DNA from: a virus
Virus record (IMG/VR): IMGVR_UViG_3300026484_000157
Span: 62,270-126,269 of that record
DNA: 64,000 nt
Strand: one strand, 5' to 3'
The notes beneath the pieces are model-generated. The model had not been told where the DNA came from. It made no database searches and saw only the letters and a program-made list of their open reading frames with translations. Made by a program: the position numbers and the translations under genes. Positions 1 to 64,000 of the stretch are shown one piece after another. Within the stretch, counting starts at the first letter, position 1; every line of letters begins with the position of its first letter.

Positions 1-42
1 CATTACCTCGCTCAAAGAATAAGAACTAATAATCTATCAGAT

Positions 43-498
43 ATGTCAGTTAGATTATATAATGTATATAAAGATCTAACTGATAAAGAGATTAATTTCT
101 TAATGAATTTCGATTTATCAAAATATAATATCATTGAGGCAACAGGAGATATGGCAGGTTTCTCTGTTGAAAATGCAATCAAAAATGGGGCACATTTTGA
201 TATTGCAGTATTGGATATTATTTTAGGTGGATATAAAATATCTAAAAGTGAGAACATAATATATGATGGAATTGATATTTATAAAATGCTCATAGAATCT
301 AACCCAAAAATAATAATCAAATTTTACACTGGTTGTGTTCTCTCAAAATATAGCTATGAATCAATTAAATTCGACAAAATTTTTGGTGATGATATTAATA
401 ATTATGCAATTATTAAAGATGAAGACTTCAAATTCAGAAGAAAACAACTATTAAAAATACTAATTAAATCGGAAAAGCTGATAAATGAAAGCAATTAA
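43..498 (+). CDS. Response-regulator receiver-domain protein
   Basis: DIAVLDIILGG (phospho-acceptor Asp), DG..., FYTG, later K; overlaps the histidine kinase gene. May be 5'-truncated or preceded by genes outside the window. Confidence 0.7.
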   Translation: MSVRLYNVYKDLTDKEINFLMNFDLSKYNIIEATGDMAGFSVENAIKNGAHFDIAVLDIILGGYKISKSENIIYDGIDIYKMLIESNPKIIIKFYTGCVLSKYSYESIKFDKIFGDDINNYAIIKDEDFKFRRKQLLKILIKSEKLINESN

Positions 499-1840
499 AC
501 TAGATGAATCAATAAGGTCAAGAATTAACAGAAGTTTGTTATCTTATCTAATATTAGTCATAACAAGTTATAACCTATTTACTTATTTTGTCACAACCAA
601 TTATGTGGATCAACAAAACCAACTAGTAACTGAAATAACTAAAGAGATGAACGATTTTGATCCTGAGGTTGTATGTAACATAACTGGGTGTGACTCAATA
701 ACAATATATACAAATACTAATAAAGAAATCACATATAGAAGTATTAATGGCTCTTTAGAAAAGATAAACTATGAAGAGTTACCAAGTCACATAAGCATAG
801 GATCACTACAAATATTCACTGATTTATCTTTGGGATTTAGCACTAAATATAATACGAATATTCGGATACCTCTTCCATCATTCTTAATAATATTATCTAT
901 CTCATATGTGGTATTCATAATTTTATCAGTATCATTATTTAGAATGTTCCTTAATAATATTGCAGTCGAATCTAAATGGGCTGATATTATGAATTTTGCA
1001 GGTAAAGAAGCTCAATTATCAAACAAAAACATGACCCTATTAACTGAGGATATACATCATGAGATGAAGACTCCACTAGCAATAATAGTAAACAAGGTTG
1101 ACTATCTACGAGAATTCATATATGATCTTCAAAGAATTGTTAACAGTTCAACTGCAGATAGGGGATACCAACGGAAGTTAGACTTAAAAATTATGGGATG
1201 TAAGATGGAATGTGCATCTTGTTTGGCTTTTAAAAAAGGAACTGGATGCACGAGTTTAAACAAGAATGCTAAAATTGAAGAGGCTTTTGAATTAATCGAC
1301 TTTTATACTAACTCAATATATAACATATTAGAGAGAATGAAAAACTTCAAGAATATTAAATATTCAAATGGTAACAAAACATTATATGACATTGTAAATG
1401 CATCGGTATCGACAATGAAGTTACATCATAAAGGATTATTTGAATATTTAATTGATGACAATCTAAAAAACCTAAAATTAGACCATGATGGGCTAAAAAA
1501 TGAAGATCTACTGAATCTATTTCTTAATCACATAAAGAACTCACTTGAAGCTAACTCTACTTTCATATCAATAAACACAATCCAATATAAAGACAGATTT
1601 ATTTACATTGATATTGTTGACAATGGAAATGGGATACCTAATGAAGCCTTAAACCAAGTATACGATCCTAATTTTTCAACTAAATCAGGTAATGGTGATG
1701 TAAGAGGTATTGGAATGTACCTAGCAAAATCAATACTGAAGATAGCAGGTGGAGATGAAGAGGTAAAAGAAACAAGTAAATCAGGAACAGTTCTTCGGCT
1801 TTGGTTTCCAGCGATATATAATAAGGAAGATGTGAAATGA
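485..1840 (+). CDS. Membrane sensor histidine kinase
   Basis: Two hydrophobic segments; H-box HHEMKTPL; N-box NHIKNSLEAN; G1 DNGNGI; F-box YDPNFSTK; G2 GIGMY. Confidence 0.92.
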   Translation: MKAIKLDESIRSRINRSLLSYLILVITSYNLFTYFVTTNYVDQQNQLVTEITKEMNDFDPEVVCNITGCDSITIYTNTNKEITYRSINGSLEKINYEELPSHISIGSLQIFTDLSLGFSTKYNTNIRIPLPSFLIILSISYVVFIILSVSLFRMFLNNIAVESKWADIMNFAGKEAQLSNKNMTLLTEDIHHEMKTPLAIIVNKVDYLREFIYDLQRIVNSSTADRGYQRKLDLKIMGCKMECASCLAFKKGTGCTSLNKNAKIEEAFELIDFYTNSIYNILERMKNFKNIKYSNGNKTLYDIVNASVSTMKLHHKGLFEYLIDDNLKNLKLDHDGLKNEDLLNLFLNHIKNSLEANSTFISINTIQYKDRFIYIDIVDNGNGIPNEALNQVYDPNFSTKSGNGDVRGIGMYLAKSILKIAGGDEEVKETSKSGTVLRLWFPAIYNKEDVK

Positions 1841-2091
1841 GAAAACTACCATTAATAATAACATTATCTTTATCAATATCAGTATATGCAGCAGAGAATA
1901 ATATTAATGATATAATATGCAGAAGATATTATGAATCTCATAATATTGATCCAAATATCAGATCATATAACGGTTGGTTAAGATATTATAAAAATAATAA
2001 TATAACTATTTCTTCTGAACTCAAATTATGTCTTAAGAAAGACTCTTTTAATTACAATAAATATATCAATTACATGGGGAAGAAACAATGA
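1837..2091 (+). CDS. Small secreted protein
   Basis: Signal-peptide-like N-terminus ending VYA; two Cys; translational overlap with both neighbours. Confidence 0.6.
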   Translation: MRKLPLIITLSLSISVYAAENNINDIICRRYYESHNIDPNIRSYNGWLRYYKNNNITISSELKLCLKKDSFNYNKYINYMGKKQ

Positions 2092-3209
2092 AAACTCTAA
2101 TCATAACTTTAGCGGTATTATCGAGCTTATTAGCTACTGAAAATAATCCAATATTATTTGTAGATTATACATTTAACAATACAAATAATAACAGCCTAAG
2201 TTTTGCAAAAATTGATATATCAAACACCACTAAAATCGATGATGAAAACATCCTAAATTATAATTTGGTTTATTCAAGAATATCAACCAACAGTTTTATC
2301 GATCAAGGAACTGGGGATTATCCACCAAAAGATTCATTATATACTACAACTGCATATTATACACACCATTTTGGAGATAACAGCATTAATATTGGTCTTA
2401 TTCCTTTTAAAAATGGATCATATTCCGATGTTAATTATAACATAACACAAAGAGGTGATGGACTATATAACATTGTAAATGTATCTGCTTATTCAATTAT
2501 GATGACAACAAAAATAAACAACACGATGTATAAATATGGTGCGATGTTATACAACAACGAATTTTTGAACATTGAACACGATCAAGTAAAACAGAATAAT
2601 AATTCAATATTTTTAACATTTCTAACAGATACTAACATAGATTCAAAAAATAACATAACAACAAATGCATTCTACGGTAAGCCAAAATATAACGATGAAG
2701 AAGTAGCTGATATGTTTCTTACTGCAATAGGTTATAAATGGGATGATAAAGATGACACTGGATTAATAATATATACAATTATTTCTGCTTCATATATAAA
2801 CGAGAATATTTCAAATCCAATAAGAGATGATATCATTACAAAATATAATATTCCAGAACAAATGGTAGCTAGTGGCAAATCATCGGGATTTGGATATTCA
2901 ACATTGTTTGCCATCCAAAAGTCTTTTGAAACTTATTATCCAACTTCAATAACTTATGAAACACAACACAATTCTGATGAATATTATAATTTAAGTGGAT
3001 CAATGTTTAATTACGAGCGATTCGGTGGATGGGTTGGCGACTTCCAATCAATAAATTTTTCAATAAAGCCTAAGCCAAATTTGAAAATTTCTGCAAAACT
3101 AACAGAAATGACATCATCTAAAACAAAACAGCCAGGATCACTTATAAATACTATGGTAAATCCACAACATTCTAATTCTTTTTGTTTAACAATAAGATGG
3201 ATGTATTAA
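2088..3209 (+). CDS. Putative outer-membrane beta-barrel protein
   Basis: Signal peptide, alternating aromatic/polar beta strands, C-terminal aromatic residue (LTIRWMY). Confidence 0.6.
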   Translation: MKTLIITLAVLSSLLATENNPILFVDYTFNNTNNNSLSFAKIDISNTTKIDDENILNYNLVYSRISTNSFIDQGTGDYPPKDSLYTTTAYYTHHFGDNSINIGLIPFKNGSYSDVNYNITQRGDGLYNIVNVSAYSIMMTTKINNTMYKYGAMLYNNEFLNIEHDQVKQNNNSIFLTFLTDTNIDSKNNITTNAFYGKPKYNDEEVADMFLTAIGYKWDDKDDTGLIIYTIISASYINENISNPIRDDIITKYNIPEQMVASGKSSGFGYSTLFAIQKSFETYYPTSITYETQHNSDEYYNLSGSMFNYERFGGWVGDFQSINFSIKPKPNLKISAKLTEMTSSKTKQPGSLINTMVNPQHSNSFCLTIRWMY

Positions 3210-3260
3210 ATTCTCAAATTCTATCGTTTATAAATACCCAGTAAAAATCAAGGGTATAAA

Positions 3261-4781
3261 ATGTCAGATAAATTATATACAAAGTATCATCGTGGAGACA
3301 TAAGATATTATAAGCATCAAGAAGAAGGATTAATGCACCTTATCAAGCAAAAAAAGTCAATGTTATTATTGCCAACAGGTTTAGGTAAGACTCTCACATC
3401 GCTTTCTCTGTATGCACTGTTAAAACACAATAATAACGAGAACAAAAAATGCATCTTTGTTTCAACTAAGTCTGTTGTGGGGCAAGTCCATAATGATATT
3501 AATAAATTCTTCAATGGCATATCTTATGTTCATTTATTTGAAGATCCAAAGCCAAAACGAATAAAGAAATATGATCAATTCGATAAAGAAACTGATATCC
3601 TGATCATATCATATGATAATATACGAAGTGATTACCAACATATATTTAAATTGGCTAAAAAACATAACCCTTTCATAATCTGGGATGAGGGTACTGCATT
3701 TAAGAATGATCAAACCAAAGTATATAAATTAGTTAATGCAATATCCAGAGTTACAACTAGATCGACTGTATTAACAGCAACTGCTATTACAAATAAGCTT
3801 CAAGATATTGTTAATATTGCAAATGCCATTGGTATTGACATCATAACCACAACTAAGCTTCAAAGATATTATTGCAAATGGGAAACTAAACATTTTGGAA
3901 GAAGAAAAGTTAGAGAGGTAATTGGATATAAGAATATCTCAAAATTTTATGAAACAATGAAACCATTTATATTTTCAAGAAAGAAATCTGAAGTGAATGA
4001 CATTCCACCGTTCACTTTAAATAAGACATTCATCCAGAGGGATAAAAATGTAGATGAGGCACATGATGCATTAAAAGAGAGATTTAAGGCAGTCGATGAG
4101 AATGGGAATCCAGAATACGATGATAATGGAGAACAAAAATATAAACTTCCACCAGTTGGATTATATGCAATTGCTTCGGCTTGTCCATCGCTGGTTTTAG
4201 AAGATGAATCCAAATCTGTAAAATTCGACACTATTCTGTCAAAAATAGAATATGATGTAGATGAGAATGAGAAAATAATATTGTTTTGTGAATACAAATC
4301 TGTGTTATTACAACTAGAAAGACTACTTCAAATAACTTATGGGACACATACAACTGCATCAATTCATGGTGGGACAAAGAATAGACAGGCTGAAAAAGAG
4401 AGATTTATTGAAAAACCAGAATGTAGATTCTTTTTAGGTACATCGGCAATGAGTCATGGTGTTGATGGTCTTCAAGTTGCAAATAATATCTTCTTTGTGA
4501 TCCCACCATCAACAAGCGACATACTACAACAAGTGGCAGGTAGAATTTCAAGACTAAACACAACTCATACAACATTAAGTTTATATTTCTTTTTCATGAA
4601 GAACAGTATTGATTACGAATTATATTCAATGATACAAAATCAATTGGTGTTGATTAACTCAATTAACCCTGATGGCATAGACGAGGGATTGATCGATGAG
4701 GATGTAACATCTATCGGTTTCAAAACTATGGAAGAAGGTGATGAATGGATCAAATCAAGAATGAGAATGCACTTCGATTAA
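3261..4781 (+). CDS. SNF2-like superfamily 2 helicase
   Basis: PTGLGKT, IIWDEG, LTAT, QVAGRISR motifs. Confidence 0.88.
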   Translation: MSDKLYTKYHRGDIRYYKHQEEGLMHLIKQKKSMLLLPTGLGKTLTSLSLYALLKHNNNENKKCIFVSTKSVVGQVHNDINKFFNGISYVHLFEDPKPKRIKKYDQFDKETDILIISYDNIRSDYQHIFKLAKKHNPFIIWDEGTAFKNDQTKVYKLVNAISRVTTRSTVLTATAITNKLQDIVNIANAIGIDIITTTKLQRYYCKWETKHFGRRKVREVIGYKNISKFYETMKPFIFSRKKSEVNDIPPFTLNKTFIQRDKNVDEAHDALKERFKAVDENGNPEYDDNGEQKYKLPPVGLYAIASACPSLVLEDESKSVKFDTILSKIEYDVDENEKIILFCEYKSVLLQLERLLQITYGTHTTASIHGGTKNRQAEKERFIEKPECRFFLGTSAMSHGVDGLQVANNIFFVIPPSTSDILQQVAGRISRLNTTHTTLSLYFFFMKNSIDYELYSMIQNQLVLINSINPDGIDEGLIDEDVTSIGFKTMEEGDEWIKSRMRMHFD

Positions 4782-4834
4782 TCGAAAGTGCACTACAACC
4801 TATAAACAAACACAAATAAATAAAGGACTCGGAA

Positions 4835-5398
4835 ATGGCAATACAACATGATTGTAAATACTGTGGTGGCTCAGGAATAGTAATTAAGAATGGGCAAGAA
4901 CGGAGATGTAAATGCATAATAGAAAATCAACTTAAGTCTTATCTCGAACCAGCCCTTTTGAATGCAAAGATAAATAAAAAATTACTGGAGAGCCTTATTA
5001 ATGAAGGTAAAATGTCAAGATTTAGCATACTTAAAGGCAATAATGCTAAATGTCTTGGCTTGGTTAAAACATTTGTAATAAGCAAGTTTCTTCAAACAAG
5101 TGGAGATTACACATATATCTTATCAAATGACCAAGACATGCAGGATAGAATCTTTAAAGAAGATATGTTTGTATCAGACCTTATAAAGCCTGACTTCTTA
5201 TTTTATAAACTACAAGGTTATAAACACAATTCAATCCCACCAACATTATTACAAGTACTTCAGGCAAGATTGGATGAAGGGAAAGAAACATGGATATGGG
5301 CAGGTACGGATAAACATTTCGGTGCTGATACGGTATATGGATCAGAATTAGTAAGATTTTTGAGAGACGAATTTAAAATAATAGGGAAAAATAAATAA
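4835..5398 (+). CDS. Zn-ribbon protein, probable DnaC-like helicase loader (degenerate ATPase)
   Basis: N-terminal CxxCGGSG...RCxC; directly upstream of and coupled to DnaB-like gene; no intact Walker A. Confidence 0.45.
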   Translation: MAIQHDCKYCGGSGIVIKNGQERRCKCIIENQLKSYLEPALLNAKINKKLLESLINEGKMSRFSILKGNNAKCLGLVKTFVISKFLQTSGDYTYILSNDQDMQDRIFKEDMFVSDLIKPDFLFYKLQGYKHNSIPPTLLQVLQARLDEGKETWIWAGTDKHFGADTVYGSELVRFLRDEFKIIGKNK

Positions 5399-6807
5399 TG
5401 TATCAATTACCAATACTTAAAACTATAATAGAATCACCAGATTCGGTTTCACTAAATGTGATCAATGAAATAAACACTAGAAAAGATATGATATTTTTGA
5501 ACTCATCAACATCTTGTTTATTTGATACTATAAAAACATTCTACCAAAAGTATAAAAAACCACCTACAAAAGATTATCTAGAATCAATGTATGCAACCGA
5601 GAAGGATAATGAAGGTCATGAGGCATTTAAAGAGATTTATGCAGATGACATTGCCTTATCTGATAATCTTTTAGCAGTTTCAGATTTACAATTCCATTTT
5701 GGTCTGAAAACTATGATAATGAGAGTGCAAAAAGAATACAATGATAAGATAAAAATGACAAATCTTACTGACATTCAAGATGTTGCAAAAGAATTTGGGG
5801 CACAACTATCGGAGATTAATCGAAATGCATCAACATCTAATAAGGCTAAATATCGATTTGATAAAGAAACTGATGCAAGAAAAGAACTAGAAGAATATTA
5901 TAATAAAATGGAAGAATCAGGTTATGTAATTTCAAAAACATCAATAGAAAAAATCGATGAGATCTGGGGTGGTATCCAAAGAGATGATATGATAACAATA
6001 GGTGGATATACAGGGCAAGGTAAATCAACATTAGCAAGATATCTTGCATATTTACAAATTTTAGATGGTAAAAATACGGTATATATAACTACTGAAATGA
6101 CAAAAGAGTCAATTAGAGCCTATTTTATTTCAATGCATGTTAATAATAGAAAAATATGGGGTTATGGTAGACCATCAGTTTCAACTAAATCAATATTAAC
6201 AGGGGATATGACTGCAGAACAGAAAGAATTTGTTATAGAAGCATCTGAGGATTTACATAACAATCCAAAATATGGTATATTGGAGATTATTGAACCAGAT
6301 ACTTATAAGTATACCATATTGGATGCATTAGATGAAATTCAATCTATCCATAATGATGATTTTCCTATTCATCTACTGATTTGGGATTACCTAACAAATA
6401 TGAAACCAAGAGAGAAATACAGTCTTGGGAACATGAGAGAAGAATATAACAAGTCAATCTCTGATGCAAGAAGAGTTCTGCTTAATTTAGAAATACCATG
6501 GGTTGCTTGTGCACAAGTATCAAGGGGTGGATATAATGACTACATTAAGACTGGGAAGTATACCATCGATGCATTATCTGATTTCAACGAATATGATAGA
6601 TCATCTACAAAGGTAACCTTTGTTGGTCAAACTCCTGAAATGAAACAATCATCTACTTTTGAAATACAAAATGCTAAGAGTAGAAATACACCTCTATTTG
6701 AACCAATCAAAATGGTACAAGATCCAACATCAGGACTATTTCATTCTAACATATCTAATATTGATAAAGAAGATACTATGGTAATATTAGATGAACTAGA
6801 AATCTAG
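5398..6807 (+). CDS. dnaB: DnaB-like replicative helicase
   Basis: Walker A GYTGQGKST, YITTEM, IWDYL, AQVSR, KSRN. Confidence 0.88.
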   Translation: MYQLPILKTIIESPDSVSLNVINEINTRKDMIFLNSSTSCLFDTIKTFYQKYKKPPTKDYLESMYATEKDNEGHEAFKEIYADDIALSDNLLAVSDLQFHFGLKTMIMRVQKEYNDKIKMTNLTDIQDVAKEFGAQLSEINRNASTSNKAKYRFDKETDARKELEEYYNKMEESGYVISKTSIEKIDEIWGGIQRDDMITIGGYTGQGKSTLARYLAYLQILDGKNTVYITTEMTKESIRAYFISMHVNNRKIWGYGRPSVSTKSILTGDMTAEQKEFVIEASEDLHNNPKYGILEIIEPDTYKYTILDALDEIQSIHNDDFPIHLLIWDYLTNMKPREKYSLGNMREEYNKSISDARRVLLNLEIPWVACAQVSRGGYNDYIKTGKYTIDALSDFNEYDRSSTKVTFVGQTPEMKQSSTFEIQNAKSRNTPLFEPIKMVQDPTSGLFHSNISNIDKEDTMVILDELEI

Positions 6808-6866
6808 TATTAAAACTTCCACATTTTGTTTTTATAAATCAGTATAAATAAAATGTGGAGTTAATT

Positions 6867-7415
6867 TTGGAACTAAAAACACGAATAAAAAGAAATGCCA
6901 ACCTTGTATTGCTACTACTAGCACTTTCAACACAAGCAACTGCTAAAGAAGATCTATTAAAAGAACTTAATAATCTAACCCCAATTCAGAAGGCTATAAT
7001 GCTAAAGACTTTCAATAAGGCTAGACAATTTAATTATGAATATACAATGACTGCAATTGCTTGGCAAGAGTCAAAATTCGGTAAATATAAAATCAACCTG
7101 AATGATCCATCATTTGGAGTATTTCACAATCTGATATCTACAGTTCAATTAAGACATGATTCAAGAGGATCATGGGCTAGATCAAGATTAGCTGAAAGAC
7201 TTATGATAGACTACGATTTTAGTTTCACTGAAGCATTATCTGAGCTGAAATATTGGGAGAATTATTGGTCTAACAAAAGAGTACCAAAGAAATGGAGTCA
7301 TACAATTGGTAGTTATAACGGTGGGTTTACTCCAAACATGAGTTATACTGAAAAGATTAAATCAAAAATTAGAGCACTCAAAACATACTTCAAAAACAAA
7401 GGAATAACATGGTAG
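6867..7415 (+). CDS. Lysozyme-like / lytic transglycosylase
   Basis: AIAWQESKFG catalytic Glu motif, SYNGG, hydrophobic N-terminus; TTG start at 6867 chosen because GGAG precedes it. Confidence 0.75.
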   Translation: MELKTRIKRNANLVLLLLALSTQATAKEDLLKELNNLTPIQKAIMLKTFNKARQFNYEYTMTAIAWQESKFGKYKINLNDPSFGVFHNLISTVQLRHDSRGSWARSRLAERLMIDYDFSFTEALSELKYWENYWSNKRVPKKWSHTIGSYNGGFTPNMSYTEKIKSKIRALKTYFKNKGITW

Positions 7416-7573
7416 ATACATCAAACTACAATTCACTGTATGAAGAATATAACAAACTAAGGAGAAAGAATTATTTGAGTGAGGATGAAATTAAAAGAAT
7501 GCATCAAATATTCACTCCTGATTTTAAGAAATATTATATCAATAAATACACGAAGGAGAATAATAATGGTTGA
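7409..7573 (+). CDS. Small hypothetical protein (54 aa, not in ORF track)
   Basis: AAAGGA SD then ATG; overlaps both neighbours. Confidence 0.55.
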   Translation: MVDTSNYNSLYEEYNKLRRKNYLSEDEIKRMHQIFTPDFKKYYINKYTKENNNG

Positions 7574-7925
7574 AACTATAAAAAGAAGAATAAAGAAAGA
7601 AGACAGATTTCTAGAGATACTAGACTCAATGAGGAACCCCCAAATTTCTATAATAAGATCTGATGTAGGTGTTCCATCAGTTAATATATGTGCGATTGCA
7701 CAGGATGGAATATATGAGTACCAATATAATCATTCAGGAGTAATAGGAATAGATTCTTTGTTGGAAAATTTATCACATAGAATGCAACCGACTGATTACA
7801 TAGTTGAGGAAGATACTAGATCAAGAATAATATCACACATTGTTGATCTATCAAATAAACTAGATACTAACGATCTTCATGACTTAGTTCACACTATTAA
7901 GTCAAAATATCGATTTAAACTATAA
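7566..7925 (+). CDS. Hypothetical protein
   Basis: AAGGAG SD before ATG 7566. Confidence 0.6.
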   Translation: MVETIKRRIKKEDRFLEILDSMRNPQISIIRSDVGVPSVNICAIAQDGIYEYQYNHSGVIGIDSLLENLSHRMQPTDYIVEEDTRSRIISHIVDLSNKLDTNDLHDLVHTIKSKYRFKL

Positions 7926-7953
7926 CATATTACAACATAACAAAGGATTCGGA

Positions 7954-8628
7954 ATGGAAAAAATAATAGAACAAATGGCACATCTACAACATGCACTAAA
8001 TTCTAAGATACACCCAGAATGGTATAAGCAAGGAAATGACTGGGATACTGCAATCATGGTTGAGTCAGCAGAGTTGTCAGATTCTCTGCAATGGAAATGG
8101 TGGAAAAATATGGATGACGATTGGTCAAATGTAGAAGTGGAATTGGTAGATTTATTTCACTTCATACTATCTAAAATGATAGAAAAGAATAAGATGAATA
8201 TTGTGAACAAAGTGATAACTAGAGCACTTACAACATTCCAATTATCAAAGCCAATTGATGACAATGATATGAAAAGAGAACTAGTGCTTATGTTCAACAA
8301 ATCACTTGTACAAGCTACATTGGAAGATAAAATGCATGATGCAATTATGTATTGGTATAAAATGTGGCTTACTATTGGTAAAACAAAAGAAGATATCTTG
8401 AAACAATATTTTGTCAAGAACATTCTAAACACATTTAGACAAGACAATGGTTATAAAGATGGAAGTTATATCAAAGAATGGGTAGGTAAAGATGGGAGAA
8501 AATATGAGGACAATGTAATTGCATTTTACATTGCAGATGATTTAAAATTAGATGACACATTTCCAGATGAATTTGCTAAGGCATTGGATGAAGTTTATGC
8601 AGATACCAAAATTCATCATCTCAATTAA
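7954..8628 (+). CDS. dut: Dimeric all-alpha dUTPase (Campylobacter type)
   Basis: VESAEL, WKWWK, VELVDLFHF, KNILNTFRQDNGYK, EDN motifs. Confidence 0.9.
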   Translation: MEKIIEQMAHLQHALNSKIHPEWYKQGNDWDTAIMVESAELSDSLQWKWWKNMDDDWSNVEVELVDLFHFILSKMIEKNKMNIVNKVITRALTTFQLSKPIDDNDMKRELVLMFNKSLVQATLEDKMHDAIMYWYKMWLTIGKTKEDILKQYFVKNILNTFRQDNGYKDGSYIKEWVGKDGRKYEDNVIAFYIADDLKLDDTFPDEFAKALDEVYADTKIHHLN

Positions 8629-8841
8629 AACATATATCTCAGGTCTTATCCTGAGATATAAACCCCACTCTAAATATCTTCATTGTATGGATGGATCAAT
8701 AATAGAAATTAAACATACAATCACCAATAAGTGGATTTTCAGGAAATTTTATAATAACATATTGATTGCTGAAAAGTCATACAAGACGGAGAAAGAATTA
8801 TATAAAGATTCAGGAGTCTTATGAAACCCAAGGATAACAAA

Positions 8842-9099
8842 ATGTCAATATTAACAATTGAAAAAAATGCAATGATACAAATCACGAGTGACGAGCTAGA
8901 TACATACATTAAACATATAAAAAATCTAAAAATCGAACATGATCAATATGCAGTAGGATCAATTGATAATCCAAGACATATTGTGGTTGCTCAAAATCAA
9001 AAGATAATAGATTACTTAACTGAAACATTCCCACTTTCTAAGAAAGAAATTAAGAAAATTGCTTCATGTAACATGATCACATTAAAAGAAGGATACTGA
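8842..9099 (+). CDS. Hypothetical protein
   Basis: AAGGATAACAAAATG leader. Confidence 0.55.
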   Translation: MSILTIEKNAMIQITSDELDTYIKHIKNLKIEHDQYAVGSIDNPRHIVVAQNQKIIDYLTETFPLSKKEIKKIASCNMITLKEGY

Positions 9100-9101
9100 T
9101 A

Positions 9102-9926
9102 ATGGCAAACCATAAGATTAAGAAAGAATTTGAAGATTTAGAGATCTTTATCGAGGGTAACAACCCAATTGTTGAATATAAGGGTAAGTTCTATTGGATT
9201 GGAGAGGACAAATGTCCTTTTGATCATATAGACAATGTCAAAATTGAAAATCAAATAATTCCAGCATTTAGAAAATCTATTGGGATTCAACCACCAATAT
9301 CTGAGCCATATAACACTCACATGTCACAACACACTGAGTTCAAAGATGGAATTATATTAGATAAAGAATTCGGTTATCTTCCAAGTAATAGAAATCGAAT
9401 TTACAAGAAAATGCTCAATGACAACATAGATGAGGAATTCATTGTAACCAAATATGACGATGATAACAACCCAACTAGATATTGTATCAAGAATTCTTGT
9501 AACAAATGTGAATACAATGAGATCTGTAAACCAGAATTAGAAGAGATTCAATATGAAGGTCACAACCAATCAATAGTTGTATTTGATATTTCTGCCCAAG
9601 AACCAGTAATTGCAGCAGCAATAGTACATAGGGAGCCACGATGGTTGGAAACATTTAGAAACAGATCACAAAGAGAAGAATTAATTGATGTATTTCTAAA
9701 CATAGTAATTCAAGAAGAATTTGGTCTAGATATTAACCACCATACTGCTTATCAATATTGGGAATTCTTGGAATATATCGTACTAAATGAGGAACTGCTT
9801 AGTAGTTTAATCGATATGAATAATTCCTTTTATAGAATCAGAGCTAATGAGGAAGTTCCAGAATTAGAAGAGCAGATTAACTTCATGATAGACAAATATA
9901 AAGAATTTCTTAAAAGGTATAAATAA
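9102..9926 (+). CDS. Family A DNA polymerase fragment carrying palm motif A
   Basis: SIVVFDISAQEPVIAAAIVHREPRWLETFRN resembles the PolA pattern D.SQIE.R..A....D..L...F; preceded by a Cys cluster. Confidence 0.65.
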   Translation: MANHKIKKEFEDLEIFIEGNNPIVEYKGKFYWIGEDKCPFDHIDNVKIENQIIPAFRKSIGIQPPISEPYNTHMSQHTEFKDGIILDKEFGYLPSNRNRIYKKMLNDNIDEEFIVTKYDDDNNPTRYCIKNSCNKCEYNEICKPELEEIQYEGHNQSIVVFDISAQEPVIAAAIVHREPRWLETFRNRSQREELIDVFLNIVIQEEFGLDINHHTAYQYWEFLEYIVLNEELLSSLIDMNNSFYRIRANEEVPELEEQINFMIDKYKEFLKRYK

Positions 9927-10573
9927 TGAGTAAAGAACAAATCATCCAGAAAATAAAAGAGTCTTCTGAATATAAGGCTATTGAAGATGGACTGAAACTA
10001 CAAGTTGAAAACAATATAATTTCAGATTACAGAATTAATATAAGCGATGATTATATTAATTCGTTCAATGAAGATAGAACGACTGAGGTTAAGCTCATAT
10101 TAAACATTGATGTGATGCCAACTAACCCATTAAAGACAACAACTATTCAAGTGAATCCGAGACATGAGACATTGGATATGAAACCAAAATGGGGGAAAAA
10201 TGACATAGTCATACACAAGAAAACTGGATCATTAGGAGTTGTAGATAAAGATGTAAGTTACGAGAAATTCCCAGACTTCAATTGTTGGTGTGCTACTATT
10301 AACGGATTCATATATGACTGTAGAGATTGGGAATCAGCCCCATCTATTAACGGTAGAATTTGTTTGTTTAAAGATGGATCCATAACACTAGTGAATAATA
10401 TGAAAACTAGAAGATTAGTGACTGAAATCTCAAGTGGAACACACCCATATGATGCAATAATTAGAATATACAAAGATTTCGACCTATTTTATTCATCAGG
10501 GGATGCTCACATTGATTTCAGTAAAATATTTAGCAATAATGCATTCAACACTAAGGTAGGAAGACATGAATAA
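9926..10573 (+). CDS. Hypothetical protein
   Basis: 215-aa ORF, coupled start. Confidence 0.55.
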   Translation: MSKEQIIQKIKESSEYKAIEDGLKLQVENNIISDYRINISDDYINSFNEDRTTEVKLILNIDVMPTNPLKTTTIQVNPRHETLDMKPKWGKNDIVIHKKTGSLGVVDKDVSYEKFPDFNCWCATINGFIYDCRDWESAPSINGRICLFKDGSITLVNNMKTRRLVTEISSGTHPYDAIIRIYKDFDLFYSSGDAHIDFSKIFSNNAFNTKVGRHE

Positions 10574-10907
10574 TCAAATGACATCAACTGCACAATTCAC
10601 TATTGATGAATTATTTGCAATGAATGAATGCACGAATGGGACACCAATCAGAAATGAAGATGGATATTTAAAGAAATTTCTGCCTGATGACTGGTCTGAT
10701 TTTAAACATGATATTTTGATTAATGGACTTCGAGATCCAATTAAAATTGAGCTTAAAGATTCACTATATACAATAAGTGATGGAGTCCATCGGATAATAG
10801 CACTTAAGGAACTTCAAAACGAAGGGCTTTATGATAAGGATATTAAGTTAACTGTTTCAGTTACTGTATATAAGATCACAAACAAATTAAAATTCAAGGA
10901 TAACTAA
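10566..10907 (+). CDS. ParB/Srx-like N-terminal domain protein
   Basis: I..NGLRDPI...ISDGVHRIIAL. Confidence 0.7.
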   Translation: MNNQMTSTAQFTIDELFAMNECTNGTPIRNEDGYLKKFLPDDWSDFKHDILINGLRDPIKIELKDSLYTISDGVHRIIALKELQNEGLYDKDIKLTVSVTVYKITNKLKFKDN

Positions 10908-10908
10908 G

Positions 10909-11646
10909 ATGAAAACAACAAACATCATAATCGCACATGTTACAAACAAAGACATAACAACCCTATTAATCAATGGTGGATACAATGTACACCCATCGGT
11001 TGTGATTGGAACAATCATGGCAGGTAAAGGAGGAGATGACTCTTTCACTATCCATATTAATAAGGATAAAATAATCACTAAGCCAACTGCACAAGAGTTA
11101 GAAACACTTATGACTGCAGGTGTCGAAACTGTAGAGTTCGATGAACTAGTTAAACAATTCAAGCCAGAAGATGAAAGTCCATTTAAGTCATTATTTGATA
11201 TCATGGATAATATCATGAAAGAGCGATGTGAACAAGATCAGGCTGGATCTGGACTTACTCAAGGGAAGCCAGAGGAAGATACAACATCTAAACCGATAGA
11301 AAAACCAACAACATCTGAGGTTGCAGAAGATATCAACGAAAGCTTCTTTAAAAACAAACACAGAACACATTATCTAAAATGGGAAATTGGAAATGGTACA
11401 TCTATAAGATATTTCTTTTTATATGAGGACAAGCCAAAGTTAGAAGGCAAATGGGTAATTAAAAATCATGATGACAAGAAATTTCAAATATTTGAAAACA
11501 AACAAATTGCAATGTCGATGATTAGATCTCTTTGTCCATCAACGAAAGCATTGGAGATCACTGGCATTAGAAAACATGATATGTATATCAAGACAATCAT
11601 GGACGAGAACGGAGTTCTTATTAAAAAAGAAGAGCAAAAATGTTAA
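10909..11646 (+). CDS. Hypothetical protein
   Basis: 245-aa ORF with AAGGA SD. Confidence 0.55.
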   Translation: MKTTNIIIAHVTNKDITTLLINGGYNVHPSVVIGTIMAGKGGDDSFTIHINKDKIITKPTAQELETLMTAGVETVEFDELVKQFKPEDESPFKSLFDIMDNIMKERCEQDQAGSGLTQGKPEEDTTSKPIEKPTTSEVAEDINESFFKNKHRTHYLKWEIGNGTSIRYFFLYEDKPKLEGKWVIKNHDDKKFQIFENKQIAMSMIRSLCPSTKALEITGIRKHDMYIKTIMDENGVLIKKEEQKC

Positions 11647-11981
11647 AGGTCGGAACAAAATTCAACCCTAGAACAGAATCAATAGCTTCATCTGAAGTTA
11701 TTGGTGGATACACAGTCTACTCAAATGGTGATGGAGTATTTATTTCAAACTCAGATGGTGATCATAAGGTGGTCTTAGATGATCACAATGCATTCTGTGT
11801 ACAACAAATACTATCAACAATAATGAAGCCTAATTTTGGACCTTATGTACTAGAAAATGGTAAAGTTTACTATATTGTTAATGCTCTCAAAACTTCATTT
11901 ATTTTTGAATCTTTTGAAGATGTAGTTAGATTCACTTCAATCATAATGGACATCAGAACAATACTGTTAAAAGAAATCTAG
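11640..11981 (+). CDS. Hypothetical protein
   Basis: 113-aa ORF overlapping previous gene. Confidence 0.5.
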   Translation: MLKVGTKFNPRTESIASSEVIGGYTVYSNGDGVFISNSDGDHKVVLDDHNAFCVQQILSTIMKPNFGPYVLENGKVYYIVNALKTSFIFESFEDVVRFTSIIMDIRTILLKEI

Positions 11982-12031
11982 ATGTTTCAACAATTCCCAT
12001 TATAAATTAACCTGTTTAATTCAAGAGGAAA

Positions 12032-12066
12032 ACCTCAGCACAATTTCAGCTGAGGTGTGGTATAAT
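12032..12066 (+). promoter_or_regulatory. Hairpin followed by host-type extended -10 promoter (TGGTATAAT)
   Basis: ACCTCAGC/GCTGAGGT stem at 12032-12056; TGnTATAAT at 12058-12066. Confidence 0.55.
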
Positions 12067-12100
12067 TTTTATAGAAATTTGAGAAGAAAATCGTTTAATC

Positions 12101-12167
12101 TAGTATTAAAACTTTTGAAATTCAATTTTATAGGAATATAAGAATTAAACAAATCAAGGATAACAAC
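12101..12167 (+). promoter_or_regulatory. Conserved phage promoter plus leader (TAGTATTAAAA-N17-TATAGG...AAGGATAACAAC)
   Basis: Related copies near 3203, 4779, 6805, 13161, 13681, 19445, 20396, 22951, 32124, 36877, 43365, 48433, 49373, 53492, 55938, 57699, 57758 and 61948, all with exact 17-nt spacing. Confidence 0.85.
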
Positions 12168-13172
12168 ATGGCAACAAGAAGAGACTTAGACAGAACAATT
12201 TCGGCAATCGCATCAGGTATTTTACAAGTTATTGATACATATAATTTAACAGGTGATCTTCCATCAGGAAAAGATACAAACATTGAACCAAACATTGCTA
12301 AAATTTTCAACAAAGAATTTGGTTGGGCAATTGGTAGAGGCGATTATGAAACTGCAATCGATATGATCTCTGAATGGTACCAAATTTTGTTCCTTGAAAG
12401 AGCAGATAAATTGCTTGGGGAATATACACCATCTTGGGAAGAAGGACATATATCACCATTATTGGGATATTTAAAGCTTTCAATGATAAGAGCAGCACAA
12501 CAAGTATCAATTAAATTTACTAAAATTAGACAAAGAGAACAACAAGTCAACCCAATTGATGATGAATCTTACGATGATGCACTTAACAGAATAATGAACA
12601 CTCCAAAAAGTGGAAAGATCATTCATGAAAATGACCCTATGATATTAGAGTTGGAAGAAATTATCGAGTATTATGAAGCTAACCCATCTGAGAACAATGA
12701 TAAGAAACTTAAAAAAGCAAAAGAAAAACTAGATCTAATATTCAACCCAAAGAAAGTACTTCATGATGTAGATGTATTCTTAAATAAAGAGTTTGATGTT
12801 ATTGATGAAATTGCTTATGAGAGAATTCTTGCTGACCTTAAAAAGATAATCAAAGGTAGACAAAATTATGAAATCCAAATTAAAATTCTAGATTTATTGT
12901 TAGCAGACTTCGCTCCATCTGAAATTGCAAGATTATTAAATGTATCAGCAGCAAAAATATCACAAAGAAAGAAAACATTACTTGATGATATCACAAAACT
13001 AGCAAAAAAATATAGTGAAGAGGGTGATTCAACATTAGATGAGTTCCTTGAGGACAGACTAAGTAAGAAAAATTCTACTAAATCAAAATCTGGTGTTACT
13101 GGTAATAGAAAACAAGAGACTAATGTTGAGTGTCTTCTAACAACAGCAGCACTAATGGGAATTAAATTATAA
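12168..13172 (+). CDS. Putative phage sigma-factor-like protein
   Basis: C-terminal region-4-like HTH (FAPSEIARLLNVSAAKISQRKK); helical region-2-like N-half. Confidence 0.55.
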   Translation: MATRRDLDRTISAIASGILQVIDTYNLTGDLPSGKDTNIEPNIAKIFNKEFGWAIGRGDYETAIDMISEWYQILFLERADKLLGEYTPSWEEGHISPLLGYLKLSMIRAAQQVSIKFTKIRQREQQVNPIDDESYDDALNRIMNTPKSGKIIHENDPMILELEEIIEYYEANPSENNDKKLKKAKEKLDLIFNPKKVLHDVDVFLNKEFDVIDEIAYERILADLKKIIKGRQNYEIQIKILDLLLADFAPSEIARLLNVSAAKISQRKKTLLDDITKLAKKYSEEGDSTLDEFLEDRLSKKNSTKSKSGVTGNRKQETNVECLLTTAALMGIKL

Positions 13173-13218
13173 TCCAAACCAATTTATAAGAGCATAACCC
13201 AACAAAGGAGTTGCTCTT

Positions 13219-13680
13219 ATGCTACTAATACATGAAGTTCTTGAAAAAGAATGTAATATTCAAGTCGACCAAGACACCCCAAGATTAATATCTTCTCCTT
13301 TACGATCAGACTCATCACCATCATTTAGAGTATTCCCACCAGAATTCGATGATAATGGTGGTCTTGTATGCAACGGTGCATATGATTATGGTAAAGGTAA
13401 ATCATATTCTTGTTATTCATTTATTAAAGAATATCACCAGTATGAAACCAAGAGAGAAGTCCTTGATCACATTAAAGAAGTTTATGGGATAACAATGGAT
13501 GTAACATTCGAGGAATCTAAAAAGGACAAGGATCTACATGATAAAATTCAGATTATTGCCAATTCCAGATTCATTAACAATAATAAGAAGATTAAGGCTC
13601 TTGAAAAATCAGTAGTTACATATTATAGAGGTAACTCTGCCCAGATGGATTTAATAATTGAGAAGTCGTTAATTTTCTAA
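13219..13680 (+). CDS. Stand-alone primase zinc-binding-like domain (Cys-less CHC2 variant)
   Basis: ISSPLRSDSSPSFRVF...AYDYGKGK..S...FIKEY parallels CPFH.EKTPSF...CFGCG.GD.I.F. Confidence 0.55.
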   Translation: MLLIHEVLEKECNIQVDQDTPRLISSPLRSDSSPSFRVFPPEFDDNGGLVCNGAYDYGKGKSYSCYSFIKEYHQYETKREVLDHIKEVYGITMDVTFEESKKDKDLHDKIQIIANSRFINNNKKIKALEKSVVTYYRGNSAQMDLIIEKSLIF

Positions 13681-13746
13681 TTATTAAAAAGACCCAATTC
13701 AACTTTTATATAAAAATATAAACAAATCAAAAAAGGATAAGACAAA

Positions 13747-14145
13747 ATGGAAAATAATACAGCAATCCAACTTTCAGAACTACACAAACTAATGGAGATA
13801 AAAGATCAGCTTTCTAAAATGAAAGTATCAGAGCTAAATAACATTCTCATAGATAAAACTGCTGATTTAATGGTTAATGCAGATCTTAGTCAAATGGAAT
13901 ATGCAAAACATATTCAAAATGAAATTAATTCGCTTGTAACTGTAACTGCTCCACTTTCTGCTAAGCAAATATCAGAGTTGCCTATTAAAACTATAGTATC
14001 ATATGTAAAGGCATATTATGTAGTTACTAAAATTGACTGGAATAAAAATTATAGTGATGATGATGCAATGATTGATGTTGATTTCGCTTTTTATTCAGGA
14101 TTTACTGCAGAATTCTCAGAATTTGTAACTGGTATAATGGACTAA
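13747..14145 (+). CDS. Hypothetical protein
   Basis: Promoter and SD upstream. Confidence 0.6.
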   Translation: MENNTAIQLSELHKLMEIKDQLSKMKVSELNNILIDKTADLMVNADLSQMEYAKHIQNEINSLVTVTAPLSAKQISELPIKTIVSYVKAYYVVTKIDWNKNYSDDDAMIDVDFAFYSGFTAEFSEFVTGIMD

Positions 14146-14149
14146 CATT

Positions 14150-16018
14150 ATGGCTGATGTTTATTCTCTTGAAAAAGGTCTGGATCATCTTTATCCAGAA
14201 TATCAACTACAATATAAAGATAATATTGATGGGTTTAACAAGACATTTAATCCATCAATGATTGATGTGAATAAAACTATGTTCAAGAAATCTATGGAAA
14301 TGATAGAGCATCATAAATGGATGAAAGAATGTAAATTCACACTAGCAACATATACTGATCCAAAAGAGGATTATGAATTAGATATTGAAAAGTTTGACAA
14401 CATTGATCAGCTAATTGCTCTAATAGACGACCGATGTGAAATGCAAGACCCAGAGGATAACCCAGTCCTAAAAGAGCCAAAGAAAATTGTCGCATTCGAT
14501 TTAGAAACAACTGGTCTTAGAAACAGACATCAGAGAATTGGTGGTAAAAAAGAGTCACAAGTAGGTATTGTTGGAATATGTGTTGCATATTCTGAAACTG
14601 AGGGTTATTATATACCAATTAAACATAATGAGTTAGATGGCATTAAGAATTGGACTATTCAAGATGCAGTTAAGCTTATCAATTATTTCCAACAAGATAA
14701 CCATCTGGTAATATGGCACAATGCAATATACGATTTATTTGTAAGTATATCATCAGGTGTAACTTTGAATAAATCAATGAACCATGATACCTATTTATTA
14801 TGGAAGATGACATTTGAGGAAGAATTTAGCAATCTATTTCAATACGGACTAAAGCTCTTATCAGAAAGATTCCTTAAAAGAAAAATGCAGACAATTAACG
14901 ATCTGCTTGGTGTTGATGCGAAAGCACACATAGAATTTCAGAGATTACCATCTGTAAATGCAGTAACCTATGCAGTGTCTGATGCAACTAACACTTATGC
15001 ACTTTGGAAATATCTATTTAGCAAAAAATTCAGAAGAAACCCATATACTAAACAGCCAATAGCAACTAGACTGGAAATGCGATCTATCTATGATTCATTA
15101 TCAATGCTAAGTACTGGGATTCCAATAAACACAAGTCATGCAATCCCAATGCTGAAAACAATTTACAGAAGACAAATATTATTACAGAGTAAATTTGACC
15201 AATTGGTAGGTGATGGATTCACAGTAATAACTAGTGATGAAAAATGTGGAATGTATATTGGTAAAACAATAATGGGTGCTTGGGAAGAGTCAGGAAAAGA
15301 CAAAGATCAGGGATATAAATTTTTGGAAGAAAAATTTGGAATGAAGATGACTGTTAGAAATGGTGCAGGTGGAGTGAAAAAAGAGACATTCTCAAATGCT
15401 GATTCAGTTCTTGAAGCATTACTTAAATCTCTCCCAAATATGGATTTCATTAAAGATGAACAGAAGAAATCTTTAACATCAATCATTAAATATATACAAG
15501 CATATCGATCATTAGACCATGAAAGATCTGGATATCTTGGAATAATAAGATCAGTAACATTGGATGATAGAGGATATCCTTTTGTTCACAACTCGCTGAA
15601 CCTTAATGGTACCGACTGTGTAATAAAAGATACACCAATAAACATAAGAGTTAACAAATCTAATAAGCCAATATCCACGACGATGGACAAGCTAGATAGA
15701 TATTGTGATTATGATGATCTTGAGGGCGAATATGAGTTTAATGAATACATAGAAATTGAAACTATTGATGGCTGGGTACATATAACTCATTTTGTTACTA
15801 AACATAAAGACACAATTGAAATATCAACTAAATCAAGATCTATTGGTGTAGCAACTAGACATAGATTCATGAATGAAAATGACAGATGGATATATGCTAA
15901 TGAATTGAAAATTGGGGATTTTGTCAAAACAATAGATGGTTATGAAGAGGTTACAAAGATAATCAATTTAAAAGGACAAATGACATATGATATTGTCACC
16001 AACCACAAACAATTATAA
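14150..16018 (+). CDS. polA: Family A DNA polymerase N-part (3'-5' exonuclease plus thumb) fused to split-intein N-half
   Basis: ExoI AFDLETTG, ExoII WHNAIYD, YGLKLLS, ExoIII YAVSDA; LNLNGTD followed by intein block A CVIKDT. Confidence 0.88.
   Translation: MADVYSLEKGLDHLYPEYQLQYKDNIDGFNKTFNPSMIDVNKTMFKKSMEMIEHHKWMKECKFTLATYTDPKEDYELDIEKFDNIDQLIALIDDRCEMQDPEDNPVLKEPKKIVAFDLETTGLRNRHQRIGGKKESQVGIVGICVAYSETEGYYIPIKHNELDGIKNWTIQDAVKLINYFQQDNHLVIWHNAIYDLFVSISSGVTLNKSMNHDTYLLWKMTFEEEFSNLFQYGLKLLSERFLKRKMQTINDLLGVDAKAHIEFQRLPSVNAVTYAVSDATNTYALWKYLFSKKFRRNPYTKQPIATRLEMRSIYDSLSMLSTGIPINTSHAIPMLKTIYRRQILLQSKFDQLVGDGFTVITSDEKCGMYIGKTIMGAWEESGKDKDQGYKFLEEKFGMKMTVRNGAGGVKKETFSNADSVLEALLKSLPNMDFIKDEQKKSLTSIIKYIQAYRSLDHERSGYLGIIRSVTLDDRGYPFVHNSLNLNGTDCVIKDTPINIRVNKSNKPISTTMDKLDRYCDYDDLEGEYEFNEYIEIETIDGWVHITHFVTKHKDTIEISTKSRSIGVATRHRFMNENDRWIYANELKIGDFVKTIDGYEEVTKIINLKGQMTYDIVTNHKQL
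15617..16015 (+). mobile_element. Split intein N-fragment (133 aa)
   Basis: Block A Cys1; block B VATRHRF; W..A.EL..GD; start of block F TYDI; then stop with no HN terminus. Confidence 0.85.
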
Positions 16019-16835
16019 GACAATAAAATCATATACAAATGGCTTCACAAATATAAAGAAATTTGTGAAGCTACTACACACTAATAAAGGTTACAACTTT
16101 AAGAGATACAACTTCATGTATCCAATCAGATTCAAGATAGTTCTGTTCTTATTCATAATGAGGGAGCAGAACTCAATATATAAGTATAAAATTCCAGAAA
16201 ACTGTAAAATGAGATATGATACTGATAAAATCATAATAACATGTCCATTTCATGGAGACTTCAGTCAAAGAATAATAAAACACATAAGTGGTAATGGTTG
16301 CCCAAAATGTGCATCAAATATACGGCTGACAAATGAAGAATTCGACTCGAGATTGAAGTTAATAGATAAAAGTTTGATAAGATTAGATGAATATATTTCA
16401 ATGGAACATGGACTAGATATAAAATGTATGAGATGTGGAGATATATTTAATAAAACTCCAAATATATTATTATATGGTAATAGTGGATGTAGTGTATGCA
16501 GATCTAAAGAATCTAAAGGTTCATTAGAAATTTCACATCAACTAAATCTATTCAAAGTAAGGTATATTAAAGAATATAGATTCAAGGATATAGCAAGAAT
16601 GCCATTTGATTTTTATTTGCCAGATTATAATATATGCATCGAATATGATGGGGAACAACACTTCACATATAATAATCCATTTAGTTCGTTAGTAGGAAAT
16701 ACTATTAAAAATGACCAAATCAAGAACAATTTCTGTGCTAAGAACAATATCAAATTAATCAGGATACCCTATACAAGTTATAAGGATATAAGATTAATAA
16801 TAGTAACAATAAAGGACAACAATGAAAAGATATGA
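15987..16835 (+). CDS. Free-standing putative homing endonuclease (Zn ribbons plus Vsr/DUF559-like nuclease)
   Basis: CPFHG.F.Q...H..G.GCPKC, second CxxC pair, FDFYLP...IEYDGEQHF, D..KN..C..NNIKLIRIPY; lies between the intein halves. Confidence 0.82.
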   Translation: MILSPTTNNYKTIKSYTNGFTNIKKFVKLLHTNKGYNFKRYNFMYPIRFKIVLFLFIMREQNSIYKYKIPENCKMRYDTDKIIITCPFHGDFSQRIIKHISGNGCPKCASNIRLTNEEFDSRLKLIDKSLIRLDEYISMEHGLDIKCMRCGDIFNKTPNILLYGNSGCSVCRSKESKGSLEISHQLNLFKVRYIKEYRFKDIARMPFDFYLPDYNICIEYDGEQHFTYNNPFSSLVGNTIKNDQIKNNFCAKNNIKLIRIPYTSYKDIRLIIVTIKDNNEKI

Positions 16836-17115
16836 TTATATTGCAAATGGGTTTGTTTGCCATAACACTGGACGGTATTCCAATGCTAAAACAAGATTTA
16901 ATAGATTAACTATCAATGTCACAAAAACTGGTAAAGTCAATATAAAATTTAAAGATTCATCTATCCTACCAAATATGCAAGGACTATCAGGTAGACCATA
17001 TATTACGAAACCTGCTAAACAACTTAAGTCTATTCCAATATCTATCGAGCAAGACATAACAAGTTTAAATGATAAGGTTGAAGAGTTATTCAGAGAAGAA
17101 ATACTAAAATTATAA
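16822..17115 (+). CDS. polA: Split-intein C-fragment (15 aa) plus PolA C-extein (TGRYS...PNMQ)
   Basis: Own SD (AAAGGACAACAATG); MKRYDYIANGFVCHN then Thr+1; TGRYSN and PNMQ match PolA TGRLSS..PNLQ. Confidence 0.85.
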   Translation: MKRYDYIANGFVCHNTGRYSNAKTRFNRLTINVTKTGKVNIKFKDSSILPNMQGLSGRPYITKPAKQLKSIPISIEQDITSLNDKVEELFREEILKL

Positions 17116-17136
17116 TAATCAAGAAGGATAACAACA

Positions 17137-19440
17137 ATGAAATTAGATGAGTTTCAACAAAAGATAGTTGATAGCAACCAAGATCAATCAACTCTAGTTA
17201 CTATTACGGCAGGTGCAGGATGTGTAGCATATGACACCCCAATTGTAGTAAAAATAAAAGATAACATACCACAAGATGTTTATTATAAGCTTTCCAAAAT
17301 ATTAAATGATAAAATGATAACCACAATAGAAATTTCGAAGTTATTCGAAATCAAGGATCTTCTTGAATATATAGAAATAGACACACCTGATGGTTGGCAA
17401 CCGATAGATGATGTGTTTGAAACTGGTGATAAAAAGTCATATAACATAACGACTGAGACTGGTGATATAACTGTTTCTGAAGATCATTGGTTATTAGACA
17501 ACAACAATAACTGGTCTTCTGTCGCTTCGCTTCATGTTGATGATATAATACAAACCAGAGATGGGAACGAGAAGATTATATCGAAGAAATCAATTGGTAC
17601 AATAAAAACTATGGACATTACTGTTGGACATGAGAATCATAGATATTACACTCAAAATATAATATCACACAACAGTGGTAAAAGCACTGTTTTCGCAAAT
17701 AAAATAGCTAGGTTAATTTTAGAAGGTCATGCAAAACCTGATGAGATAATAACACTAACCTTCACAAATAAAGCAGCACGGGATATTAAAAGTAAAATAA
17801 AAGCACTACTTCCAAAGGGTGCTGAACTTCCACATGTATCAACAATTCATAGCTTATTTATCAAACTACTAAGAGATTTCAAAGTCAATCCTATTGTAAT
17901 GAATGAATGGGGCAATATTTTAACTTTGAGATCAATTATTGAACAACATTACCAATTTGATACAAAAGGTGAGCTTACTGCATTTACTAGAGATATTCTT
18001 GCTTATGTAGATCAATATCAATTATCTGCTCCTGATATCAACATTGATGACTGGAAATTATCTGATTATGTTGAAGATTGTACAATCACAAGTAAAAAAT
18101 TTAACAAAATTTACAAAGAATATGATAAGTTTAAGAGGGAGAAGAATTTATGGTCGTATAACGATTTAATTTCATCTAGAGTAAAAGAAGTAATCGATTT
18201 TAATAAAATTAATAGTTCAACCAAATATTTATTCAATGATGAGGCTCATGATGAGACATTGGCAGAATTACTTCTAATAAGAGATATAGCAAGTCAAAAT
18301 ATCTTATATAACATACAAGATAACTGCCAAGAAATTTATGGGTGGAGATTTAGTCGTGCTGATCTATTAGCAGATAAATCCTTTTGGGCAGATCACTTCA
18401 ATAAATATGAAGAGTACAAACTTCTGAAAAATTATAGATCAACTGAAAATATATTGAAAGTGTCGAATTTATATAGATCACATCTGGATGATATCCAATT
18501 AATACCCACTAAAGAAAACTTGAAGGGATCAGTTAAAATATCTCAGGTGGAAATGGAAACTCATGAAGGTAAATATATCGCAGTTGAGATAAAGAAATTA
18601 CTGGAAGAGGGTACTGCTCCAAAAGACATAACAATATTGGTAAGATCAAATATGTTCATTAAATCAATACTTGAGCCACACTTAATAGAATCAAATATAC
18701 CTTACACAATTGATACTCCAAAATCAAAAAAGAAGATGTTTGAATCTCCAATAAACAAGATATTCCTATCATTTATGGAAATATATTCGAATAACGAGAA
18801 TTTACTAAGCATAATCTCAATATGTGATTATTATATTGGTGTTGGTGCAGGATCTAAAAAGACTCTAATGGATTCATTTATTAACACTTCAATGTTAACA
18901 CCAGATAAGAAATTCGATAACATAAGATACACTTTTAATAACATATGTGAGTTTTCAACTCAATATTCATCTGCTTCAAAATTGCCAGTAATACTAGATT
19001 ACTTTGAATCTTTAATAAGACAATTCATAAAAACTTCTGAATACAATGAAAATAAGATCAATCTCATAAGAAAAACTATCACAAATTATGTGTATACAAT
19101 CTATGAAGATTATCCATCTTACACAATCCATGAGATTTTTGCTGAAATTATAACACAAATTGACTCATTTGAAGATGATGCTATGAATAAGGTTAAAATC
19201 ATGACATATTATGGTGCAAAAGGATTATCACTTCCATATGTATTTGTATCAGATATGTCATTAAAAGCACCTAAATCGAATAGTGATAGTGACAATTCAT
19301 TATATGTAGCATTATCTAGGGCTGAAACAAGAATGTATATTGTTTCATCAAGTATAAAAATTAACAGAAGTTTTGGCAAAATGAAACAAAATATCCCATC
19401 AATATGGACTAAAACATATAACAAGCTTGTTGGTGGTTAA
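17137..19440 (+). CDS. uvrD: UvrD/PcrA-like SF1 helicase with cis mini-intein
   Basis: Spliced P-loop AGAG|SGKS, LTFTNKAA, STIHS, DEAHD, NYRS, AKGL, LYVALSRA. Confidence 0.9.
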   Translation: MKLDEFQQKIVDSNQDQSTLVTITAGAGCVAYDTPIVVKIKDNIPQDVYYKLSKILNDKMITTIEISKLFEIKDLLEYIEIDTPDGWQPIDDVFETGDKKSYNITTETGDITVSEDHWLLDNNNNWSSVASLHVDDIIQTRDGNEKIISKKSIGTIKTMDITVGHENHRYYTQNIISHNSGKSTVFANKIARLILEGHAKPDEIITLTFTNKAARDIKSKIKALLPKGAELPHVSTIHSLFIKLLRDFKVNPIVMNEWGNILTLRSIIEQHYQFDTKGELTAFTRDILAYVDQYQLSAPDINIDDWKLSDYVEDCTITSKKFNKIYKEYDKFKREKNLWSYNDLISSRVKEVIDFNKINSSTKYLFNDEAHDETLAELLLIRDIASQNILYNIQDNCQEIYGWRFSRADLLADKSFWADHFNKYEEYKLLKNYRSTENILKVSNLYRSHLDDIQLIPTKENLKGSVKISQVEMETHEGKYIAVEIKKLLEEGTAPKDITILVRSNMFIKSILEPHLIESNIPYTIDTPKSKKKMFESPINKIFLSFMEIYSNNENLLSIISICDYYIGVGAGSKKTLMDSFINTSMLTPDKKFDNIRYTFNNICEFSTQYSSASKLPVILDYFESLIRQFIKTSEYNENKINLIRKTITNYVYTIYEDYPSYTIHEIFAEIITQIDSFEDDAMNKVKIMTYYGAKGLSLPYVFVSDMSLKAPKSNSDSDNSLYVALSRAETRMYIVSSSIKINRSFGKMKQNIPSIWTKTYNKLVGG
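17221..17673 (+). mobile_element. Cis mini-intein (151 aa, no endonuclease) in Walker A
   Basis: Starts CVAYDT, block B VSEDH, ends YYTQNIISHN followed by Ser. Confidence 0.92.
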
Positions 19441-19507
19441 TTTATAGTTAAAACTTCTAAATCCTGATTTTATAAGAACATAACAAATTAAAACTCAGGA
19501 TAACAAC

Positions 19508-20398
19508 ATGTCAGAATTTAAAAAACTAACACTTAGACAACTAGGCTTCATGGATCTATGGATGGAGACGATCAGAGAAAATAATAGAGTGAACCATAAA
19601 ATTGCACAAAGTTCAATATATTGGGGAACTCATATAGATACAACGACTGATTTCTTGTCGTTATTATCAATGTCAGAGGAGCTACCAACATTCGATTACA
19701 ATAGAATGACATTATCACACATAATAGACTCATTAGTAGAAGTCAATGCAATCATAGTATTAGATCCAATCAAGATGATATATAAAGTAACTAACGATAT
19801 GATAATACATATGTCAACAAAGAAAACAAGATTCGAGAGAGGGCAAGATAAAATATTCACAGCTGTCAATCTTAAAATATTTAGAGATTGGGTTAACAGC
19901 ACAAGAATAACTGGAGATACTATAGTTAGTTACAACTCATTCATGGACTCAACATCTGATGAAACATTTAGAGAAATTAAGGAATCTCTTAAAGGCTGTA
20001 AAGAACATAAGAAATTCCTCAAAGGTAAAAGCCAAGAGTTCTTAGACAAATATGAAGATGGATTTTTAGCAAAAATGTCCTATAGCCATCTGAGATACCT
20101 TGTAACCAGATTAAGCGATGCTAAGCTACTGACTAAATATAAACCAAAAGGAACAAGAAACATTTATACAGTTACCCCAGAATTTGTTGATGTATTAGGA
20201 AGACATAAAATCGCTTTTGCTGAAACTCCAGTTTATACTTATATAAAACCAAAAAAGAAGAGAGTAAAAGAGATCGAGCTAAAAACTGAGGATCTAGATA
20301 CATTAATAGAAGAACTGATGAATATGAGAAGTGGTAATTCTAACAAATGTAGAATAGATGCTGATAATACCATCATTGAGTTAAGTTTCAAACAATAG
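19508..20398 (+). CDS. Hypothetical protein, possible winged-helix repeats
   Basis: Behind conserved promoter and leader; two L..L....+..Y.VT segments. Confidence 0.55.
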   Translation: MSEFKKLTLRQLGFMDLWMETIRENNRVNHKIAQSSIYWGTHIDTTTDFLSLLSMSEELPTFDYNRMTLSHIIDSLVEVNAIIVLDPIKMIYKVTNDMIIHMSTKKTRFERGQDKIFTAVNLKIFRDWVNSTRITGDTIVSYNSFMDSTSDETFREIKESLKGCKEHKKFLKGKSQEFLDKYEDGFLAKMSYSHLRYLVTRLSDAKLLTKYKPKGTRNIYTVTPEFVDVLGRHKIAFAETPVYTYIKPKKKRVKEIELKTEDLDTLIEELMNMRSGNSNKCRIDADNTIIELSFKQ

Positions 20399-20459
20399 TA
20401 TTAAAATTTTTGAAATTCAATTTTATAAGAACATAAGATAAAAATCAAAGGATAACAAC

Positions 20460-20852
20460 ATGAAATTAACAAAAAAACAATCGGACATTTTAAACAACTG
20501 GCTTCAAATAACTCAGGGTAGTTGTGGTGCAGATACATGGGACAAGCTTGGACAAGATAATCACAGCTTCGCAGACATAAATGATATAACTGAAGTTTCA
20601 AAAGATTACAGTAAACCTCAAATTATTGGAATTGTAGCATCATTGGTAGACAAAGGTCTTATAATGCTAGATCCAGATGCTACAAAAAACAATAAGAGCA
20701 AAGTATGGTGGATTTGTGATGAAACGATTGATATGATGATCAAACTGGAATCTGATGAGTCATCAGAACCAAAGAAAGAAACCGCAGAACCAGAATTTGA
20801 TGACTTCACTGATGATGGCTCATTAGAAACACTAATGGAATTGGTGGGTTAA
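20460..20852 (+). CDS. Hypothetical protein, possible winged-helix
   Basis: Conserved promoter and leader; QIIGIVASLVDKGLI. Confidence 0.55.
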   Translation: MKLTKKQSDILNNWLQITQGSCGADTWDKLGQDNHSFADINDITEVSKDYSKPQIIGIVASLVDKGLIMLDPDATKNNKSKVWWICDETIDMMIKLESDESSEPKKETAEPEFDDFTDDGSLETLMELVG

Positions 20853-20854
20853 TT

Positions 20855-21214
20855 ATGGCAAAGCAAATATTAAGAAAAGAATTATACAAAATCGTTTCTG
20901 CTGAAATAACAGAGGAACGATTAGCAAAGTTACCAGTTTGGGCACAGCGAGAAATTATGGCACTATCATCAAAAATTGAGAGACTTAACAATATGTTAGA
21001 TAATACAGATCCAACTGATTTATGGATAGACCCACCAGTAGGAGATAAGAAAAGATATTTAGATCCACATTCGAGATTAGTGTTCAGAACAGATCATAAA
21101 ACTGAAATATCAATCCATATGCCACATGGATCAAACAGAGTAAGAATCAGTAAGGATACATGTGGAGAAATTTTCATGATTCCAACTGGTGGTAATACTA
21201 TGGAGGTATTATAA
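20855..21214 (+). CDS. Hypothetical phage protein
   Basis: KLPVWAQREI motif; contiguous ORF. Confidence 0.55.
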   Translation: MAKQILRKELYKIVSAEITEERLAKLPVWAQREIMALSSKIERLNNMLDNTDPTDLWIDPPVGDKKRYLDPHSRLVFRTDHKTEISIHMPHGSNRVRISKDTCGEIFMIPTGGNTMEVL

Positions 21215-21927
21215 TGAGCAGATATCATTATAAAGATTTTGATGATTACATTAAATCAAATAAGAACCTATTTAAGGATCATAAATTAACTGCCACAAAA
21301 CTGAATAACACCGATCTAATTATTGATTGGTCTAAGCCATCTAGTGGAGAAGGATCAATGAGGATAACTTATATAGGTGGATATCTATCTATCAATGGTG
21401 ACTATGGATCTGCTTCATTCACATGGCATAATCCAAATAACACAATAGAATGGATGTCTAAGTGTAACATTGGATATTTTATGTCAAAATGCATATCATC
21501 AGAGAAACAGGAAAATGGAATTCATATGATGGAATGGGATCAAGATGAATGCATTGAGACTGTAGAATCATATATATCTGAAAAAGATGACTGCGATATA
21601 AAACCAAATGACGATAGCTGGAAAATGCATACAGAATCGGCTTGTGATTGGAATTCATATTTATCAAAATATGGAGAGAATGAATTCGGAGACTCATGGT
21701 ATGAGACATATCCAAATGCAGGTCTAGTTCTCCATTCAAGAGTATACATTTGGATACATGCATTACAAGAAATTTCGAAACATCTAGATGAAGATGCTGA
21801 ATATATATCTGCACAAGTAAAATTCAATGATTTGGATTCGGAACTTCTTAAACAGGATGGCGAATTGGATTGGACTATTAATTCAAATAACGGATATATA
21901 AAACTTAAAATAATAAAAGAGGACTAA
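21214..21927 (+). CDS. Hypothetical phage protein
   Basis: 237-aa ORF with GGAGG SD. Confidence 0.6.
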   Translation: MSRYHYKDFDDYIKSNKNLFKDHKLTATKLNNTDLIIDWSKPSSGEGSMRITYIGGYLSINGDYGSASFTWHNPNNTIEWMSKCNIGYFMSKCISSEKQENGIHMMEWDQDECIETVESYISEKDDCDIKPNDDSWKMHTESACDWNSYLSKYGENEFGDSWYETYPNAGLVLHSRVYIWIHALQEISKHLDEDAEYISAQVKFNDLDSELLKQDGELDWTINSNNGYIKLKIIKED

Positions 21928-21930
21928 ATT

Positions 21931-22503
21931 ATGAGTACCTTATTCAGAGCAAAACATATAAATAGCAATCAGATGGTTATTGGCACAGGCACTACTAATT
22001 TCTTGAATATGAAACAATACGATCAATTCAAAGGATCGGGCAGAACATGGTTGTGGTCGAACTATTCATGGATTGAAGTCGATCCAGATACATTATCTGT
22101 TCACCATGAAGGTATGGATGATTCTAATGGCAAACCAATTTTTGCATCACTAGATAAAGTGAACCATATAGGTGGAGATATACTAATCCCAATAAAGCAG
22201 ACAACTTCCAATGAGCCAATTGTCTGCTTTATTGAAAACGGTCTTTGGAATTATACTGATAGCGACTGGATGATTTCAGGAATACATGGAATCAACAATA
22301 CTCCATGTGAATATTGTAACATTGTTGAATATACAGGCAAACTGTTTGAATTATCAAGTGTAATAGACGGTAAGGATCAAAACATAGAAGTCTGTCTGCA
22401 ATCTAATGTTGATGAAGAAACAGTTGGATTATCAATCGATGGGACACACTATGAAGCATTTATTGATATTAACTTCTGCCCAAAATGTGGTAAGTCATTA
22501 TGA
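21931..22503 (+). CDS. YopX-like protein with C-terminal Zn finger
   Basis: LFRAK...EVDPDTLS...D.NGK.IF..GDI; INFCPKCGK. Confidence 0.55.
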   Translation: MSTLFRAKHINSNQMVIGTGTTNFLNMKQYDQFKGSGRTWLWSNYSWIEVDPDTLSVHHEGMDDSNGKPIFASLDKVNHIGGDILIPIKQTTSNEPIVCFIENGLWNYTDSDWMISGIHGINNTPCEYCNIVEYTGKLFELSSVIDGKDQNIEVCLQSNVDEETVGLSIDGTHYEAFIDINFCPKCGKSL

Positions 22504-22953
22504 TTGAAGTTGGGACTCTAGTAACATCACCGATTTATGGTGATGGCGAGGTCATAAGGTTGTATTCGGACTGCATGATATCGATCAAATTTGTTGAAAA
22601 CACATTACCAATAATGTGTAGTTCTAGATCTATGGAGACAATACATAGTGGTAAAAAATCAAAATTCAAGGTAGTAAATAATGTTAATAAAAGCTAAATT
22701 CAATAGAATAAGATTTAAAATCGAAGAAAGAGAACGATTAGAGTTAGAAGCAGATAGAATAACTGCTGAATATAATAATTCTATCACAGAAATCACATCA
22801 CAAATTGCAGATCTGGATATAGATCACAAATATGAAGTCGCATATAATATTGGAGTTTATGCTAAAGAAAACTACAAAAAGTGTGAAAATATGACGATCT
22901 ATGAAGCATATAAATATGTGGATATGCTAATGGAAAAATATGAAGATGAATAG
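22500..22953 (+). CDS. Two small hypothetical proteins (22500-22697, 22681-22953)
   Basis: Overlapping coupled ORFs. Confidence 0.5.
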
Positions 22954-23015
22954 GTATTAAAACTTCGGCTACCTAATTTTATACAAACATAAGATAAAAA
23001 TTAAAGGATAACAAC

Positions 23016-23363
23016 ATGAGAAAATCAATCGCTTCAAACAACGAGATTAAAGAGCTAATAGCAGAAATGGAAAAGCTACAAGCACAAAAATCGGTTATTG
23101 AAAAACAATATAATTCAATCAAAAAGACTATTACTGACAGACTAATCGCTCCAGATTTAAATGATAAAGACACTGTTTATGAATATGAATTAGGTCTTGA
23201 CTCAAATAAAATTTTAAGATACGAATTAGTACCAACAACTAGATTTGATACTAAAAGATTTACTGCAGAATGCCCTGAGCTTAAAGCAAAATATACAAAT
23301 GCAACAGTAAATAAAGTCTTCAAAATTATTGAGGAGAAATCAGAAGAGAAGGTGGAAAAGTAA
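23016..23363 (+). CDS. Hypothetical phage protein
   Basis: Conserved promoter and leader; coiled coil then RFDTKRF...PEL. Confidence 0.6.
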   Translation: MRKSIASNNEIKELIAEMEKLQAQKSVIEKQYNSIKKTITDRLIAPDLNDKDTVYEYELGLDSNKILRYELVPTTRFDTKRFTAECPELKAKYTNATVNKVFKIIEEKSEEKVEK

Positions 23364-25268
23364 TGGCACAGTCAACAACTGAAATAAAACAAGCCATTGC
23401 AGATCAAGTGAATTATAAATTGCCATTAACTGTCAGCAATCAATTTCTTGCAGTTAATGTAAAGGATTTTCTTGGTAAAATACTACAGGAAGACTCTTAC
23501 ATTCTGCCTTATGGTTATTTGGAAGAATATTCTGAATACAACTACATAAGATTGGACGATCTGATTGCAAAACTTATTAAAGATGACAACACTAGATTCA
23601 TCAATACTGCAATCAAACTGGCAATAGCAGTTAATTCTGAGGAATTTAACATTCATTTTAATGAGTTTAATTTATTAGCAAAATTCTGCTATAATAGAAT
23701 TGATCAAGACAAATTTGTACAACTTATGATGCCAAGATATAATGATCGCAACTATATCATAACAAAATGGGATGAATTCAGAAATGACCCATTAAGATTC
23801 ATTATTAGTCGATCTGAGAGAGAATTATTTGATGAGATTTCGAGAGAGATTATAATGACAAAATATAAAGGATAATTAATGCCAAAAATTTACAAGCAGT
23901 TACAAGATATTAAAATTGGCAATCACTTAGAAACATTGGATTTTGATGGTCACACACCAGAGTTATATATAATATTAGATTTGAAAAAAGATCAAGAATC
24001 AATTAAATTAGATGACAAAAGAGTATTATATACTGATAATAAAAACATAATTGTTGTTGCTAAAAGAATGGCAAATCAATCAATATTGGTGGAAACTGTC
24101 ATTAATTCAATCAATATTGAGGTATACAAAAATCAAATTATTAGCCATTACTTACCAGAGGGAGAAGAATAATGGCTAATATGAGCTACTGCAGATTTGA
24201 AAATACCACTGCAGATTTTGAAGATTGTTATGATGCACTAACTGAGGCAGGATCGATTGAGAATTATATTAAGACTAAAGATCCATCAACTGAAGAGATA
24301 ATGGCAATTCAAGAATTGATAAACCTTGCTAAGGCTATGGTATCAAATTTTGGAAACATTGAAGGATCAAATAATGGCTAAGCACTTACAACTAGCAAAG
24401 AATATTGCTCTCGGCAAATTATTCTCTGAGCTTCCAACGGACTTAGTGGAACCAAAATGCACACCAGAAGAACAATGGGAATTATTCGAAAAGGTATACA
24501 GACATGAATCAATAAAAGATGATAGATTTGTCTTGATTGATCAGTTGTCTTATTTGTCATATAGAACCATATGGGAATTAGCAGATGACATTGTTAAAGC
24601 CCAAATTGAATTTCTTGAAATTTGCATTGACACTGGTGTAACAGACTAAAAACACTGTTAAAAACAAACATATAATGCTATGTAAGGATTAGTAATGAAT
24701 AAGAAGACCCACAGAGTGTCATCTCTCTTCTCGGCAGAGAAATGGCTACTGGAAAATGGATTTAATGAGAAAGAAGTAATAATAAATCAAGATTCTCTAA
24801 CAGTTCATCCAAATGAGAATGATACAGTAATGGTATCAATAGGAGAAACTATGCATCTAGAAGGTAAATTCAAAGATGGAACATATGATTTCTGGGTTAC
24901 TGACAATGACTAGAATAAAATGTAATCTATGTAATGTGAACAAAGTCTACAGAAACGATGAAAATAGTGAAATACTGCACTTTACAGGGTATATTAACAA
25001 TGAATGGCATCACCATTGGCACATTTGTATTGAATGTTCGGATTTCAACAACTTAAATATATCAAGAAGATTAGATAAAAAACTGTTGAATATAAAGATT
25101 GGTCAGCAGTTCATGAAGAGTAATTCGTGTAACATACCCTATGAAGTTTCAAAAATCAATGGGAACACAATTTATATGATACAATTCAATGGATCGGCAA
25201 CTGATGTTATAACAATATCAAGAAAGATCTCAAAAGAAGATTTTCATAAACAATTTACTAAGGTATAA
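23363..25268 (+). CDS. Cluster of small hypothetical genes (23363-23875, 23879-24172, 24172-24381, 24374-24649, 24695-24913, 24906-25268)
   Basis: Tightly packed ORFs, most with SD sequences. Confidence 0.5.
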
Positions 25269-25270
25269 AA

Positions 25271-26254
25271 ATGACAAATACACTACATGACCCAAGATTA
25301 ACCGATGAACAGAAAAAATTATACGATGAATTTTCTGTTAATGAAATGTTACCAGTAGAAGAACATGAAACTCCAATTGGTAACATACTGTTCAAAAGAA
25401 TAGATAAATATAAACCAGTTGATAACATCCATGTTGGTGGTGGAAAAACTTTACAGTCTGTAACATTGATGATAAATAACATCAATCAAATCAGAGACCA
25501 TTTTGATTCAAATGTTTCAACAGCAGCAGCACTGACATCACCTCAACATCATTTGGTATCTGGTGTTGCCAAGAAACTAGGATTGAATTCATTTGTGGGT
25601 ATACAAGGGACTCCTGAGAGACTACCAATCATTTTAGAAAAATACTCAATGATAAAAGCAGCACAATATTATGATGCGACGATATTACCAGTTACTAAAG
25701 CAGCATACCAAGTTGTAATAGAATCTAGAATGAATAAACAATTAGCAAAAGATGGTATAAAGCATTTCTTTATCAAATTCGGTATTAACATTGATAAAGA
25801 CAGGGATGCAATTCTAGGATCAATAGCTAACCAAGTTGAAAACATTCCTGATGAATTAGATCACCTAATCATCCCAAGTGGATCATGTCTATCTGCAGCA
25901 GCAATTATTAATGGCATTCATAAATTTAAAAAGAAAATCAAAAATATTCATGTAATTCAAATAGCAGGTGGCTCTCATGCCAAAAATATAGATGTAAATA
26001 TGCCAGTATTGGCTCACTATAAATATCAATTCCACTTAATAACTGATATCCCATATAAAGAACATAGATATTATACTATTGGTAAAGATGATCAAGAATT
26101 TCAAATCGATCCAGTATATGAGGGTAAGGCTTATGAATATCTTCTGAACAATCATAAAGAGATGGGAATAAAACCAGATGACAAGACACTATTTTGGGTT
26201 GTCGGATCGACTGTATCAACTAGAAAACACTTTGGTGATTCATTAGGATACTAA
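25271..26254 (+). CDS. PLP-dependent ACC deaminase / D-cysteine desulfhydrase-like enzyme
   Basis: FKRID...GGGK (PLP Lys), SPQ, IPSGSCLS, DPVYEGKA, LFWVVG. Confidence 0.78.
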   Translation: MTNTLHDPRLTDEQKKLYDEFSVNEMLPVEEHETPIGNILFKRIDKYKPVDNIHVGGGKTLQSVTLMINNINQIRDHFDSNVSTAAALTSPQHHLVSGVAKKLGLNSFVGIQGTPERLPIILEKYSMIKAAQYYDATILPVTKAAYQVVIESRMNKQLAKDGIKHFFIKFGINIDKDRDAILGSIANQVENIPDELDHLIIPSGSCLSAAAIINGIHKFKKKIKNIHVIQIAGGSHAKNIDVNMPVLAHYKYQFHLITDIPYKEHRYYTIGKDDQEFQIDPVYEGKAYEYLLNNHKEMGIKPDDKTLFWVVGSTVSTRKHFGDSLGY

Positions 26255-26390
26255 ATATAAATTGAGAAGAGGGAAAGATGCCAAAACAAAACATAAAACT
26301 AAGAGATAAATTATTGTTAATAATAGCTCTAGTCGGTGGAATTACTGATTTAATTTTGATAGTTAATGTTTGTCATCATTGGTAATTAGT

Positions 26391-26762
26391 ATGAAATTAG
26401 GAATCATTGGTAGTAGGAATATTACCAATTTCAAAACTTTTGAGCCATACATCACCAAAATTGTACAAGATGAGAACATAACAACTTTGGTATCTGGTGG
26501 TGCAACAGGTGTTGACAGTTTTGCTGAAAAATATTCAGTTAAACATCAACTCAAATTAATTCTATATAAACCAAACTGGCAAAAACATGGAATGAATGCA
26601 GGATTTATAAGAAACCATGACATAATTAAATCTTCTGATATTATATTGGCAATTTGGGATGGATCTTCAAAAGGCACAAAACACTCGATTAATTTAGCAA
26701 ACAACTATGGGAAGCCTATAAAGATTATAACAGTAAGGAGAAAAAATGGCAACAAAACATGA
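26391..26762 (+). CDS. SLOG/DprA-like (YspA-type) protein
   Basis: IIGSR, VSGGATGVD, AGFIRN, WDGSSKGT. Confidence 0.8.
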   Translation: MKLGIIGSRNITNFKTFEPYITKIVQDENITTLVSGGATGVDSFAEKYSVKHQLKLILYKPNWQKHGMNAGFIRNHDIIKSSDIILAIWDGSSKGTKHSINLANNYGKPIKIITVRRKNGNKT

Positions 26763-26825
26763 ATTCTGTGAGTTGGCAACATTCGAACAACTATTAACTA
26801 CAAAAGATATGAAAAGGATATAAAA

Positions 26826-27665
26826 ATGACGATCGAAGAGACTATGGCTATCATAGATGCTAATGGCATTTGTTATGATACAATAAATAGGAACCATTTA
26901 AAAATTGATACTGCCAATGGCACCATAAATTTCTACCCATCTTCAGGGACATTCCATTATAACAATGAAAAATCAATAGGTAAATCTGTTTACCAACTGA
27001 TGGAACATTTAGGAATAAACGAGCCTAGATCATTTGTTGCTTCATCTGATGAAGAGGAAGATGACACATTCGATTGGCTAGATGAAAATGTTCCATCTAT
27101 TGAGAAATCACCGATTGAAAATAAAACTATTAAGCCACCACCTCCACAGAAATCAAATAATAACATTCTGCGAAATATCTCAATGGCTGATAGTAGAAAT
27201 ATTATGAAGCTTAAATATAAGCGACTGGATAAAGATGCATTTCCACCAAGAAAAACCAGACTAACTGATGCAGGTGTAGATTTATATGCAGTAAAAGATG
27301 CAGTATGGCAACAACATGGATCTCAATGGTTCTGCATTGTTGAAACAGGAATTGCTCTTGAAATTCCCCCATATCATTATCTAGCAACTGCACCTAGATC
27401 ATCTGCATTATTTGGTGATGATCATGTGTCAACATTCCATTCTGTATTAGATACTGGATATAAGGGAGAGATCACATTTTTGTGTAATTCATTTAGTGAA
27501 GAAATGCCACAGATTATAAAAAGAGGTGATAGAATGTCGCAGGTGGTTTTAGTTCCTATCCCAATGATAGATACTTCTTTTGAAGAGGTTGAAGAATTAC
27601 CAAGCCATTCAGATCGTGATAAATTAGGATTCGGAAGTTCAGGAGACACACCATGGGAAAAATAA
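26826..27665 (+). CDS. dut: Trimeric dUTPase-fold enzyme with N-terminal extra domain
   Basis: DAGVDL, PRSS, LDTGYKGEI, GDRMSQ, R...GFGSSG. Confidence 0.82.
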   Translation: MTIEETMAIIDANGICYDTINRNHLKIDTANGTINFYPSSGTFHYNNEKSIGKSVYQLMEHLGINEPRSFVASSDEEEDDTFDWLDENVPSIEKSPIENKTIKPPPPQKSNNNILRNISMADSRNIMKLKYKRLDKDAFPPRKTRLTDAGVDLYAVKDAVWQQHGSQWFCIVETGIALEIPPYHYLATAPRSSALFGDDHVSTFHSVLDTGYKGEITFLCNSFSEEMPQIIKRGDRMSQVVLVPIPMIDTSFEEVEELPSHSDRDKLGFGSSGDTPWEK

Positions 27666-28396
27666 AAACAATATATCTAGTAACTGGCAAAAAGAGATCA
27701 GGTAAAGATTACTTATCGGATTTAATGCTAGATGAACTGAATAACTCTGTAACTGCAAAGTTTTCAGGACTGATGAAGTCAATTACTCAATCATTATTTT
27801 CTATTGATTCTGATCAACTAGAAGAATATAAAAATGATGAAACAATACTTATTGGTGATGTGACTAAAGTTAGAATGGACTCTCAAAGTTTGGCAACTCA
27901 TTTAGTTGAGTTATATGACATTTTCAATAATTCATTCATATTTGGAGAACATGACAAGATAAACATTAATTATGATATTGTCTATCAAGTAGTGAAAAAA
28001 GTGATGAAAGATACGAAAGTTGAAGATATTACTTTCAGAAAATGGCTTCAAATATTTGGGACAGATATTACATATCCATTATTTGGTGATGATATCTGGG
28101 CTAGATACACATCTTATGAAATCAACCAGCTACTTAAAAAACATGACTCTGTTATAGTTTCTGATTTCAGATTTCCTCATGAATATGAAGTAGTTAATTC
28201 AATGGCGAATAATCTCTATAAACTAGTAACCATTAAGGTAATAGATCACAATCTTGAAGATTCATCTGATTCTCATATTAGTGAGAATGCCTTGAGTGGG
28301 TTTCACTTCGATAAACTGTTAGATAATTCAGTAAAAAACGGAGAAGAACCTATAAGAAAGTGGATAAATGAAATCATAATAAAAGGAGTCGATTAA
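27653..28396 (+). CDS. Deoxynucleoside monophosphate kinase
   Basis: GKKRSGKD, RKWLQIFGTD, VSDFRFPHE, HISE. Confidence 0.85.
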   Translation: MGKIKTIYLVTGKKRSGKDYLSDLMLDELNNSVTAKFSGLMKSITQSLFSIDSDQLEEYKNDETILIGDVTKVRMDSQSLATHLVELYDIFNNSFIFGEHDKININYDIVYQVVKKVMKDTKVEDITFRKWLQIFGTDITYPLFGDDIWARYTSYEINQLLKKHDSVIVSDFRFPHEYEVVNSMANNLYKLVTIKVIDHNLEDSSDSHISENALSGFHFDKLLDNSVKNGEEPIRKWINEIIIKGVD

Positions 28397-28505
28397 TGAA
28401 AATATCAGCTTAAACAGGCATCACAATCAAAGAAACAAGCAAGCATTAAGTTGGATTTGCGATATATCGCAACCGTAAAAGCAAATAAAAAACAAGGAAA
28501 ATAAA

Positions 28506-29216
28506 ATGGCATATCAAGCTGAAGAACTAGAATTAGACGACATCGAGATCAAAGAAGAGGATCTTTCAAAACTAAAGTTAAAATTTGATCAAGACAAACA
28601 AAAAGTTAGAATTGGTTTCCCACTATTAGGAAAAACAGGTAAAGTAGCAATTAAGAGAATCAGATATTTTCCATTCTCTGAAAAATACAGAAAGCAATTT
28701 CTTGTAACAGGTGATGAGGAATTTGATAAAGAAATTGAAAAGTATATGGGTGCACCAAAAGACAAATATGTTACTGCAGTGGTACATTACCAAACTGACA
28801 TGAATGGAAAACTTATTAAGAATGGTGGTCTTAGTTACATAATCAGACCTTTTGTAATTCCACAAAATAAACTGCCAGTTTTACAAGCAAGTTCAGCTGA
28901 GTTTCCATTGAATGAGCATGATTACATTCTTACTTGTACAAATAAACAGTTCCAAAATTTTGATCTTAGCCCAACTAAAGATGCAATTTGGTTAAAAAAT
29001 GACAAGATTAAATCTCAAATCATGTCAGAAATTCAAGAAATGAATGAGGCAGGTCTTCATCAAGCAGTTGCGATCGAAGCATCTAAAGAGAAGATCAAAG
29101 AGTGGTTAGAAATTGGCAAAGAACCAGATCCTGAGCCAGAAGATGTTCCAGAACCATCAGGTGGATCAATCGATCTAGATGATGACGATGATATATCGGA
29201 TCTTCTAGAAGATTAA
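28506..29216 (+). CDS. Putative single-stranded DNA-binding protein
   Basis: Beta-rich core with strongly acidic C-terminal tail; replication context. Confidence 0.55.
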   Translation: MAYQAEELELDDIEIKEEDLSKLKLKFDQDKQKVRIGFPLLGKTGKVAIKRIRYFPFSEKYRKQFLVTGDEEFDKEIEKYMGAPKDKYVTAVVHYQTDMNGKLIKNGGLSYIIRPFVIPQNKLPVLQASSAEFPLNEHDYILTCTNKQFQNFDLSPTKDAIWLKNDKIKSQIMSEIQEMNEAGLHQAVAIEASKEKIKEWLEIGKEPDPEPEDVPEPSGGSIDLDDDDDISDLLED

Positions 29217-29224
29217 CTCCAAAC

Positions 29225-29250
29225 AAGTCGGCATTTGCCGACTTAGTTTT
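29225..29250 (+). terminator. Rho-independent terminator-like hairpin
   Basis: AAGTCGGCA/TGCCGACTT stem followed by AGTTTT. Confidence 0.6.
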
Positions 29251-29380
29251 ATTAGAGTTGGACATCGGATAGAGCAAAACAATCTACAATAGTGAAGTTG
29301 TTATCCTTAGTAGAACTTGCAAAAATCGTATAAGACATAAAATCCTATGACTCTATCAGGTGTTCAACTCTAATAAAACT
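29245..29380 (+). ncRNA. Candidate structured sRNA, 30-bp closing stem with anti-RBS loop
   Basis: 29245-29274 pairs with 29351-29380 (29 of 30 positions, two G-U); internal GTTGTTATCCTT. Confidence 0.55.
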
Positions 29381-29407
29381 CAAATTTCAACAAAGGATTC
29401 GGAAACC

Positions 29408-30820
29408 ATGGCAAAGAAAAATAAAGAAAAACCATTTGATTATGAAACATACAGGGATCTACTTACTAGAGTTCCAACTCATGAAGAAGCTAAAGCAATT
29501 CATAAAACATTAGCACCTAAAATCAGATCATTAGCACCAGAAGAATATTATAATATGGATTCTGAAAAATTATGGGAATATGCAGTTGCTTATTCTTGGG
29601 ATGCACATATAAGCCCTTTTAATTATGGGGATAATACTCCAAATATCAAAGATCTAAATAACCTACTTAAAGTTAATACAAGAGCAAATATCAATGCTCA
29701 ACTTGAAATAGGAAGAGGTACAAATGGTCTTAAATTCCTTAATTATTATGTTAAGGAATATTTATACAACACAGAAATTGGTGGCAGAAGTAAAACTATG
29801 ATTGAAGCTAAAGATGATATTTCTTTTGTTTATAAAGTTGTAATCAAATTAATGTACCACTCTTGTACTAATATAACAAGAAACAACATATATTCATTTT
29901 TCAAAATTGCATCTATCCAAGTTCCATCAAACTTCAAACCTGCAGTTGCTTCAGTACTATGGGATAAGCTTGGAATTCAAAAGTTAGATAAAGATGCTAC
30001 CCAATTAAATATTCTATGCCCATCAGAGGGTTGGGTATCAAGATGTTTATCGTCATATAAAATTGCACATGATAATCCACATATAAAGATAAGATATCAT
30101 ACAATAGATCCTAATCCACAAGTAAAAGTTGCATATAATACAATGACTAAATTTCTTAAAAATTTTGGTGGTTTCAATCGAGTTAAAAATTGGGAGACTA
30201 CCTACCATTTCGGTGGATCTCAAGACATAGAATCAATCCCAACCGACTTAATAGGTAGTATGGATGTAGTTGGAACATCTCCACCTTATTTTGGAATAAC
30301 TGAGTTATACGGCTTTAACATTGCATTAATAGGGGACAATGAATTTGATCCAACTAAAGGATTCCAAACTGATCATGGCAATATGATGGTTGAAGATCTA
30401 CCAGAGTTCCTAGTAACAAACCCAACTGCAGACTCGGTTACTCAATTTGATAAAGAATTTAAAATAATAAAAACTAATGATCTTGAGAAAGATTTCACAT
30501 CAGCAAACCCAAATTGTGTTTATTTTTGGGAGGCATCACAAGCATCTAACATTGACTCATACACTGGTTGGCAAGAAGAATATTTAAGACCGACAATTAC
30601 AAATGCACATATAGCACTTAAAGAAAATGGATATTTATGGATAAATGTTGCAAATTCTAAGGGTATGCCTACATTTGAGGACGATGTAACCAAAATTGTT
30701 GAAGAATGTGGATTTGAACATGTCGAAACATATAAAATGCTAATATCAAGATCACCTGCTCTTAAAGACAAAACTAAAAATAAACCATTTGAACCAATTT
30801 TCATATTTAAGAAGAGATAA
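29408..30820 (+). CDS. Amino-DNA methyltransferase (N4-C/N6-A class)
   Basis: SNFKPAVA, PSEGW..R SAM-binding-like segment, TSPPYF..E.Y, L..NGYL.INVAN, EPIFIF. Confidence 0.78.
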   Translation: MAKKNKEKPFDYETYRDLLTRVPTHEEAKAIHKTLAPKIRSLAPEEYYNMDSEKLWEYAVAYSWDAHISPFNYGDNTPNIKDLNNLLKVNTRANINAQLEIGRGTNGLKFLNYYVKEYLYNTEIGGRSKTMIEAKDDISFVYKVVIKLMYHSCTNITRNNIYSFFKIASIQVPSNFKPAVASVLWDKLGIQKLDKDATQLNILCPSEGWVSRCLSSYKIAHDNPHIKIRYHTIDPNPQVKVAYNTMTKFLKNFGGFNRVKNWETTYHFGGSQDIESIPTDLIGSMDVVGTSPPYFGITELYGFNIALIGDNEFDPTKGFQTDHGNMMVEDLPEFLVTNPTADSVTQFDKEFKIIKTNDLEKDFTSANPNCVYFWEASQASNIDSYTGWQEEYLRPTITNAHIALKENGYLWINVANSKGMPTFEDDVTKIVEECGFEHVETYKMLISRSPALKDKTKNKPFEPIFIFKKR

Positions 30821-30863
30821 CCTCTTCTTATAAATTCCATATAAACATAAAAAGGATAACAAC

Positions 30864-31487
30864 ATGGCAGTAGTACTTAATCAATTACTATCTTTAAGAA
30901 AAGAACTGATGGAGATAGTGGTAAAACCAGCAGAAACATTTACAACATTTGAACAAGATATTTCTGAAATATTCAAAGAAATTAAGGGATTAGTATCAGA
31001 TTGGTCTAAATCAGATTACCCATCATATAAAGTTGCAAAATCGTTTCTTGAAAAAGACGAGGATGGTGGTTATACAATTTCTAAAGGAGAATCTCTTTGG
31101 GTAATACACACTGCAATTTACAACATCCAAGAGATCAACACTAAAATATCAATAGATTTATATGATAAAGCAGTGGAAATCCATTCTCTTGCAAAGTCAT
31201 TACACAATTCATTAAAAGTTGAATTACAAAACAATGAGAAATTATTAATGCTAATTTCTACAAAGACCGATCAAGCTAGAGAAGTAGACTTCATTATGAA
31301 TAATACTAATCTACATTGGTCAACTATAGACATGAGATTCAAACAGATTAAAAACCTTGTAAATTATATGGAAGATCAAAGTAGTGCTTTAAATAGATTA
31401 GATTCTGCACTTAGATTGAAGCAATCAATTGATTCTACGGCAGCATTTGAAGCAATATCTACGAGTAATACGATTGAAATTGAATAA
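30864..31487 (+). CDS. Hypothetical helical protein
   Basis: AAGGATAACAAC leader. Confidence 0.6.
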   Translation: MAVVLNQLLSLRKELMEIVVKPAETFTTFEQDISEIFKEIKGLVSDWSKSDYPSYKVAKSFLEKDEDGGYTISKGESLWVIHTAIYNIQEINTKISIDLYDKAVEIHSLAKSLHNSLKVELQNNEKLLMLISTKTDQAREVDFIMNNTNLHWSTIDMRFKQIKNLVNYMEDQSSALNRLDSALRLKQSIDSTAAFEAISTSNTIEIE

Positions 31488-31499
31488 AAGGAATATATT

Positions 31500-31706
31500 A
31501 TGAATGATGACAAAATAGAACAACCAGATACAGGATTTATTGAAGCATATGGTCAAGTTTCTATGGATGACAATACACAATACCCTAGAGGTGAGAGACC
31601 AGAATTTATTCATGTTGATGAAGTTCCAACTACAAGAGTGAACCTTACTGAACTGACTCGAACTAAGAACTATACAGTGGAAGATGATGATGGTTACATT
31701 GACTAA
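31500..31706 (+). CDS. Small acidic hypothetical protein
   Basis: SD-led 68-aa ORF. Confidence 0.5.
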   Translation: MNDDKIEQPDTGFIEAYGQVSMDDNTQYPRGERPEFIHVDEVPTTRVNLTELTRTKNYTVEDDDGYID

Positions 31707-32178
31707 GAAGTCAGTACTCAGTTATGAATGTGAGATAAAAAGGTTAAATGAGTTAGTGAGAGTTTATAGATATGATTTTCTCACTAACCTTAAGATGAGG
31801 AGAGATTATTTTAATGATCTCAAAGAAAACAATAATAAATGGTTAACTATCATTGATATTAATGATCTTCATACATTGAATCGGCATCCTGATGGTGGAT
31901 ATGAAGCAGGTGATCGATTAATAATCGACACAGTAAATGCTCTGAAAGAAATATCTGAAACAGCAAATTTTAACAAAGATAATATCTACAGAATTGGTGG
32001 TGATGAATTTGCTATAATCAGTGACCACAAAATAGAACAGTATCTAACATCAATAGATAGAATAACTTTTGCTTCTGAAAAAATAATCCATAATACAGAC
32101 TACTTTAATTTAATAGATATGAAAATTAAAACTAAAAAGCGACTCCTTTATAAAAATGCAGAGAAAAGATCAAATTAA
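31684..32178 (+). CDS. GGDEF-domain protein (diguanylate cyclase-like)
   Basis: DFLTNL, IDINDLH..N....GYEAGD, YRIGGDEF. Confidence 0.8.
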   Translation: MMMVTLTKKSVLSYECEIKRLNELVRVYRYDFLTNLKMRRDYFNDLKENNNKWLTIIDINDLHTLNRHPDGGYEAGDRLIIDTVNALKEISETANFNKDNIYRIGGDEFAIISDHKIEQYLTSIDRITFASEKIIHNTDYFNLIDMKIKTKKRLLYKNAEKRSN

Positions 32179-32188
32179 AGGATAACAA

Positions 32189-32545
32189 ATGGTTTCACAC
32201 CTACTCTCAAATTTAGAGAATGAAGAAATAATTGCTAGAGTTCAAAAGATAATAGATGCAATATCTTTCAAAACAATCACATCATCAATGAATGGAGTTA
32301 ATCCATTAAGTGGTAGTTATGAATCTGCAAGTGCATCTGTAACTATCGATGCTGACATTTCAGATATCAATCATGACGATATAATGATTGCTAATGTCTG
32401 TCTGTCTTATTTAAACAGAAGAGCAGTTTTATTATCGTGGTATCAAACTGGACTAATTAAGTCTACTCAATATAAGGAACAATCTACACTTATCTTGGAT
32501 AGATCAACCAAATTATTAAATCAAATGGCAAAATCAAATGGTTAA
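32189..32545 (+). CDS. Hypothetical protein
   Basis: Promoter and AAGGATAACAAATG leader. Confidence 0.55.
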   Translation: MVSHLLSNLENEEIIARVQKIIDAISFKTITSSMNGVNPLSGSYESASASVTIDADISDINHDDIMIANVCLSYLNRRAVLLSWYQTGLIKSTQYKEQSTLILDRSTKLLNQMAKSNG

Positions 32546-33875
32546 TTATGAATTAGACCTTATTGGTCGGTTTGTTTCTGAAATGAAAGCCACAACAAAG
32601 GCAAAAGAAAAAGCACTTATTTTGGAACATTATCTACTTAATTACACTCATACTATTAGTAGAATTTACAAGATTGCTTTTGATAGTAATTATCAAACAT
32701 TCATAACTAGTGTTCCAAAAGCTAAAGAATTCTCTTATGATAAAGATGCATATGATTATTTTGTTGAACTTACTAATAGAATAATCAATGACAACGAACG
32801 AATCAAGCGAGATGAATGGGCACAATTGGTATTCCTTTTGCAACAGTCTGTTTCTGAAAAAATTCAAGCTATTCTTGGTGACATAATGATCAAAAAATTA
32901 ACTGTCGGTGCAGGTGTATCAAGTTATAATAAAATTGCTAAAAGGCTAGGATTGGATCTATTATTTGAGCATAAAGAGATGAAGGTTTCAAATTTGTCTG
33001 ATGCAGAAATAAACTGGGAATCTGGGGTTATGGTAGGCACAAAATATGATGGCTCAAATGGATCATATAAAAAAGGTATAATCTATAGCAGAAACGGAAG
33101 TCCAATTTTTACCAAACCAATGGAAGATGCATTAGAACCATTAATAGATAGTGGATATGTTATCTGTGGAGAACTTTATAATAAAGAAAGTAGACAATCT
33201 GCTAATGGTATTATAAATTCGTGTATAAAAATGGGATATGACACTAAATTACCAGTCGAGCAATTATCATTTGCAGTATTCGATGTAGTTCCAATTGAAG
33301 ATTATGAAAATGGACATTGTGCAATTCCCTATGAGGATAGAATTGCTAAGGCTGATGAGCTTATTGCTGAAATAAATCATCCAAAGATTCATGTAGTCGA
33401 ACAAACGATAGTCCATTCTATGTCTGAAGCATACAAGATGTATAGAGACATTAGATCAGACATCACTAAAATTGGCTATGAAGAAGGTATAATCATAAAT
33501 AACAGAGATGCAATTTATGAAGCCAAAAGATCTAAGTATCGTGCAAGAATTAAGGACAAACATACTGCAGACTTATATGTGAGAGGATGGAAACAACATA
33601 GAACTAATCCATCAATGGTTGGAAGTCTTCTTGTTGAAACTTCTGATAAAAGAATATCAGTTTGGGTTGGCTCAGGTCTAAAAGATTCACATATGATAGA
33701 TTTCTTTGAGAGAAGAGATAATCTAGATGGAATCATTGTTGAAATTGAATACAATCACATAATAAAAGGTAATAATGAGAGTGAATTCACTTTTTATTTA
33801 CCAGTCTTTAAGAGGGAACGAATAGATAAGTCTGATGTTAACTCATTCGATAATTTAGATGGAAAAATATTATAG
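32538..33875 (+). CDS. ATP-dependent DNA ligase
   Basis: KYDG, CGEL, FAVFD, EGIII, KRS, VGSG, LPVF..ER.DK. Confidence 0.92.
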   Translation: MVNYELDLIGRFVSEMKATTKAKEKALILEHYLLNYTHTISRIYKIAFDSNYQTFITSVPKAKEFSYDKDAYDYFVELTNRIINDNERIKRDEWAQLVFLLQQSVSEKIQAILGDIMIKKLTVGAGVSSYNKIAKRLGLDLLFEHKEMKVSNLSDAEINWESGVMVGTKYDGSNGSYKKGIIYSRNGSPIFTKPMEDALEPLIDSGYVICGELYNKESRQSANGIINSCIKMGYDTKLPVEQLSFAVFDVVPIEDYENGHCAIPYEDRIAKADELIAEINHPKIHVVEQTIVHSMSEAYKMYRDIRSDITKIGYEEGIIINNRDAIYEAKRSKYRARIKDKHTADLYVRGWKQHRTNPSMVGSLLVETSDKRISVWVGSGLKDSHMIDFFERRDNLDGIIVEIEYNHIIKGNNESEFTFYLPVFKRERIDKSDVNSFDNLDGKIL

Positions 33876-33885
33876 TGTTTTAATT

Positions 33886-33941
33886 TAAGGAGGATGTCGA
33901 AAGACATCCGAGTCCTTAGGTAGCACTTCCGATGCTACCTA
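33886..33941 (+). other. Tandem GC-rich hairpins (terminator or structured RNA)
   Basis: TAAGGA-GGATGTC-GAAA-GACATCC-..TCCTTA and TAGGTAGCA/TGCTACCTA. Confidence 0.55.
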
Positions 33942-33967
33942 TACAAACTACATAAGGAACGGATAAA

Positions 33968-34705
33968 ATGAAAATCAAAAATAAAAAATACCTAAGTAAC
34001 TGGAAGTGGAATACACTCAACGATATTATTGGTGATATCATGACTGATATCAATAGTGGAGAAGTGTTATCCTATGAGAGTTCAACTCCCAAATATATGG
34101 AATCACTAACAGAGAAATACCTCAACGATATTATTGAATTAAACGAAATGGAAATTCAATTTATCAATGACTATTTAATTTGGAAATCTGAAACAAAATA
34201 CAACAAGTTTCATTCATTTATTGGCAAGTCGGAATCAAAATTTGAATTTGTAAGCAGTAAATGTGACCAACTAATAAGATCAATAAAAGAAGGAATTGCA
34301 GAAGGTGTACCATCTGCCCAATTATATCCTTCAATTGTTCTTGCAAAACAAACTTTTCTTCTTCCAAAAGAGATATATAAGCTATTCTCGGCTTATATGA
34401 AGGTTGCACTGTTCTTAGATGAAAACAGAAAGCCTAAGGATCTTAAAGAGACTTTGGATACTGCAGCGAATTATTTAACCGACAATTACGATATTGAAGA
34501 ATTAATAATAGTCGTATCTGCTGATTATATTCCAGATGGTGGAATATCAGTATGCATCGAAAATGTCAATAATGGAGACTCAATCATAAAACATTTAAGA
34601 TCTGAGCTTGTGCATTGGGAATACAAAAATGACCTAAACCCAAACCATGATAACAATACAGGTGATGAAATTCCAATATTGTTATCCAAAGTTGAGGAGG
34701 ACTAA
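33968..34705 (+). CDS. Hypothetical protein
   Basis: 245-aa ORF. Confidence 0.55.
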   Translation: MKIKNKKYLSNWKWNTLNDIIGDIMTDINSGEVLSYESSTPKYMESLTEKYLNDIIELNEMEIQFINDYLIWKSETKYNKFHSFIGKSESKFEFVSSKCDQLIRSIKEGIAEGVPSAQLYPSIVLAKQTFLLPKEIYKLFSAYMKVALFLDENRKPKDLKETLDTAANYLTDNYDIEELIIVVSADYIPDGGISVCIENVNNGDSIIKHLRSELVHWEYKNDLNPNHDNNTGDEIPILLSKVEED

Positions 34706-34706
34706 C

Positions 34707-35249
34707 ATGAGTAAGGCAAAAGGGTCAGAATTCGAAAGAAAAATAGCAGGTATAATGAATAAAGCATTTATAGAACACACTGGTTTAGATAAGGCATTTA
34801 TAAGAAACATCCATTCAGGTGCATGGTATGGTGGTAAAAATGCACATAGAGCTGAGGGGGTAGGAGATAAGGATCTAAACACTGGAGATATAACTACTCC
34901 ATTGGATTTTATCTATACAATAGAATGTAAACATTATAAATCACCCCCAGCATTCAAGGGTTTCATTGATGGTAAAGTGAGTCAATGGGATACATGGATT
35001 GATCAAACAGAACAGGATTCTGCAACTTCAGGTAGATCATCAATGTTAATCATAAAGTACAATTTGGTTTCTGAAATAGCAATGATAAGAAAAGATGATT
35101 CTGCTCTTCTTAAAGACAAGAAACTGAATCCAATTCAGCCATTATTTTTGTTTGAGTCTAAAAATCATGGTACTTGGTATGCATACAATTTTAACAGATT
35201 AATTGCTGAGACACATATATCTAGTTGGTTTAATATTAATTTAGACTAA
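34707..35249 (+). CDS. Holliday junction resolvase (PD-(D/E)XK)
   Basis: MSKAKGSEFER, SGA, GDI, IECK. Confidence 0.82.
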   Translation: MSKAKGSEFERKIAGIMNKAFIEHTGLDKAFIRNIHSGAWYGGKNAHRAEGVGDKDLNTGDITTPLDFIYTIECKHYKSPPAFKGFIDGKVSQWDTWIDQTEQDSATSGRSSMLIIKYNLVSEIAMIRKDDSALLKDKKLNPIQPLFLFESKNHGTWYAYNFNRLIAETHISSWFNINLD

Positions 35250-35296
35250 TCACTCCCCTACAAGGGAATCAAGCCAATAAAAATAAAGGACTTAAT

Positions 35297-36475
35297 ATGG
35301 GAATAAATGAACTAGACAATGTCATGAAGGACATTCAAAAAACTTACAAAAAGAAGAATGATACAATAATCTACGATCCAGATAGAGAGAAGATTCCACT
35401 ATCATCAGGATCTGCAGTTATTGATTCACAACACAATGGTGGTCTATGTTATTTGGGCAGAATCACACAGCTTATGAGTTTAGAATCTGGTGGTAAAACA
35501 ACATTAGCCTTACAAACGGCTATATTAGCATGTAAGAATTATCCTGATAAGGGTGTAGTCTTCTTTGACATGGAACAACATATGGATTATACTTATCTTG
35601 AGATGTTATCAAGAAAATACGGATTCGATTCTGTTCCTAGCAATTTATACATTTTACAGCCAATGAATGCTGAAGAACTAGAAGATGTATGGCTCAAATT
35701 CATGGCTAAAAATGGTGATAAAATTGTATTAGCCATTATTGATTCAGTAGCAGCAACTAAACCAAAATCAATGTTAGAAAAAATTCATGGAGAATCAAGT
35801 CAAAAATCTCAACATGCAATGTTTTGGAACGATTTTATACCAAAAGTCAACAATGATGCTTCAAAATTCCAATTAGCAGTTTTATTAGTAAATCAGCTTA
35901 GAGCAGCACCATCTTTATCAAATATGGATAAGTTTAAAACTGGTGGACAGGTAGGACTAGGTGCAGGTGCATCGAATTTTGATACTGATATGACTCCAAC
36001 TGGTGGTAATGCACTTAGATATTACATTTCATGTTCATACATGTTATCTTGGTCAGGAAGAGTAAAAGAACAATTAGAAAACGATCAAACTGGTGAGATC
36101 GAAGATGTTGAGGTTTCAAATAAATATACAATCAGAAATGTTAAGAATAAAGTTGCAAGACCTTATTCAAAATCTAAATACATAATTAGATTTGGTGATG
36201 GTACTGATGATGCTCCAATCATTCTAGAAAGAATGAAAGAAATTGGCAGAATAACTAATCAAGGATCATTCTTATCTTATCATGCCAGAAATTCTGATTT
36301 AGACTTCAGAGTCAATGGTAAAGTAAAATTTAACGAAAAATTCATGATGCCAGATATATTGGCTGATGCAACAATTCAATATATAGATTCATATAAATCA
36401 GATTTTGAAATGCCAGAACTGGATGATGACGATAATGATGATATGGACGGTTTATTAGAAGAAGTAGAAGTTTAA
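35297..36475 (+). CDS. recA: RecA-like recombinase
   Basis: ESGGKTT, FFDME, IIDSVAA, VNQLR, PTGGNALRYY, VKNKVARPY. Confidence 0.92.
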   Translation: MGINELDNVMKDIQKTYKKKNDTIIYDPDREKIPLSSGSAVIDSQHNGGLCYLGRITQLMSLESGGKTTLALQTAILACKNYPDKGVVFFDMEQHMDYTYLEMLSRKYGFDSVPSNLYILQPMNAEELEDVWLKFMAKNGDKIVLAIIDSVAATKPKSMLEKIHGESSQKSQHAMFWNDFIPKVNNDASKFQLAVLLVNQLRAAPSLSNMDKFKTGGQVGLGAGASNFDTDMTPTGGNALRYYISCSYMLSWSGRVKEQLENDQTGEIEDVEVSNKYTIRNVKNKVARPYSKSKYIIRFGDGTDDAPIILERMKEIGRITNQGSFLSYHARNSDLDFRVNGKVKFNEKFMMPDILADATIQYIDSYKSDFEMPELDDDDNDDMDGLLEEVEV

Positions 36476-36498
36476 ACTTCTTCTAAAGGACTCAGAAA

Positions 36499-36879
36499 AT
36501 GTCAATACTAAATCAAGAAACATGTGAATACAATACAGACCTGATAGATGATATTATGCTATCAGTATTAGATGGTGCTGAAATTACCATTCCAATATAT
36601 AGAAGAATTATTGAGTTTCAAATATCTGAGTTTACAAAGAATTCGGATGAAGATGATCAATCGGAAGATCAGGCAATAATAATATTCAAAACAAATGACA
36701 TTATTAAAAATGATATAACCCCAGATATGGAACATTTTGTATCTGGTTATATTTATAGATCAATAGTGGAGATACTTAAAAATTCCATTATTATTGATGA
36801 GAATAGTATTCAATTCTCTGTTTCTCTTGACCATTTGGCTGACCAATATGAAGTAACAATCTACATTTCAGAAAGATAA
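36499..36879 (+). CDS. Hypothetical protein
   Basis: SD-led ORF. Confidence 0.5.
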   Translation: MSILNQETCEYNTDLIDDIMLSVLDGAEITIPIYRRIIEFQISEFTKNSDEDDQSEDQAIIIFKTNDIIKNDITPDMEHFVSGYIYRSIVEILKNSIIIDENSIQFSVSLDHLADQYEVTIYISER

Positions 36880-36991
36880 TATTAAATCTACACTTCCTTA
36901 TTTTTATAAAACAACATATCAAAATAAGGAAGAACAAAATGCCTGATGAAATACCAACTACTCCAAAATCAATATTAAATGGAGATTATTA

Positions 36992-38269
36992 ATGACAAAT
37001 TTTACATTAAAGAACTTTCAATCCCATAAAAACACCACTATAACTATTGATGGATTTACAATTATAAAAGGGTCATCTAATGGTGGGAAATCTGCAATAA
37101 GAAGAGCAATATCATGTCTATTATTTAATGAATATGATAAATCTTATATAAGAAACTCGGCAACATCACTAGAATTGGAACTAGATGATGGAACAAACAT
37201 CTTCAAACTTTCAAAGCCTAAAAATTCATACCTAGTGAATGGAAAGGAATTTCCAAAAATTGGTAAAGATGTGCCTGAGAAATTCAAACAGCTCGGCATT
37301 GACTATTTTGTTGCAGATGGCACGAAACATAATCTAATATCTAGTTCACAACTAGATCCTTTATTCATGCTAACATATTCTGATCAAGATAATACAAGAA
37401 TTCTAAACAAGATATTCTCTGTTGAAAGATACGAATTGGCATCTAAGGATGTGAAGAAAGATAAAGATAATCTAAGAAAAGAAAACAAGATATTTAGAGA
37501 ACAACTATCTGAAGAAAAAGGTCATAGAAACTTACTATCTGATTCTCTTGACCTTACTACAAGAGCAATAGAAGTAATGGATAAACTGGAGTCATTAGAT
37601 AATCACAATCTTGCTCTGTCTAAATATAATTCATTGTATTACGAATCAAGAAAAATAAAAGATTCAATCACTGAATTGGAGGAACTAGTTAGTAGATACA
37701 CTCTTCTTAAGAACAGCATAAGTAACATAGATAAGCATCTAGGAGATGAACTACAATTATCCAATGTTCAAGATCAATCTTCCAAATTAGTGAGTTTATT
37801 TGGATATTATGATAAGTTAATGAACATTCAGGTTATTTCTTCATTTTTGAAACAATTAGATAATATTGACATTGCCAAAAGCCATTTAACTGATATTTCC
37901 ACTAAGATTAATAAAGGCATGATGTCAATAGACAAAATCGATACAATAGTAAGACAGAGTGATTCTGCAAGAGATAAGATTAACAAAATCACAGAATTCA
38001 CTGCTCTTATTGATAAACTTACCACTAACAATTTAGAACATAACAAAACATTGATGGCTCTGAACGATCTGTCATCAAAAAGTGATCAATTCACTCAACA
38101 TAATGATAACATTATGGTTATTGCAAGAACTATTGACATTATAGCAATTTATGATAAGAAAAAGGATCAATTAAGTAGAATTCCTTTAAAGATTAAAGAG
38201 CTAGAAGAACAACTTCCAGAAACATGTCCGACATGTGGACAAGATATAAAGGATAATCAATGTCATTAA
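36992..38269 (+). CDS. sbcC: SbcC/Rad50 N-terminal half
   Basis: LKNFQSH, GSSNGGKS Walker A, Q-loop, coiled coil, zinc hook CPTCGQ at the C-terminus. Confidence 0.85.
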   Translation: MTNFTLKNFQSHKNTTITIDGFTIIKGSSNGGKSAIRRAISCLLFNEYDKSYIRNSATSLELELDDGTNIFKLSKPKNSYLVNGKEFPKIGKDVPEKFKQLGIDYFVADGTKHNLISSSQLDPLFMLTYSDQDNTRILNKIFSVERYELASKDVKKDKDNLRKENKIFREQLSEEKGHRNLLSDSLDLTTRAIEVMDKLESLDNHNLALSKYNSLYYESRKIKDSITELEELVSRYTLLKNSISNIDKHLGDELQLSNVQDQSSKLVSLFGYYDKLMNIQVISSFLKQLDNIDIAKSHLTDISTKINKGMMSIDKIDTIVRQSDSARDKINKITEFTALIDKLTTNNLEHNKTLMALNDLSSKSDQFTQHNDNIMVIARTIDIIAIYDKKKDQLSRIPLKIKELEEQLPETCPTCGQDIKDNQCH

Positions 38270-39213
38270 AATATGCAACAATTAAAGATCCACACCTACG
38301 ATTTGGATTTAATAAGCCAGTTGGTCGGTCTGAAAGTTTCTTTGATGAAATTTCTGCCAAATTAGATTACATAAGACAAGAAATGAATAATAAAGATATT
38401 AAGCTTTTGATCATACCAGGGGATATATTAGATATAAAAGCACCTCATAAATATACTTATGTTCAAATCAACAAGATCATTAAGGAGCTAGAAAAATTTA
38501 CAAATGATGGGATTAAAATCTTAACCATTGCAGGTAACCATGATTTGCCATTTTCATCAATTGAGAAGAAGCCAGATTCTATTTATCAATTTCTAGTAAA
38601 CAATAACTATATAATTTCTGTGGCTGATGATCCATATATAACTGATGAATATGAGATACATGGGATCGACTATTCATCACCAGAAGAATCAGTGTTTGAA
38701 AAACTAGATACAATACATGCCAAATTGGATACAAATAAGCACAATATTGTATTAATGCACCAACATTTCATCCCTGATGGTAAAGATACATTAGATTTTG
38801 TTTCTTTTTTCAAATATAGTAGCCTTACAAAGTATGAATTGGTAAATACCTTTATAATGGGACATTTACATAAAGGATATAATCCAGTCTTTCATAAAAA
38901 TAAAACCAGAGATCAATGGTATATAAACCAATGGTCACCTGTCCGATTAGCAAGGGATTACTACTCTGTCAATGACAAACATATACCTACAATGGTAACA
39001 TATATTGATAATGAGTTTACTACTATTGAATTGCCTTGCAAATCATTTGATGATTCATTCATAAAAATGGAACTGAAAAATGATAAGTCATTTAATGACG
39101 GACTGGATAAATTTATCAAAGGTATGAAAGGTGCATCATTAGATACAGAAGATCTAATTCCACCAGAGGAAATTAAGGAAAAGGTAATGCATTACCTACA
39201 AAAACATGAATAA
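38260..39213 (+). CDS. sbcD: SbcD/Mre11 metallophosphoesterase nuclease
   Basis: DPH, GDILD, GNHD, MHQ, GHLH. Confidence 0.88.
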   Translation: MSLKYATIKDPHLRFGFNKPVGRSESFFDEISAKLDYIRQEMNNKDIKLLIIPGDILDIKAPHKYTYVQINKIIKELEKFTNDGIKILTIAGNHDLPFSSIEKKPDSIYQFLVNNNYIISVADDPYITDEYEIHGIDYSSPEESVFEKLDTIHAKLDTNKHNIVLMHQHFIPDGKDTLDFVSFFKYSSLTKYELVNTFIMGHLHKGYNPVFHKNKTRDQWYINQWSPVRLARDYYSVNDKHIPTMVTYIDNEFTTIELPCKSFDDSFIKMELKNDKSFNDGLDKFIKGMKGASLDTEDLIPPEEIKEKVMHYLQKHE

Positions 39214-39228
39214 ATCAAAGGAGATATA

Positions 39229-39462
39229 GTGATAGACAAACTAAAACAAACAATTGAGAAGCTGAAGATTAAAGAGGGGATTCTTAAATCTGAACTTGAA
39301 ACTTTAGAAGAACAAGTAGCCACTGGTAAGGCAAACATGAGAGAATTATTTGGTACTGATGATGTAAAAGAGCTTGAAAACATAAAATCTGGCTTAGAAC
39401 AATCAGTTAGTGAACTAGAGGCTCAAATAAACGAGATTACTAAAGATCTCAATCTTAATTAA
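39229..39462 (+). CDS. Small coiled-coil protein, possible SbcC arm segment
   Basis: Heptad-rich 77 aa directly after sbcD. Confidence 0.5.
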   Translation: MIDKLKQTIEKLKIKEGILKSELETLEEQVATGKANMRELFGTDDVKELENIKSGLEQSVSELEAQINEITKDLNLN

Positions 39463-39473
39463 AGGAGGACAAG

Positions 39474-39716
39474 ATGAGTAAAGCAATTTTATTTGAATCA
39501 CAATTAGTTGAACATTTTGCAGACACTTCAAATTCATATCTATATAAAGTAGAAGATGATGGTACAATAACTTGTAATATGTGTAGTGATTTTGAAATAC
39601 ATAAATGTGAAGAGCATGATGATGAGATTTTAAGTGATGAAACACTACTATTTGAAGGCTCTTGTGGAGAAGGTATTAACTTCAACCCAATAACAAAACA
39701 ATTGAAAAAGGTATAA
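39474..39716 (+). CDS. Small hypothetical protein
   Basis: GGAGG SD. Confidence 0.55.
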   Translation: MSKAILFESQLVEHFADTSNSYLYKVEDDGTITCNMCSDFEIHKCEEHDDEILSDETLLFEGSCGEGINFNPITKQLKKV

Positions 39717-39717
39717 T

Positions 39718-40779
39718 ATGAACAAAATAGAATTCACACTAACACATGAACAAATGGCTGAGCTGAAAACTGCCACTGCACCAATTTCTGCAAATTCACT
39801 GTTAGTAAATGCAACAAATGATGGTGTTTCTTTTAACATCTATGATCAACAATCTTATGAGGGTACTGTAAAGTTCCCAATTATTTCTGATGGTACAGGT
39901 AACTTTACAATAAGTAAAAATATGCTAAACAGCATTTTCTCGGTTATGGGTGCAAAAACAACATTTACTGTTGATGATACATTACTTACTGTAGATATTG
40001 ATGGTACAAAACTGAACATCAACCTACCATATGATCAAGACTCAGGTGCATATATTCCACCAATGGAGGGTGCAGAACTGGTTGCTGAGATTCCAAAAGA
40101 TAGATTTCAACAAATTATCAATCTTATGAATGTATCAAATGACAGTGATGCAGGTGCATCTAAGATCATAGAATTTGCTGAAACAAGTAAATCAGGTAAT
40201 GGTCTTCAAGTAAATATTGTTGAGACTCCAGAATTTGCAGAAGTTAAGATTCCATTGACTGGCTTATTTTATGGAATTGCTAAGATGTTTGCAACACTTA
40301 CAAAAGACAATGTTTCTGTTTATCTAAATAAAGAAGCAGGGGTAGTTATTTTCACAACCTCTTACACAACTTATTGGTCTGCTCTAAACCAATATGATTT
40401 TCCAACTGATTACATTGAGGGTGATAAACAAGAAGAGACTGAATCTTTCACACTTAAAAATGTGAATCCAATAGTGTCATCATTGAAAAAATTATCGATC
40501 CCACTTATTGGTATCAGTAATCCTTTTATCTCATTAAAAACAATGAAAGATGGTAGATTGAATTTATCAGTTACTGATCTAGGTAACAGAATCAGTCATG
40601 CATTTGCTGATATTGAGATGCACACAGAGTTAGACGATGAGCTAGTTCAAATCTCAATCAAATCAATGTCATCGATTTTATCAAAATGTCCATCTGAAGA
40701 TATCGAAGTATCATTCAGAGAGACTCTTGTTAAATTCAGATTCGATGGATATTCTGCTTATTTAGGTAAATTCCTATAA
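39718..40779 (+). CDS. Putative DNA sliding clamp (beta-clamp-like)
   Basis: 353 aa; three repeated alpha/beta domains with clamp-like spacing; replication context. Confidence 0.55.
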   Translation: MNKIEFTLTHEQMAELKTATAPISANSLLVNATNDGVSFNIYDQQSYEGTVKFPIISDGTGNFTISKNMLNSIFSVMGAKTTFTVDDTLLTVDIDGTKLNINLPYDQDSGAYIPPMEGAELVAEIPKDRFQQIINLMNVSNDSDAGASKIIEFAETSKSGNGLQVNIVETPEFAEVKIPLTGLFYGIAKMFATLTKDNVSVYLNKEAGVVIFTTSYTTYWSALNQYDFPTDYIEGDKQEETESFTLKNVNPIVSSLKKLSIPLIGISNPFISLKTMKDGRLNLSVTDLGNRISHAFADIEMHTELDDELVQISIKSMSSILSKCPSEDIEVSFRETLVKFRFDGYSAYLGKFL

Positions 40780-40988
40780 GCTCAATAGCATCTCTTCTAG
40801 GCATAGTCGGTGCACTATGCCTAGCAATGAATATTGGATACAATCTTGAATCCTATTATATATTCACAGTCTCATCAATCTTATGGATCAAATATGGATT
40901 TACGATCAAAAATAACCCACTTATTATAATGAATTTGGTGTTTATTGTAATAGACTTAATAGGTATATATAATTATGGTAATAACTAA
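40776..40988 (+). CDS. Small 3-TM membrane protein (PnuC/SemiSWEET-like), non-canonical start
   Basis: Frame reads ISSIASLLGIVGALCLAMNIG...SSILWIKYG...NLVFIVIDLIGIYNY; in-frame TAA at 40767; AGGT before ATA 40776. Confidence 0.55.
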   Translation: MSSIASLLGIVGALCLAMNIGYNLESYYIFTVSSILWIKYGFTIKNNPLIIMNLVFIVIDLIGIYNYGNN

Positions 40989-41999
40989 AATAAAAAGAAC
41001 ATTTCATTTATATATAACATGTAGAATAAAGGGACACGATAATGAGTTCACATTTCATCATAATGGGTGGAAAAAGGGAACATTCCAGACTCACCGTCCA
41101 ATCCCACTATATCAGGCAAAATGTGTAAGGTGTAATAGATATTACGGAGAAAAACAAGAATTTTAAAGGAAAAATATGATAAAGTTATCAGTAGTAGCAT
41201 GTAATTTACTAGCAAAAGTAAATGTTAACATCATGAACATGGAATTAGAAAAAATTAAATCAAAGAATGAGCTGAATATAACCTATGCTAAAAACAAAGC
41301 GGTTGTTCAACATTCATTAGGTTACCTACCTGAAAATATCTCAGTTTCAGAAACTGATGACAGGGATATCATTGATAAGATGATGCATTTATTCGAGGAT
41401 CAACCAAGAAAGATAGATTTGATGCTTGTTCACAAATCATTGGTAGAGTCATTATTGAACTCATTAACAAAATATGACCATAAAGACAAAATATCTGTAG
41501 ATAACGGACTTATTGGTACAATTTGGGGTATTCCATTTTATGACTTCACTGATGAATATGAAATGTGGAAGATCATAACAGATAATACAACTGATGGAGT
41601 AATTCCAAATTATAGAGTATTAGTACCTGAGGATTACTAATCATGTCTGTTCAAATATCTTGCCTTGAGCAAATTTCACCAGATAGATGGACTGCCAGTC
41701 TGTCACTATTCGATTGTTCTAATCAATCGAATAGCAATATAGAGCAAATTAATTGTTATGCCAATTCTAAGGAAGAGGCTGAAACAAAATTAATAGAATC
41801 ATATAGAAATCTGATTGGTACAAGATTAGATATGCTCACTAAGGATTCTACTAGATTAGAAGCCAGAAAACAGGAGCTTCAATTAGAAATTGACACTTAT
41901 GAGGAAGATGACACTACTTTGTCTGAGAATGAGCTTGGTGTTGTTGAAGATGAGTTGAAAGAAATTTACAACAAAATGGAGAAACTACAATGGTTATAA
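40975..41999 (+). CDS. Three hypothetical genes (40975-41166, 41176-41640, 41643-41999)
   Basis: Packed ORFs. Confidence 0.5.
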
Positions 42000-43162
42000 A
42001 TATTTATGATGATAACATAGGTTATCTTACTAATGAAGTTAGTTCTGTTCCGACTAGTTTGGCTAATGCTAATGAAGAAAATAGAATAAAATTTGTTACA
42101 GATTTAGCAGCAGTATCTAGAGGTAAATCTGAGAGTAATAATCCAGAAAAAAGATATCAGTCGTTACTTAAGGAAGCAGCACCTAAACAAATTGATGGAT
42201 ATAAAGAGAAATCACCATCAAGACCCTTAGAATTCCTGCCAATTGCAATCAACTATACAATTGTGCCATCGGCAACTCCACATATCGCATTAAAGCTGAA
42301 AAATGAAGATCAAAATATCAATCTGATTGATTTTTCAAACAATATAGCTAAATATAGTTATATGAAGGATGGGGTATTATATACAAACATGAGATGTTTG
42401 TTAAATGCAGGGATTCCCTATGATAACATTCCATATAACGATAATATAGAAGGATTCATAGCATTGAAAGCTAAGATCCCAATGTTTGTATGGGCACAAG
42501 TTCCAAATACACACAATGCAATATCTAAGGAAGCTCAATCAGATAGAATGGTCGATATAAACGAATATTGGTTACCAAATGACATATTACAAAGAATTGT
42601 CAATAAACAGTGGAAGATATCTATCGACAAGAAGACAAAACAAGGTGTATTCTTTAGTAAAATGGATATCAGATTATTTGTTAATCAAGAAGCACCAACG
42701 AGAGAAGCCCTTGTCAATTATTTCCTATCAATTGGTCAATCTGATTGTCAAACACTATTCAAAACTTTGGGATACCCTAGAGAAATCTATTCTCGTGCAA
42801 TGTATTATTTCAAGTATAAAGAGGTAGTGACAACTGCATGGATTCAAGATCCTAATACATGGAAGCATTTGCTTGTTGAAAGAAACTCTGTTCAAGATGT
42901 TTCAAAGAATTGGACACAAACAGAAACTAATCAATTTACAAACTCAATCAAATATCTTATTGTTAAAGATTTAGGCATTGAATTGAAATATGAAGCCCAA
43001 AAGTCACCACTGGATGCTCTCATTGGATCTACAATGAGACATGGGAGAAAAAAAGTAACCATAATCAGTGTAAGTTCGTATAAATTCAATGAATTGAGAG
43101 TGTTATACAAGAATGGTGATGAGGACTCGATCCCATTAACCGATTTAACTCAATGGAAATAG
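41990..43162 (+). CDS. thyX: Divergent ThyX-like flavin-dependent thymidylate synthase
   Basis: AAVSRGK, RPLEF, IPMFVWAQVPNTHNAISKEAQSDR versus canonical RHR..S..E.S.R, W..LL..R, Q.E. Confidence 0.6.
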   Translation: MVINIYDDNIGYLTNEVSSVPTSLANANEENRIKFVTDLAAVSRGKSESNNPEKRYQSLLKEAAPKQIDGYKEKSPSRPLEFLPIAINYTIVPSATPHIALKLKNEDQNINLIDFSNNIAKYSYMKDGVLYTNMRCLLNAGIPYDNIPYNDNIEGFIALKAKIPMFVWAQVPNTHNAISKEAQSDRMVDINEYWLPNDILQRIVNKQWKISIDKKTKQGVFFSKMDIRLFVNQEAPTREALVNYFLSIGQSDCQTLFKTLGYPREIYSRAMYYFKYKEVVTTAWIQDPNTWKHLLVERNSVQDVSKNWTQTETNQFTNSIKYLIVKDLGIELKYEAQKSPLDALIGSTMRHGRKKVTIISVSSYKFNELRVLYKNGDEDSIPLTDLTQWK

Positions 43163-43426
43163 TGTTTTAATTTCCATTTTATGACTGATAGGTAATGAGT
43201 TCAGCATCCATTATTTATTTCCACGATAGCATGCTAGTGGCAGTCAATCCGTACTGAACTCACTCGTTTGTTAAGTTCATATATTCCTCCAAGAATTAAG
43301 ATAAAAGATCCCCTAAGCTTCAGCAACTTAGGGTGATTCTTATAAAACTCACTCAAAACAAATCCAGTTAAAACTACAAAAATCTCCTTTTATAAAACAA
43401 TAAGTTCAAAAACAAGGAGAAATAAC

Positions 43427-43891
43427 ATGAACCAAGAACAAAATAACATTTACATCAAAGTAGCATCTTCTCATTTAGATGAAGCACCAGTTTTAACAGC
43501 ACCGATAACAAAAGAGGATAAAGCATTCTTTGTAATAGTATCAGGTAGTCAAGGTACTAAAGTACTAGGTATTCTTACTGAACCAGAAGTTCTTGAAATT
43601 GCTAAAGGTCAGCATAATGCAATTGCTGAGGGTACAAGAGGCACACTAGCTATTCCAGAAGGTACACCATTAGAAGTTGTAAATGCTGATTTGCTTAACA
43701 CTTACACTATGATCCCACTTGAAGGTATGCAACTTCAATCAATTACAAGTCAATTTACTGTTGAAGAGACTGATGCACCTGTTGAACCAGAGACTGAAGA
43801 GTCAGAAGCTAAAGAAGATGATCTTCCATCGGAAGAAGACCATGAAGCACCAGTTGATGACTGTGAATGCGACACAGAGTGTAACTCTTAA
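43427..43891 (+). CDS. Hypothetical acidic protein
   Basis: Conserved promoter with AAGGAGA SD. Confidence 0.6.
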   Translation: MNQEQNNIYIKVASSHLDEAPVLTAPITKEDKAFFVIVSGSQGTKVLGILTEPEVLEIAKGQHNAIAEGTRGTLAIPEGTPLEVVNADLLNTYTMIPLEGMQLQSITSQFTVEETDAPVEPETEESEAKEDDLPSEEDHEAPVDDCECDTECNS

Positions 43892-44023
43892 AAAACACTT
43901 GCTCTGCTCAAATATGAATGCTATGTCAATGGCATTCATATTTTTCAATTAAAAAGAAACCAACATTTTGTTTATTGAGAAGATAGATATCATTTTACTA
44001 AACAAAATTATAAGGAATATGAG

Positions 44024-44620
44024 ATGAGAAACATACACAATCAACTTACTGCACAATACAAGGCATCAATATCGAGAGTTAAAATGTTAGAAGATAAAAT
44101 AGATTCGAATGATGCTGAAATCATAACACTGGACAAGGTTAATGAATTTTTCCAAGAAGTTATTGATTTTAAAACTAGTTCGACAAGAGAATTTATTAAG
44201 AACCTAGTTAATGATGGTCTGTCATTCATATTCAATAATGACCTCCAAATTGATATTGTATCGAGCATAAAAATGAACAAGGTGGTATATTCTATCCAAA
44301 TTATTAATACTGCAGACGGTACTATCGGTACGAAAGAATCATATGGTGGTGGAATTTTAGCAGTAATATCATTTCTATTGAAATTAACAATGCATTTCTT
44401 GTCAAATCAATACAAACTAATGGTGCTTGATGAAACATTGGCATTTGTATCAGAAGATTACCAAGAAAACTTATCAATGTTCCTTAAACAGATATCTGAG
44501 AAATTTGGATATGACATCTTATTGATATCGCATCAACCAAAGCTTAATACTCATGCAAACAAAATATATACAATAGTAAACACTAATGGTATATCTAGTC
44601 TAAGAAATAATAATGACTGA
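44024..44620 (+). CDS. sbcC: SbcC/Rad50 C-terminal half
   Basis: Signature SYGGG, Walker B MVLDE, H-loop ISH; no Walker A. Confidence 0.85.
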   Translation: MRNIHNQLTAQYKASISRVKMLEDKIDSNDAEIITLDKVNEFFQEVIDFKTSSTREFIKNLVNDGLSFIFNNDLQIDIVSSIKMNKVVYSIQIINTADGTIGTKESYGGGILAVISFLLKLTMHFLSNQYKLMVLDETLAFVSEDYQENLSMFLKQISEKFGYDILLISHQPKLNTHANKIYTIVNTNGISSLRNNND

Positions 44621-45206
44621 AGACGAATTATATCAAATAGCAAGAAAGGAATCACCTGAGCTAACTAGTTATCTAGGTAAGAGAAAGCTCAGAGATTCAG
44701 GTGCTATTGGTTATATTAAAAGCACAATTTACAATGATAGAGTTATAACCAATAGTATTTTGCTGTTTACTAGAGATTCTCTTGGCAAAATTGTACAAAT
44801 CGAACAAAGAAGAATGGACAATAATTCATACAACAAAATATATACCGATATGAATGCGATTCCAATATTTAATATTGAGTCGGTACTGTTTGCTGAAACT
44901 ATAATTATAACAGAGTCAATACATGATGCAGAGTCAATAAACCAAAATATATCAGGATGTGTGGCGATATCAACTAATTCTGCATCAGTTAAAATGAAAC
45001 AAATACTTATGCTTTTAGTTATTCTAATAGATAAGAAAGTTTGGATTGCTTTTGATAATGATAGTTCAGGACAAATCAATGCTAAGAGATTACAAGAATT
45101 TCTGCCCAATGCAGAATTATTGGACTATCCTTATAACGATTTAAATGAATTTTTGAAGAAGAATAGAAGCCTTTTTAAATCTTACATACTAGAACAAATA
45201 ATATAA
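44613..45206 (+). CDS. Primase TOPRIM/catalytic domain without zinc-binding domain
   Basis: IITESIHDA, AFDNDSSG, DLNE. Confidence 0.75.
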   Translation: MTEDELYQIARKESPELTSYLGKRKLRDSGAIGYIKSTIYNDRVITNSILLFTRDSLGKIVQIEQRRMDNNSYNKIYTDMNAIPIFNIESVLFAETIIITESIHDAESINQNISGCVAISTNSASVKMKQILMLLVILIDKKVWIAFDNDSSGQINAKRLQEFLPNAELLDYPYNDLNEFLKKNRSLFKSYILEQII

Positions 45207-45218
45207 GGATAAGACTCA

Positions 45219-46112
45219 ATGAACAAGAAAATACCTAACATATCATATTCATCATACTCAATGTACAAACAATGCCCACGAGAATTTTGGTATCAATACA
45301 TGCAAAAAGAAGTTAAGCAAACAGAATCATGTGGTTATTTCTCGTTTATAGGGACAATTTTTCAGTATGTATTTGAAAAGATAACAAATGACAGATTATA
45401 TAGAATATACAGTTATGATGAGTTAGTTAAGATGATTAATTCAGATTTACAAGCTACAATCGATACATGCACTGTTCCATTGGGGCTAGATACAGATAGG
45501 AACATTAAGGGTATAGGATTTTATGATGGCATGGAAGGACAATGGTCGATTGATATTACTAAATATACAAATCAAGATATATTGGATGAGTTTGAAAATG
45601 TATTTCCAAATCTAGAGAAATGGTTGAATAAACCACACAAAATCCTTGATGCAACAGTGTGTGAGCCTTATTACAAAAAAGAATACAAGTCATTGGAAGG
45701 TCGACCTTATAAAATGGTCGGATATATTGACTTTTTAATTAAGAGAAAGAAGTTATCGATCATTGATGGTAAGAGAAACACTTTTGTTACCTACAAGAAG
45801 TCAGACACTGAAAAGAAAAACCCAGAGTTTCCTTTTATTTCTCCGACCCAACTCCACTTTTATATAATTCTTACAAATTCTTTAGACTCTTTTGAGTTCA
45901 TCAGTTTTTGGGATTATACTAAAAATAAGATCATTAGAGTACCAGTTACAAAAGAAGATGTACTCAAAACTAAAGAAGAAATTGACAAAACAGTTGATTT
46001 AATATGGAAAGATGAACAATGGAATAAACATCCATCTCAACAAAATTGTAAATTCTGTTCGTATAAAGAACATTGTCATAAACAAATTGATGAAGAAGGG
46101 ATAGAAATATGA
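45219..46112 (+). CDS. PD-(D/E)XK RecB/Cas4-like exonuclease
   Basis: SYS...Y.QCP, GYID, IIDGK, QL.FY, CKFCSYKEHC. Confidence 0.82.
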   Translation: MNKKIPNISYSSYSMYKQCPREFWYQYMQKEVKQTESCGYFSFIGTIFQYVFEKITNDRLYRIYSYDELVKMINSDLQATIDTCTVPLGLDTDRNIKGIGFYDGMEGQWSIDITKYTNQDILDEFENVFPNLEKWLNKPHKILDATVCEPYYKKEYKSLEGRPYKMVGYIDFLIKRKKLSIIDGKRNTFVTYKKSDTEKKNPEFPFISPTQLHFYIILTNSLDSFEFISFWDYTKNKIIRVPVTKEDVLKTKEEIDKTVDLIWKDEQWNKHPSQQNCKFCSYKEHCHKQIDEEGIEI

Positions 46113-46266
46113 CCATTCATCAAGAAATTAAGCAATTAATAAACACAGGAACATCTAAAAAACTAGCAATCATATCAAAACCATCTTTAAACAAATTGGA
46201 TATGGTGTTAGAAACTCTAAAGAAAGAGAATTTGGAGTTATACAATAAACTTATGGGAGATAACAA

Positions 46267-46572
46267 ATGAGAGTAATAGCAGGGATAATCCCTTTGAAAA
46301 ACAAACGAGTAAAAGCTGAAAAGAAATTAGTGACTATTGACATTAAGGCTACTATGTCAGAGGGGGATATGGCGAATTTCCTTGGAATGCTTGATACTAT
46401 ACAGAATTTAGGTGCTGTTGGTTCATCAAGAACTATTGAATTATGGGTAGATGGTGATGGTGCTTCATCACCTAAATTTGAATATAAGATTAACCCACCA
46501 AGTTTAGTGGAACCAATAATGACAGATGAATCTGCTAATGGCACATTCAGATTTGAAATGGAGGGACAATAA
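46267..46572 (+). CDS. Hypothetical protein with 'VIAGI' leader
   Basis: LG..GSSR....VDGDG core. Confidence 0.6.
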   Translation: MRVIAGIIPLKNKRVKAEKKLVTIDIKATMSEGDMANFLGMLDTIQNLGAVGSSRTIELWVDGDGASSPKFEYKINPPSLVEPIMTDESANGTFRFEMEGQ

Positions 46573-47141
46573 TGGATAATACAATTTTGGTTGACATGGA
46601 CAATACAGCATTTGATTTTACAAAGCAATATGTAAAATATCATAATAAACAAGTTGGTACGACAATAAGACCTATAGATCTTAAGGGTGCAGGTTACAAT
46701 TTCTTCTCAATATTAGGAGTTTCAGAAGAAGGTAAATACAATTATTTAAGATTACCTAAATTTTTTGATTCAATGCCACCAATGGAGGGTGCAGTTGCAA
46801 TATTGAATAAATTACATAAACAAGGTATCAACATAATTTTTACAACTACTGGTGTTGTGCCTGAGGCATATAGTGGCAAAATTAACTGTTTGAAACGATA
46901 TTTTAAATGGTTCAATATGGAAGATCATCTAATCATGATTAAGAACAAGCATTTGTTGAAACCTGCAATCATAATTGATGATAACCCCCATGTAATTAGA
47001 AATTCAAGAGATCATCATCATGTAATTATATTTGATGATGACTGGAATCAGAACATGGAATGTGACTATCGGACTAGAAGTTGGGATGATGCTTTATATC
47101 AACACATTCTAAACACAATAAGGATACAAAATGAGAAATAA
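46572..47141 (+). CDS. 5'(3')-deoxyribonucleotidase (HAD)
   Basis: LVDMDNT, FF..MPP.EGA, K, IIDD.P, WN. Confidence 0.85.
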   Translation: MDNTILVDMDNTAFDFTKQYVKYHNKQVGTTIRPIDLKGAGYNFFSILGVSEEGKYNYLRLPKFFDSMPPMEGAVAILNKLHKQGINIIFTTTGVVPEAYSGKINCLKRYFKWFNMEDHLIMIKNKHLLKPAIIIDDNPHVIRNSRDHHHVIIFDDDWNQNMECDYRTRSWDDALYQHILNTIRIQNEK

Positions 47142-48434
47142 ATTGGATATTGGGGCATCTTTAGCTAAGGCAAAGAGTAGAAAAGCAAGAGCATCTGTTA
47201 AACATACAGCATCATTTGATGATATGTCAAAAGAATTACTTGATGTAGTTAAAAAATATGAGGGTGAGCAAGATAAGATAAACAAAAAAGTTGAACCAAT
47301 TGTTAGTAGACTAAATGAATTTTACCTAAATGACGATATTGCTGAATGTAGTGATGCAAAAGACATTAAGAAGTATGTAAAAGAAGCAAAAGACTTTGGA
47401 TTTGAAGATTATGAAGACGAAGATGAAAAAGATGCAGTAATTTCACTTCTTGACGATGTATACAAAAATGCAGAAGATTTAGCAGAATACTACAATAACC
47501 AAAACAGTGGAATTTCAGGATTAATCATCGGTGTTCAAAATCTTATAAATGATCTAAAGTAAAGGAATTTAAAATGGCAAAAGATAAAATCAAGACTGCA
47601 TCTGTTACAACTGAATTAGTTGATCATTTAGCAGCAGATATGAACGGTAGAGTAGTTGTAGTAGTAGACGGTAAAAAATATGGTATATCTGACACAGTAA
47701 AAACTGGTAGTGGTCTTATCCTAATGGTAGATGAAGATGATGATTTTCCAAAAGCTAAAGATATTATTGATGACATAGAACAATCAACTGGTTTACCTAT
47801 TTTGATTGAAATAAATGGTAAGGCTCTTCCAATCAAATCAATTGAGGGATACAAAAGAGGTATTCAAATCAATGCAAATACTAACACTAGTCTTGCTTAT
47901 ATGAATAAAGCAAAGAAGCTAGAAACTGTTGAAATGGCAGATGCTGAAGGTCTAGTAGTTGGTGAGAAAGATGGAAACCCAGTTACTATTCTAGTTGGTG
48001 ATGATTTAATTGGATCTGCAGAAATTGAGATCAACTGGGGAGAAGACAAATATGAGATCATAATGATTGATGATTTATTTGACGAACTTAAAAAGCTGAC
48101 TTCAATTAGTCTTAGTGGCTCTGAAAAAGATCAAGTTATTACTTTTGTTCAAGATAGATATGGATTTGTTATTGGTAAGAAAATGGATGCTTCAACTCCA
48201 ACTACTGCAACATCATTCACACAAGATAAGCTTGTATCAATTATTCAAGACTGGGTAGGTATGGATGCAGATGAAGATGCTATCGAATCAGTTCTTTGGG
48301 CACTTATGATGATTGATGAAGATTCTGCAGTTTGTCAATATCTTAAAAAGGCTAGATTTGAATATGAAAAAGGTCGTGAAGAGTTTGATATGACTAATAG
48401 TTCAATCATTGCAGGAATTTGCAGTAAAAAGTAA
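47131..48434 (+). CDS. Two acidic hypothetical proteins (47131-47562, 47574-48434), possible internal virion proteins
   Basis: Basic leaders ending HTAS or KTAS followed by acidic domains. Confidence 0.5.
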
Positions 48435-48481
48435 TTAATCAACCCATCTATTGATCCTATAAAAAAACAAAGGATCAATAG

Positions 48482-48954
48482 ATGAAAGCAAAAACAAATT
48501 TAGAAAATAACCTCAACACTGCAATCCAAAAACTCCAACAGATTAAAACTGAAATCTACAATCAACCAATTTTACAATACGAATTGGAACAAATCATCAA
48601 GAATAATACAGTAAAAGAAGCAACTAGACTAATCTTACAGAGATATACATTAATAGAAAATGAAGGAGACAAATAATGGGAATGTTCGATTACACATATC
48701 ATAAATGTCCAGAATGCAAGAGAATTGCAGAGGGTCAATCAAAGGCTTCGGAATGTTCATTAAAAAGGTATTACTTTGGTGATATAAAAGATGAGTTGCC
48801 AGAAGTGGTAAATGAGTTCACATATGAATCTGAAGAATTTTACCCAGCAAATTTTGAAATACTAGCAGAGGCAGAGCGATTTGGTCTTAAGTGTGACCAT
48901 TGTGGATATAAGGCAAATGTGAAGTTACTATCAATAGTGGTGGATATATCATGA
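48482..48954 (+). CDS. Two small hypothetical proteins (48482-48676, 48676-48954 Zn ribbon)
   Basis: SD-led; MGMFD...CPEC...QSK...CDHC. Confidence 0.55.
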
Positions 48955-49379
48955 ACTTCAATCGTGAAATTAAATTTAAAGCATTAGGACATCCTGATAA
49001 ATCATCTAAAAATAGATGGATATATGGCACTAATATCTATGCCAATGAGAACACAGATATGGATATTCATTCATTGGCAGCATACGAAAGACTAATGAGG
49101 GGTAACCATTTAAATGCAAAAACTAGATGTCAGTTCACTAATTGTTTCTCTAAAAATGGCGATGAACTATATGAGGGAGATATCATCTTATGGAATGGTA
49201 TTGTAAACTACATAAAATTGGTAAAAGGAGCATACTCATTGGTAAATAACAAATCGAACAACTATAGATATTTATTTGTGGTTGCAAACAACTGTGAAAT
49301 TATCGGCAATATTCACATTGAAAATAAATACTATAAAGTAACAGACTCTGGTGAGGTAATATTTGGAATTGGATATTAA
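48951..49379 (+). CDS. YopX family protein
   Basis: REIKFKA, QFT...KNG.ELYEGDI, EIIGNIH. Confidence 0.8.
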   Translation: MNFNREIKFKALGHPDKSSKNRWIYGTNIYANENTDMDIHSLAAYERLMRGNHLNAKTRCQFTNCFSKNGDELYEGDIILWNGIVNYIKLVKGAYSLVNNKSNNYRYLFVVANNCEIIGNIHIENKYYKVTDSGEVIFGIGY

Positions 49380-49436
49380 AACTTTTATCATTTGATTTTA
49401 TAAGAACATAACAAATCAAAAATCAAGGATAACAAC

Positions 49437-49727
49437 ATGATATTAGTAATAGACATTAAATCACTGGCAGTTTCTTCAATAGAAGCAATAAATGATAATC
49501 ACATAACAAAGCACAGTCCAATCAAAAGATTGATGAGAATGCATCAAGCAATTAATTTAGACATATTAGAAAATCAAGAATACGATTTCCTGAAAATAAC
49601 AGATATAAATGCCCAAGACTATAATACAGTAAAAGAATTTGTAACAGCTAGATTACAAGAGATTTATTGGAAAAATAGATCGGAAAATGCTTTTAATACA
49701 CTTCTTCAAACAATAGGAGAGCAATAA
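49437..49727 (+). CDS. Hypothetical protein
   Basis: Conserved promoter and leader. Confidence 0.6.
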   Translation: MILVIDIKSLAVSSIEAINDNHITKHSPIKRLMRMHQAINLDILENQEYDFLKITDINAQDYNTVKEFVTARLQEIYWKNRSENAFNTLLQTIGEQ

Positions 49728-49728
49728 A

Positions 49729-50583
49729 ATGATGAATATTACAGATATCTTAAGATTCGCAATACATATAGAGAAACAAGTGTTAAATTTTGATAAATTA
49801 GATACTGATACAGTTGTCGATGAGGATGGCGACATATTAGGAATCTCATTGGTGGATCAAAAAACTGGAATAGTAATAATAGCGATGAGAGCTGATTATA
49901 CAGAAGCGGATAATTTATTCATTGATCCAAACACGAATTATCTCTACATCCCTCTGTTAAATTCAGAAAATGACACCAAAAAGTTTGTATCTTCTGTAAA
50001 AAAGATGCTAAAAGACTACCCAACCTCAATTATTCATGAGGTAACTCATCTTCTTGATAACACTGATGATGCTATCGAATTAGGCACAGATCCATCAGTT
50101 AAGGATATTATGAATAATGAGCATGAAGCAAGAGCAACATTAGTGGAATTGTTAAGTTCAAATTTCAAACCAGTTAGTGGATATACAGCTGAATTTATTG
50201 AAGAGTTTCTTGCTGAAATGAATAATGAAGAATTAGATTATACTGCGACAATGTCATCTAACAAAGATATATTCTATAGATATATGTCTGTCGATGAATA
50301 CAAATGGATAAAGAAAAATAAAAAATTACCAATAGGTCATGCAGGAAATTCAAGATTTTTCACCAAAACATTAGAATTTGCAATACAACATAAGATTGAC
50401 ACTGATAATGGAGATACACAATCTAGAGGCAATAATATGGAAATTATTGCCAAGTTGAAGATTAACAACCCATTAGGAAAGGGTATGATTTGTACATCAA
50501 GAGTGGGTGGCATTTGTAAGTCACTCTTTTTCATGGGTGAGATTCTAGACCAACTCGAGATTGTTAGTATTGAATCGATCTAA
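49729..50583 (+). CDS. Zincin-like (HEVTH) domain plus possible ADP-ribosyltransferase-like domain
   Basis: IIHEVTH...E.EA; FYRYMS..E...FFTKTLEFA. Confidence 0.45.
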   Translation: MMNITDILRFAIHIEKQVLNFDKLDTDTVVDEDGDILGISLVDQKTGIVIIAMRADYTEADNLFIDPNTNYLYIPLLNSENDTKKFVSSVKKMLKDYPTSIIHEVTHLLDNTDDAIELGTDPSVKDIMNNEHEARATLVELLSSNFKPVSGYTAEFIEEFLAEMNNEELDYTATMSSNKDIFYRYMSVDEYKWIKKNKKLPIGHAGNSRFFTKTLEFAIQHKIDTDNGDTQSRGNNMEIIAKLKINNPLGKGMICTSRVGGICKSLFFMGEILDQLEIVSIESI

Positions 50584-50658
50584 ATTCATATATTGATAAC
50601 CAATCAAAGTGTCTTTGGAAACAGGATCATATAATGAGTTTGAAACATCAACTCAAAT

Positions 50659-51613
50659 ATGGAGGAAACAATGAAGACTGAATTAAGAGATATCAAAGAG
50701 AGAATCTCTAAAAACTACAAGGATGAATTTCATAAACTAGCAAATTCATCCGATCAAGAACTGATAGACATCATAAAGCCATTACTTACAACTAGAACGA
50801 GGGCAGTGGTTGGTATTGTATCATACTATAATCAATATAAGAAGTTATCGACATCACAAAGAATTACTCTGATGGAATGGGCAACAGATAAGATAATTAA
50901 AAGATATCATAATGAGGAGTTACAAAACAATATAAAACTCAAAAAGGTATAATATGAAAATAGAAGACATTGAAAGAAAAGATTTATATTGTAAGGTAAT
51001 CAATGATGAACAAACTCACAAGAATTCTAGAACTATAGAATATGAATTTCTCGGTTCAACTGCAAGTATCACATCTAATAAACCTGAGGATCATTTAAAT
51101 AAGAGGAATAGAGCAATTGATTTGATTCCAAATGGTGCAATAATAGTACCAAAGAATCTAATATCATTATTTAATGGTGTGCTTATGGCAGGGATACTGC
51201 AAGATTCAGTATATACAGTATATGGTATATGTGAGGGTGGAATTAGAGGTTATGCTTGTTCTGTATATTATGTACCAACTAAGGAAGAGCTAGATAAAAT
51301 GACACCAAATCAAGCATTATTGGACTCAATACATGGAGAAGAGCCATTCAATCGAGTTTATAATCAAATAATTCCACCAGAGAAGAAATATGGAAGATCT
51401 GGACAGACATTCTTTGAAAGACAAGAAAGTGACCATGAAGATACAATATATTGGTACTGCATTCATGGTGCTTGGGGATTTAATTCTGATCTAGATGGTA
51501 ATGCCATTCCTGAATTAAACGACTATAGAGTTCCAAAGACACTAAAAATTGAAGAATATCTGACAAGAGATGAATTGGACAATTATAAAGATAAATGGGA
51601 ACTTAAATCGTGA
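50659..51613 (+). CDS. Two hypothetical proteins (50659-50952, 50954-51613)
   Basis: Packed ORFs. Confidence 0.5.
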
Positions 51614-52155
51614 TATCACTTATCAACATCAATAAAATCACAAAATATCAACCGATGAAGAATAAAACATCTAAGAATATAAAAAGAACGGATTTTATTG
51701 ATGAGAAGGCAGTCGAGCTAGATAGAGATATTGATTGGTTTTATGAAGAGTTCACGAGATATATGGCAATTATCATTGTGAACAGAATAAAACATTCGGT
51801 ACAAACCCAGACTGTTGGTGGTAAATCAATGAAATCAAAGTATAAACCTCTTTCAAAATCTTATAATAAATCTAAACCAAAAAGAACACAAGGCAAATTT
51901 TGGATAAATTCTGATTATTTGATTAAGAATATCAAAGTATTCAAAAGAGGATCTAGTTGGAATATTGGATATCCTAAGATAATCAGACATCCGAGTGGCA
52001 AAGATGTACCAGCTCATGATATATTGGTCTTCCTTGAAAAAGGTACTAAAAATGGTGTACCAGCCAGACCTTTAATAACCCCAACTCTGAAAATAGTGGC
52101 TAAGAACTTAGATGGCTATTTTTGGCACTGGGTTAAACTAATGAAATTACAATAA
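51610..52155 (+). CDS. Virion morphogenesis / head-tail completion-like protein
   Basis: Basic; KPLSKSY, FLEKGT...PARP motif. Confidence 0.6.
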   Translation: MISLININKITKYQPMKNKTSKNIKRTDFIDEKAVELDRDIDWFYEEFTRYMAIIIVNRIKHSVQTQTVGGKSMKSKYKPLSKSYNKSKPKRTQGKFWINSDYLIKNIKVFKRGSSWNIGYPKIIRHPSGKDVPAHDILVFLEKGTKNGVPARPLITPTLKIVAKNLDGYFWHWVKLMKLQ

Positions 52156-52193
52156 AAGGACAAACAATGAATATCATTGCAGGAATTACAACA
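52155..52193 (+). repeat. 39-bp exact direct repeat (RBS plus MNIIAGITT), second copy at 57299-57337
   Basis: AAAGGACAAACAATGAATATCATTGCAGGAATTACAACA at both sites. Confidence 0.9.
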
Positions 52194-52535
52194 TCAACAG
52201 TAAAGGCTAGTACCCTTTTTGACAAGATCAAGACAATATCAAAAAGAGGTGATGGATGGGATGATGTACATCAATATTTTGATGATATCGATGGCATTGA
52301 AACAGTTGGTAGAGATCAAGGAGATAGTTGGGATAACTATGGTAACGAAACTCCACTAGATTATAAATTTAATCTAGATATTTCTTTTGGGGATGACCTA
52401 AAATATGCAGTAACAAATGATGGTAAAGCATTTGATAAATTGGACAAGTTTCTTGACAAATGTCTTGAATTATCAAAAGACCATGATGAAAACGATGTGT
52501 ACCCAGAACTAACTAAATATGCTAAAAGTCTATAA
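52167..52535 (+). CDS. Acidic protein with MNIIAGITT leader
   Basis: Leader ends VKAS. Confidence 0.65.
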   Translation: MNIIAGITTSTVKASTLFDKIKTISKRGDGWDDVHQYFDDIDGIETVGRDQGDSWDNYGNETPLDYKFNLDISFGDDLKYAVTNDGKAFDKLDKFLDKCLELSKDHDENDVYPELTKYAKSL

Positions 52536-52573
52536 AAGTTAACTCACCAATCCCAACCACTCTAAAAGGTGGT

Positions 52574-54126
52574 ATGGGAAAAATATACACAAACACTGAC
52601 AAAATACAATTTTCGGATCTTCCACCTTTTGTAAAAGAGATGGTAACAGAACTTATAAATGACCAAAATTTTTACAAAGTGACTTATGAGGGTCATCTTC
52701 CAATAGATTACATTTATGTCATTATTGACAAGAAATACTTATTCAAGAAATTTAAGAATCCAACCATAGTATTATCCACATTGGCTTATGGTGATGAGTC
52801 TGAACTCCCAATATTACCACACAATGGATTATTAATTGGTGCACACATAACAGATCATGACTATTCCAATAACAGAATAAGAATGAATACTATGCAACAA
52901 GTAAACAAGTGTATTATTAAAACCACACCACCAGAAGACTGTACAGACAAGAGGATCTATCTTGGTCACTACACAGATTAAAAGGAGAAACAAAAATGAA
53001 GAAGATATTAATAATATCATTGCTAACAGTTAGTTTATTTGCTTGGGGTAAGGACAAAATTAAGACTCAGGCAAGAGAAGAAGCACAATCAATATGTATT
53101 GCAGGATTTTTATTTGCAATAACTACAGTTCATAACGGAAGTGGGACTGGTGTGTCAATAACACAAATATTTAGAGAAGGTCTGAAAGATAACTATCCAA
53201 ATAGACCAATAAAATGTAATAATCACAAGAAAGGAAAATAATGCCAAGTTATAAAACAATAGAGATATCGGTTGATGAAGGGAGATATAGATTTCAACAA
53301 GCAGATGATTCTAACAAAATCAAATTAATTGAGTCATCAACAGGTAAAACTATTGAAGTTTTTGATATTGATTTAGAACACAAGTTGCTAGGATCTGGTG
53401 GTGGATTCCTAAGTCTTAATGAATCTTTTGGTTACAATGTTTCTAAATATAAATCTCTTGGGGAGGTAATTGAATATGCTCACAAAATGTATAGTTAAAA
53501 TTTTGGCTATTTAATTTTATAAAGACATAACAAATTAAAACATTCAAGGATAACAACATGGAACAACTATCAAAATCAGATAGAACTAAGGTTAGAAAAT
53601 ACTACATCAAGAAGCTAGGAAAATCTTCAACTGATTCTGAAATTAAAGAATTATGTGATTCTGTTACAACAGTTAGAGAAGCAAAAATCGAAATAAACAA
53701 GATTGCGAGTACAAGATAATGAAGTTCCTTAAAGTTGAAGAATCTTATTTAATGGCAATGATTGAAAAAGTTGCTACAATGCAGGAAGAAATTTCATCAC
53801 TGAGAGATGAAAATTATCGAATTAATAATTTGGCAGGAGATTTAGAAGATTACAATAAGCATCTTGTAAAAAGACATAAGACTGATTGCGATCACATTGA
53901 AACTCTAAGACATGCTAATAAAAGATTGACGATTACAAATAAATCAAATAATTTGCTTATTGCTTCATTGAATGATAAATATAAGTCAGTTAAAGGTTAT
54001 AAATCGTTATATAATTCGATAAAACACAAAATTGCGATTATCGAGTCACAACCAGAACCTGCAAGTTGTAAAATTATAAAAATTACCGATTCATTAGAAC
54101 AAATGGGGGTTGAAAAATATGCATAG
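52574..54126 (+). CDS. Small hypothetical genes (52574-52981, 52996-53241 secreted, 53241-53498, 53558-53719, 53719-54126)
   Basis: SD-led or coupled ORFs; 53558 follows the conserved promoter. Confidence 0.5.
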
Positions 54127-54847
54127 TGAGAAAATTAAAGCAAGAATTATAAAACTATTGGCTCTTGCAACAAGTTCAAATGAGGCAGAATCACTCTCTG
54201 CCATGAATAAAGCGGTTGAACTCATGCAAAAATACTCAATAGATGAGAATCAACTACATAAACAAACTATTGAAACACTTCAAATTGAAACTAAATATAA
54301 ATTAATACCAAGTTGGGTTGCAGTGTTATACAATGAAATTTCAAAATCTGCAGGAGTATACTGTGTATACAATAATGCAATTGGTTTTAACAACACTAAT
54401 GCAGAATTTTATCTATCTGGAAGAAAATCAGACATATTGAATGTGGAATATATAACTACATATTTAATGGCTCAAATTGAGAAAATGAGCAAAGAATTTA
54501 CAAAGACCCTACCTAAGGACATGAAACCAATGGATAAACAGCAAATGTCCAAGTCTTATAGAATGGGGATGTCGGTTGGCTTAGGTGCGAGAATGAATGA
54601 AATCACAAAGGAATTCTTCAAAGAAATAAACTCAACCGCATTAGTCCCAGTCGATGACAATATTGTTAAATATAATGAGGCAGAAGAGGACTTTCTTAAA
54701 GATAATAAAGTAAATATGACAAAGAGAACTGCAACACTTCACCAAGAAGCAGCAGATAGGGGTAATCAGGACTCTGCAAAGATTTCGATAAATAAATCAA
54801 TAGACGGGACTGTTACCCCACACGAGGATGCTCTTCTGTTAAAATAA
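54119..54847 (+). CDS. DUF2786-domain protein
   Basis: RIIKLLALA.SSNEAE...A..KA..LM.KY. Confidence 0.78.
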   Translation: MHSEKIKARIIKLLALATSSNEAESLSAMNKAVELMQKYSIDENQLHKQTIETLQIETKYKLIPSWVAVLYNEISKSAGVYCVYNNAIGFNNTNAEFYLSGRKSDILNVEYITTYLMAQIEKMSKEFTKTLPKDMKPMDKQQMSKSYRMGMSVGLGARMNEITKEFFKEINSTALVPVDDNIVKYNEAEEDFLKDNKVNMTKRTATLHQEAADRGNQDSAKISINKSIDGTVTPHEDALLLK

Positions 54848-54904
54848 TATGAATAACATGCTTTATTTTGGATATCCTAAATTTAACAACAAAAGGATAT
54901 CCAA

Positions 54905-55081
54905 ATGGAAAATTACAAAGCAGCAGTAGAATTCGCTCAGGCGATAGTAGATGAAGCTACAAATCTTGAGGAAAAACATACTAAATCTGGATCTGCAAGA
55001 CAGAGAAAAAACTTAAATGAAATCAAAAAACTTGTTACTGGTGCTAAGAATGAACTTCTAGCAAAAGATAAAGGAGAATAA
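54905..55081 (+). CDS. 58-aa basic helical protein, Hc1/histone-H1-like
   Basis: K.TKSGSAR.RK.LNEIKKL; SD AAGGA; absent from ORF track. Confidence 0.45.
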   Translation: MENYKAAVEFAQAIVDEATNLEEKHTKSGSARQRKNLNEIKKLVTGAKNELLAKDKGE

Positions 55082-55084
55082 ACA

Positions 55085-55933
55085 ATGTTCAATATCATAT
55101 CAGGTGTAAGCTCTAAAGCTGATAAGAGTACAGTGGCAACTCAGCTAACTACAGTACTCAGAAACTTTAAGAAGAGAAATAAAGATGCATTCAAAATTGG
55201 AGTTATCACTATCAATAAGAAAGTGCCAATTGCAATTTATTGGGCAGAGGTTGGAGAAAAATACCCAGGCATAGATGGTAAATATCCAACTGTTGAAAAT
55301 CGTAGATTAGAAGTTGGTACAAAATTTTTAGCAGCAATTCCAACATCATCAGATCTTACTAAAAAGAATGCACTATTCATTTATGATGAGATTAGTAATT
55401 CTTGGGGACGAATACCAGGGGCTTATTATAAGAAGATTATTGAAGCATCAGATATTCGACAATCAGTCTTAGAAACAGTTTTGGAAAAGAAAGAACTGAA
55501 TGAAAAACAAGCAATCCTAGATGAGGAAATAAAATTAGCTGAGCTAATTGATGATTATTCTAAATTAGCTGAAAAATTTGCCAATGAACTTAGACCTGTA
55601 AGTAGATTTGGTGCTGATTTCAAATCTAAAGATGGTCAAATTCCTGACATCTATTTCCAAGAATGGCAAGATTGGGATATGGGGACACCATCGGTTGATG
55701 TTCGTTATCGTATCAATGAGTCTTTTAGAGAAAGAACATCAAATCATTCATTAGAATTTTCATTTTCAAGTGGTCGTATTAGCAATGATGAAGATCGAAA
55801 AGAACTAGTGAAAATCACAGAAGAGATTGGTAAAATGCAATCTATTCTTGCAAAACATAAGGTTGGTCTTGATAATGCATATGACAAGATCAATAACAAA
55901 CAAGATCAAATATGGGAAATGAAAAAATCATAA
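55085..55933 (+). CDS. Hypothetical protein with 'NIISG' leader
   Basis: 282-aa ORF. Confidence 0.6.
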   Translation: MFNIISGVSSKADKSTVATQLTTVLRNFKKRNKDAFKIGVITINKKVPIAIYWAEVGEKYPGIDGKYPTVENRRLEVGTKFLAAIPTSSDLTKKNALFIYDEISNSWGRIPGAYYKKIIEASDIRQSVLETVLEKKELNEKQAILDEEIKLAELIDDYSKLAEKFANELRPVSRFGADFKSKDGQIPDIYFQEWQDWDMGTPSVDVRYRINESFRERTSNHSLEFSFSSGRISNDEDRKELVKITEEIGKMQSILAKHKVGLDNAYDKINNKQDQIWEMKKS

Positions 55934-55999
55934 TTCATAGTTAAAACAGTTATCCTTTGATTTTATAGGAACATAAGATAAAAATCAAAGGATAACAAA

Positions 56000-56809
56000 A
56001 TGTCAAAACAACCAACAATCTCACTAGAACAACTTCAAAAGTCAGTGCCATCAGCATTCACAACATCAAGATACTCAAAAGCTTCAGAAAAATACCAAGT
56101 TGCAAACACATCAGAAATCGTTAAAGAGTTCATGAAAAGTGGATGGGATATTACTCGAGCAACACAATCTATGGTAAACAACCCAGAGAAACAAGGTTAT
56201 CAGTTCCACTCAATAAGAATGAGAAATCAAGATATAAAAATCAGTGAAAATAATAAAGAGTTTGCTGAAATTGTAATTACTAATGGTCATGATACAAATC
56301 ACCTACTTACAATCAGTATGGGTATTTATAGACAAATTTGCTCAAATGGACTAGTAGTTTCGGATTCTTATATTGAGCCTATCAAAATAAAACATGTTGG
56401 GGAGACCTTTAAAACTGAATTGGCTCAGGCAATAACTTATGCATCTGAAAAAACAGAGGATTTAAAAAGATTGATGAATACAATGAAAGATAAAGAAATT
56501 ACCGATGAACAGCAACTAATGATGGCTAAGCAATTCTTTGAATTCAGAATGGAAAAAGAACCAACTGATACACAAATTGATCAAATACTAACGGCTCATC
56601 GTGAAGAAGATGATGGTAACCAACTATGGGTAACATACAACCTGCTTCAGGAAAATATTATCCAAGGTAAATTCACATATGAAGTTAAGAAGCTGATAAA
56701 AGATAAAAAGACAAAGATCTCTGAATACCAAGCTAAGGCAATATCTTCTGTTGCAAAAATACAAGACCTGAATAAAAAGATGTTCGATAGTGCGATGAGT
56801 TATGCTTAA
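56000..56809 (+). CDS. DUF932/DUF945 family protein
   Basis: NGHD, G.YRQICSNGLV, H.G, R.ED....LW..YN..QE. Confidence 0.82.
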   Translation: MSKQPTISLEQLQKSVPSAFTTSRYSKASEKYQVANTSEIVKEFMKSGWDITRATQSMVNNPEKQGYQFHSIRMRNQDIKISENNKEFAEIVITNGHDTNHLLTISMGIYRQICSNGLVVSDSYIEPIKIKHVGETFKTELAQAITYASEKTEDLKRLMNTMKDKEITDEQQLMMAKQFFEFRMEKEPTDTQIDQILTAHREEDDGNQLWVTYNLLQENIIQGKFTYEVKKLIKDKKTKISEYQAKAISSVAKIQDLNKKMFDSAMSYA

Positions 56810-57294
56810 TAGTCTGGTCGCTAAAATAAGACACTCTGAAAAGCCTACCTCTTATTGGGTAGAGCTAGTGTCGGTTTCAGATTTACCACAGCAAGTCAAG
56901 ACGGATCTTATGAACTGGTTAGAGCCACCAAAGGTACAACCTACTGTAGTACACGATACAACTAACCTATGGCAGAATGTCATAGGATTATCACACTAAG
57001 GAGACAACAATGTATGAATTACAAATAGCAAAAGACAGAATGGATAATTTAATCCACGAAAGTAGATCAGAGTTAGAATCAGCAAAGCCAACATTAAATT
57101 TTAATCATGAGATAACAAAGAATGACATTGAAAAAGCCATTCAGCAATCAAATTGGGCATGGACTGATGTAATGGTAGGTTTAACAGAGATGGGAATATC
57201 GCCAACCCAAGATGATAAAGATAGAATACTGCTACAATTGGTAAAGAAGAAAATAAAAGGTGTTCTATGGAAAAAGAACCAAACGAAATATTAG
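56802..57294 (+). CDS. Two small hypothetical proteins (56802-56999, 57010-57294)
   Basis: Packed ORFs. Confidence 0.5.
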
Positions 57295-57310
57295 AAACAA
57301 AGGACAAACA

Positions 57311-57661
57311 ATGAATATCATTGCAGGAATTACAACACAAGCATCTATGAAGGTGGATGACAAATTTGAAATTTGGGATGATAAGTTAGCGGAGTCACTT
57401 TCTGAACAGTTTGGTTTGAACAAGAGTCAACTAGACAAATACTTCAATAAGATTACAGTACACGATGGTGGTAACAGAATCACAGTTGAGTGTAAGAAAT
57501 GTGAAATCATGGAACAACTAGATGTATTCTCTGAAAAAGTATACGAGTTACAAGAGATGATGGAGTTAGAAGAAGATGAGGCAATCGAGGAAGTTATGGA
57601 TCTTGAAGTGAACTTCTATATAGAAGATGGCGAAATAGAATATGCAACTATTGGGGAATAA
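57311..57661 (+). CDS. Acidic protein with MNIIAGITT leader
   Basis: SD-supported start at 57311; leader ends TQAS. Confidence 0.65.
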   Translation: MNIIAGITTQASMKVDDKFEIWDDKLAESLSEQFGLNKSQLDKYFNKITVHDGGNRITVECKKCEIMEQLDVFSEKVYELQEMMELEEDEAIEEVMDLEVNFYIEDGEIEYATIGE

Positions 57662-57675
57662 ACAAACCCCAATAG
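57648..57675 (+). terminator. Hairpin, possible terminator
   Basis: CTATTGGGG/CCCCAATAG; no U-tract. Confidence 0.4.
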
Positions 57676-57822
57676 CCCACAATAAAATCTCTCACAAATA
57701 GTATTAAAATTCCAATTATCCAATTTTATAAGAACATAAGACATAAATCCAAAAACCTAGTATTAAAATTTTCGGTTTTTGGATTTATGAGGAAATAGAA
57801 AATAAAATTCAAGGATAACAAC

Positions 57823-58461
57823 ATGAAAGCATTTAACGGAATAGACACAAACGGAAACATCTTAGAAATCACTCACAATGATAACAACACTCACTTTTAT
57901 TGCAATAATAAGAGAATCAAAGGGTCATTGGCAATTGAAATGAAAGAAAGATTCGAATCTTCTAGAGTTATTACAGCATCTAAGAAAGAAAAAACAGAGG
58001 TAATGGTTGATTTAGCAAAAGAAGGATCATCAGATACTACTGCAATTGTATTTAATGGGACAATTGATCAACTATTCAAACTAGTATCTGAAACTAAATC
58101 AATAAAAGATAAAATGGCACTATTACAATCAAATTTAACAAGTGAAATTCAACTTTTATTAGGATGGAGCAGAAAATCAGAACTTTCAAAAGGATTCTCT
58201 TGGAAGAGAATTAACAAGTTCATGGAAAAATGTAAAACTAATGAGGACTGCAATGCTAAATTGGTTAGAACTGAAGACTGTAACCCTGAGGTTATAAATA
58301 GTCTAGTTGCTAATGGTAAACCGAGATTCGAATTAAAAGATGAAGAAAAAATTCAAGTTATTAATTCATTACCATTAGGGAAAGAAAAGCTATATTGTGA
58401 TGCTATATCAAGAAACCTTAAATTAGGATTATCTGATAAACAAATAAATAGCTTAATATAA
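57823..58461 (+). CDS. Hypothetical protein; C-half resembles a phage ligase N-terminal DNA-binding domain
   Basis: Tandem promoters upstream; S.KDK..LL...L.LGLS.K.IN similar to the ligase at 32538. Confidence 0.45.
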   Translation: MKAFNGIDTNGNILEITHNDNNTHFYCNNKRIKGSLAIEMKERFESSRVITASKKEKTEVMVDLAKEGSSDTTAIVFNGTIDQLFKLVSETKSIKDKMALLQSNLTSEIQLLLGWSRKSELSKGFSWKRINKFMEKCKTNEDCNAKLVRTEDCNPEVINSLVANGKPRFELKDEEKIQVINSLPLGKEKLYCDAISRNLKLGLSDKQINSLI

Positions 58462-58474
58462 AAGGAAATCCATT

Positions 58475-58759
58475 ATGGCAAATTACAGAGAGTTGAAAAA
58501 GAAATATCAAAATGATCCAGTAATGTTAGGTTTCGTTTCTTGTGAAGGAGATCTGGACTGTATAAATGAAAAACTGCATGAAGCAGGTAATGGATCAGAT
58601 TTCACATTACAAGAAATTGCCGACATTTTAGGAATAACAAGAGAAAGAGTGAGACAGATTGAATCTAGTGCAATTAAAAAATTAAGACACCCTAAAGTTG
58701 GTCGGTCTTTAAATACATATGTGCATGAGCACATAACTGATACACCTAATGGATTCTAG
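58475..58759 (+). CDS. Stand-alone sigma-70 region 4 protein
   Basis: FTLQEIADILGITRERVRQIESSAIKKLRHP. Confidence 0.88.
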   Translation: MANYRELKKKYQNDPVMLGFVSCEGDLDCINEKLHEAGNGSDFTLQEIADILGITRERVRQIESSAIKKLRHPKVGRSLNTYVHEHITDTPNGF

Positions 58760-58832
58760 TAATAGAATCCATCTTAAATCAAGATTGTGCACAACTTACA
58801 TAAAAATGAAATCAAATAAAAAAAGGACTCAA

Positions 58833-60230
58833 ATGGAAAATGAAACAATATTAGTCGAAGGTAAAATCAATATTTTGCTTGATCATCTATATGGCTCATC
58901 TGCTAAAGGGCAAGTATGTGCAGCGATAGCAGATAAAGAACGACCAAGTATTCTTATTGCTAATCATAGCACATCGGCATCACATACAGTAATGGAAGGG
59001 GATGAAGAATTTGTATTTAAGGCTCTACCATCTGCAACATTCTTATGTAAAACAAGAGATGACTACAATCCATCAATATTTATGGCAGCATCATCAGGAT
59101 TTGAAATTGATCAAGTTATCAAAGAGATGAAATGGATCAATAATCCAGAAATTAAAGTTTATGTACATCCATATGCAGTTATAGTTCTTCAGGAACATAA
59201 AAATCTAGAAGCAGGTCTTAATAGAGATGGGTCTTCATCTGATAACAGTGGAACATTACATCTTGGATCTACAATGAGTGGACAATCTTATGCATTTGCA
59301 GATAAAATGACAAGAAGATCACCATCATCATTAGCGAAGGATTATGCTGAGGAACTATATAAACATAATATTATAGTTATGGCTACACCATGGGCATTCC
59401 AACTACAATTATTATCAGAATTAGCAAAGGATGATGCAACTGCTCTTGCTGAAATGCCACAAGGATTTCCATTGTCAATTGATCATGGACCAGAGTTTCC
59501 TTATTCAACATTCAGAAACATTACACCTATGCAATTATTGGCAGACTTAGGTCTTAATGAAGCATATTTAGGATCAGTTATTGGTAATATTAGATCACTC
59601 CCTATCAGAGTCAGTAACAGATTTGTTGGTAATAACATGGACAATGTAATGTTATTCGCTAAATTTGATGCTGAAAACAAGATGAGTGAGTCATCTTGGA
59701 ACACACCAGAGCAACTTGGAATGACATATTCAGATGTAAATGCAATCACATATGATCTATTGATGGGTAATGAAAAACGATTCAAAAATTGGATCATAAC
59801 AGACATTAAAGGTGTAACTGGAACATCTGGACCATTTGAAGAAGATATGGAGGAGATTTCATGGAGAGAATTATCTGATCATTTAACCTCAATTGCAGGT
59901 AAAGATGTAAATGTTGAAGAAATTACTACACTTACAAAATTAAATAGAAGAATAGCAAAAATAGCCGATGAGAGATCATTATCTATAGATATGCTGATGA
60001 AATTTATGGTAGCAGTTAATCCTACTCATCTATCAATCACATTCTTGAACTATATTGATCCAAACTTGGAAGGTGCTACTTCAATAGAGGAGATCAACAA
60101 AAGTGAGATATTTAATGATTGGTCTATTAGAGCAATTGAAGACTTGAGAGAAGCATATAATGGTGAGGTATTTCCAAAAATTACTGCTCTTCAAACTGGT
60201 AAATATTTAGAAAATGTAATATTCATTTAA
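58833..60230 (+). CDS. purZ: PurZ-like (adenylosuccinate synthetase homologue with Asp-to-Ser switch)
   Basis: YGSSAKG, SHT, VHPYAVIVLQEH, GSTMSG, QGFPLSIDHG..PYST.R, PIRVSN, SGP, TTLTKL.RRI, TFLNY. Confidence 0.8.
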   Translation: MENETILVEGKINILLDHLYGSSAKGQVCAAIADKERPSILIANHSTSASHTVMEGDEEFVFKALPSATFLCKTRDDYNPSIFMAASSGFEIDQVIKEMKWINNPEIKVYVHPYAVIVLQEHKNLEAGLNRDGSSSDNSGTLHLGSTMSGQSYAFADKMTRRSPSSLAKDYAEELYKHNIIVMATPWAFQLQLLSELAKDDATALAEMPQGFPLSIDHGPEFPYSTFRNITPMQLLADLGLNEAYLGSVIGNIRSLPIRVSNRFVGNNMDNVMLFAKFDAENKMSESSWNTPEQLGMTYSDVNAITYDLLMGNEKRFKNWIITDIKGVTGTSGPFEEDMEEISWRELSDHLTSIAGKDVNVEEITTLTKLNRRIAKIADERSLSIDMLMKFMVAVNPTHLSITFLNYIDPNLEGATSIEEINKSEIFNDWSIRAIEDLREAYNGEVFPKITALQTGKYLENVIFI

Positions 60231-60242
60231 GGAGGATATATC

Positions 60243-60851
60243 ATGAGATTAACATGTAAGAAAGAATTTAGAGGTCTTGGGCTAAAACCCAATGACCAAG
60301 TGGATGCAACAATCCAAGACGGTGAGTATTTAATCGATGGTGCAGTATTGATTTCAAAAGCGACTCTAGACGAGCATTTTTCAATATCATGCGATGCTAA
60401 TGGCAGTGAAGATTCTTCTGTGCAACAGAACCAAACAGGAATGCAAATGTTTATTGGTACAAAAACAATAATGGCACGACCTCAGCAAAATGGTGATAAA
60501 GAGGGTTATGAAGTTGTCTATGAGGACGGATACAGATCGTGGTCACCTAAAGAGACATTTGAAAAAGCATACAGATTAGATGAGAATTTAACATTTGGTG
60601 ATGCAGTTCACCTAATGAAATCTGGTCATAAAATGTCTAGAGCAGGATGGAATGGGAAGAGTATGTTTGTATTCTTAGTGCAGGGATCAACATTCAAGGT
60701 AAATAGACCACCATTAAATCAATTTTATTGCGAGGGTACTGAAGTAACTTATCAACCACATATTGATATGAAAACTGTAGATGGTACAATCGTACCATGG
60801 TTGGCTTCACAAACAGATATATTAGCAGAAGATTGGGGAGTTGTACTATGA
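60243..60851 (+). CDS. DUF2829 / Tad2-like anti-defence sponge
   Basis: TFGDA...MK.G....RAGWNGK.MFV...PWLASQTDILAEDW; upstream GY.V.YEDGY.SWSPK domain. Confidence 0.8.
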   Translation: MRLTCKKEFRGLGLKPNDQVDATIQDGEYLIDGAVLISKATLDEHFSISCDANGSEDSSVQQNQTGMQMFIGTKTIMARPQQNGDKEGYEVVYEDGYRSWSPKETFEKAYRLDENLTFGDAVHLMKSGHKMSRAGWNGKSMFVFLVQGSTFKVNRPPLNQFYCEGTEVTYQPHIDMKTVDGTIVPWLASQTDILAEDWGVVL

Positions 60852-61435
60852 AATACTTGTCAGTAGATATAGAGACAACTGGTCTTAATCCAGAAAAATG
60901 CCAAACATTGGAGGTATCTTTTGTAGTAGAAGATACCAATAATATAAAACCACTGGAAGAACTTCCAAGATTTACTGTTTGTATTGAACATAAGAGGATT
61001 CATGGAGAGCCTTATGCTCTCTCAATGCCTTATAATGCTTCAATTATAAACGATATGAAGAACAAATTGGAAGATAGAAAATTCAATTTCATTAAGCCTG
61101 ATGAATTTTATTCATCTCTTTTACTATTCTTATCAAAAAACGATTTACTTGATGATAAGAATAAGGCAACTTTAAATATAGCAGGTAAGAATTTCCAAGC
61201 ATTTGATAAGCCATTCATAATGAAATTGCTAGAATCTGATCCACAATGGAACAATCAAATAAGATTTAGATATCGAGTTATTGACCCAGCAATTCTATTT
61301 GTGAATTGGAAAGATGACTCTGCTCTACCTGATTTGAATACATGTAAACAGAGAGCAAATATTAGCGGTGAGGTAGCTCATGACTCATATAGTGATGCTC
61401 TTGATGTAATCAAGCTTCTAAGAAGTACTTATTAA
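60848..61435 (+). CDS. DEDDh 3'-5' exonuclease
   Basis: VDIETTGL, GKN..FD, H.S..DA. Confidence 0.85.
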   Translation: MKYLSVDIETTGLNPEKCQTLEVSFVVEDTNNIKPLEELPRFTVCIEHKRIHGEPYALSMPYNASIINDMKNKLEDRKFNFIKPDEFYSSLLLFLSKNDLLDDKNKATLNIAGKNFQAFDKPFIMKLLESDPQWNNQIRFRYRVIDPAILFVNWKDDSALPDLNTCKQRANISGEVAHDSYSDALDVIKLLRSTY

Positions 61436-61517
61436 CTCAATAGGTACCTACATCTTATAAAACTGAAGAGAGATAATAAAGGAGCTACCAAGTCTCATAA
61501 TAAAACTCTCTTCAAAT

Positions 61518-61595
61518 GTCACGATAGACGGTTATTAGGAAGACCTCACTTATAATAGTAAGATAGCACTGGTTCGAATCCAGTTCGTGACACCA
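61518..61595 (+). tRNA. tRNA-like RNA with aberrant D and anticodon arms (identity undetermined)
   Basis: Acceptor GTCACGA/TCGTGAC, discriminator A, encoded CCA, T-arm ACTGG-TTCGAAT-CCAGT. Confidence 0.7.
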
Positions 61596-61623
61596 CCTAA
61601 AAATAAATACAAAAGAGAATAAT

Positions 61624-61950
61624 ATGAATAGAAAAATGAACTTATTAATGGCATCAGCTATGGTCGGTATGGCTTCAATGGGGATAAGCCCACAATATAA
61701 TCCTATGAGATTACCAAGAGTAGGCACTAAAGATCACGAACCTCAAAGTGACGAAGATATACAGAATATGTTATCTAAGGCTGAAATCAAAAGACAAAGA
61801 AAATTTGATAAGAAGTGTAATTCATGTCGTTTCCTTGTTAAAAACTGTAACCACCATGATGACTGTTTGTACTTTTGTAACCATCCAAGTAATCCAGAAG
61901 ATACTGAAGGTAACAACAGAATGAGTATTTGCCCAATTTTTAAAATGTAG
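61624..61950 (+). CDS. Hypothetical Cys-rich protein
   Basis: C-terminal CxxC...C...C..C. Confidence 0.5.
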   Translation: MNRKMNLLMASAMVGMASMGISPQYNPMRLPRVGTKDHEPQSDEDIQNMLSKAEIKRQRKFDKKCNSCRFLVKNCNHHDDCLYFCNHPSNPEDTEGNNRMSICPIFKM

Positions 61951-62012
61951 TATTAAAATTCCAAAAATTCGATTTTATAGGAACATAAGAAATAAAAATT
62001 GAGGATAACAAC

Positions 62013-63462
62013 ATGGCATATAAAATTTCAAAAACAATTAAAGGTATCCGAGTTAATAAAAATTACATTGGCGATTCATTTCTTGAAAAAGAAACTGTAT
62101 TATCGGATAGAAAGAACATTCATCAAGCAAGACCATCAAGATTAAGAGAATATAAAGTGGTCAAGGTCACTAGTGACCTAGATATCAACATTAGTTTGTT
62201 AAAATCACTAGTTCCTGAAATAGAAACATCAGATATTGACCAAGAGGCATTTAATATTAAAATGGCTAAAGTTGATGCAGCATATTACAATCAAGATGGT
62301 AATAATCATAATTGGGGAAATAAAGCAATTGCCTTATTTTTAAACGACTTATTTACAGTTGAAATTTTTGAGTACTAGGAGATAACCATGAAATCAAATT
62401 ACAATAGAGATACAATACCAAATGCAGATGGCACATTTACAGCTTATGTTAAAGACCCAGCAGGTAATAAAATAGAAGAACTTACAATAACAGGTAAATC
62501 GAAGATTGGGGTTGGCTCTAAATTAGGTCAAGCAATCAAAAAATTCGATTTTGATAAATATGAAGAAGAAAATGATGTATCTGTTAAAGCTGAGGTAGAT
62601 CCTTATAAAGGTCTATCAGGTGTAGATAGACTAATTGCTCAATCTATTGATAAAGGGACTTATTTGGAAGATGAGATCAATGGTTGGACTGTTAAATTAG
62701 TACCACAAGATTGGGCATCAACTTATAAATTCAGAATAGGTAAAATATCTTATTCATTTGACATGAGAATTGATGAAAAAGTAATCATATTTTCTAATTG
62801 TAGTAACAGATTTGGTGATAATCTTACCGATGTACATATGCCAAAAATTATGAACAAGATTGATGAAATCATAGCAACTGTTAAATCTAATTTGGCTCAA
62901 ATTAGTCAAGAATTGAAAGAGAAATCTAGTTATGATAAAGATTTAACACCAACTCAGAAAAAGCTAGGACAAGTTATTGATAAAGACAAATCAAATCCAT
63001 CAACTAATAAAGTCCTAATTTGGCAATTTATGGATCTACATATTATTGGGGAGGTAACACTATGAAAACCCATCCAAAGGTGGCTAAATTAATTCTACAA
63101 ATTAAGCTTGTTAAAAATAGAAAACAAAAGCTAATGGAATCAACATTGGAGAAAATAAAACAACTATCAAAGGTTAAATAATGAAGAAAATAACTATAGC
63201 ACAACACTATACGATAGATATTCCTGCTGAAATGGAAAATTTATCACCAGAGCAACTGCTTAATCAACTAAATAGAATGTATGACATTCATGGGCAGGGC
63301 ATAATTGCTCATGGACTGGATGCAAAACAAGATTATGACATGACAACATTAACTCACATTGATGATGAAGAGGTCTATACTGATAATTCATCAATTTCCA
63401 ATGAGGGTCATATCATAATCTTAGATGGTCAGCCACTATCGGATGAGGGAGATAAATTATAA
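62013..63462 (+). CDS. Hypothetical genes (62013-62378, 62388-63065, 63181-63462)
   Basis: First gene follows the conserved promoter. Confidence 0.55.
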
Positions 63463-64000
63463 TGGAATGGCATCTATTACACCCAAAAAAATCATATGGA
63501 TTATCATCTAAGTCTGAATTTTTCAAAAAGGTAGTAATCAACCACTTAGTACACCTAAATGAATCGCAAGGAATACATAAGTCTATGTCAGTATTTGGCA
63601 CTTATTTTCTTATTGATGATGTCCATGTACCAGCCAAGAATAGATTCATTATTTCTGCAATTAAAAGAGATGAGAAAGGATTTACCAATATAGACTTGGA
63701 TAAAAATTGGAATAAAATTATGTCACAATTATTTGGCATTGATTATAACCCAAGTCTATCAAAATTGATAACAAAGAACACTACAATGGATAGACTATAC
63801 CATGTATTTGCTTTACTAACAGGATCTACTACAAATAAAACAATCAATAATGATACATTTAAAAGAGTAATTTCAGGAGAAGCAAAGTTATCACATAGTT
63901 ATGGTCATAAGCTTAATTCATTGATTATGTTTGTTAATAACCCAACAAATCCTGCTCTAACAGAATTACTTACTTCAATAGATGAGTCATCTTATGAAGT
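63462..64000 (+). CDS. Hypothetical protein, runs off window end
   Basis: ATG 63462 (MEWHLLHPKK...) open to the window edge. Confidence 0.5.
   Translation, partial: MEWHLLHPKKSYGLSSKSEFFKKVVINHLVHLNESQGIHKSMSVFGTYFLIDDVHVPAKNRFIISAIKRDEKGFTNIDLDKNWNKIMSQLFGIDYNPSLSKLITKNTTMDRLYHVFALLTGSTTNKTINNDTFKRVISGEAKLSHSYGHKLNSLIMFVNNPTNPALTELLTSIDESSYE

Follow-up and report, generated by a model that had tools for sequence, protein, structure and literature searches.

A PurZ-like adenylosuccinate synthetase homologue in a complete 126-kb myovirus genome that lacks the classical Z-cluster genes

In the literature searched, Z-DNA phages are of two kinds: siphoviruses and podoviruses of small size, in which PurZ, DatZ and MazZ, with or without DpoZ, are tightly clustered, and actinophages with a PurZ0-DutZ-DmtZ set. 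A large myovirus making Z-DNA is not among them. What does a PurZ-type enzyme do in a large phage genome in which these partner genes are missing? The question is raised by a 64,000-nt stretch of a viral record (positions 62,270 to 126,269 of IMGVR_UViG_3300026484_000157; hereafter the window), which a preliminary description had assigned to a large AT-rich phage with a divergent PurZ. The size and base composition were right: the whole record is 126,269 bp long, has a GC content of 31.5%, is rated 100% complete and belongs to a myovirus. Five sequencing runs, each available in the form of assembled contigs, contain all or part of the stretch, and the two labelled among them are hydrothermal-vent metagenomes. 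Megablast of window positions 50000-64000 against phage records gave zero matches.

The gene under study encodes a 465-aa adenylosuccinate synthetase homologue (P0001). The open frame spans 58749-60230, and the start at 58833 agrees with the N-termini of homologues and is preceded by AGGA approximately 10 nt upstream. Counts in a promoter and terminator scan of 57000-62000 equalled the shuffle level, so that operon boundaries are not callable in this region. The gene and the motifs of its product are located as follows.

58833-60230 (+): PurZ-like gene, 465 aa
58890-58910 (+), residues 20-26: P-loop YGSSAKG, with Ser22 in the place of PurA Asp13
58974-58988 (+), residues 48-52: SASHT motif position
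residues 207-211 (+): EMPQG motif position
residues 257-262 (+): PIRVSN motif position
59619-59819 (+), residues 263-329: clade-specific insertion immediately behind the conserved RV loop; by prediction, a small alpha/beta subdomain
residues 365-368 (+): TTLT motif position
60039-60053 (+), residues 403-407: TFLNY, replacing the GTP-specifying TKLD of PurA

Matches and active-site residues of the PurZ-like protein

The best matches of the protein in the PDB, NCBIfam and PHROG searches were all PurZ, in line with the PurZ-type reading that had been proposed. Among solved structures, phmmer returned S-2L PurZ (9e-23) and phiVC8 PurZ (3e-18), followed by Pyrococcus horikoshii PurA (1e-8) and E. 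coli PurA (0.016). The top NCBIfam model was PurZ (NF038379) at 117.7 bits, short of its curated cut-off of 300. PurA models of the archaeal type, the second-best type, reached 88 bits and bacterial ones ∼43 bits (cut-offs ∼400); the equivalog PurA models as a set scored 25-88 bits against cut-offs of 368-700. PHROG 1211 matched at 1e-25, and PF00709 gave 46.4 bits (cut-off 27), its best stretch covering residues 20-163 only. The AF2 model has a pLDDT of 91.7 and a pTM of 0.91, and PurZ structures took ranks 1-5 in a Foldseek search with it. Judged from these comparisons, homology to the adenylosuccinate synthetase family is far above chance level. One search found 60 homologues at E ≤ 1e-3 and another found 931. 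Some of them contain inteins, which usually sit in genes that matter. The long homologues (750-1200 aa) were considered as fusions with partner enzymes, which was rejected because the extra length consists of intein or LAGLIDADG insertions.

Residues were compared in a 104-row alignment with 103 non-PurA rows. The column of E. coli PurA Asp13 holds Ser in 103/103 non-PurA rows, Ser22 of the present protein included, which bears out the reported replacement of the catalytic Asp. The exchange of TKLD for TFLNY was also correct: E. coli K331 and D333 align with F404 and N406. F404 and Y407 correspond to phiVC8 PurZ F295 and Y298, described in an excerpt of bioRxiv 2025.10.22.683976 as an aromatic pair that stacks the ATP adenine in place of (S/T)KLD. 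The altered motifs SASHT, EMPQG and TTLT named in the preliminary description were each located exactly at the positions listed. The catalytic or ligand residues of PurA that are retained comprise K25, H51, T147, R161, Q210, T226, V260, T368 and R372. The Asp-loop residues T365, T366, T368, R372 and R373 are conserved as well, as are the residues reported as contacts of the 2-amino group and of the ATP adenine. Positions of phiVC8 that discriminate PurZ are either retained or replaced conservatively (F12 to Y20, S14 to S22, P233 to P257, W252 to W344, T262 to T365, F295 to F404, Y298 to Y407), and Tyr is likewise present at the F12 position in 20 rows grouped as classical. E. coli PurA R303, which touches the ribose O2' according to a portion of PMC8342488, is replaced by Leu370, as it is by Leu in 34/42 rows grouped as classical. 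Other differentially conserved PurZ positions are altered (Y244 to E, G256 to S, S273 to K, P144 to S). At the place of Asn38, Ser is found in 12/13 clade members and Asn in all other groups.

The largest difference lies behind the RV loop, where about 60 additional residues after PIRVSN had been reported. By anchor-column count there are ∼58: 71 residues separate the RV and SG anchors here, whereas the 41 classical PurZ rows have a median spacing of 13 and E. coli PurA has a single residue there. In the AF2 model the insert is predicted to fold into strands and a helix at residues 273-330, with a block pLDDT of ∼81-96. A known domain was rejected as its identity, since residues 262-332 gave no feature or structure match over threshold in the Atlas. 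The position of the RV loop beside C2' is said in PMC8342488 to underlie the deoxy-selectivity of PurZ, and a folded insert at this loop would be a natural experiment on the choice of deoxy substrates in the enzyme family.

Phylogenetic position and relation to described systems

A phylogeny had been proposed as a check on the PurZ assignment. In a quick ML tree the protein fell into clade B2a (support 99), inside clade B (97) and apart from a 21-row classical clade, the sole outgroups being E. coli PurA and Wayne PurZ0, both of them long branches. E. coli PurA stood apart on its branch, and Wayne PurZ0 split off near the root. FastTree gave the same placement with all 104 rows. With the same outgroups, an AU test did not reject a single clade of classical PurZ plus B2a (p = 0.184). 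B2a consists of 13 sequences from large phage contigs, and the phage contigs that carry the sister radiation of PurZ-like proteins are as long as 436 kb. We concluded that the protein is one of a sizeable, mostly metagenomic clade and not a lone oddity. No published description of this clade was found in the literature searched; Fig. S8, Fig. S9 and Table S3 of PMC12884076 may list proteins like that of MaF61.

The protein resembles phiVC8 PurZ (6fko, 6fm1, 6tnh) and S-2L PurZ (7odx) in fold (target-normalised TM-scores 0.82-0.85), in Ser at Asp13, Thr at phiVC8 T262, the F/Y pair instead of KLD and Leu/Lys for Arg303, and in conservation of the catalytic His, Lys, Gln and Arg. It differs from them in identity (21-23% in structural alignment), length (465 aa vs 343-359 aa), the 58 residues added after the RV loop, the Asn38 to Ser change and the P-loop (GSS vs GST); its gene has no adjacent DatZ, MazZ or DpoZ and lies in a 126-kb myovirus genome, whereas theirs are found in 40-45-kb phages. 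The archaeal short PurA of P. horikoshii (PH0438; 2d7u, 5k7x) shares the compact architecture and the fold (TMt 0.85-0.87), but was crystallised with GTP and IMP, and its GTP-specifying motif is missing here.

Arthrobacter phage Wayne and Gordonia phage Ghobes have a PurZ0 system composed of PurZ0, DutZ, DmtZ and DUF5664 (PMC12884076). This system has in common with the present genome a Ser-type synthetase, a dUTPase-family enzyme (here a candidate for a similar role) and the lack of DatZ and MazZ. PurZ0 itself (7vf6) is more distant: it ranked eighth in Foldseek and is missing from the phmmer matches with E ≤ 1. In place of GSS and of F/N at the K331/D333 positions, Wayne PurZ0 shows GSE and Met/Asp, respectively. 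Genes matching PF05014 and PF18909, which belong to that system, are absent from the genome.

Among 50,697 phage records, Flavobacterium phage MaF61 supplied the best match, a "putative adenosuccinate synthetase" with which 89% of the query aligns at 29.8% identity; the words adenylosuccinate, PurZ and aminoadenine occur nowhere in the text of the MaF61 paper. MaF61 (168 kb) and the B2b group share with our protein Ser at Asp13, the TTLT and F..NY motifs and the site of the insertion, and are likewise large phage genomes without the Z cluster. B2b is nevertheless a separate clade (support 100) that retains Asn38, and its insert is shorter (median 34.5) and unrelated in sequence. Adenylosuccinate lyase is encoded in 4/15 B2b loci and also by MaF61 and G003, unlike in the genome of the window.

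Helper genes and candidate pool enzymes

Absence of a recognisable datZ or mazZ from the window had been noted, and a search of the rest of the genome suggested. Profile and phmmer searches agreed with the former, and the latter was negative for the whole 126,269-bp genome (G000) as well as for two related phage records (G001 and G002). In the complete genome we found no DatZ/HD, MazG, DUF550, DUF5664, NDT or PurB gene. DatZ profiles (PF01966, PF13023) had zero matches, and the best E-value of phiVC8 and S-2L DatZ against the six-frame translation was 0.11 (phmmer --max). Profiles for a MazZ-type dGTP pyrophosphatase (PF03819, PF04447, PF18909) had no match in the genome, and positive controls for the last two of these families did match; S-2L MazZ, Wayne gp51 and the L071 fusion as queries gave none at E ≤ 1e-3, and no NDT-like gene (PF05014) was present.

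The preliminary description, right about these two genes, had overlooked several other pool enzymes of the window: two dUTPase-type pyrophosphatases, an NT5C and a dNMP kinase. A family-A polymerase, which it had given as a typical PurZ partner, is likewise present and had been missed; it is split and not DpoZ-like.

7954-8628 (+): dimeric (all-alpha) dUTPase-family NTP pyrophosphatase (PF08761 94.6 bits, PHROG 173)
14150-16018 (+): N-terminal part of a family-A DNA polymerase split over two genes, with a 3'-5' exonuclease domain plus more (PF01612, PHROG 17)
17268-18050 of the whole genome (G000), outside the window: polymerase fingers piece (PF00476 positions 199-326)
26826-27665 (+): trimeric-type dUTPase, 279 aa, domain at residues ∼126-274 (PF00692, TIGR00576)
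27653-28396 (+): dNMP kinase (PF21448 64.9 bits, PHROG 139)
46572-47141 (+): NT5C-type 5'-deoxynucleotidase (PF06941 84.6 bits)
58475-58759 (+): upstream neighbour, 94 aa, sigma-factor region-4-like HTH (PHROG 351, 1.8e-9)
60243-60851 (+): downstream neighbour, 202 aa, C-terminal Tad2-like (DUF2829) domain (PF11195 92 bits, PHROG 872)
60797-61435 (+): DnaQ-like 3'-5' exonuclease candidate (PHROG 192 3.7e-12; weak RNase_T match)

On the polymerase, the DpoZ_1 model scored 40 bits against a cut-off of 500; phiVC8 DpoZ matched the genome at E > 1 and Wayne DpoZ gave no match at E ≤ 1e-3. The Tad2-like gene begins 13 nt past the stop of the PurZ-like gene, and Tad2-like genes adjoin PurZ in 3/38 classical loci (L054, L062, L074).

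The lack of partners extends to the clade. Among viral loci, DatZ lies within 10 kb of 33/38 classical PurZ genes vs 1/41 of clade B, and a DpoZ-like polymerase within the same distance of 32/38 vs 0/41; this near-absence indicates a different genetic context for clade B. In the sister lineage B1, 7/24 viral loci contain DatZ plus MazZ, DUF5664-like or Dut-like genes within ≤10 kb, and the gene right behind the PurZ-like one in L028, L038, L093 and L095 is an extended Dut-like gene.

In PurZ0 phages, Dut-type enzymes act as dATP/dGTP pyrophosphatases (PMC12884076). The trimeric dUTPase is a candidate for such an activity here, with the dimeric dUTPase-family protein (NF049964 91 bits, under the cut-off of 300) as a second candidate pool enzyme; the dNMP kinase could be the one that phosphorylates dZMP. 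The trimeric dUTPase and NT5C are common to G000, G001 and G002, the dimeric dUTPase to G000 and G002, and the dNMP kinase is found in G000 only. The distance between NT5C and the PurZ-like gene is 2-3 kb in the two nearest relatives (L012, L013). In outline the 279-aa dUTPase with its N-terminal extension is like the 307-aa NDT-Dut fusion of Wayne. The extension differs from the NDT fold: it is predicted (AF2) to be a 65-aa folded domain of a helix, five strands and a helix, followed by a disordered linker, and its look-alikes in the Atlas are unnamed viral proteins. An NDT-like DmtZ was rejected for it, given only ∼65 residues and no PF05014. The motifs of the enzyme are those of an ordinary dUTPase, as are its closest phage relatives, and Wayne NDT-Dut (DutZ) gave no match to it at E ≤ 1e-3. 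The possibility that it is nearest to DutZ of Z-phages was unsupported: PurZ is absent within the 18.5 kb inspected of Arthrobacter phage Pureglobe5, the top tblastn match, and the other top matches are ordinary dUTPases.

Proposed pathway and alternative explanations

With moderate confidence, we propose that the gene encodes an active, deep-branching adenylosuccinate synthetase homologue of the PurZ lineage, which most likely carries out the chemistry of dGMP and aspartate and would be served by other pool enzymes if A is excluded from the DNA. Since its best sequence and fold matches are phiVC8 and S-2L PurZ, the enzyme most likely works like PurZ (dGMP + Asp + ATP), and since the classical helper genes are absent, modified DNA may be made another way. 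The protein would join dGMP and aspartate, with ATP or dATP, to N6-succino-2-amino-2'-deoxyadenylate; a host adenylosuccinate lyase would convert this to dZMP, from which kinases of the host or the dNMP kinase of the phage would make dZTP for incorporation opposite T. If A is kept out of the DNA, enzymes other than DatZ, MazZ and DpoZ would be needed. The trimeric dUTPase with its extension, the dimeric dUTPase-family pyrophosphatase or both could cleave dATP and dGTP to their monophosphates, and dAMP could be taken to dA by the NT5C deoxynucleotidase. Z in virion DNA could be complete, partial or absent.

A bolder version of this proposal, which we put forward as possible but doubtful, is that a vent myovirus lineage swaps adenine for 2-aminoadenine by a toolkit unrelated to both described ones, consisting of a PurZ whose sugar-selectivity loop bears an extra subdomain, a dUTPase-family pyrophosphatase plus NT5C, its own dNMP kinase and a split family-A polymerase. 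The pyrophosphatase and NT5C would remove dATP in two steps as a functional stand-in for DatZ, and the lineage, if the proposal is true, would represent a third independent route to Z-DNA. The locus places a PurZ-type enzyme whose active site is intact in a complete 126-kb myovirus genome without classical partners, a situation that applies to most of the large sister radiation as well. If Z-DNA is made, the accessory genes thought to be needed for adenine exclusion are not universal and new dATP-clearing enzymes are to be found. If it is not, Ser-type PurZ homology alone is an unsafe predictor of Z genomes, which bears on the more than 2000 viruses predicted by homology to be Z-phages in a section of PMC13128860.

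The preliminary description had offered two options, a Z genome with other accessory enzymes or an enzyme of shifted specificity. Conserved residues favour ordinary PurZ chemistry; a shifted specificity is kept alive by the lack of the accessory genes and by the size and place of the insert, at the loop near the sugar C2'. The PurZ scaffold might accept another nucleotide (e.g., GMP, dIMP or another 6-oxopurine nucleotide) or amine donor, and give a different modified purine or a partial modification that does not replace the base throughout. The clade-specific 71-residue segment exactly behind the RV loop would fit, as would the clade's Ser for Asn38 and the four altered PurZ positions (Y244, G256, S273, P144). 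We regard this reading as unlikely, because the five Asp-loop residues and the contacts with both the 2-amino group and the adenine of ATP are kept, and the association of sister-clade members with adenylosuccinate lyase implies that an aspartate adduct is formed. It is rather improbable that the enzyme serves pool manipulation or counter-defence in a phage with canonical DNA, either by draining dGMP or through 2-aminoadenine nucleotides acting on host enzymes or defence. The known Z-type dATP-clearing enzyme and DpoZ are both missing, as would be expected in that case, and the gene is flanked by a member of the Tad2 (anti-Thoeris sponge) family. The classical loci with a Tad2-like neighbour also carry the full Z cluster, so that the adjacency is no argument against Z-DNA. 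A precedent was not found in the literature searched, and dZTP, once formed, would be a polymerase substrate; the S-2L PrimPol incorporates A and Z, as stated in a passage of PMC8065100.

The two remaining explanations dispense with Z chemistry. An ordinary auxiliary PurA could raise the AMP/dAMP supply for the AT-rich genome; the Pfam match above cut-off agrees with this, and relatives in the MaF61 clade have a lyase gene that would complete the path from IMP to AMP. It is nonetheless a very improbable function for a protein with Ser at the catalytic Asp13, F/N at the GTP-specifying K331/D333 and Thr365 in place of the PurA Gly at the 2-amino pocket; the low scores with bacterial PurA models and the long separate branch of E. 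coli PurA also argue against it. Strong sequence divergence and the large insertion might indicate an inactive relic, which we consider barely conceivable: the frame is intact, the fold is confidently predicted, the catalytic residues are among 28 columns that are invariant in an alignment of 30 homologues, and the clade is conserved across contigs at 38-59% identity.

PurZ-like protein of a large myovirus

The adenylosuccinate-synthetase homologue P0001 encoded in the window most probably works like PurZ, although its gene lies outside the described Z-clusters and its score falls below the curated PurZ threshold (NF038379). Z-phages have been described as small sipho- or podoviruses or as PurZ0 actinophages (PMC12884076, bioRxiv 2025.10.22.683976, PMC8342488, PMC13128860). 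The present record (G000), whose second half (G000:62270-126269) is the window, has 126,269 bp (completeness 100% by CheckV), a GC content of 31.5% and 178 of its 189 called ORFs on the + strand; it is assigned to a myovirus because sheath domains are present, and it encodes a class I ribonucleotide reductase. About 125 nt at its start recur at its end (G000:1-130 and 126140-126269; window about 63870-64000), which would fit a genome that is terminally redundant or was assembled as a circle; the record is nevertheless classed as linear without end repeats. The reading frame of the PurZ-like gene is open over 58749-60230, and the gene was taken to start at 58833 because this ATG agrees with the N-termini of homologues and is preceded by AGGA approximately 10 nt upstream. 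The gene and its neighbours are as follows.

58475-58759, sigma-like HTH protein
58833-60230, + strand, PurZ-like gene, 465 aa
60243-60851, Tad2-like (DUF2829) protein
60797-61435, DnaQ-like exonuclease

Homology of the protein to the adenylosuccinate-synthetase/PurZ proteins is far above chance. It matched PF00709 at 46.4 bits (cut-off 27), PHROG 1211 (2-aminooxy adenylosuccinate synthetase) at 1.3e-25 and, among PDB chains, S-2L PurZ at 9.4e-23 and phiVC8 PurZ at 3.2e-18. PurZ (NF038379) was the top NCBIfam model at 117.7 bits, far below its cut-off of 300, followed by the archaeal-type PurA model (88 bits) and the bacterial PurA models (∼43 bits). An AlphaFold2 model built with 30 homologues (pLDDT 91.7, pTM 0.91) retrieved phiVC8 and S-2L PurZ structures at Foldseek ranks 1-5 (target-normalised TM-scores 0.82-0.85), then P. 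horikoshii PurA, and PurZ0 (7vf6) at rank 8.

Every motif listed in the preliminary description was found in its place in the translated protein.

Residues 20-26, YGSSAKG
Residues 48-52, SASHT
Residues 207-211, EMPQG
Residues 257-262, PIRVSN
Residues 365-368, TTLT
Residues 403-407, TFLNY

The replacement of the PurA catalytic Asp by Ser and of TKLD by TFLNY, noted there as PurZ features, was borne out by a 104-row MAFFT alignment: Ser22 falls in the E. coli PurA Asp13 column, and F404 and N406 in the Lys331 and Asp333 columns. The Ser was present in 30 of 30 homologue rows of a separate alignment. PurA catalytic or ligand residues K25, H51, T147, R161, Q210, T226, V260, T368 and R372 are retained. 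A 2025 preprint lists residues that tell PurZ from PurA, with F295 and Y298 stacking the adenine of ATP and P233 and W252 also distinguishing (bioRxiv 2025.10.22.683976); its PurZ-distinguishing residues are represented in the window protein by S22, Y20, T365, F404, Y407, P257 and W344. Leu370 occupies the place of E. coli Arg303, which contacts O2' of IMP (Czernecki et al., PMC8342488); Leu is also found there in 34 of the 42 alignment rows grouped as classical, a grouping that includes one member of the MaF61 clade (L053). There are differences as well: Asn38 is found in every other group, classical PurZ included, whereas 12 of the 13 rows of the window's clade carry Ser, and phiVC8 PurZ residues P144, Y244, G256 and S273 are replaced by Ser, Glu, Ser and Lys, respectively.

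An insertion of roughly 60 aa after PIRVSN had also been described, and the alignment gives ∼58 extra residues: 71 residues separate the RV and SG columns, compared with a single residue in E. coli PurA and a median of 13 over 41 classical PurZ rows. The insert (residues 263-329) lies immediately C-terminal of the RV loop. At the same site S-2L PurZ has a short PurZ-specific insertion (A242-W250, after V241) that draws the valine toward the nucleotide C2' and is tied to deoxy-selectivity (Czernecki et al., PMC8342488). The insert was modelled as a small alpha/beta unit (block pLDDT 81-96 over 261-330), with predicted strands at 273-280, 288-290, 315-317, 320-326 and 328-330 and a predicted helix at 299-310; the domain search matched no known domain to it.

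Relatives and phylogeny

The word-indexed protein search gave 60 relatives at E≤1e-3, the nearest 13 of which are 439-469 aa long and 53-58% identical; the exhaustive search gave 931 representatives at E≤1e-3, of which 19 reached E≤1e-30. The best match in the phage collection was a "putative adenosuccinate synthetase" of Flavobacterium phage MaF61 (168 kb, 29.8% identity). The IMG/VR scan yielded 293 confirmed relatives, many on contigs of 90-436 kb, from which 80 loci were kept, and four more loci came from the genome scan, in a Lentisphaeria MAG, Chondromyces, Methylobacter and Sorangium. Domain scans covered nine of the longer homologues. Seven (747-1197 aa; P0061, P0078, P0068, P0151, P0188, P0110 and P0142) carry intein or LAGLIDADG elements, some of them two, and P0061 is closely related to the window protein (E 3e-85); these are insertions, and fusion to partner domains was rejected. 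For the remaining two (619 and 551 aa), PF00709 was the only match.

A quick IQ-TREE of 84 rows, which omits 20 near-redundant loci of the 38 classical ones and, for its length, the 821-aa intein form at L060, contained a 21-row classical PurZ clade (including phiVC8, S-2L and Bacillus phage BpsS-140) and a 61-row clade B (SH-aLRT 97), divided as follows.

B1, 28 rows, about 375-400 aa
B2a (the window's clade), 13 rows, support 99
B2b (MaF61 clade), 20 rows, support 100

The same four groups were again monophyletic in a FastTree of all 104 rows. The long branches of E. coli PurA and Wayne PurZ0 join at the IQ-TREE root, and classical PurZ plus B2a as a single clade was not rejected by the AU test (p = 0.184). 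Thus the PurA/PurZ/PurZ0 phylogeny proposed in the preliminary description separated B2a as a distinct clade, and for these two reasons it does not fix the place of that clade relative to classical PurZ. No account of this clade was found in the main texts of the literature searched.

Accessory genes and nucleotide-pool enzymes

The 10 kb on either side of the PurZ-like gene at the 80 viral loci were searched by phmmer with proteins of characterised phages.

Loci with matches within ±10 kb, by group
Classical, 38 loci: DatZ 33, MazZ 34, phiVC8-like DpoZ 32, Lyase 0, Dut-like 0, DUF5664-like 4, NT5C 0
B1, 24 loci: DatZ 1, MazZ 1, phiVC8-like DpoZ 0, Lyase 1, Dut-like 3, DUF5664-like 3, NT5C 0
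B2a, 2 loci: DatZ 0, MazZ 0, phiVC8-like DpoZ 0, Lyase 0, Dut-like 0, DUF5664-like 0, NT5C 2
B2b, 15 loci: DatZ 0, MazZ 0, phiVC8-like DpoZ 0, Lyase 4, Dut-like 0, DUF5664-like 0, NT5C 0

For clade B together, DatZ was found at 1 of 41 loci, MazZ at 1 of 41 and DpoZ at 0 of 41. A Dut-like gene (263-283 aa) lies directly 3' of a B1-type PurZ-like gene on two viral contigs (L028, L038) and in two Myxococcota genomes, Chondromyces apiculatus (L093) and Sorangium sp. (L095). The four proteins match Wayne NDT-Dut over its Dut part and over some residues upstream of it (E about 1e-19 to 1e-21), and the pairs, possibly located in prophages, resemble a PurZ0-style arrangement built on a synthetase of non-PurZ0 type. 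A Tad2-like gene also adjoins PurZ in 3 of the 38 classical loci, between DpoZ and PurZ (L054:1306-1827, L062:7043-7561, L074:9557-9955), and a fifth copy lies ∼7 kb from the PurZ-like gene of L063; a link of this nucleotide-binding domain family to PurZ is possible.

Large genomes can scatter genes, so whole records were searched too. The HD, HD_3, MazG, Lyase_1, NDT, DUF550 and DUF5664 models had no match in the whole of G000 (the DUF550 and DUF5664 models matched control Z-phage records), nor did phmmer with DatZ, MazZ, MaF61 PurB, Wayne gp51, Wayne NDT-Dut or either DpoZ; the absence of datZ and mazZ noted for the window thus extends to the complete genome. The same searches of two related phage records, G001 (42 kb, a fragment) and G002 (94 kb, with terminal repeats), were likewise negative except for Dut genes matching the Dut domain of Wayne. 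Of the 189 G000 ORFs, 51 are shared with G002, 25 with G001 and 3 with G003 (L098), a complete 129-kb MaF61-clade genome. G003 encodes its own adenylosuccinate lyase; in addition, one of its ORFs (308 aa) matches HD_3 weakly (24.9 bits against a cut-off of 22.5; G003:121118-121366) and could be a dNTP hydrolase and a candidate DatZ analogue for that clade.

The window encodes these nucleotide-pool enzymes.

7954-8628, dimeric dUTPase-family protein (PF08761, 94.6 bits; PHROG "nucleoside triphosphate pyrophosphohydrolase")
26826-27665, trimeric dUTPase with N-terminal extension
27653-28396, dNMP kinase, overlapping the trimeric dUTPase gene
46572-47141, NT5C deoxynucleotidase

The phage genome thus has two dUTPase-type genes that differ in fold. 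Both the trimeric Dut and NT5C are common to G000, G001 and G002, the dimeric enzyme to G000 and G002; at L012 and L013 the NT5C and PurZ-like genes are 2-3 kb apart. Hydrolysis of dATP and dGTP has been shown for Dut-type enzymes from PurZ0 phages (NAR 2026, PMC12884076). By analogy, we infer that one of the two window enzymes could clear dATP and supply dGMP to the PurZ-like enzyme, and that NT5C could then remove dAMP. Against such a role, the trimeric enzyme bears ordinary dUTPase motifs, as its nearest relatives in phages are also ordinary dUTPases, and its N-terminal domain is not NDT-like. In NCBIfam the dimeric enzyme matched a single model, for dUTPase of Epsilonproteobacteria (91 bits against a cut-off of 300); Yersinia phage YerA41 is among the phages with a related protein. 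The window stretch was found in assembled contigs of sequencing runs, the two labelled ones being hydrothermal-vent metagenomes; this origin and the Epsilonproteobacteria match hint at a Campylobacterota host.

Split polymerase and HNH genes

The family-A DNA polymerase is encoded by two distant genes.

Window 14150-16018, N-terminal, exonuclease-bearing piece
G000:17268-18050 (= L003:17268-18050), second piece, a 260-aa ORF (PF00476 positions 199-326), ∼59 kb off

The first piece is followed by an HNH endonuclease gene (window 15987-16835), and its residues 487-620 are similar to residues 26-166 of the UvrD-type helicase ORF that comes next (17137-19440; E 2.7e-10). In G001 the first piece is interrupted by an HNH gene, and in G002 the pieces are ∼9 kb apart with HNH genes in between. 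At least five ORFs of G002 (L099-L103) resemble the HNH endonuclease of the window, several with repeated N-terminal modules (for example G002:23153-24001, 29254-30900, 35024-36352, 36366-38561 and 51559-53412); this genome carries a heavy load of homing-endonuclease-like genes.
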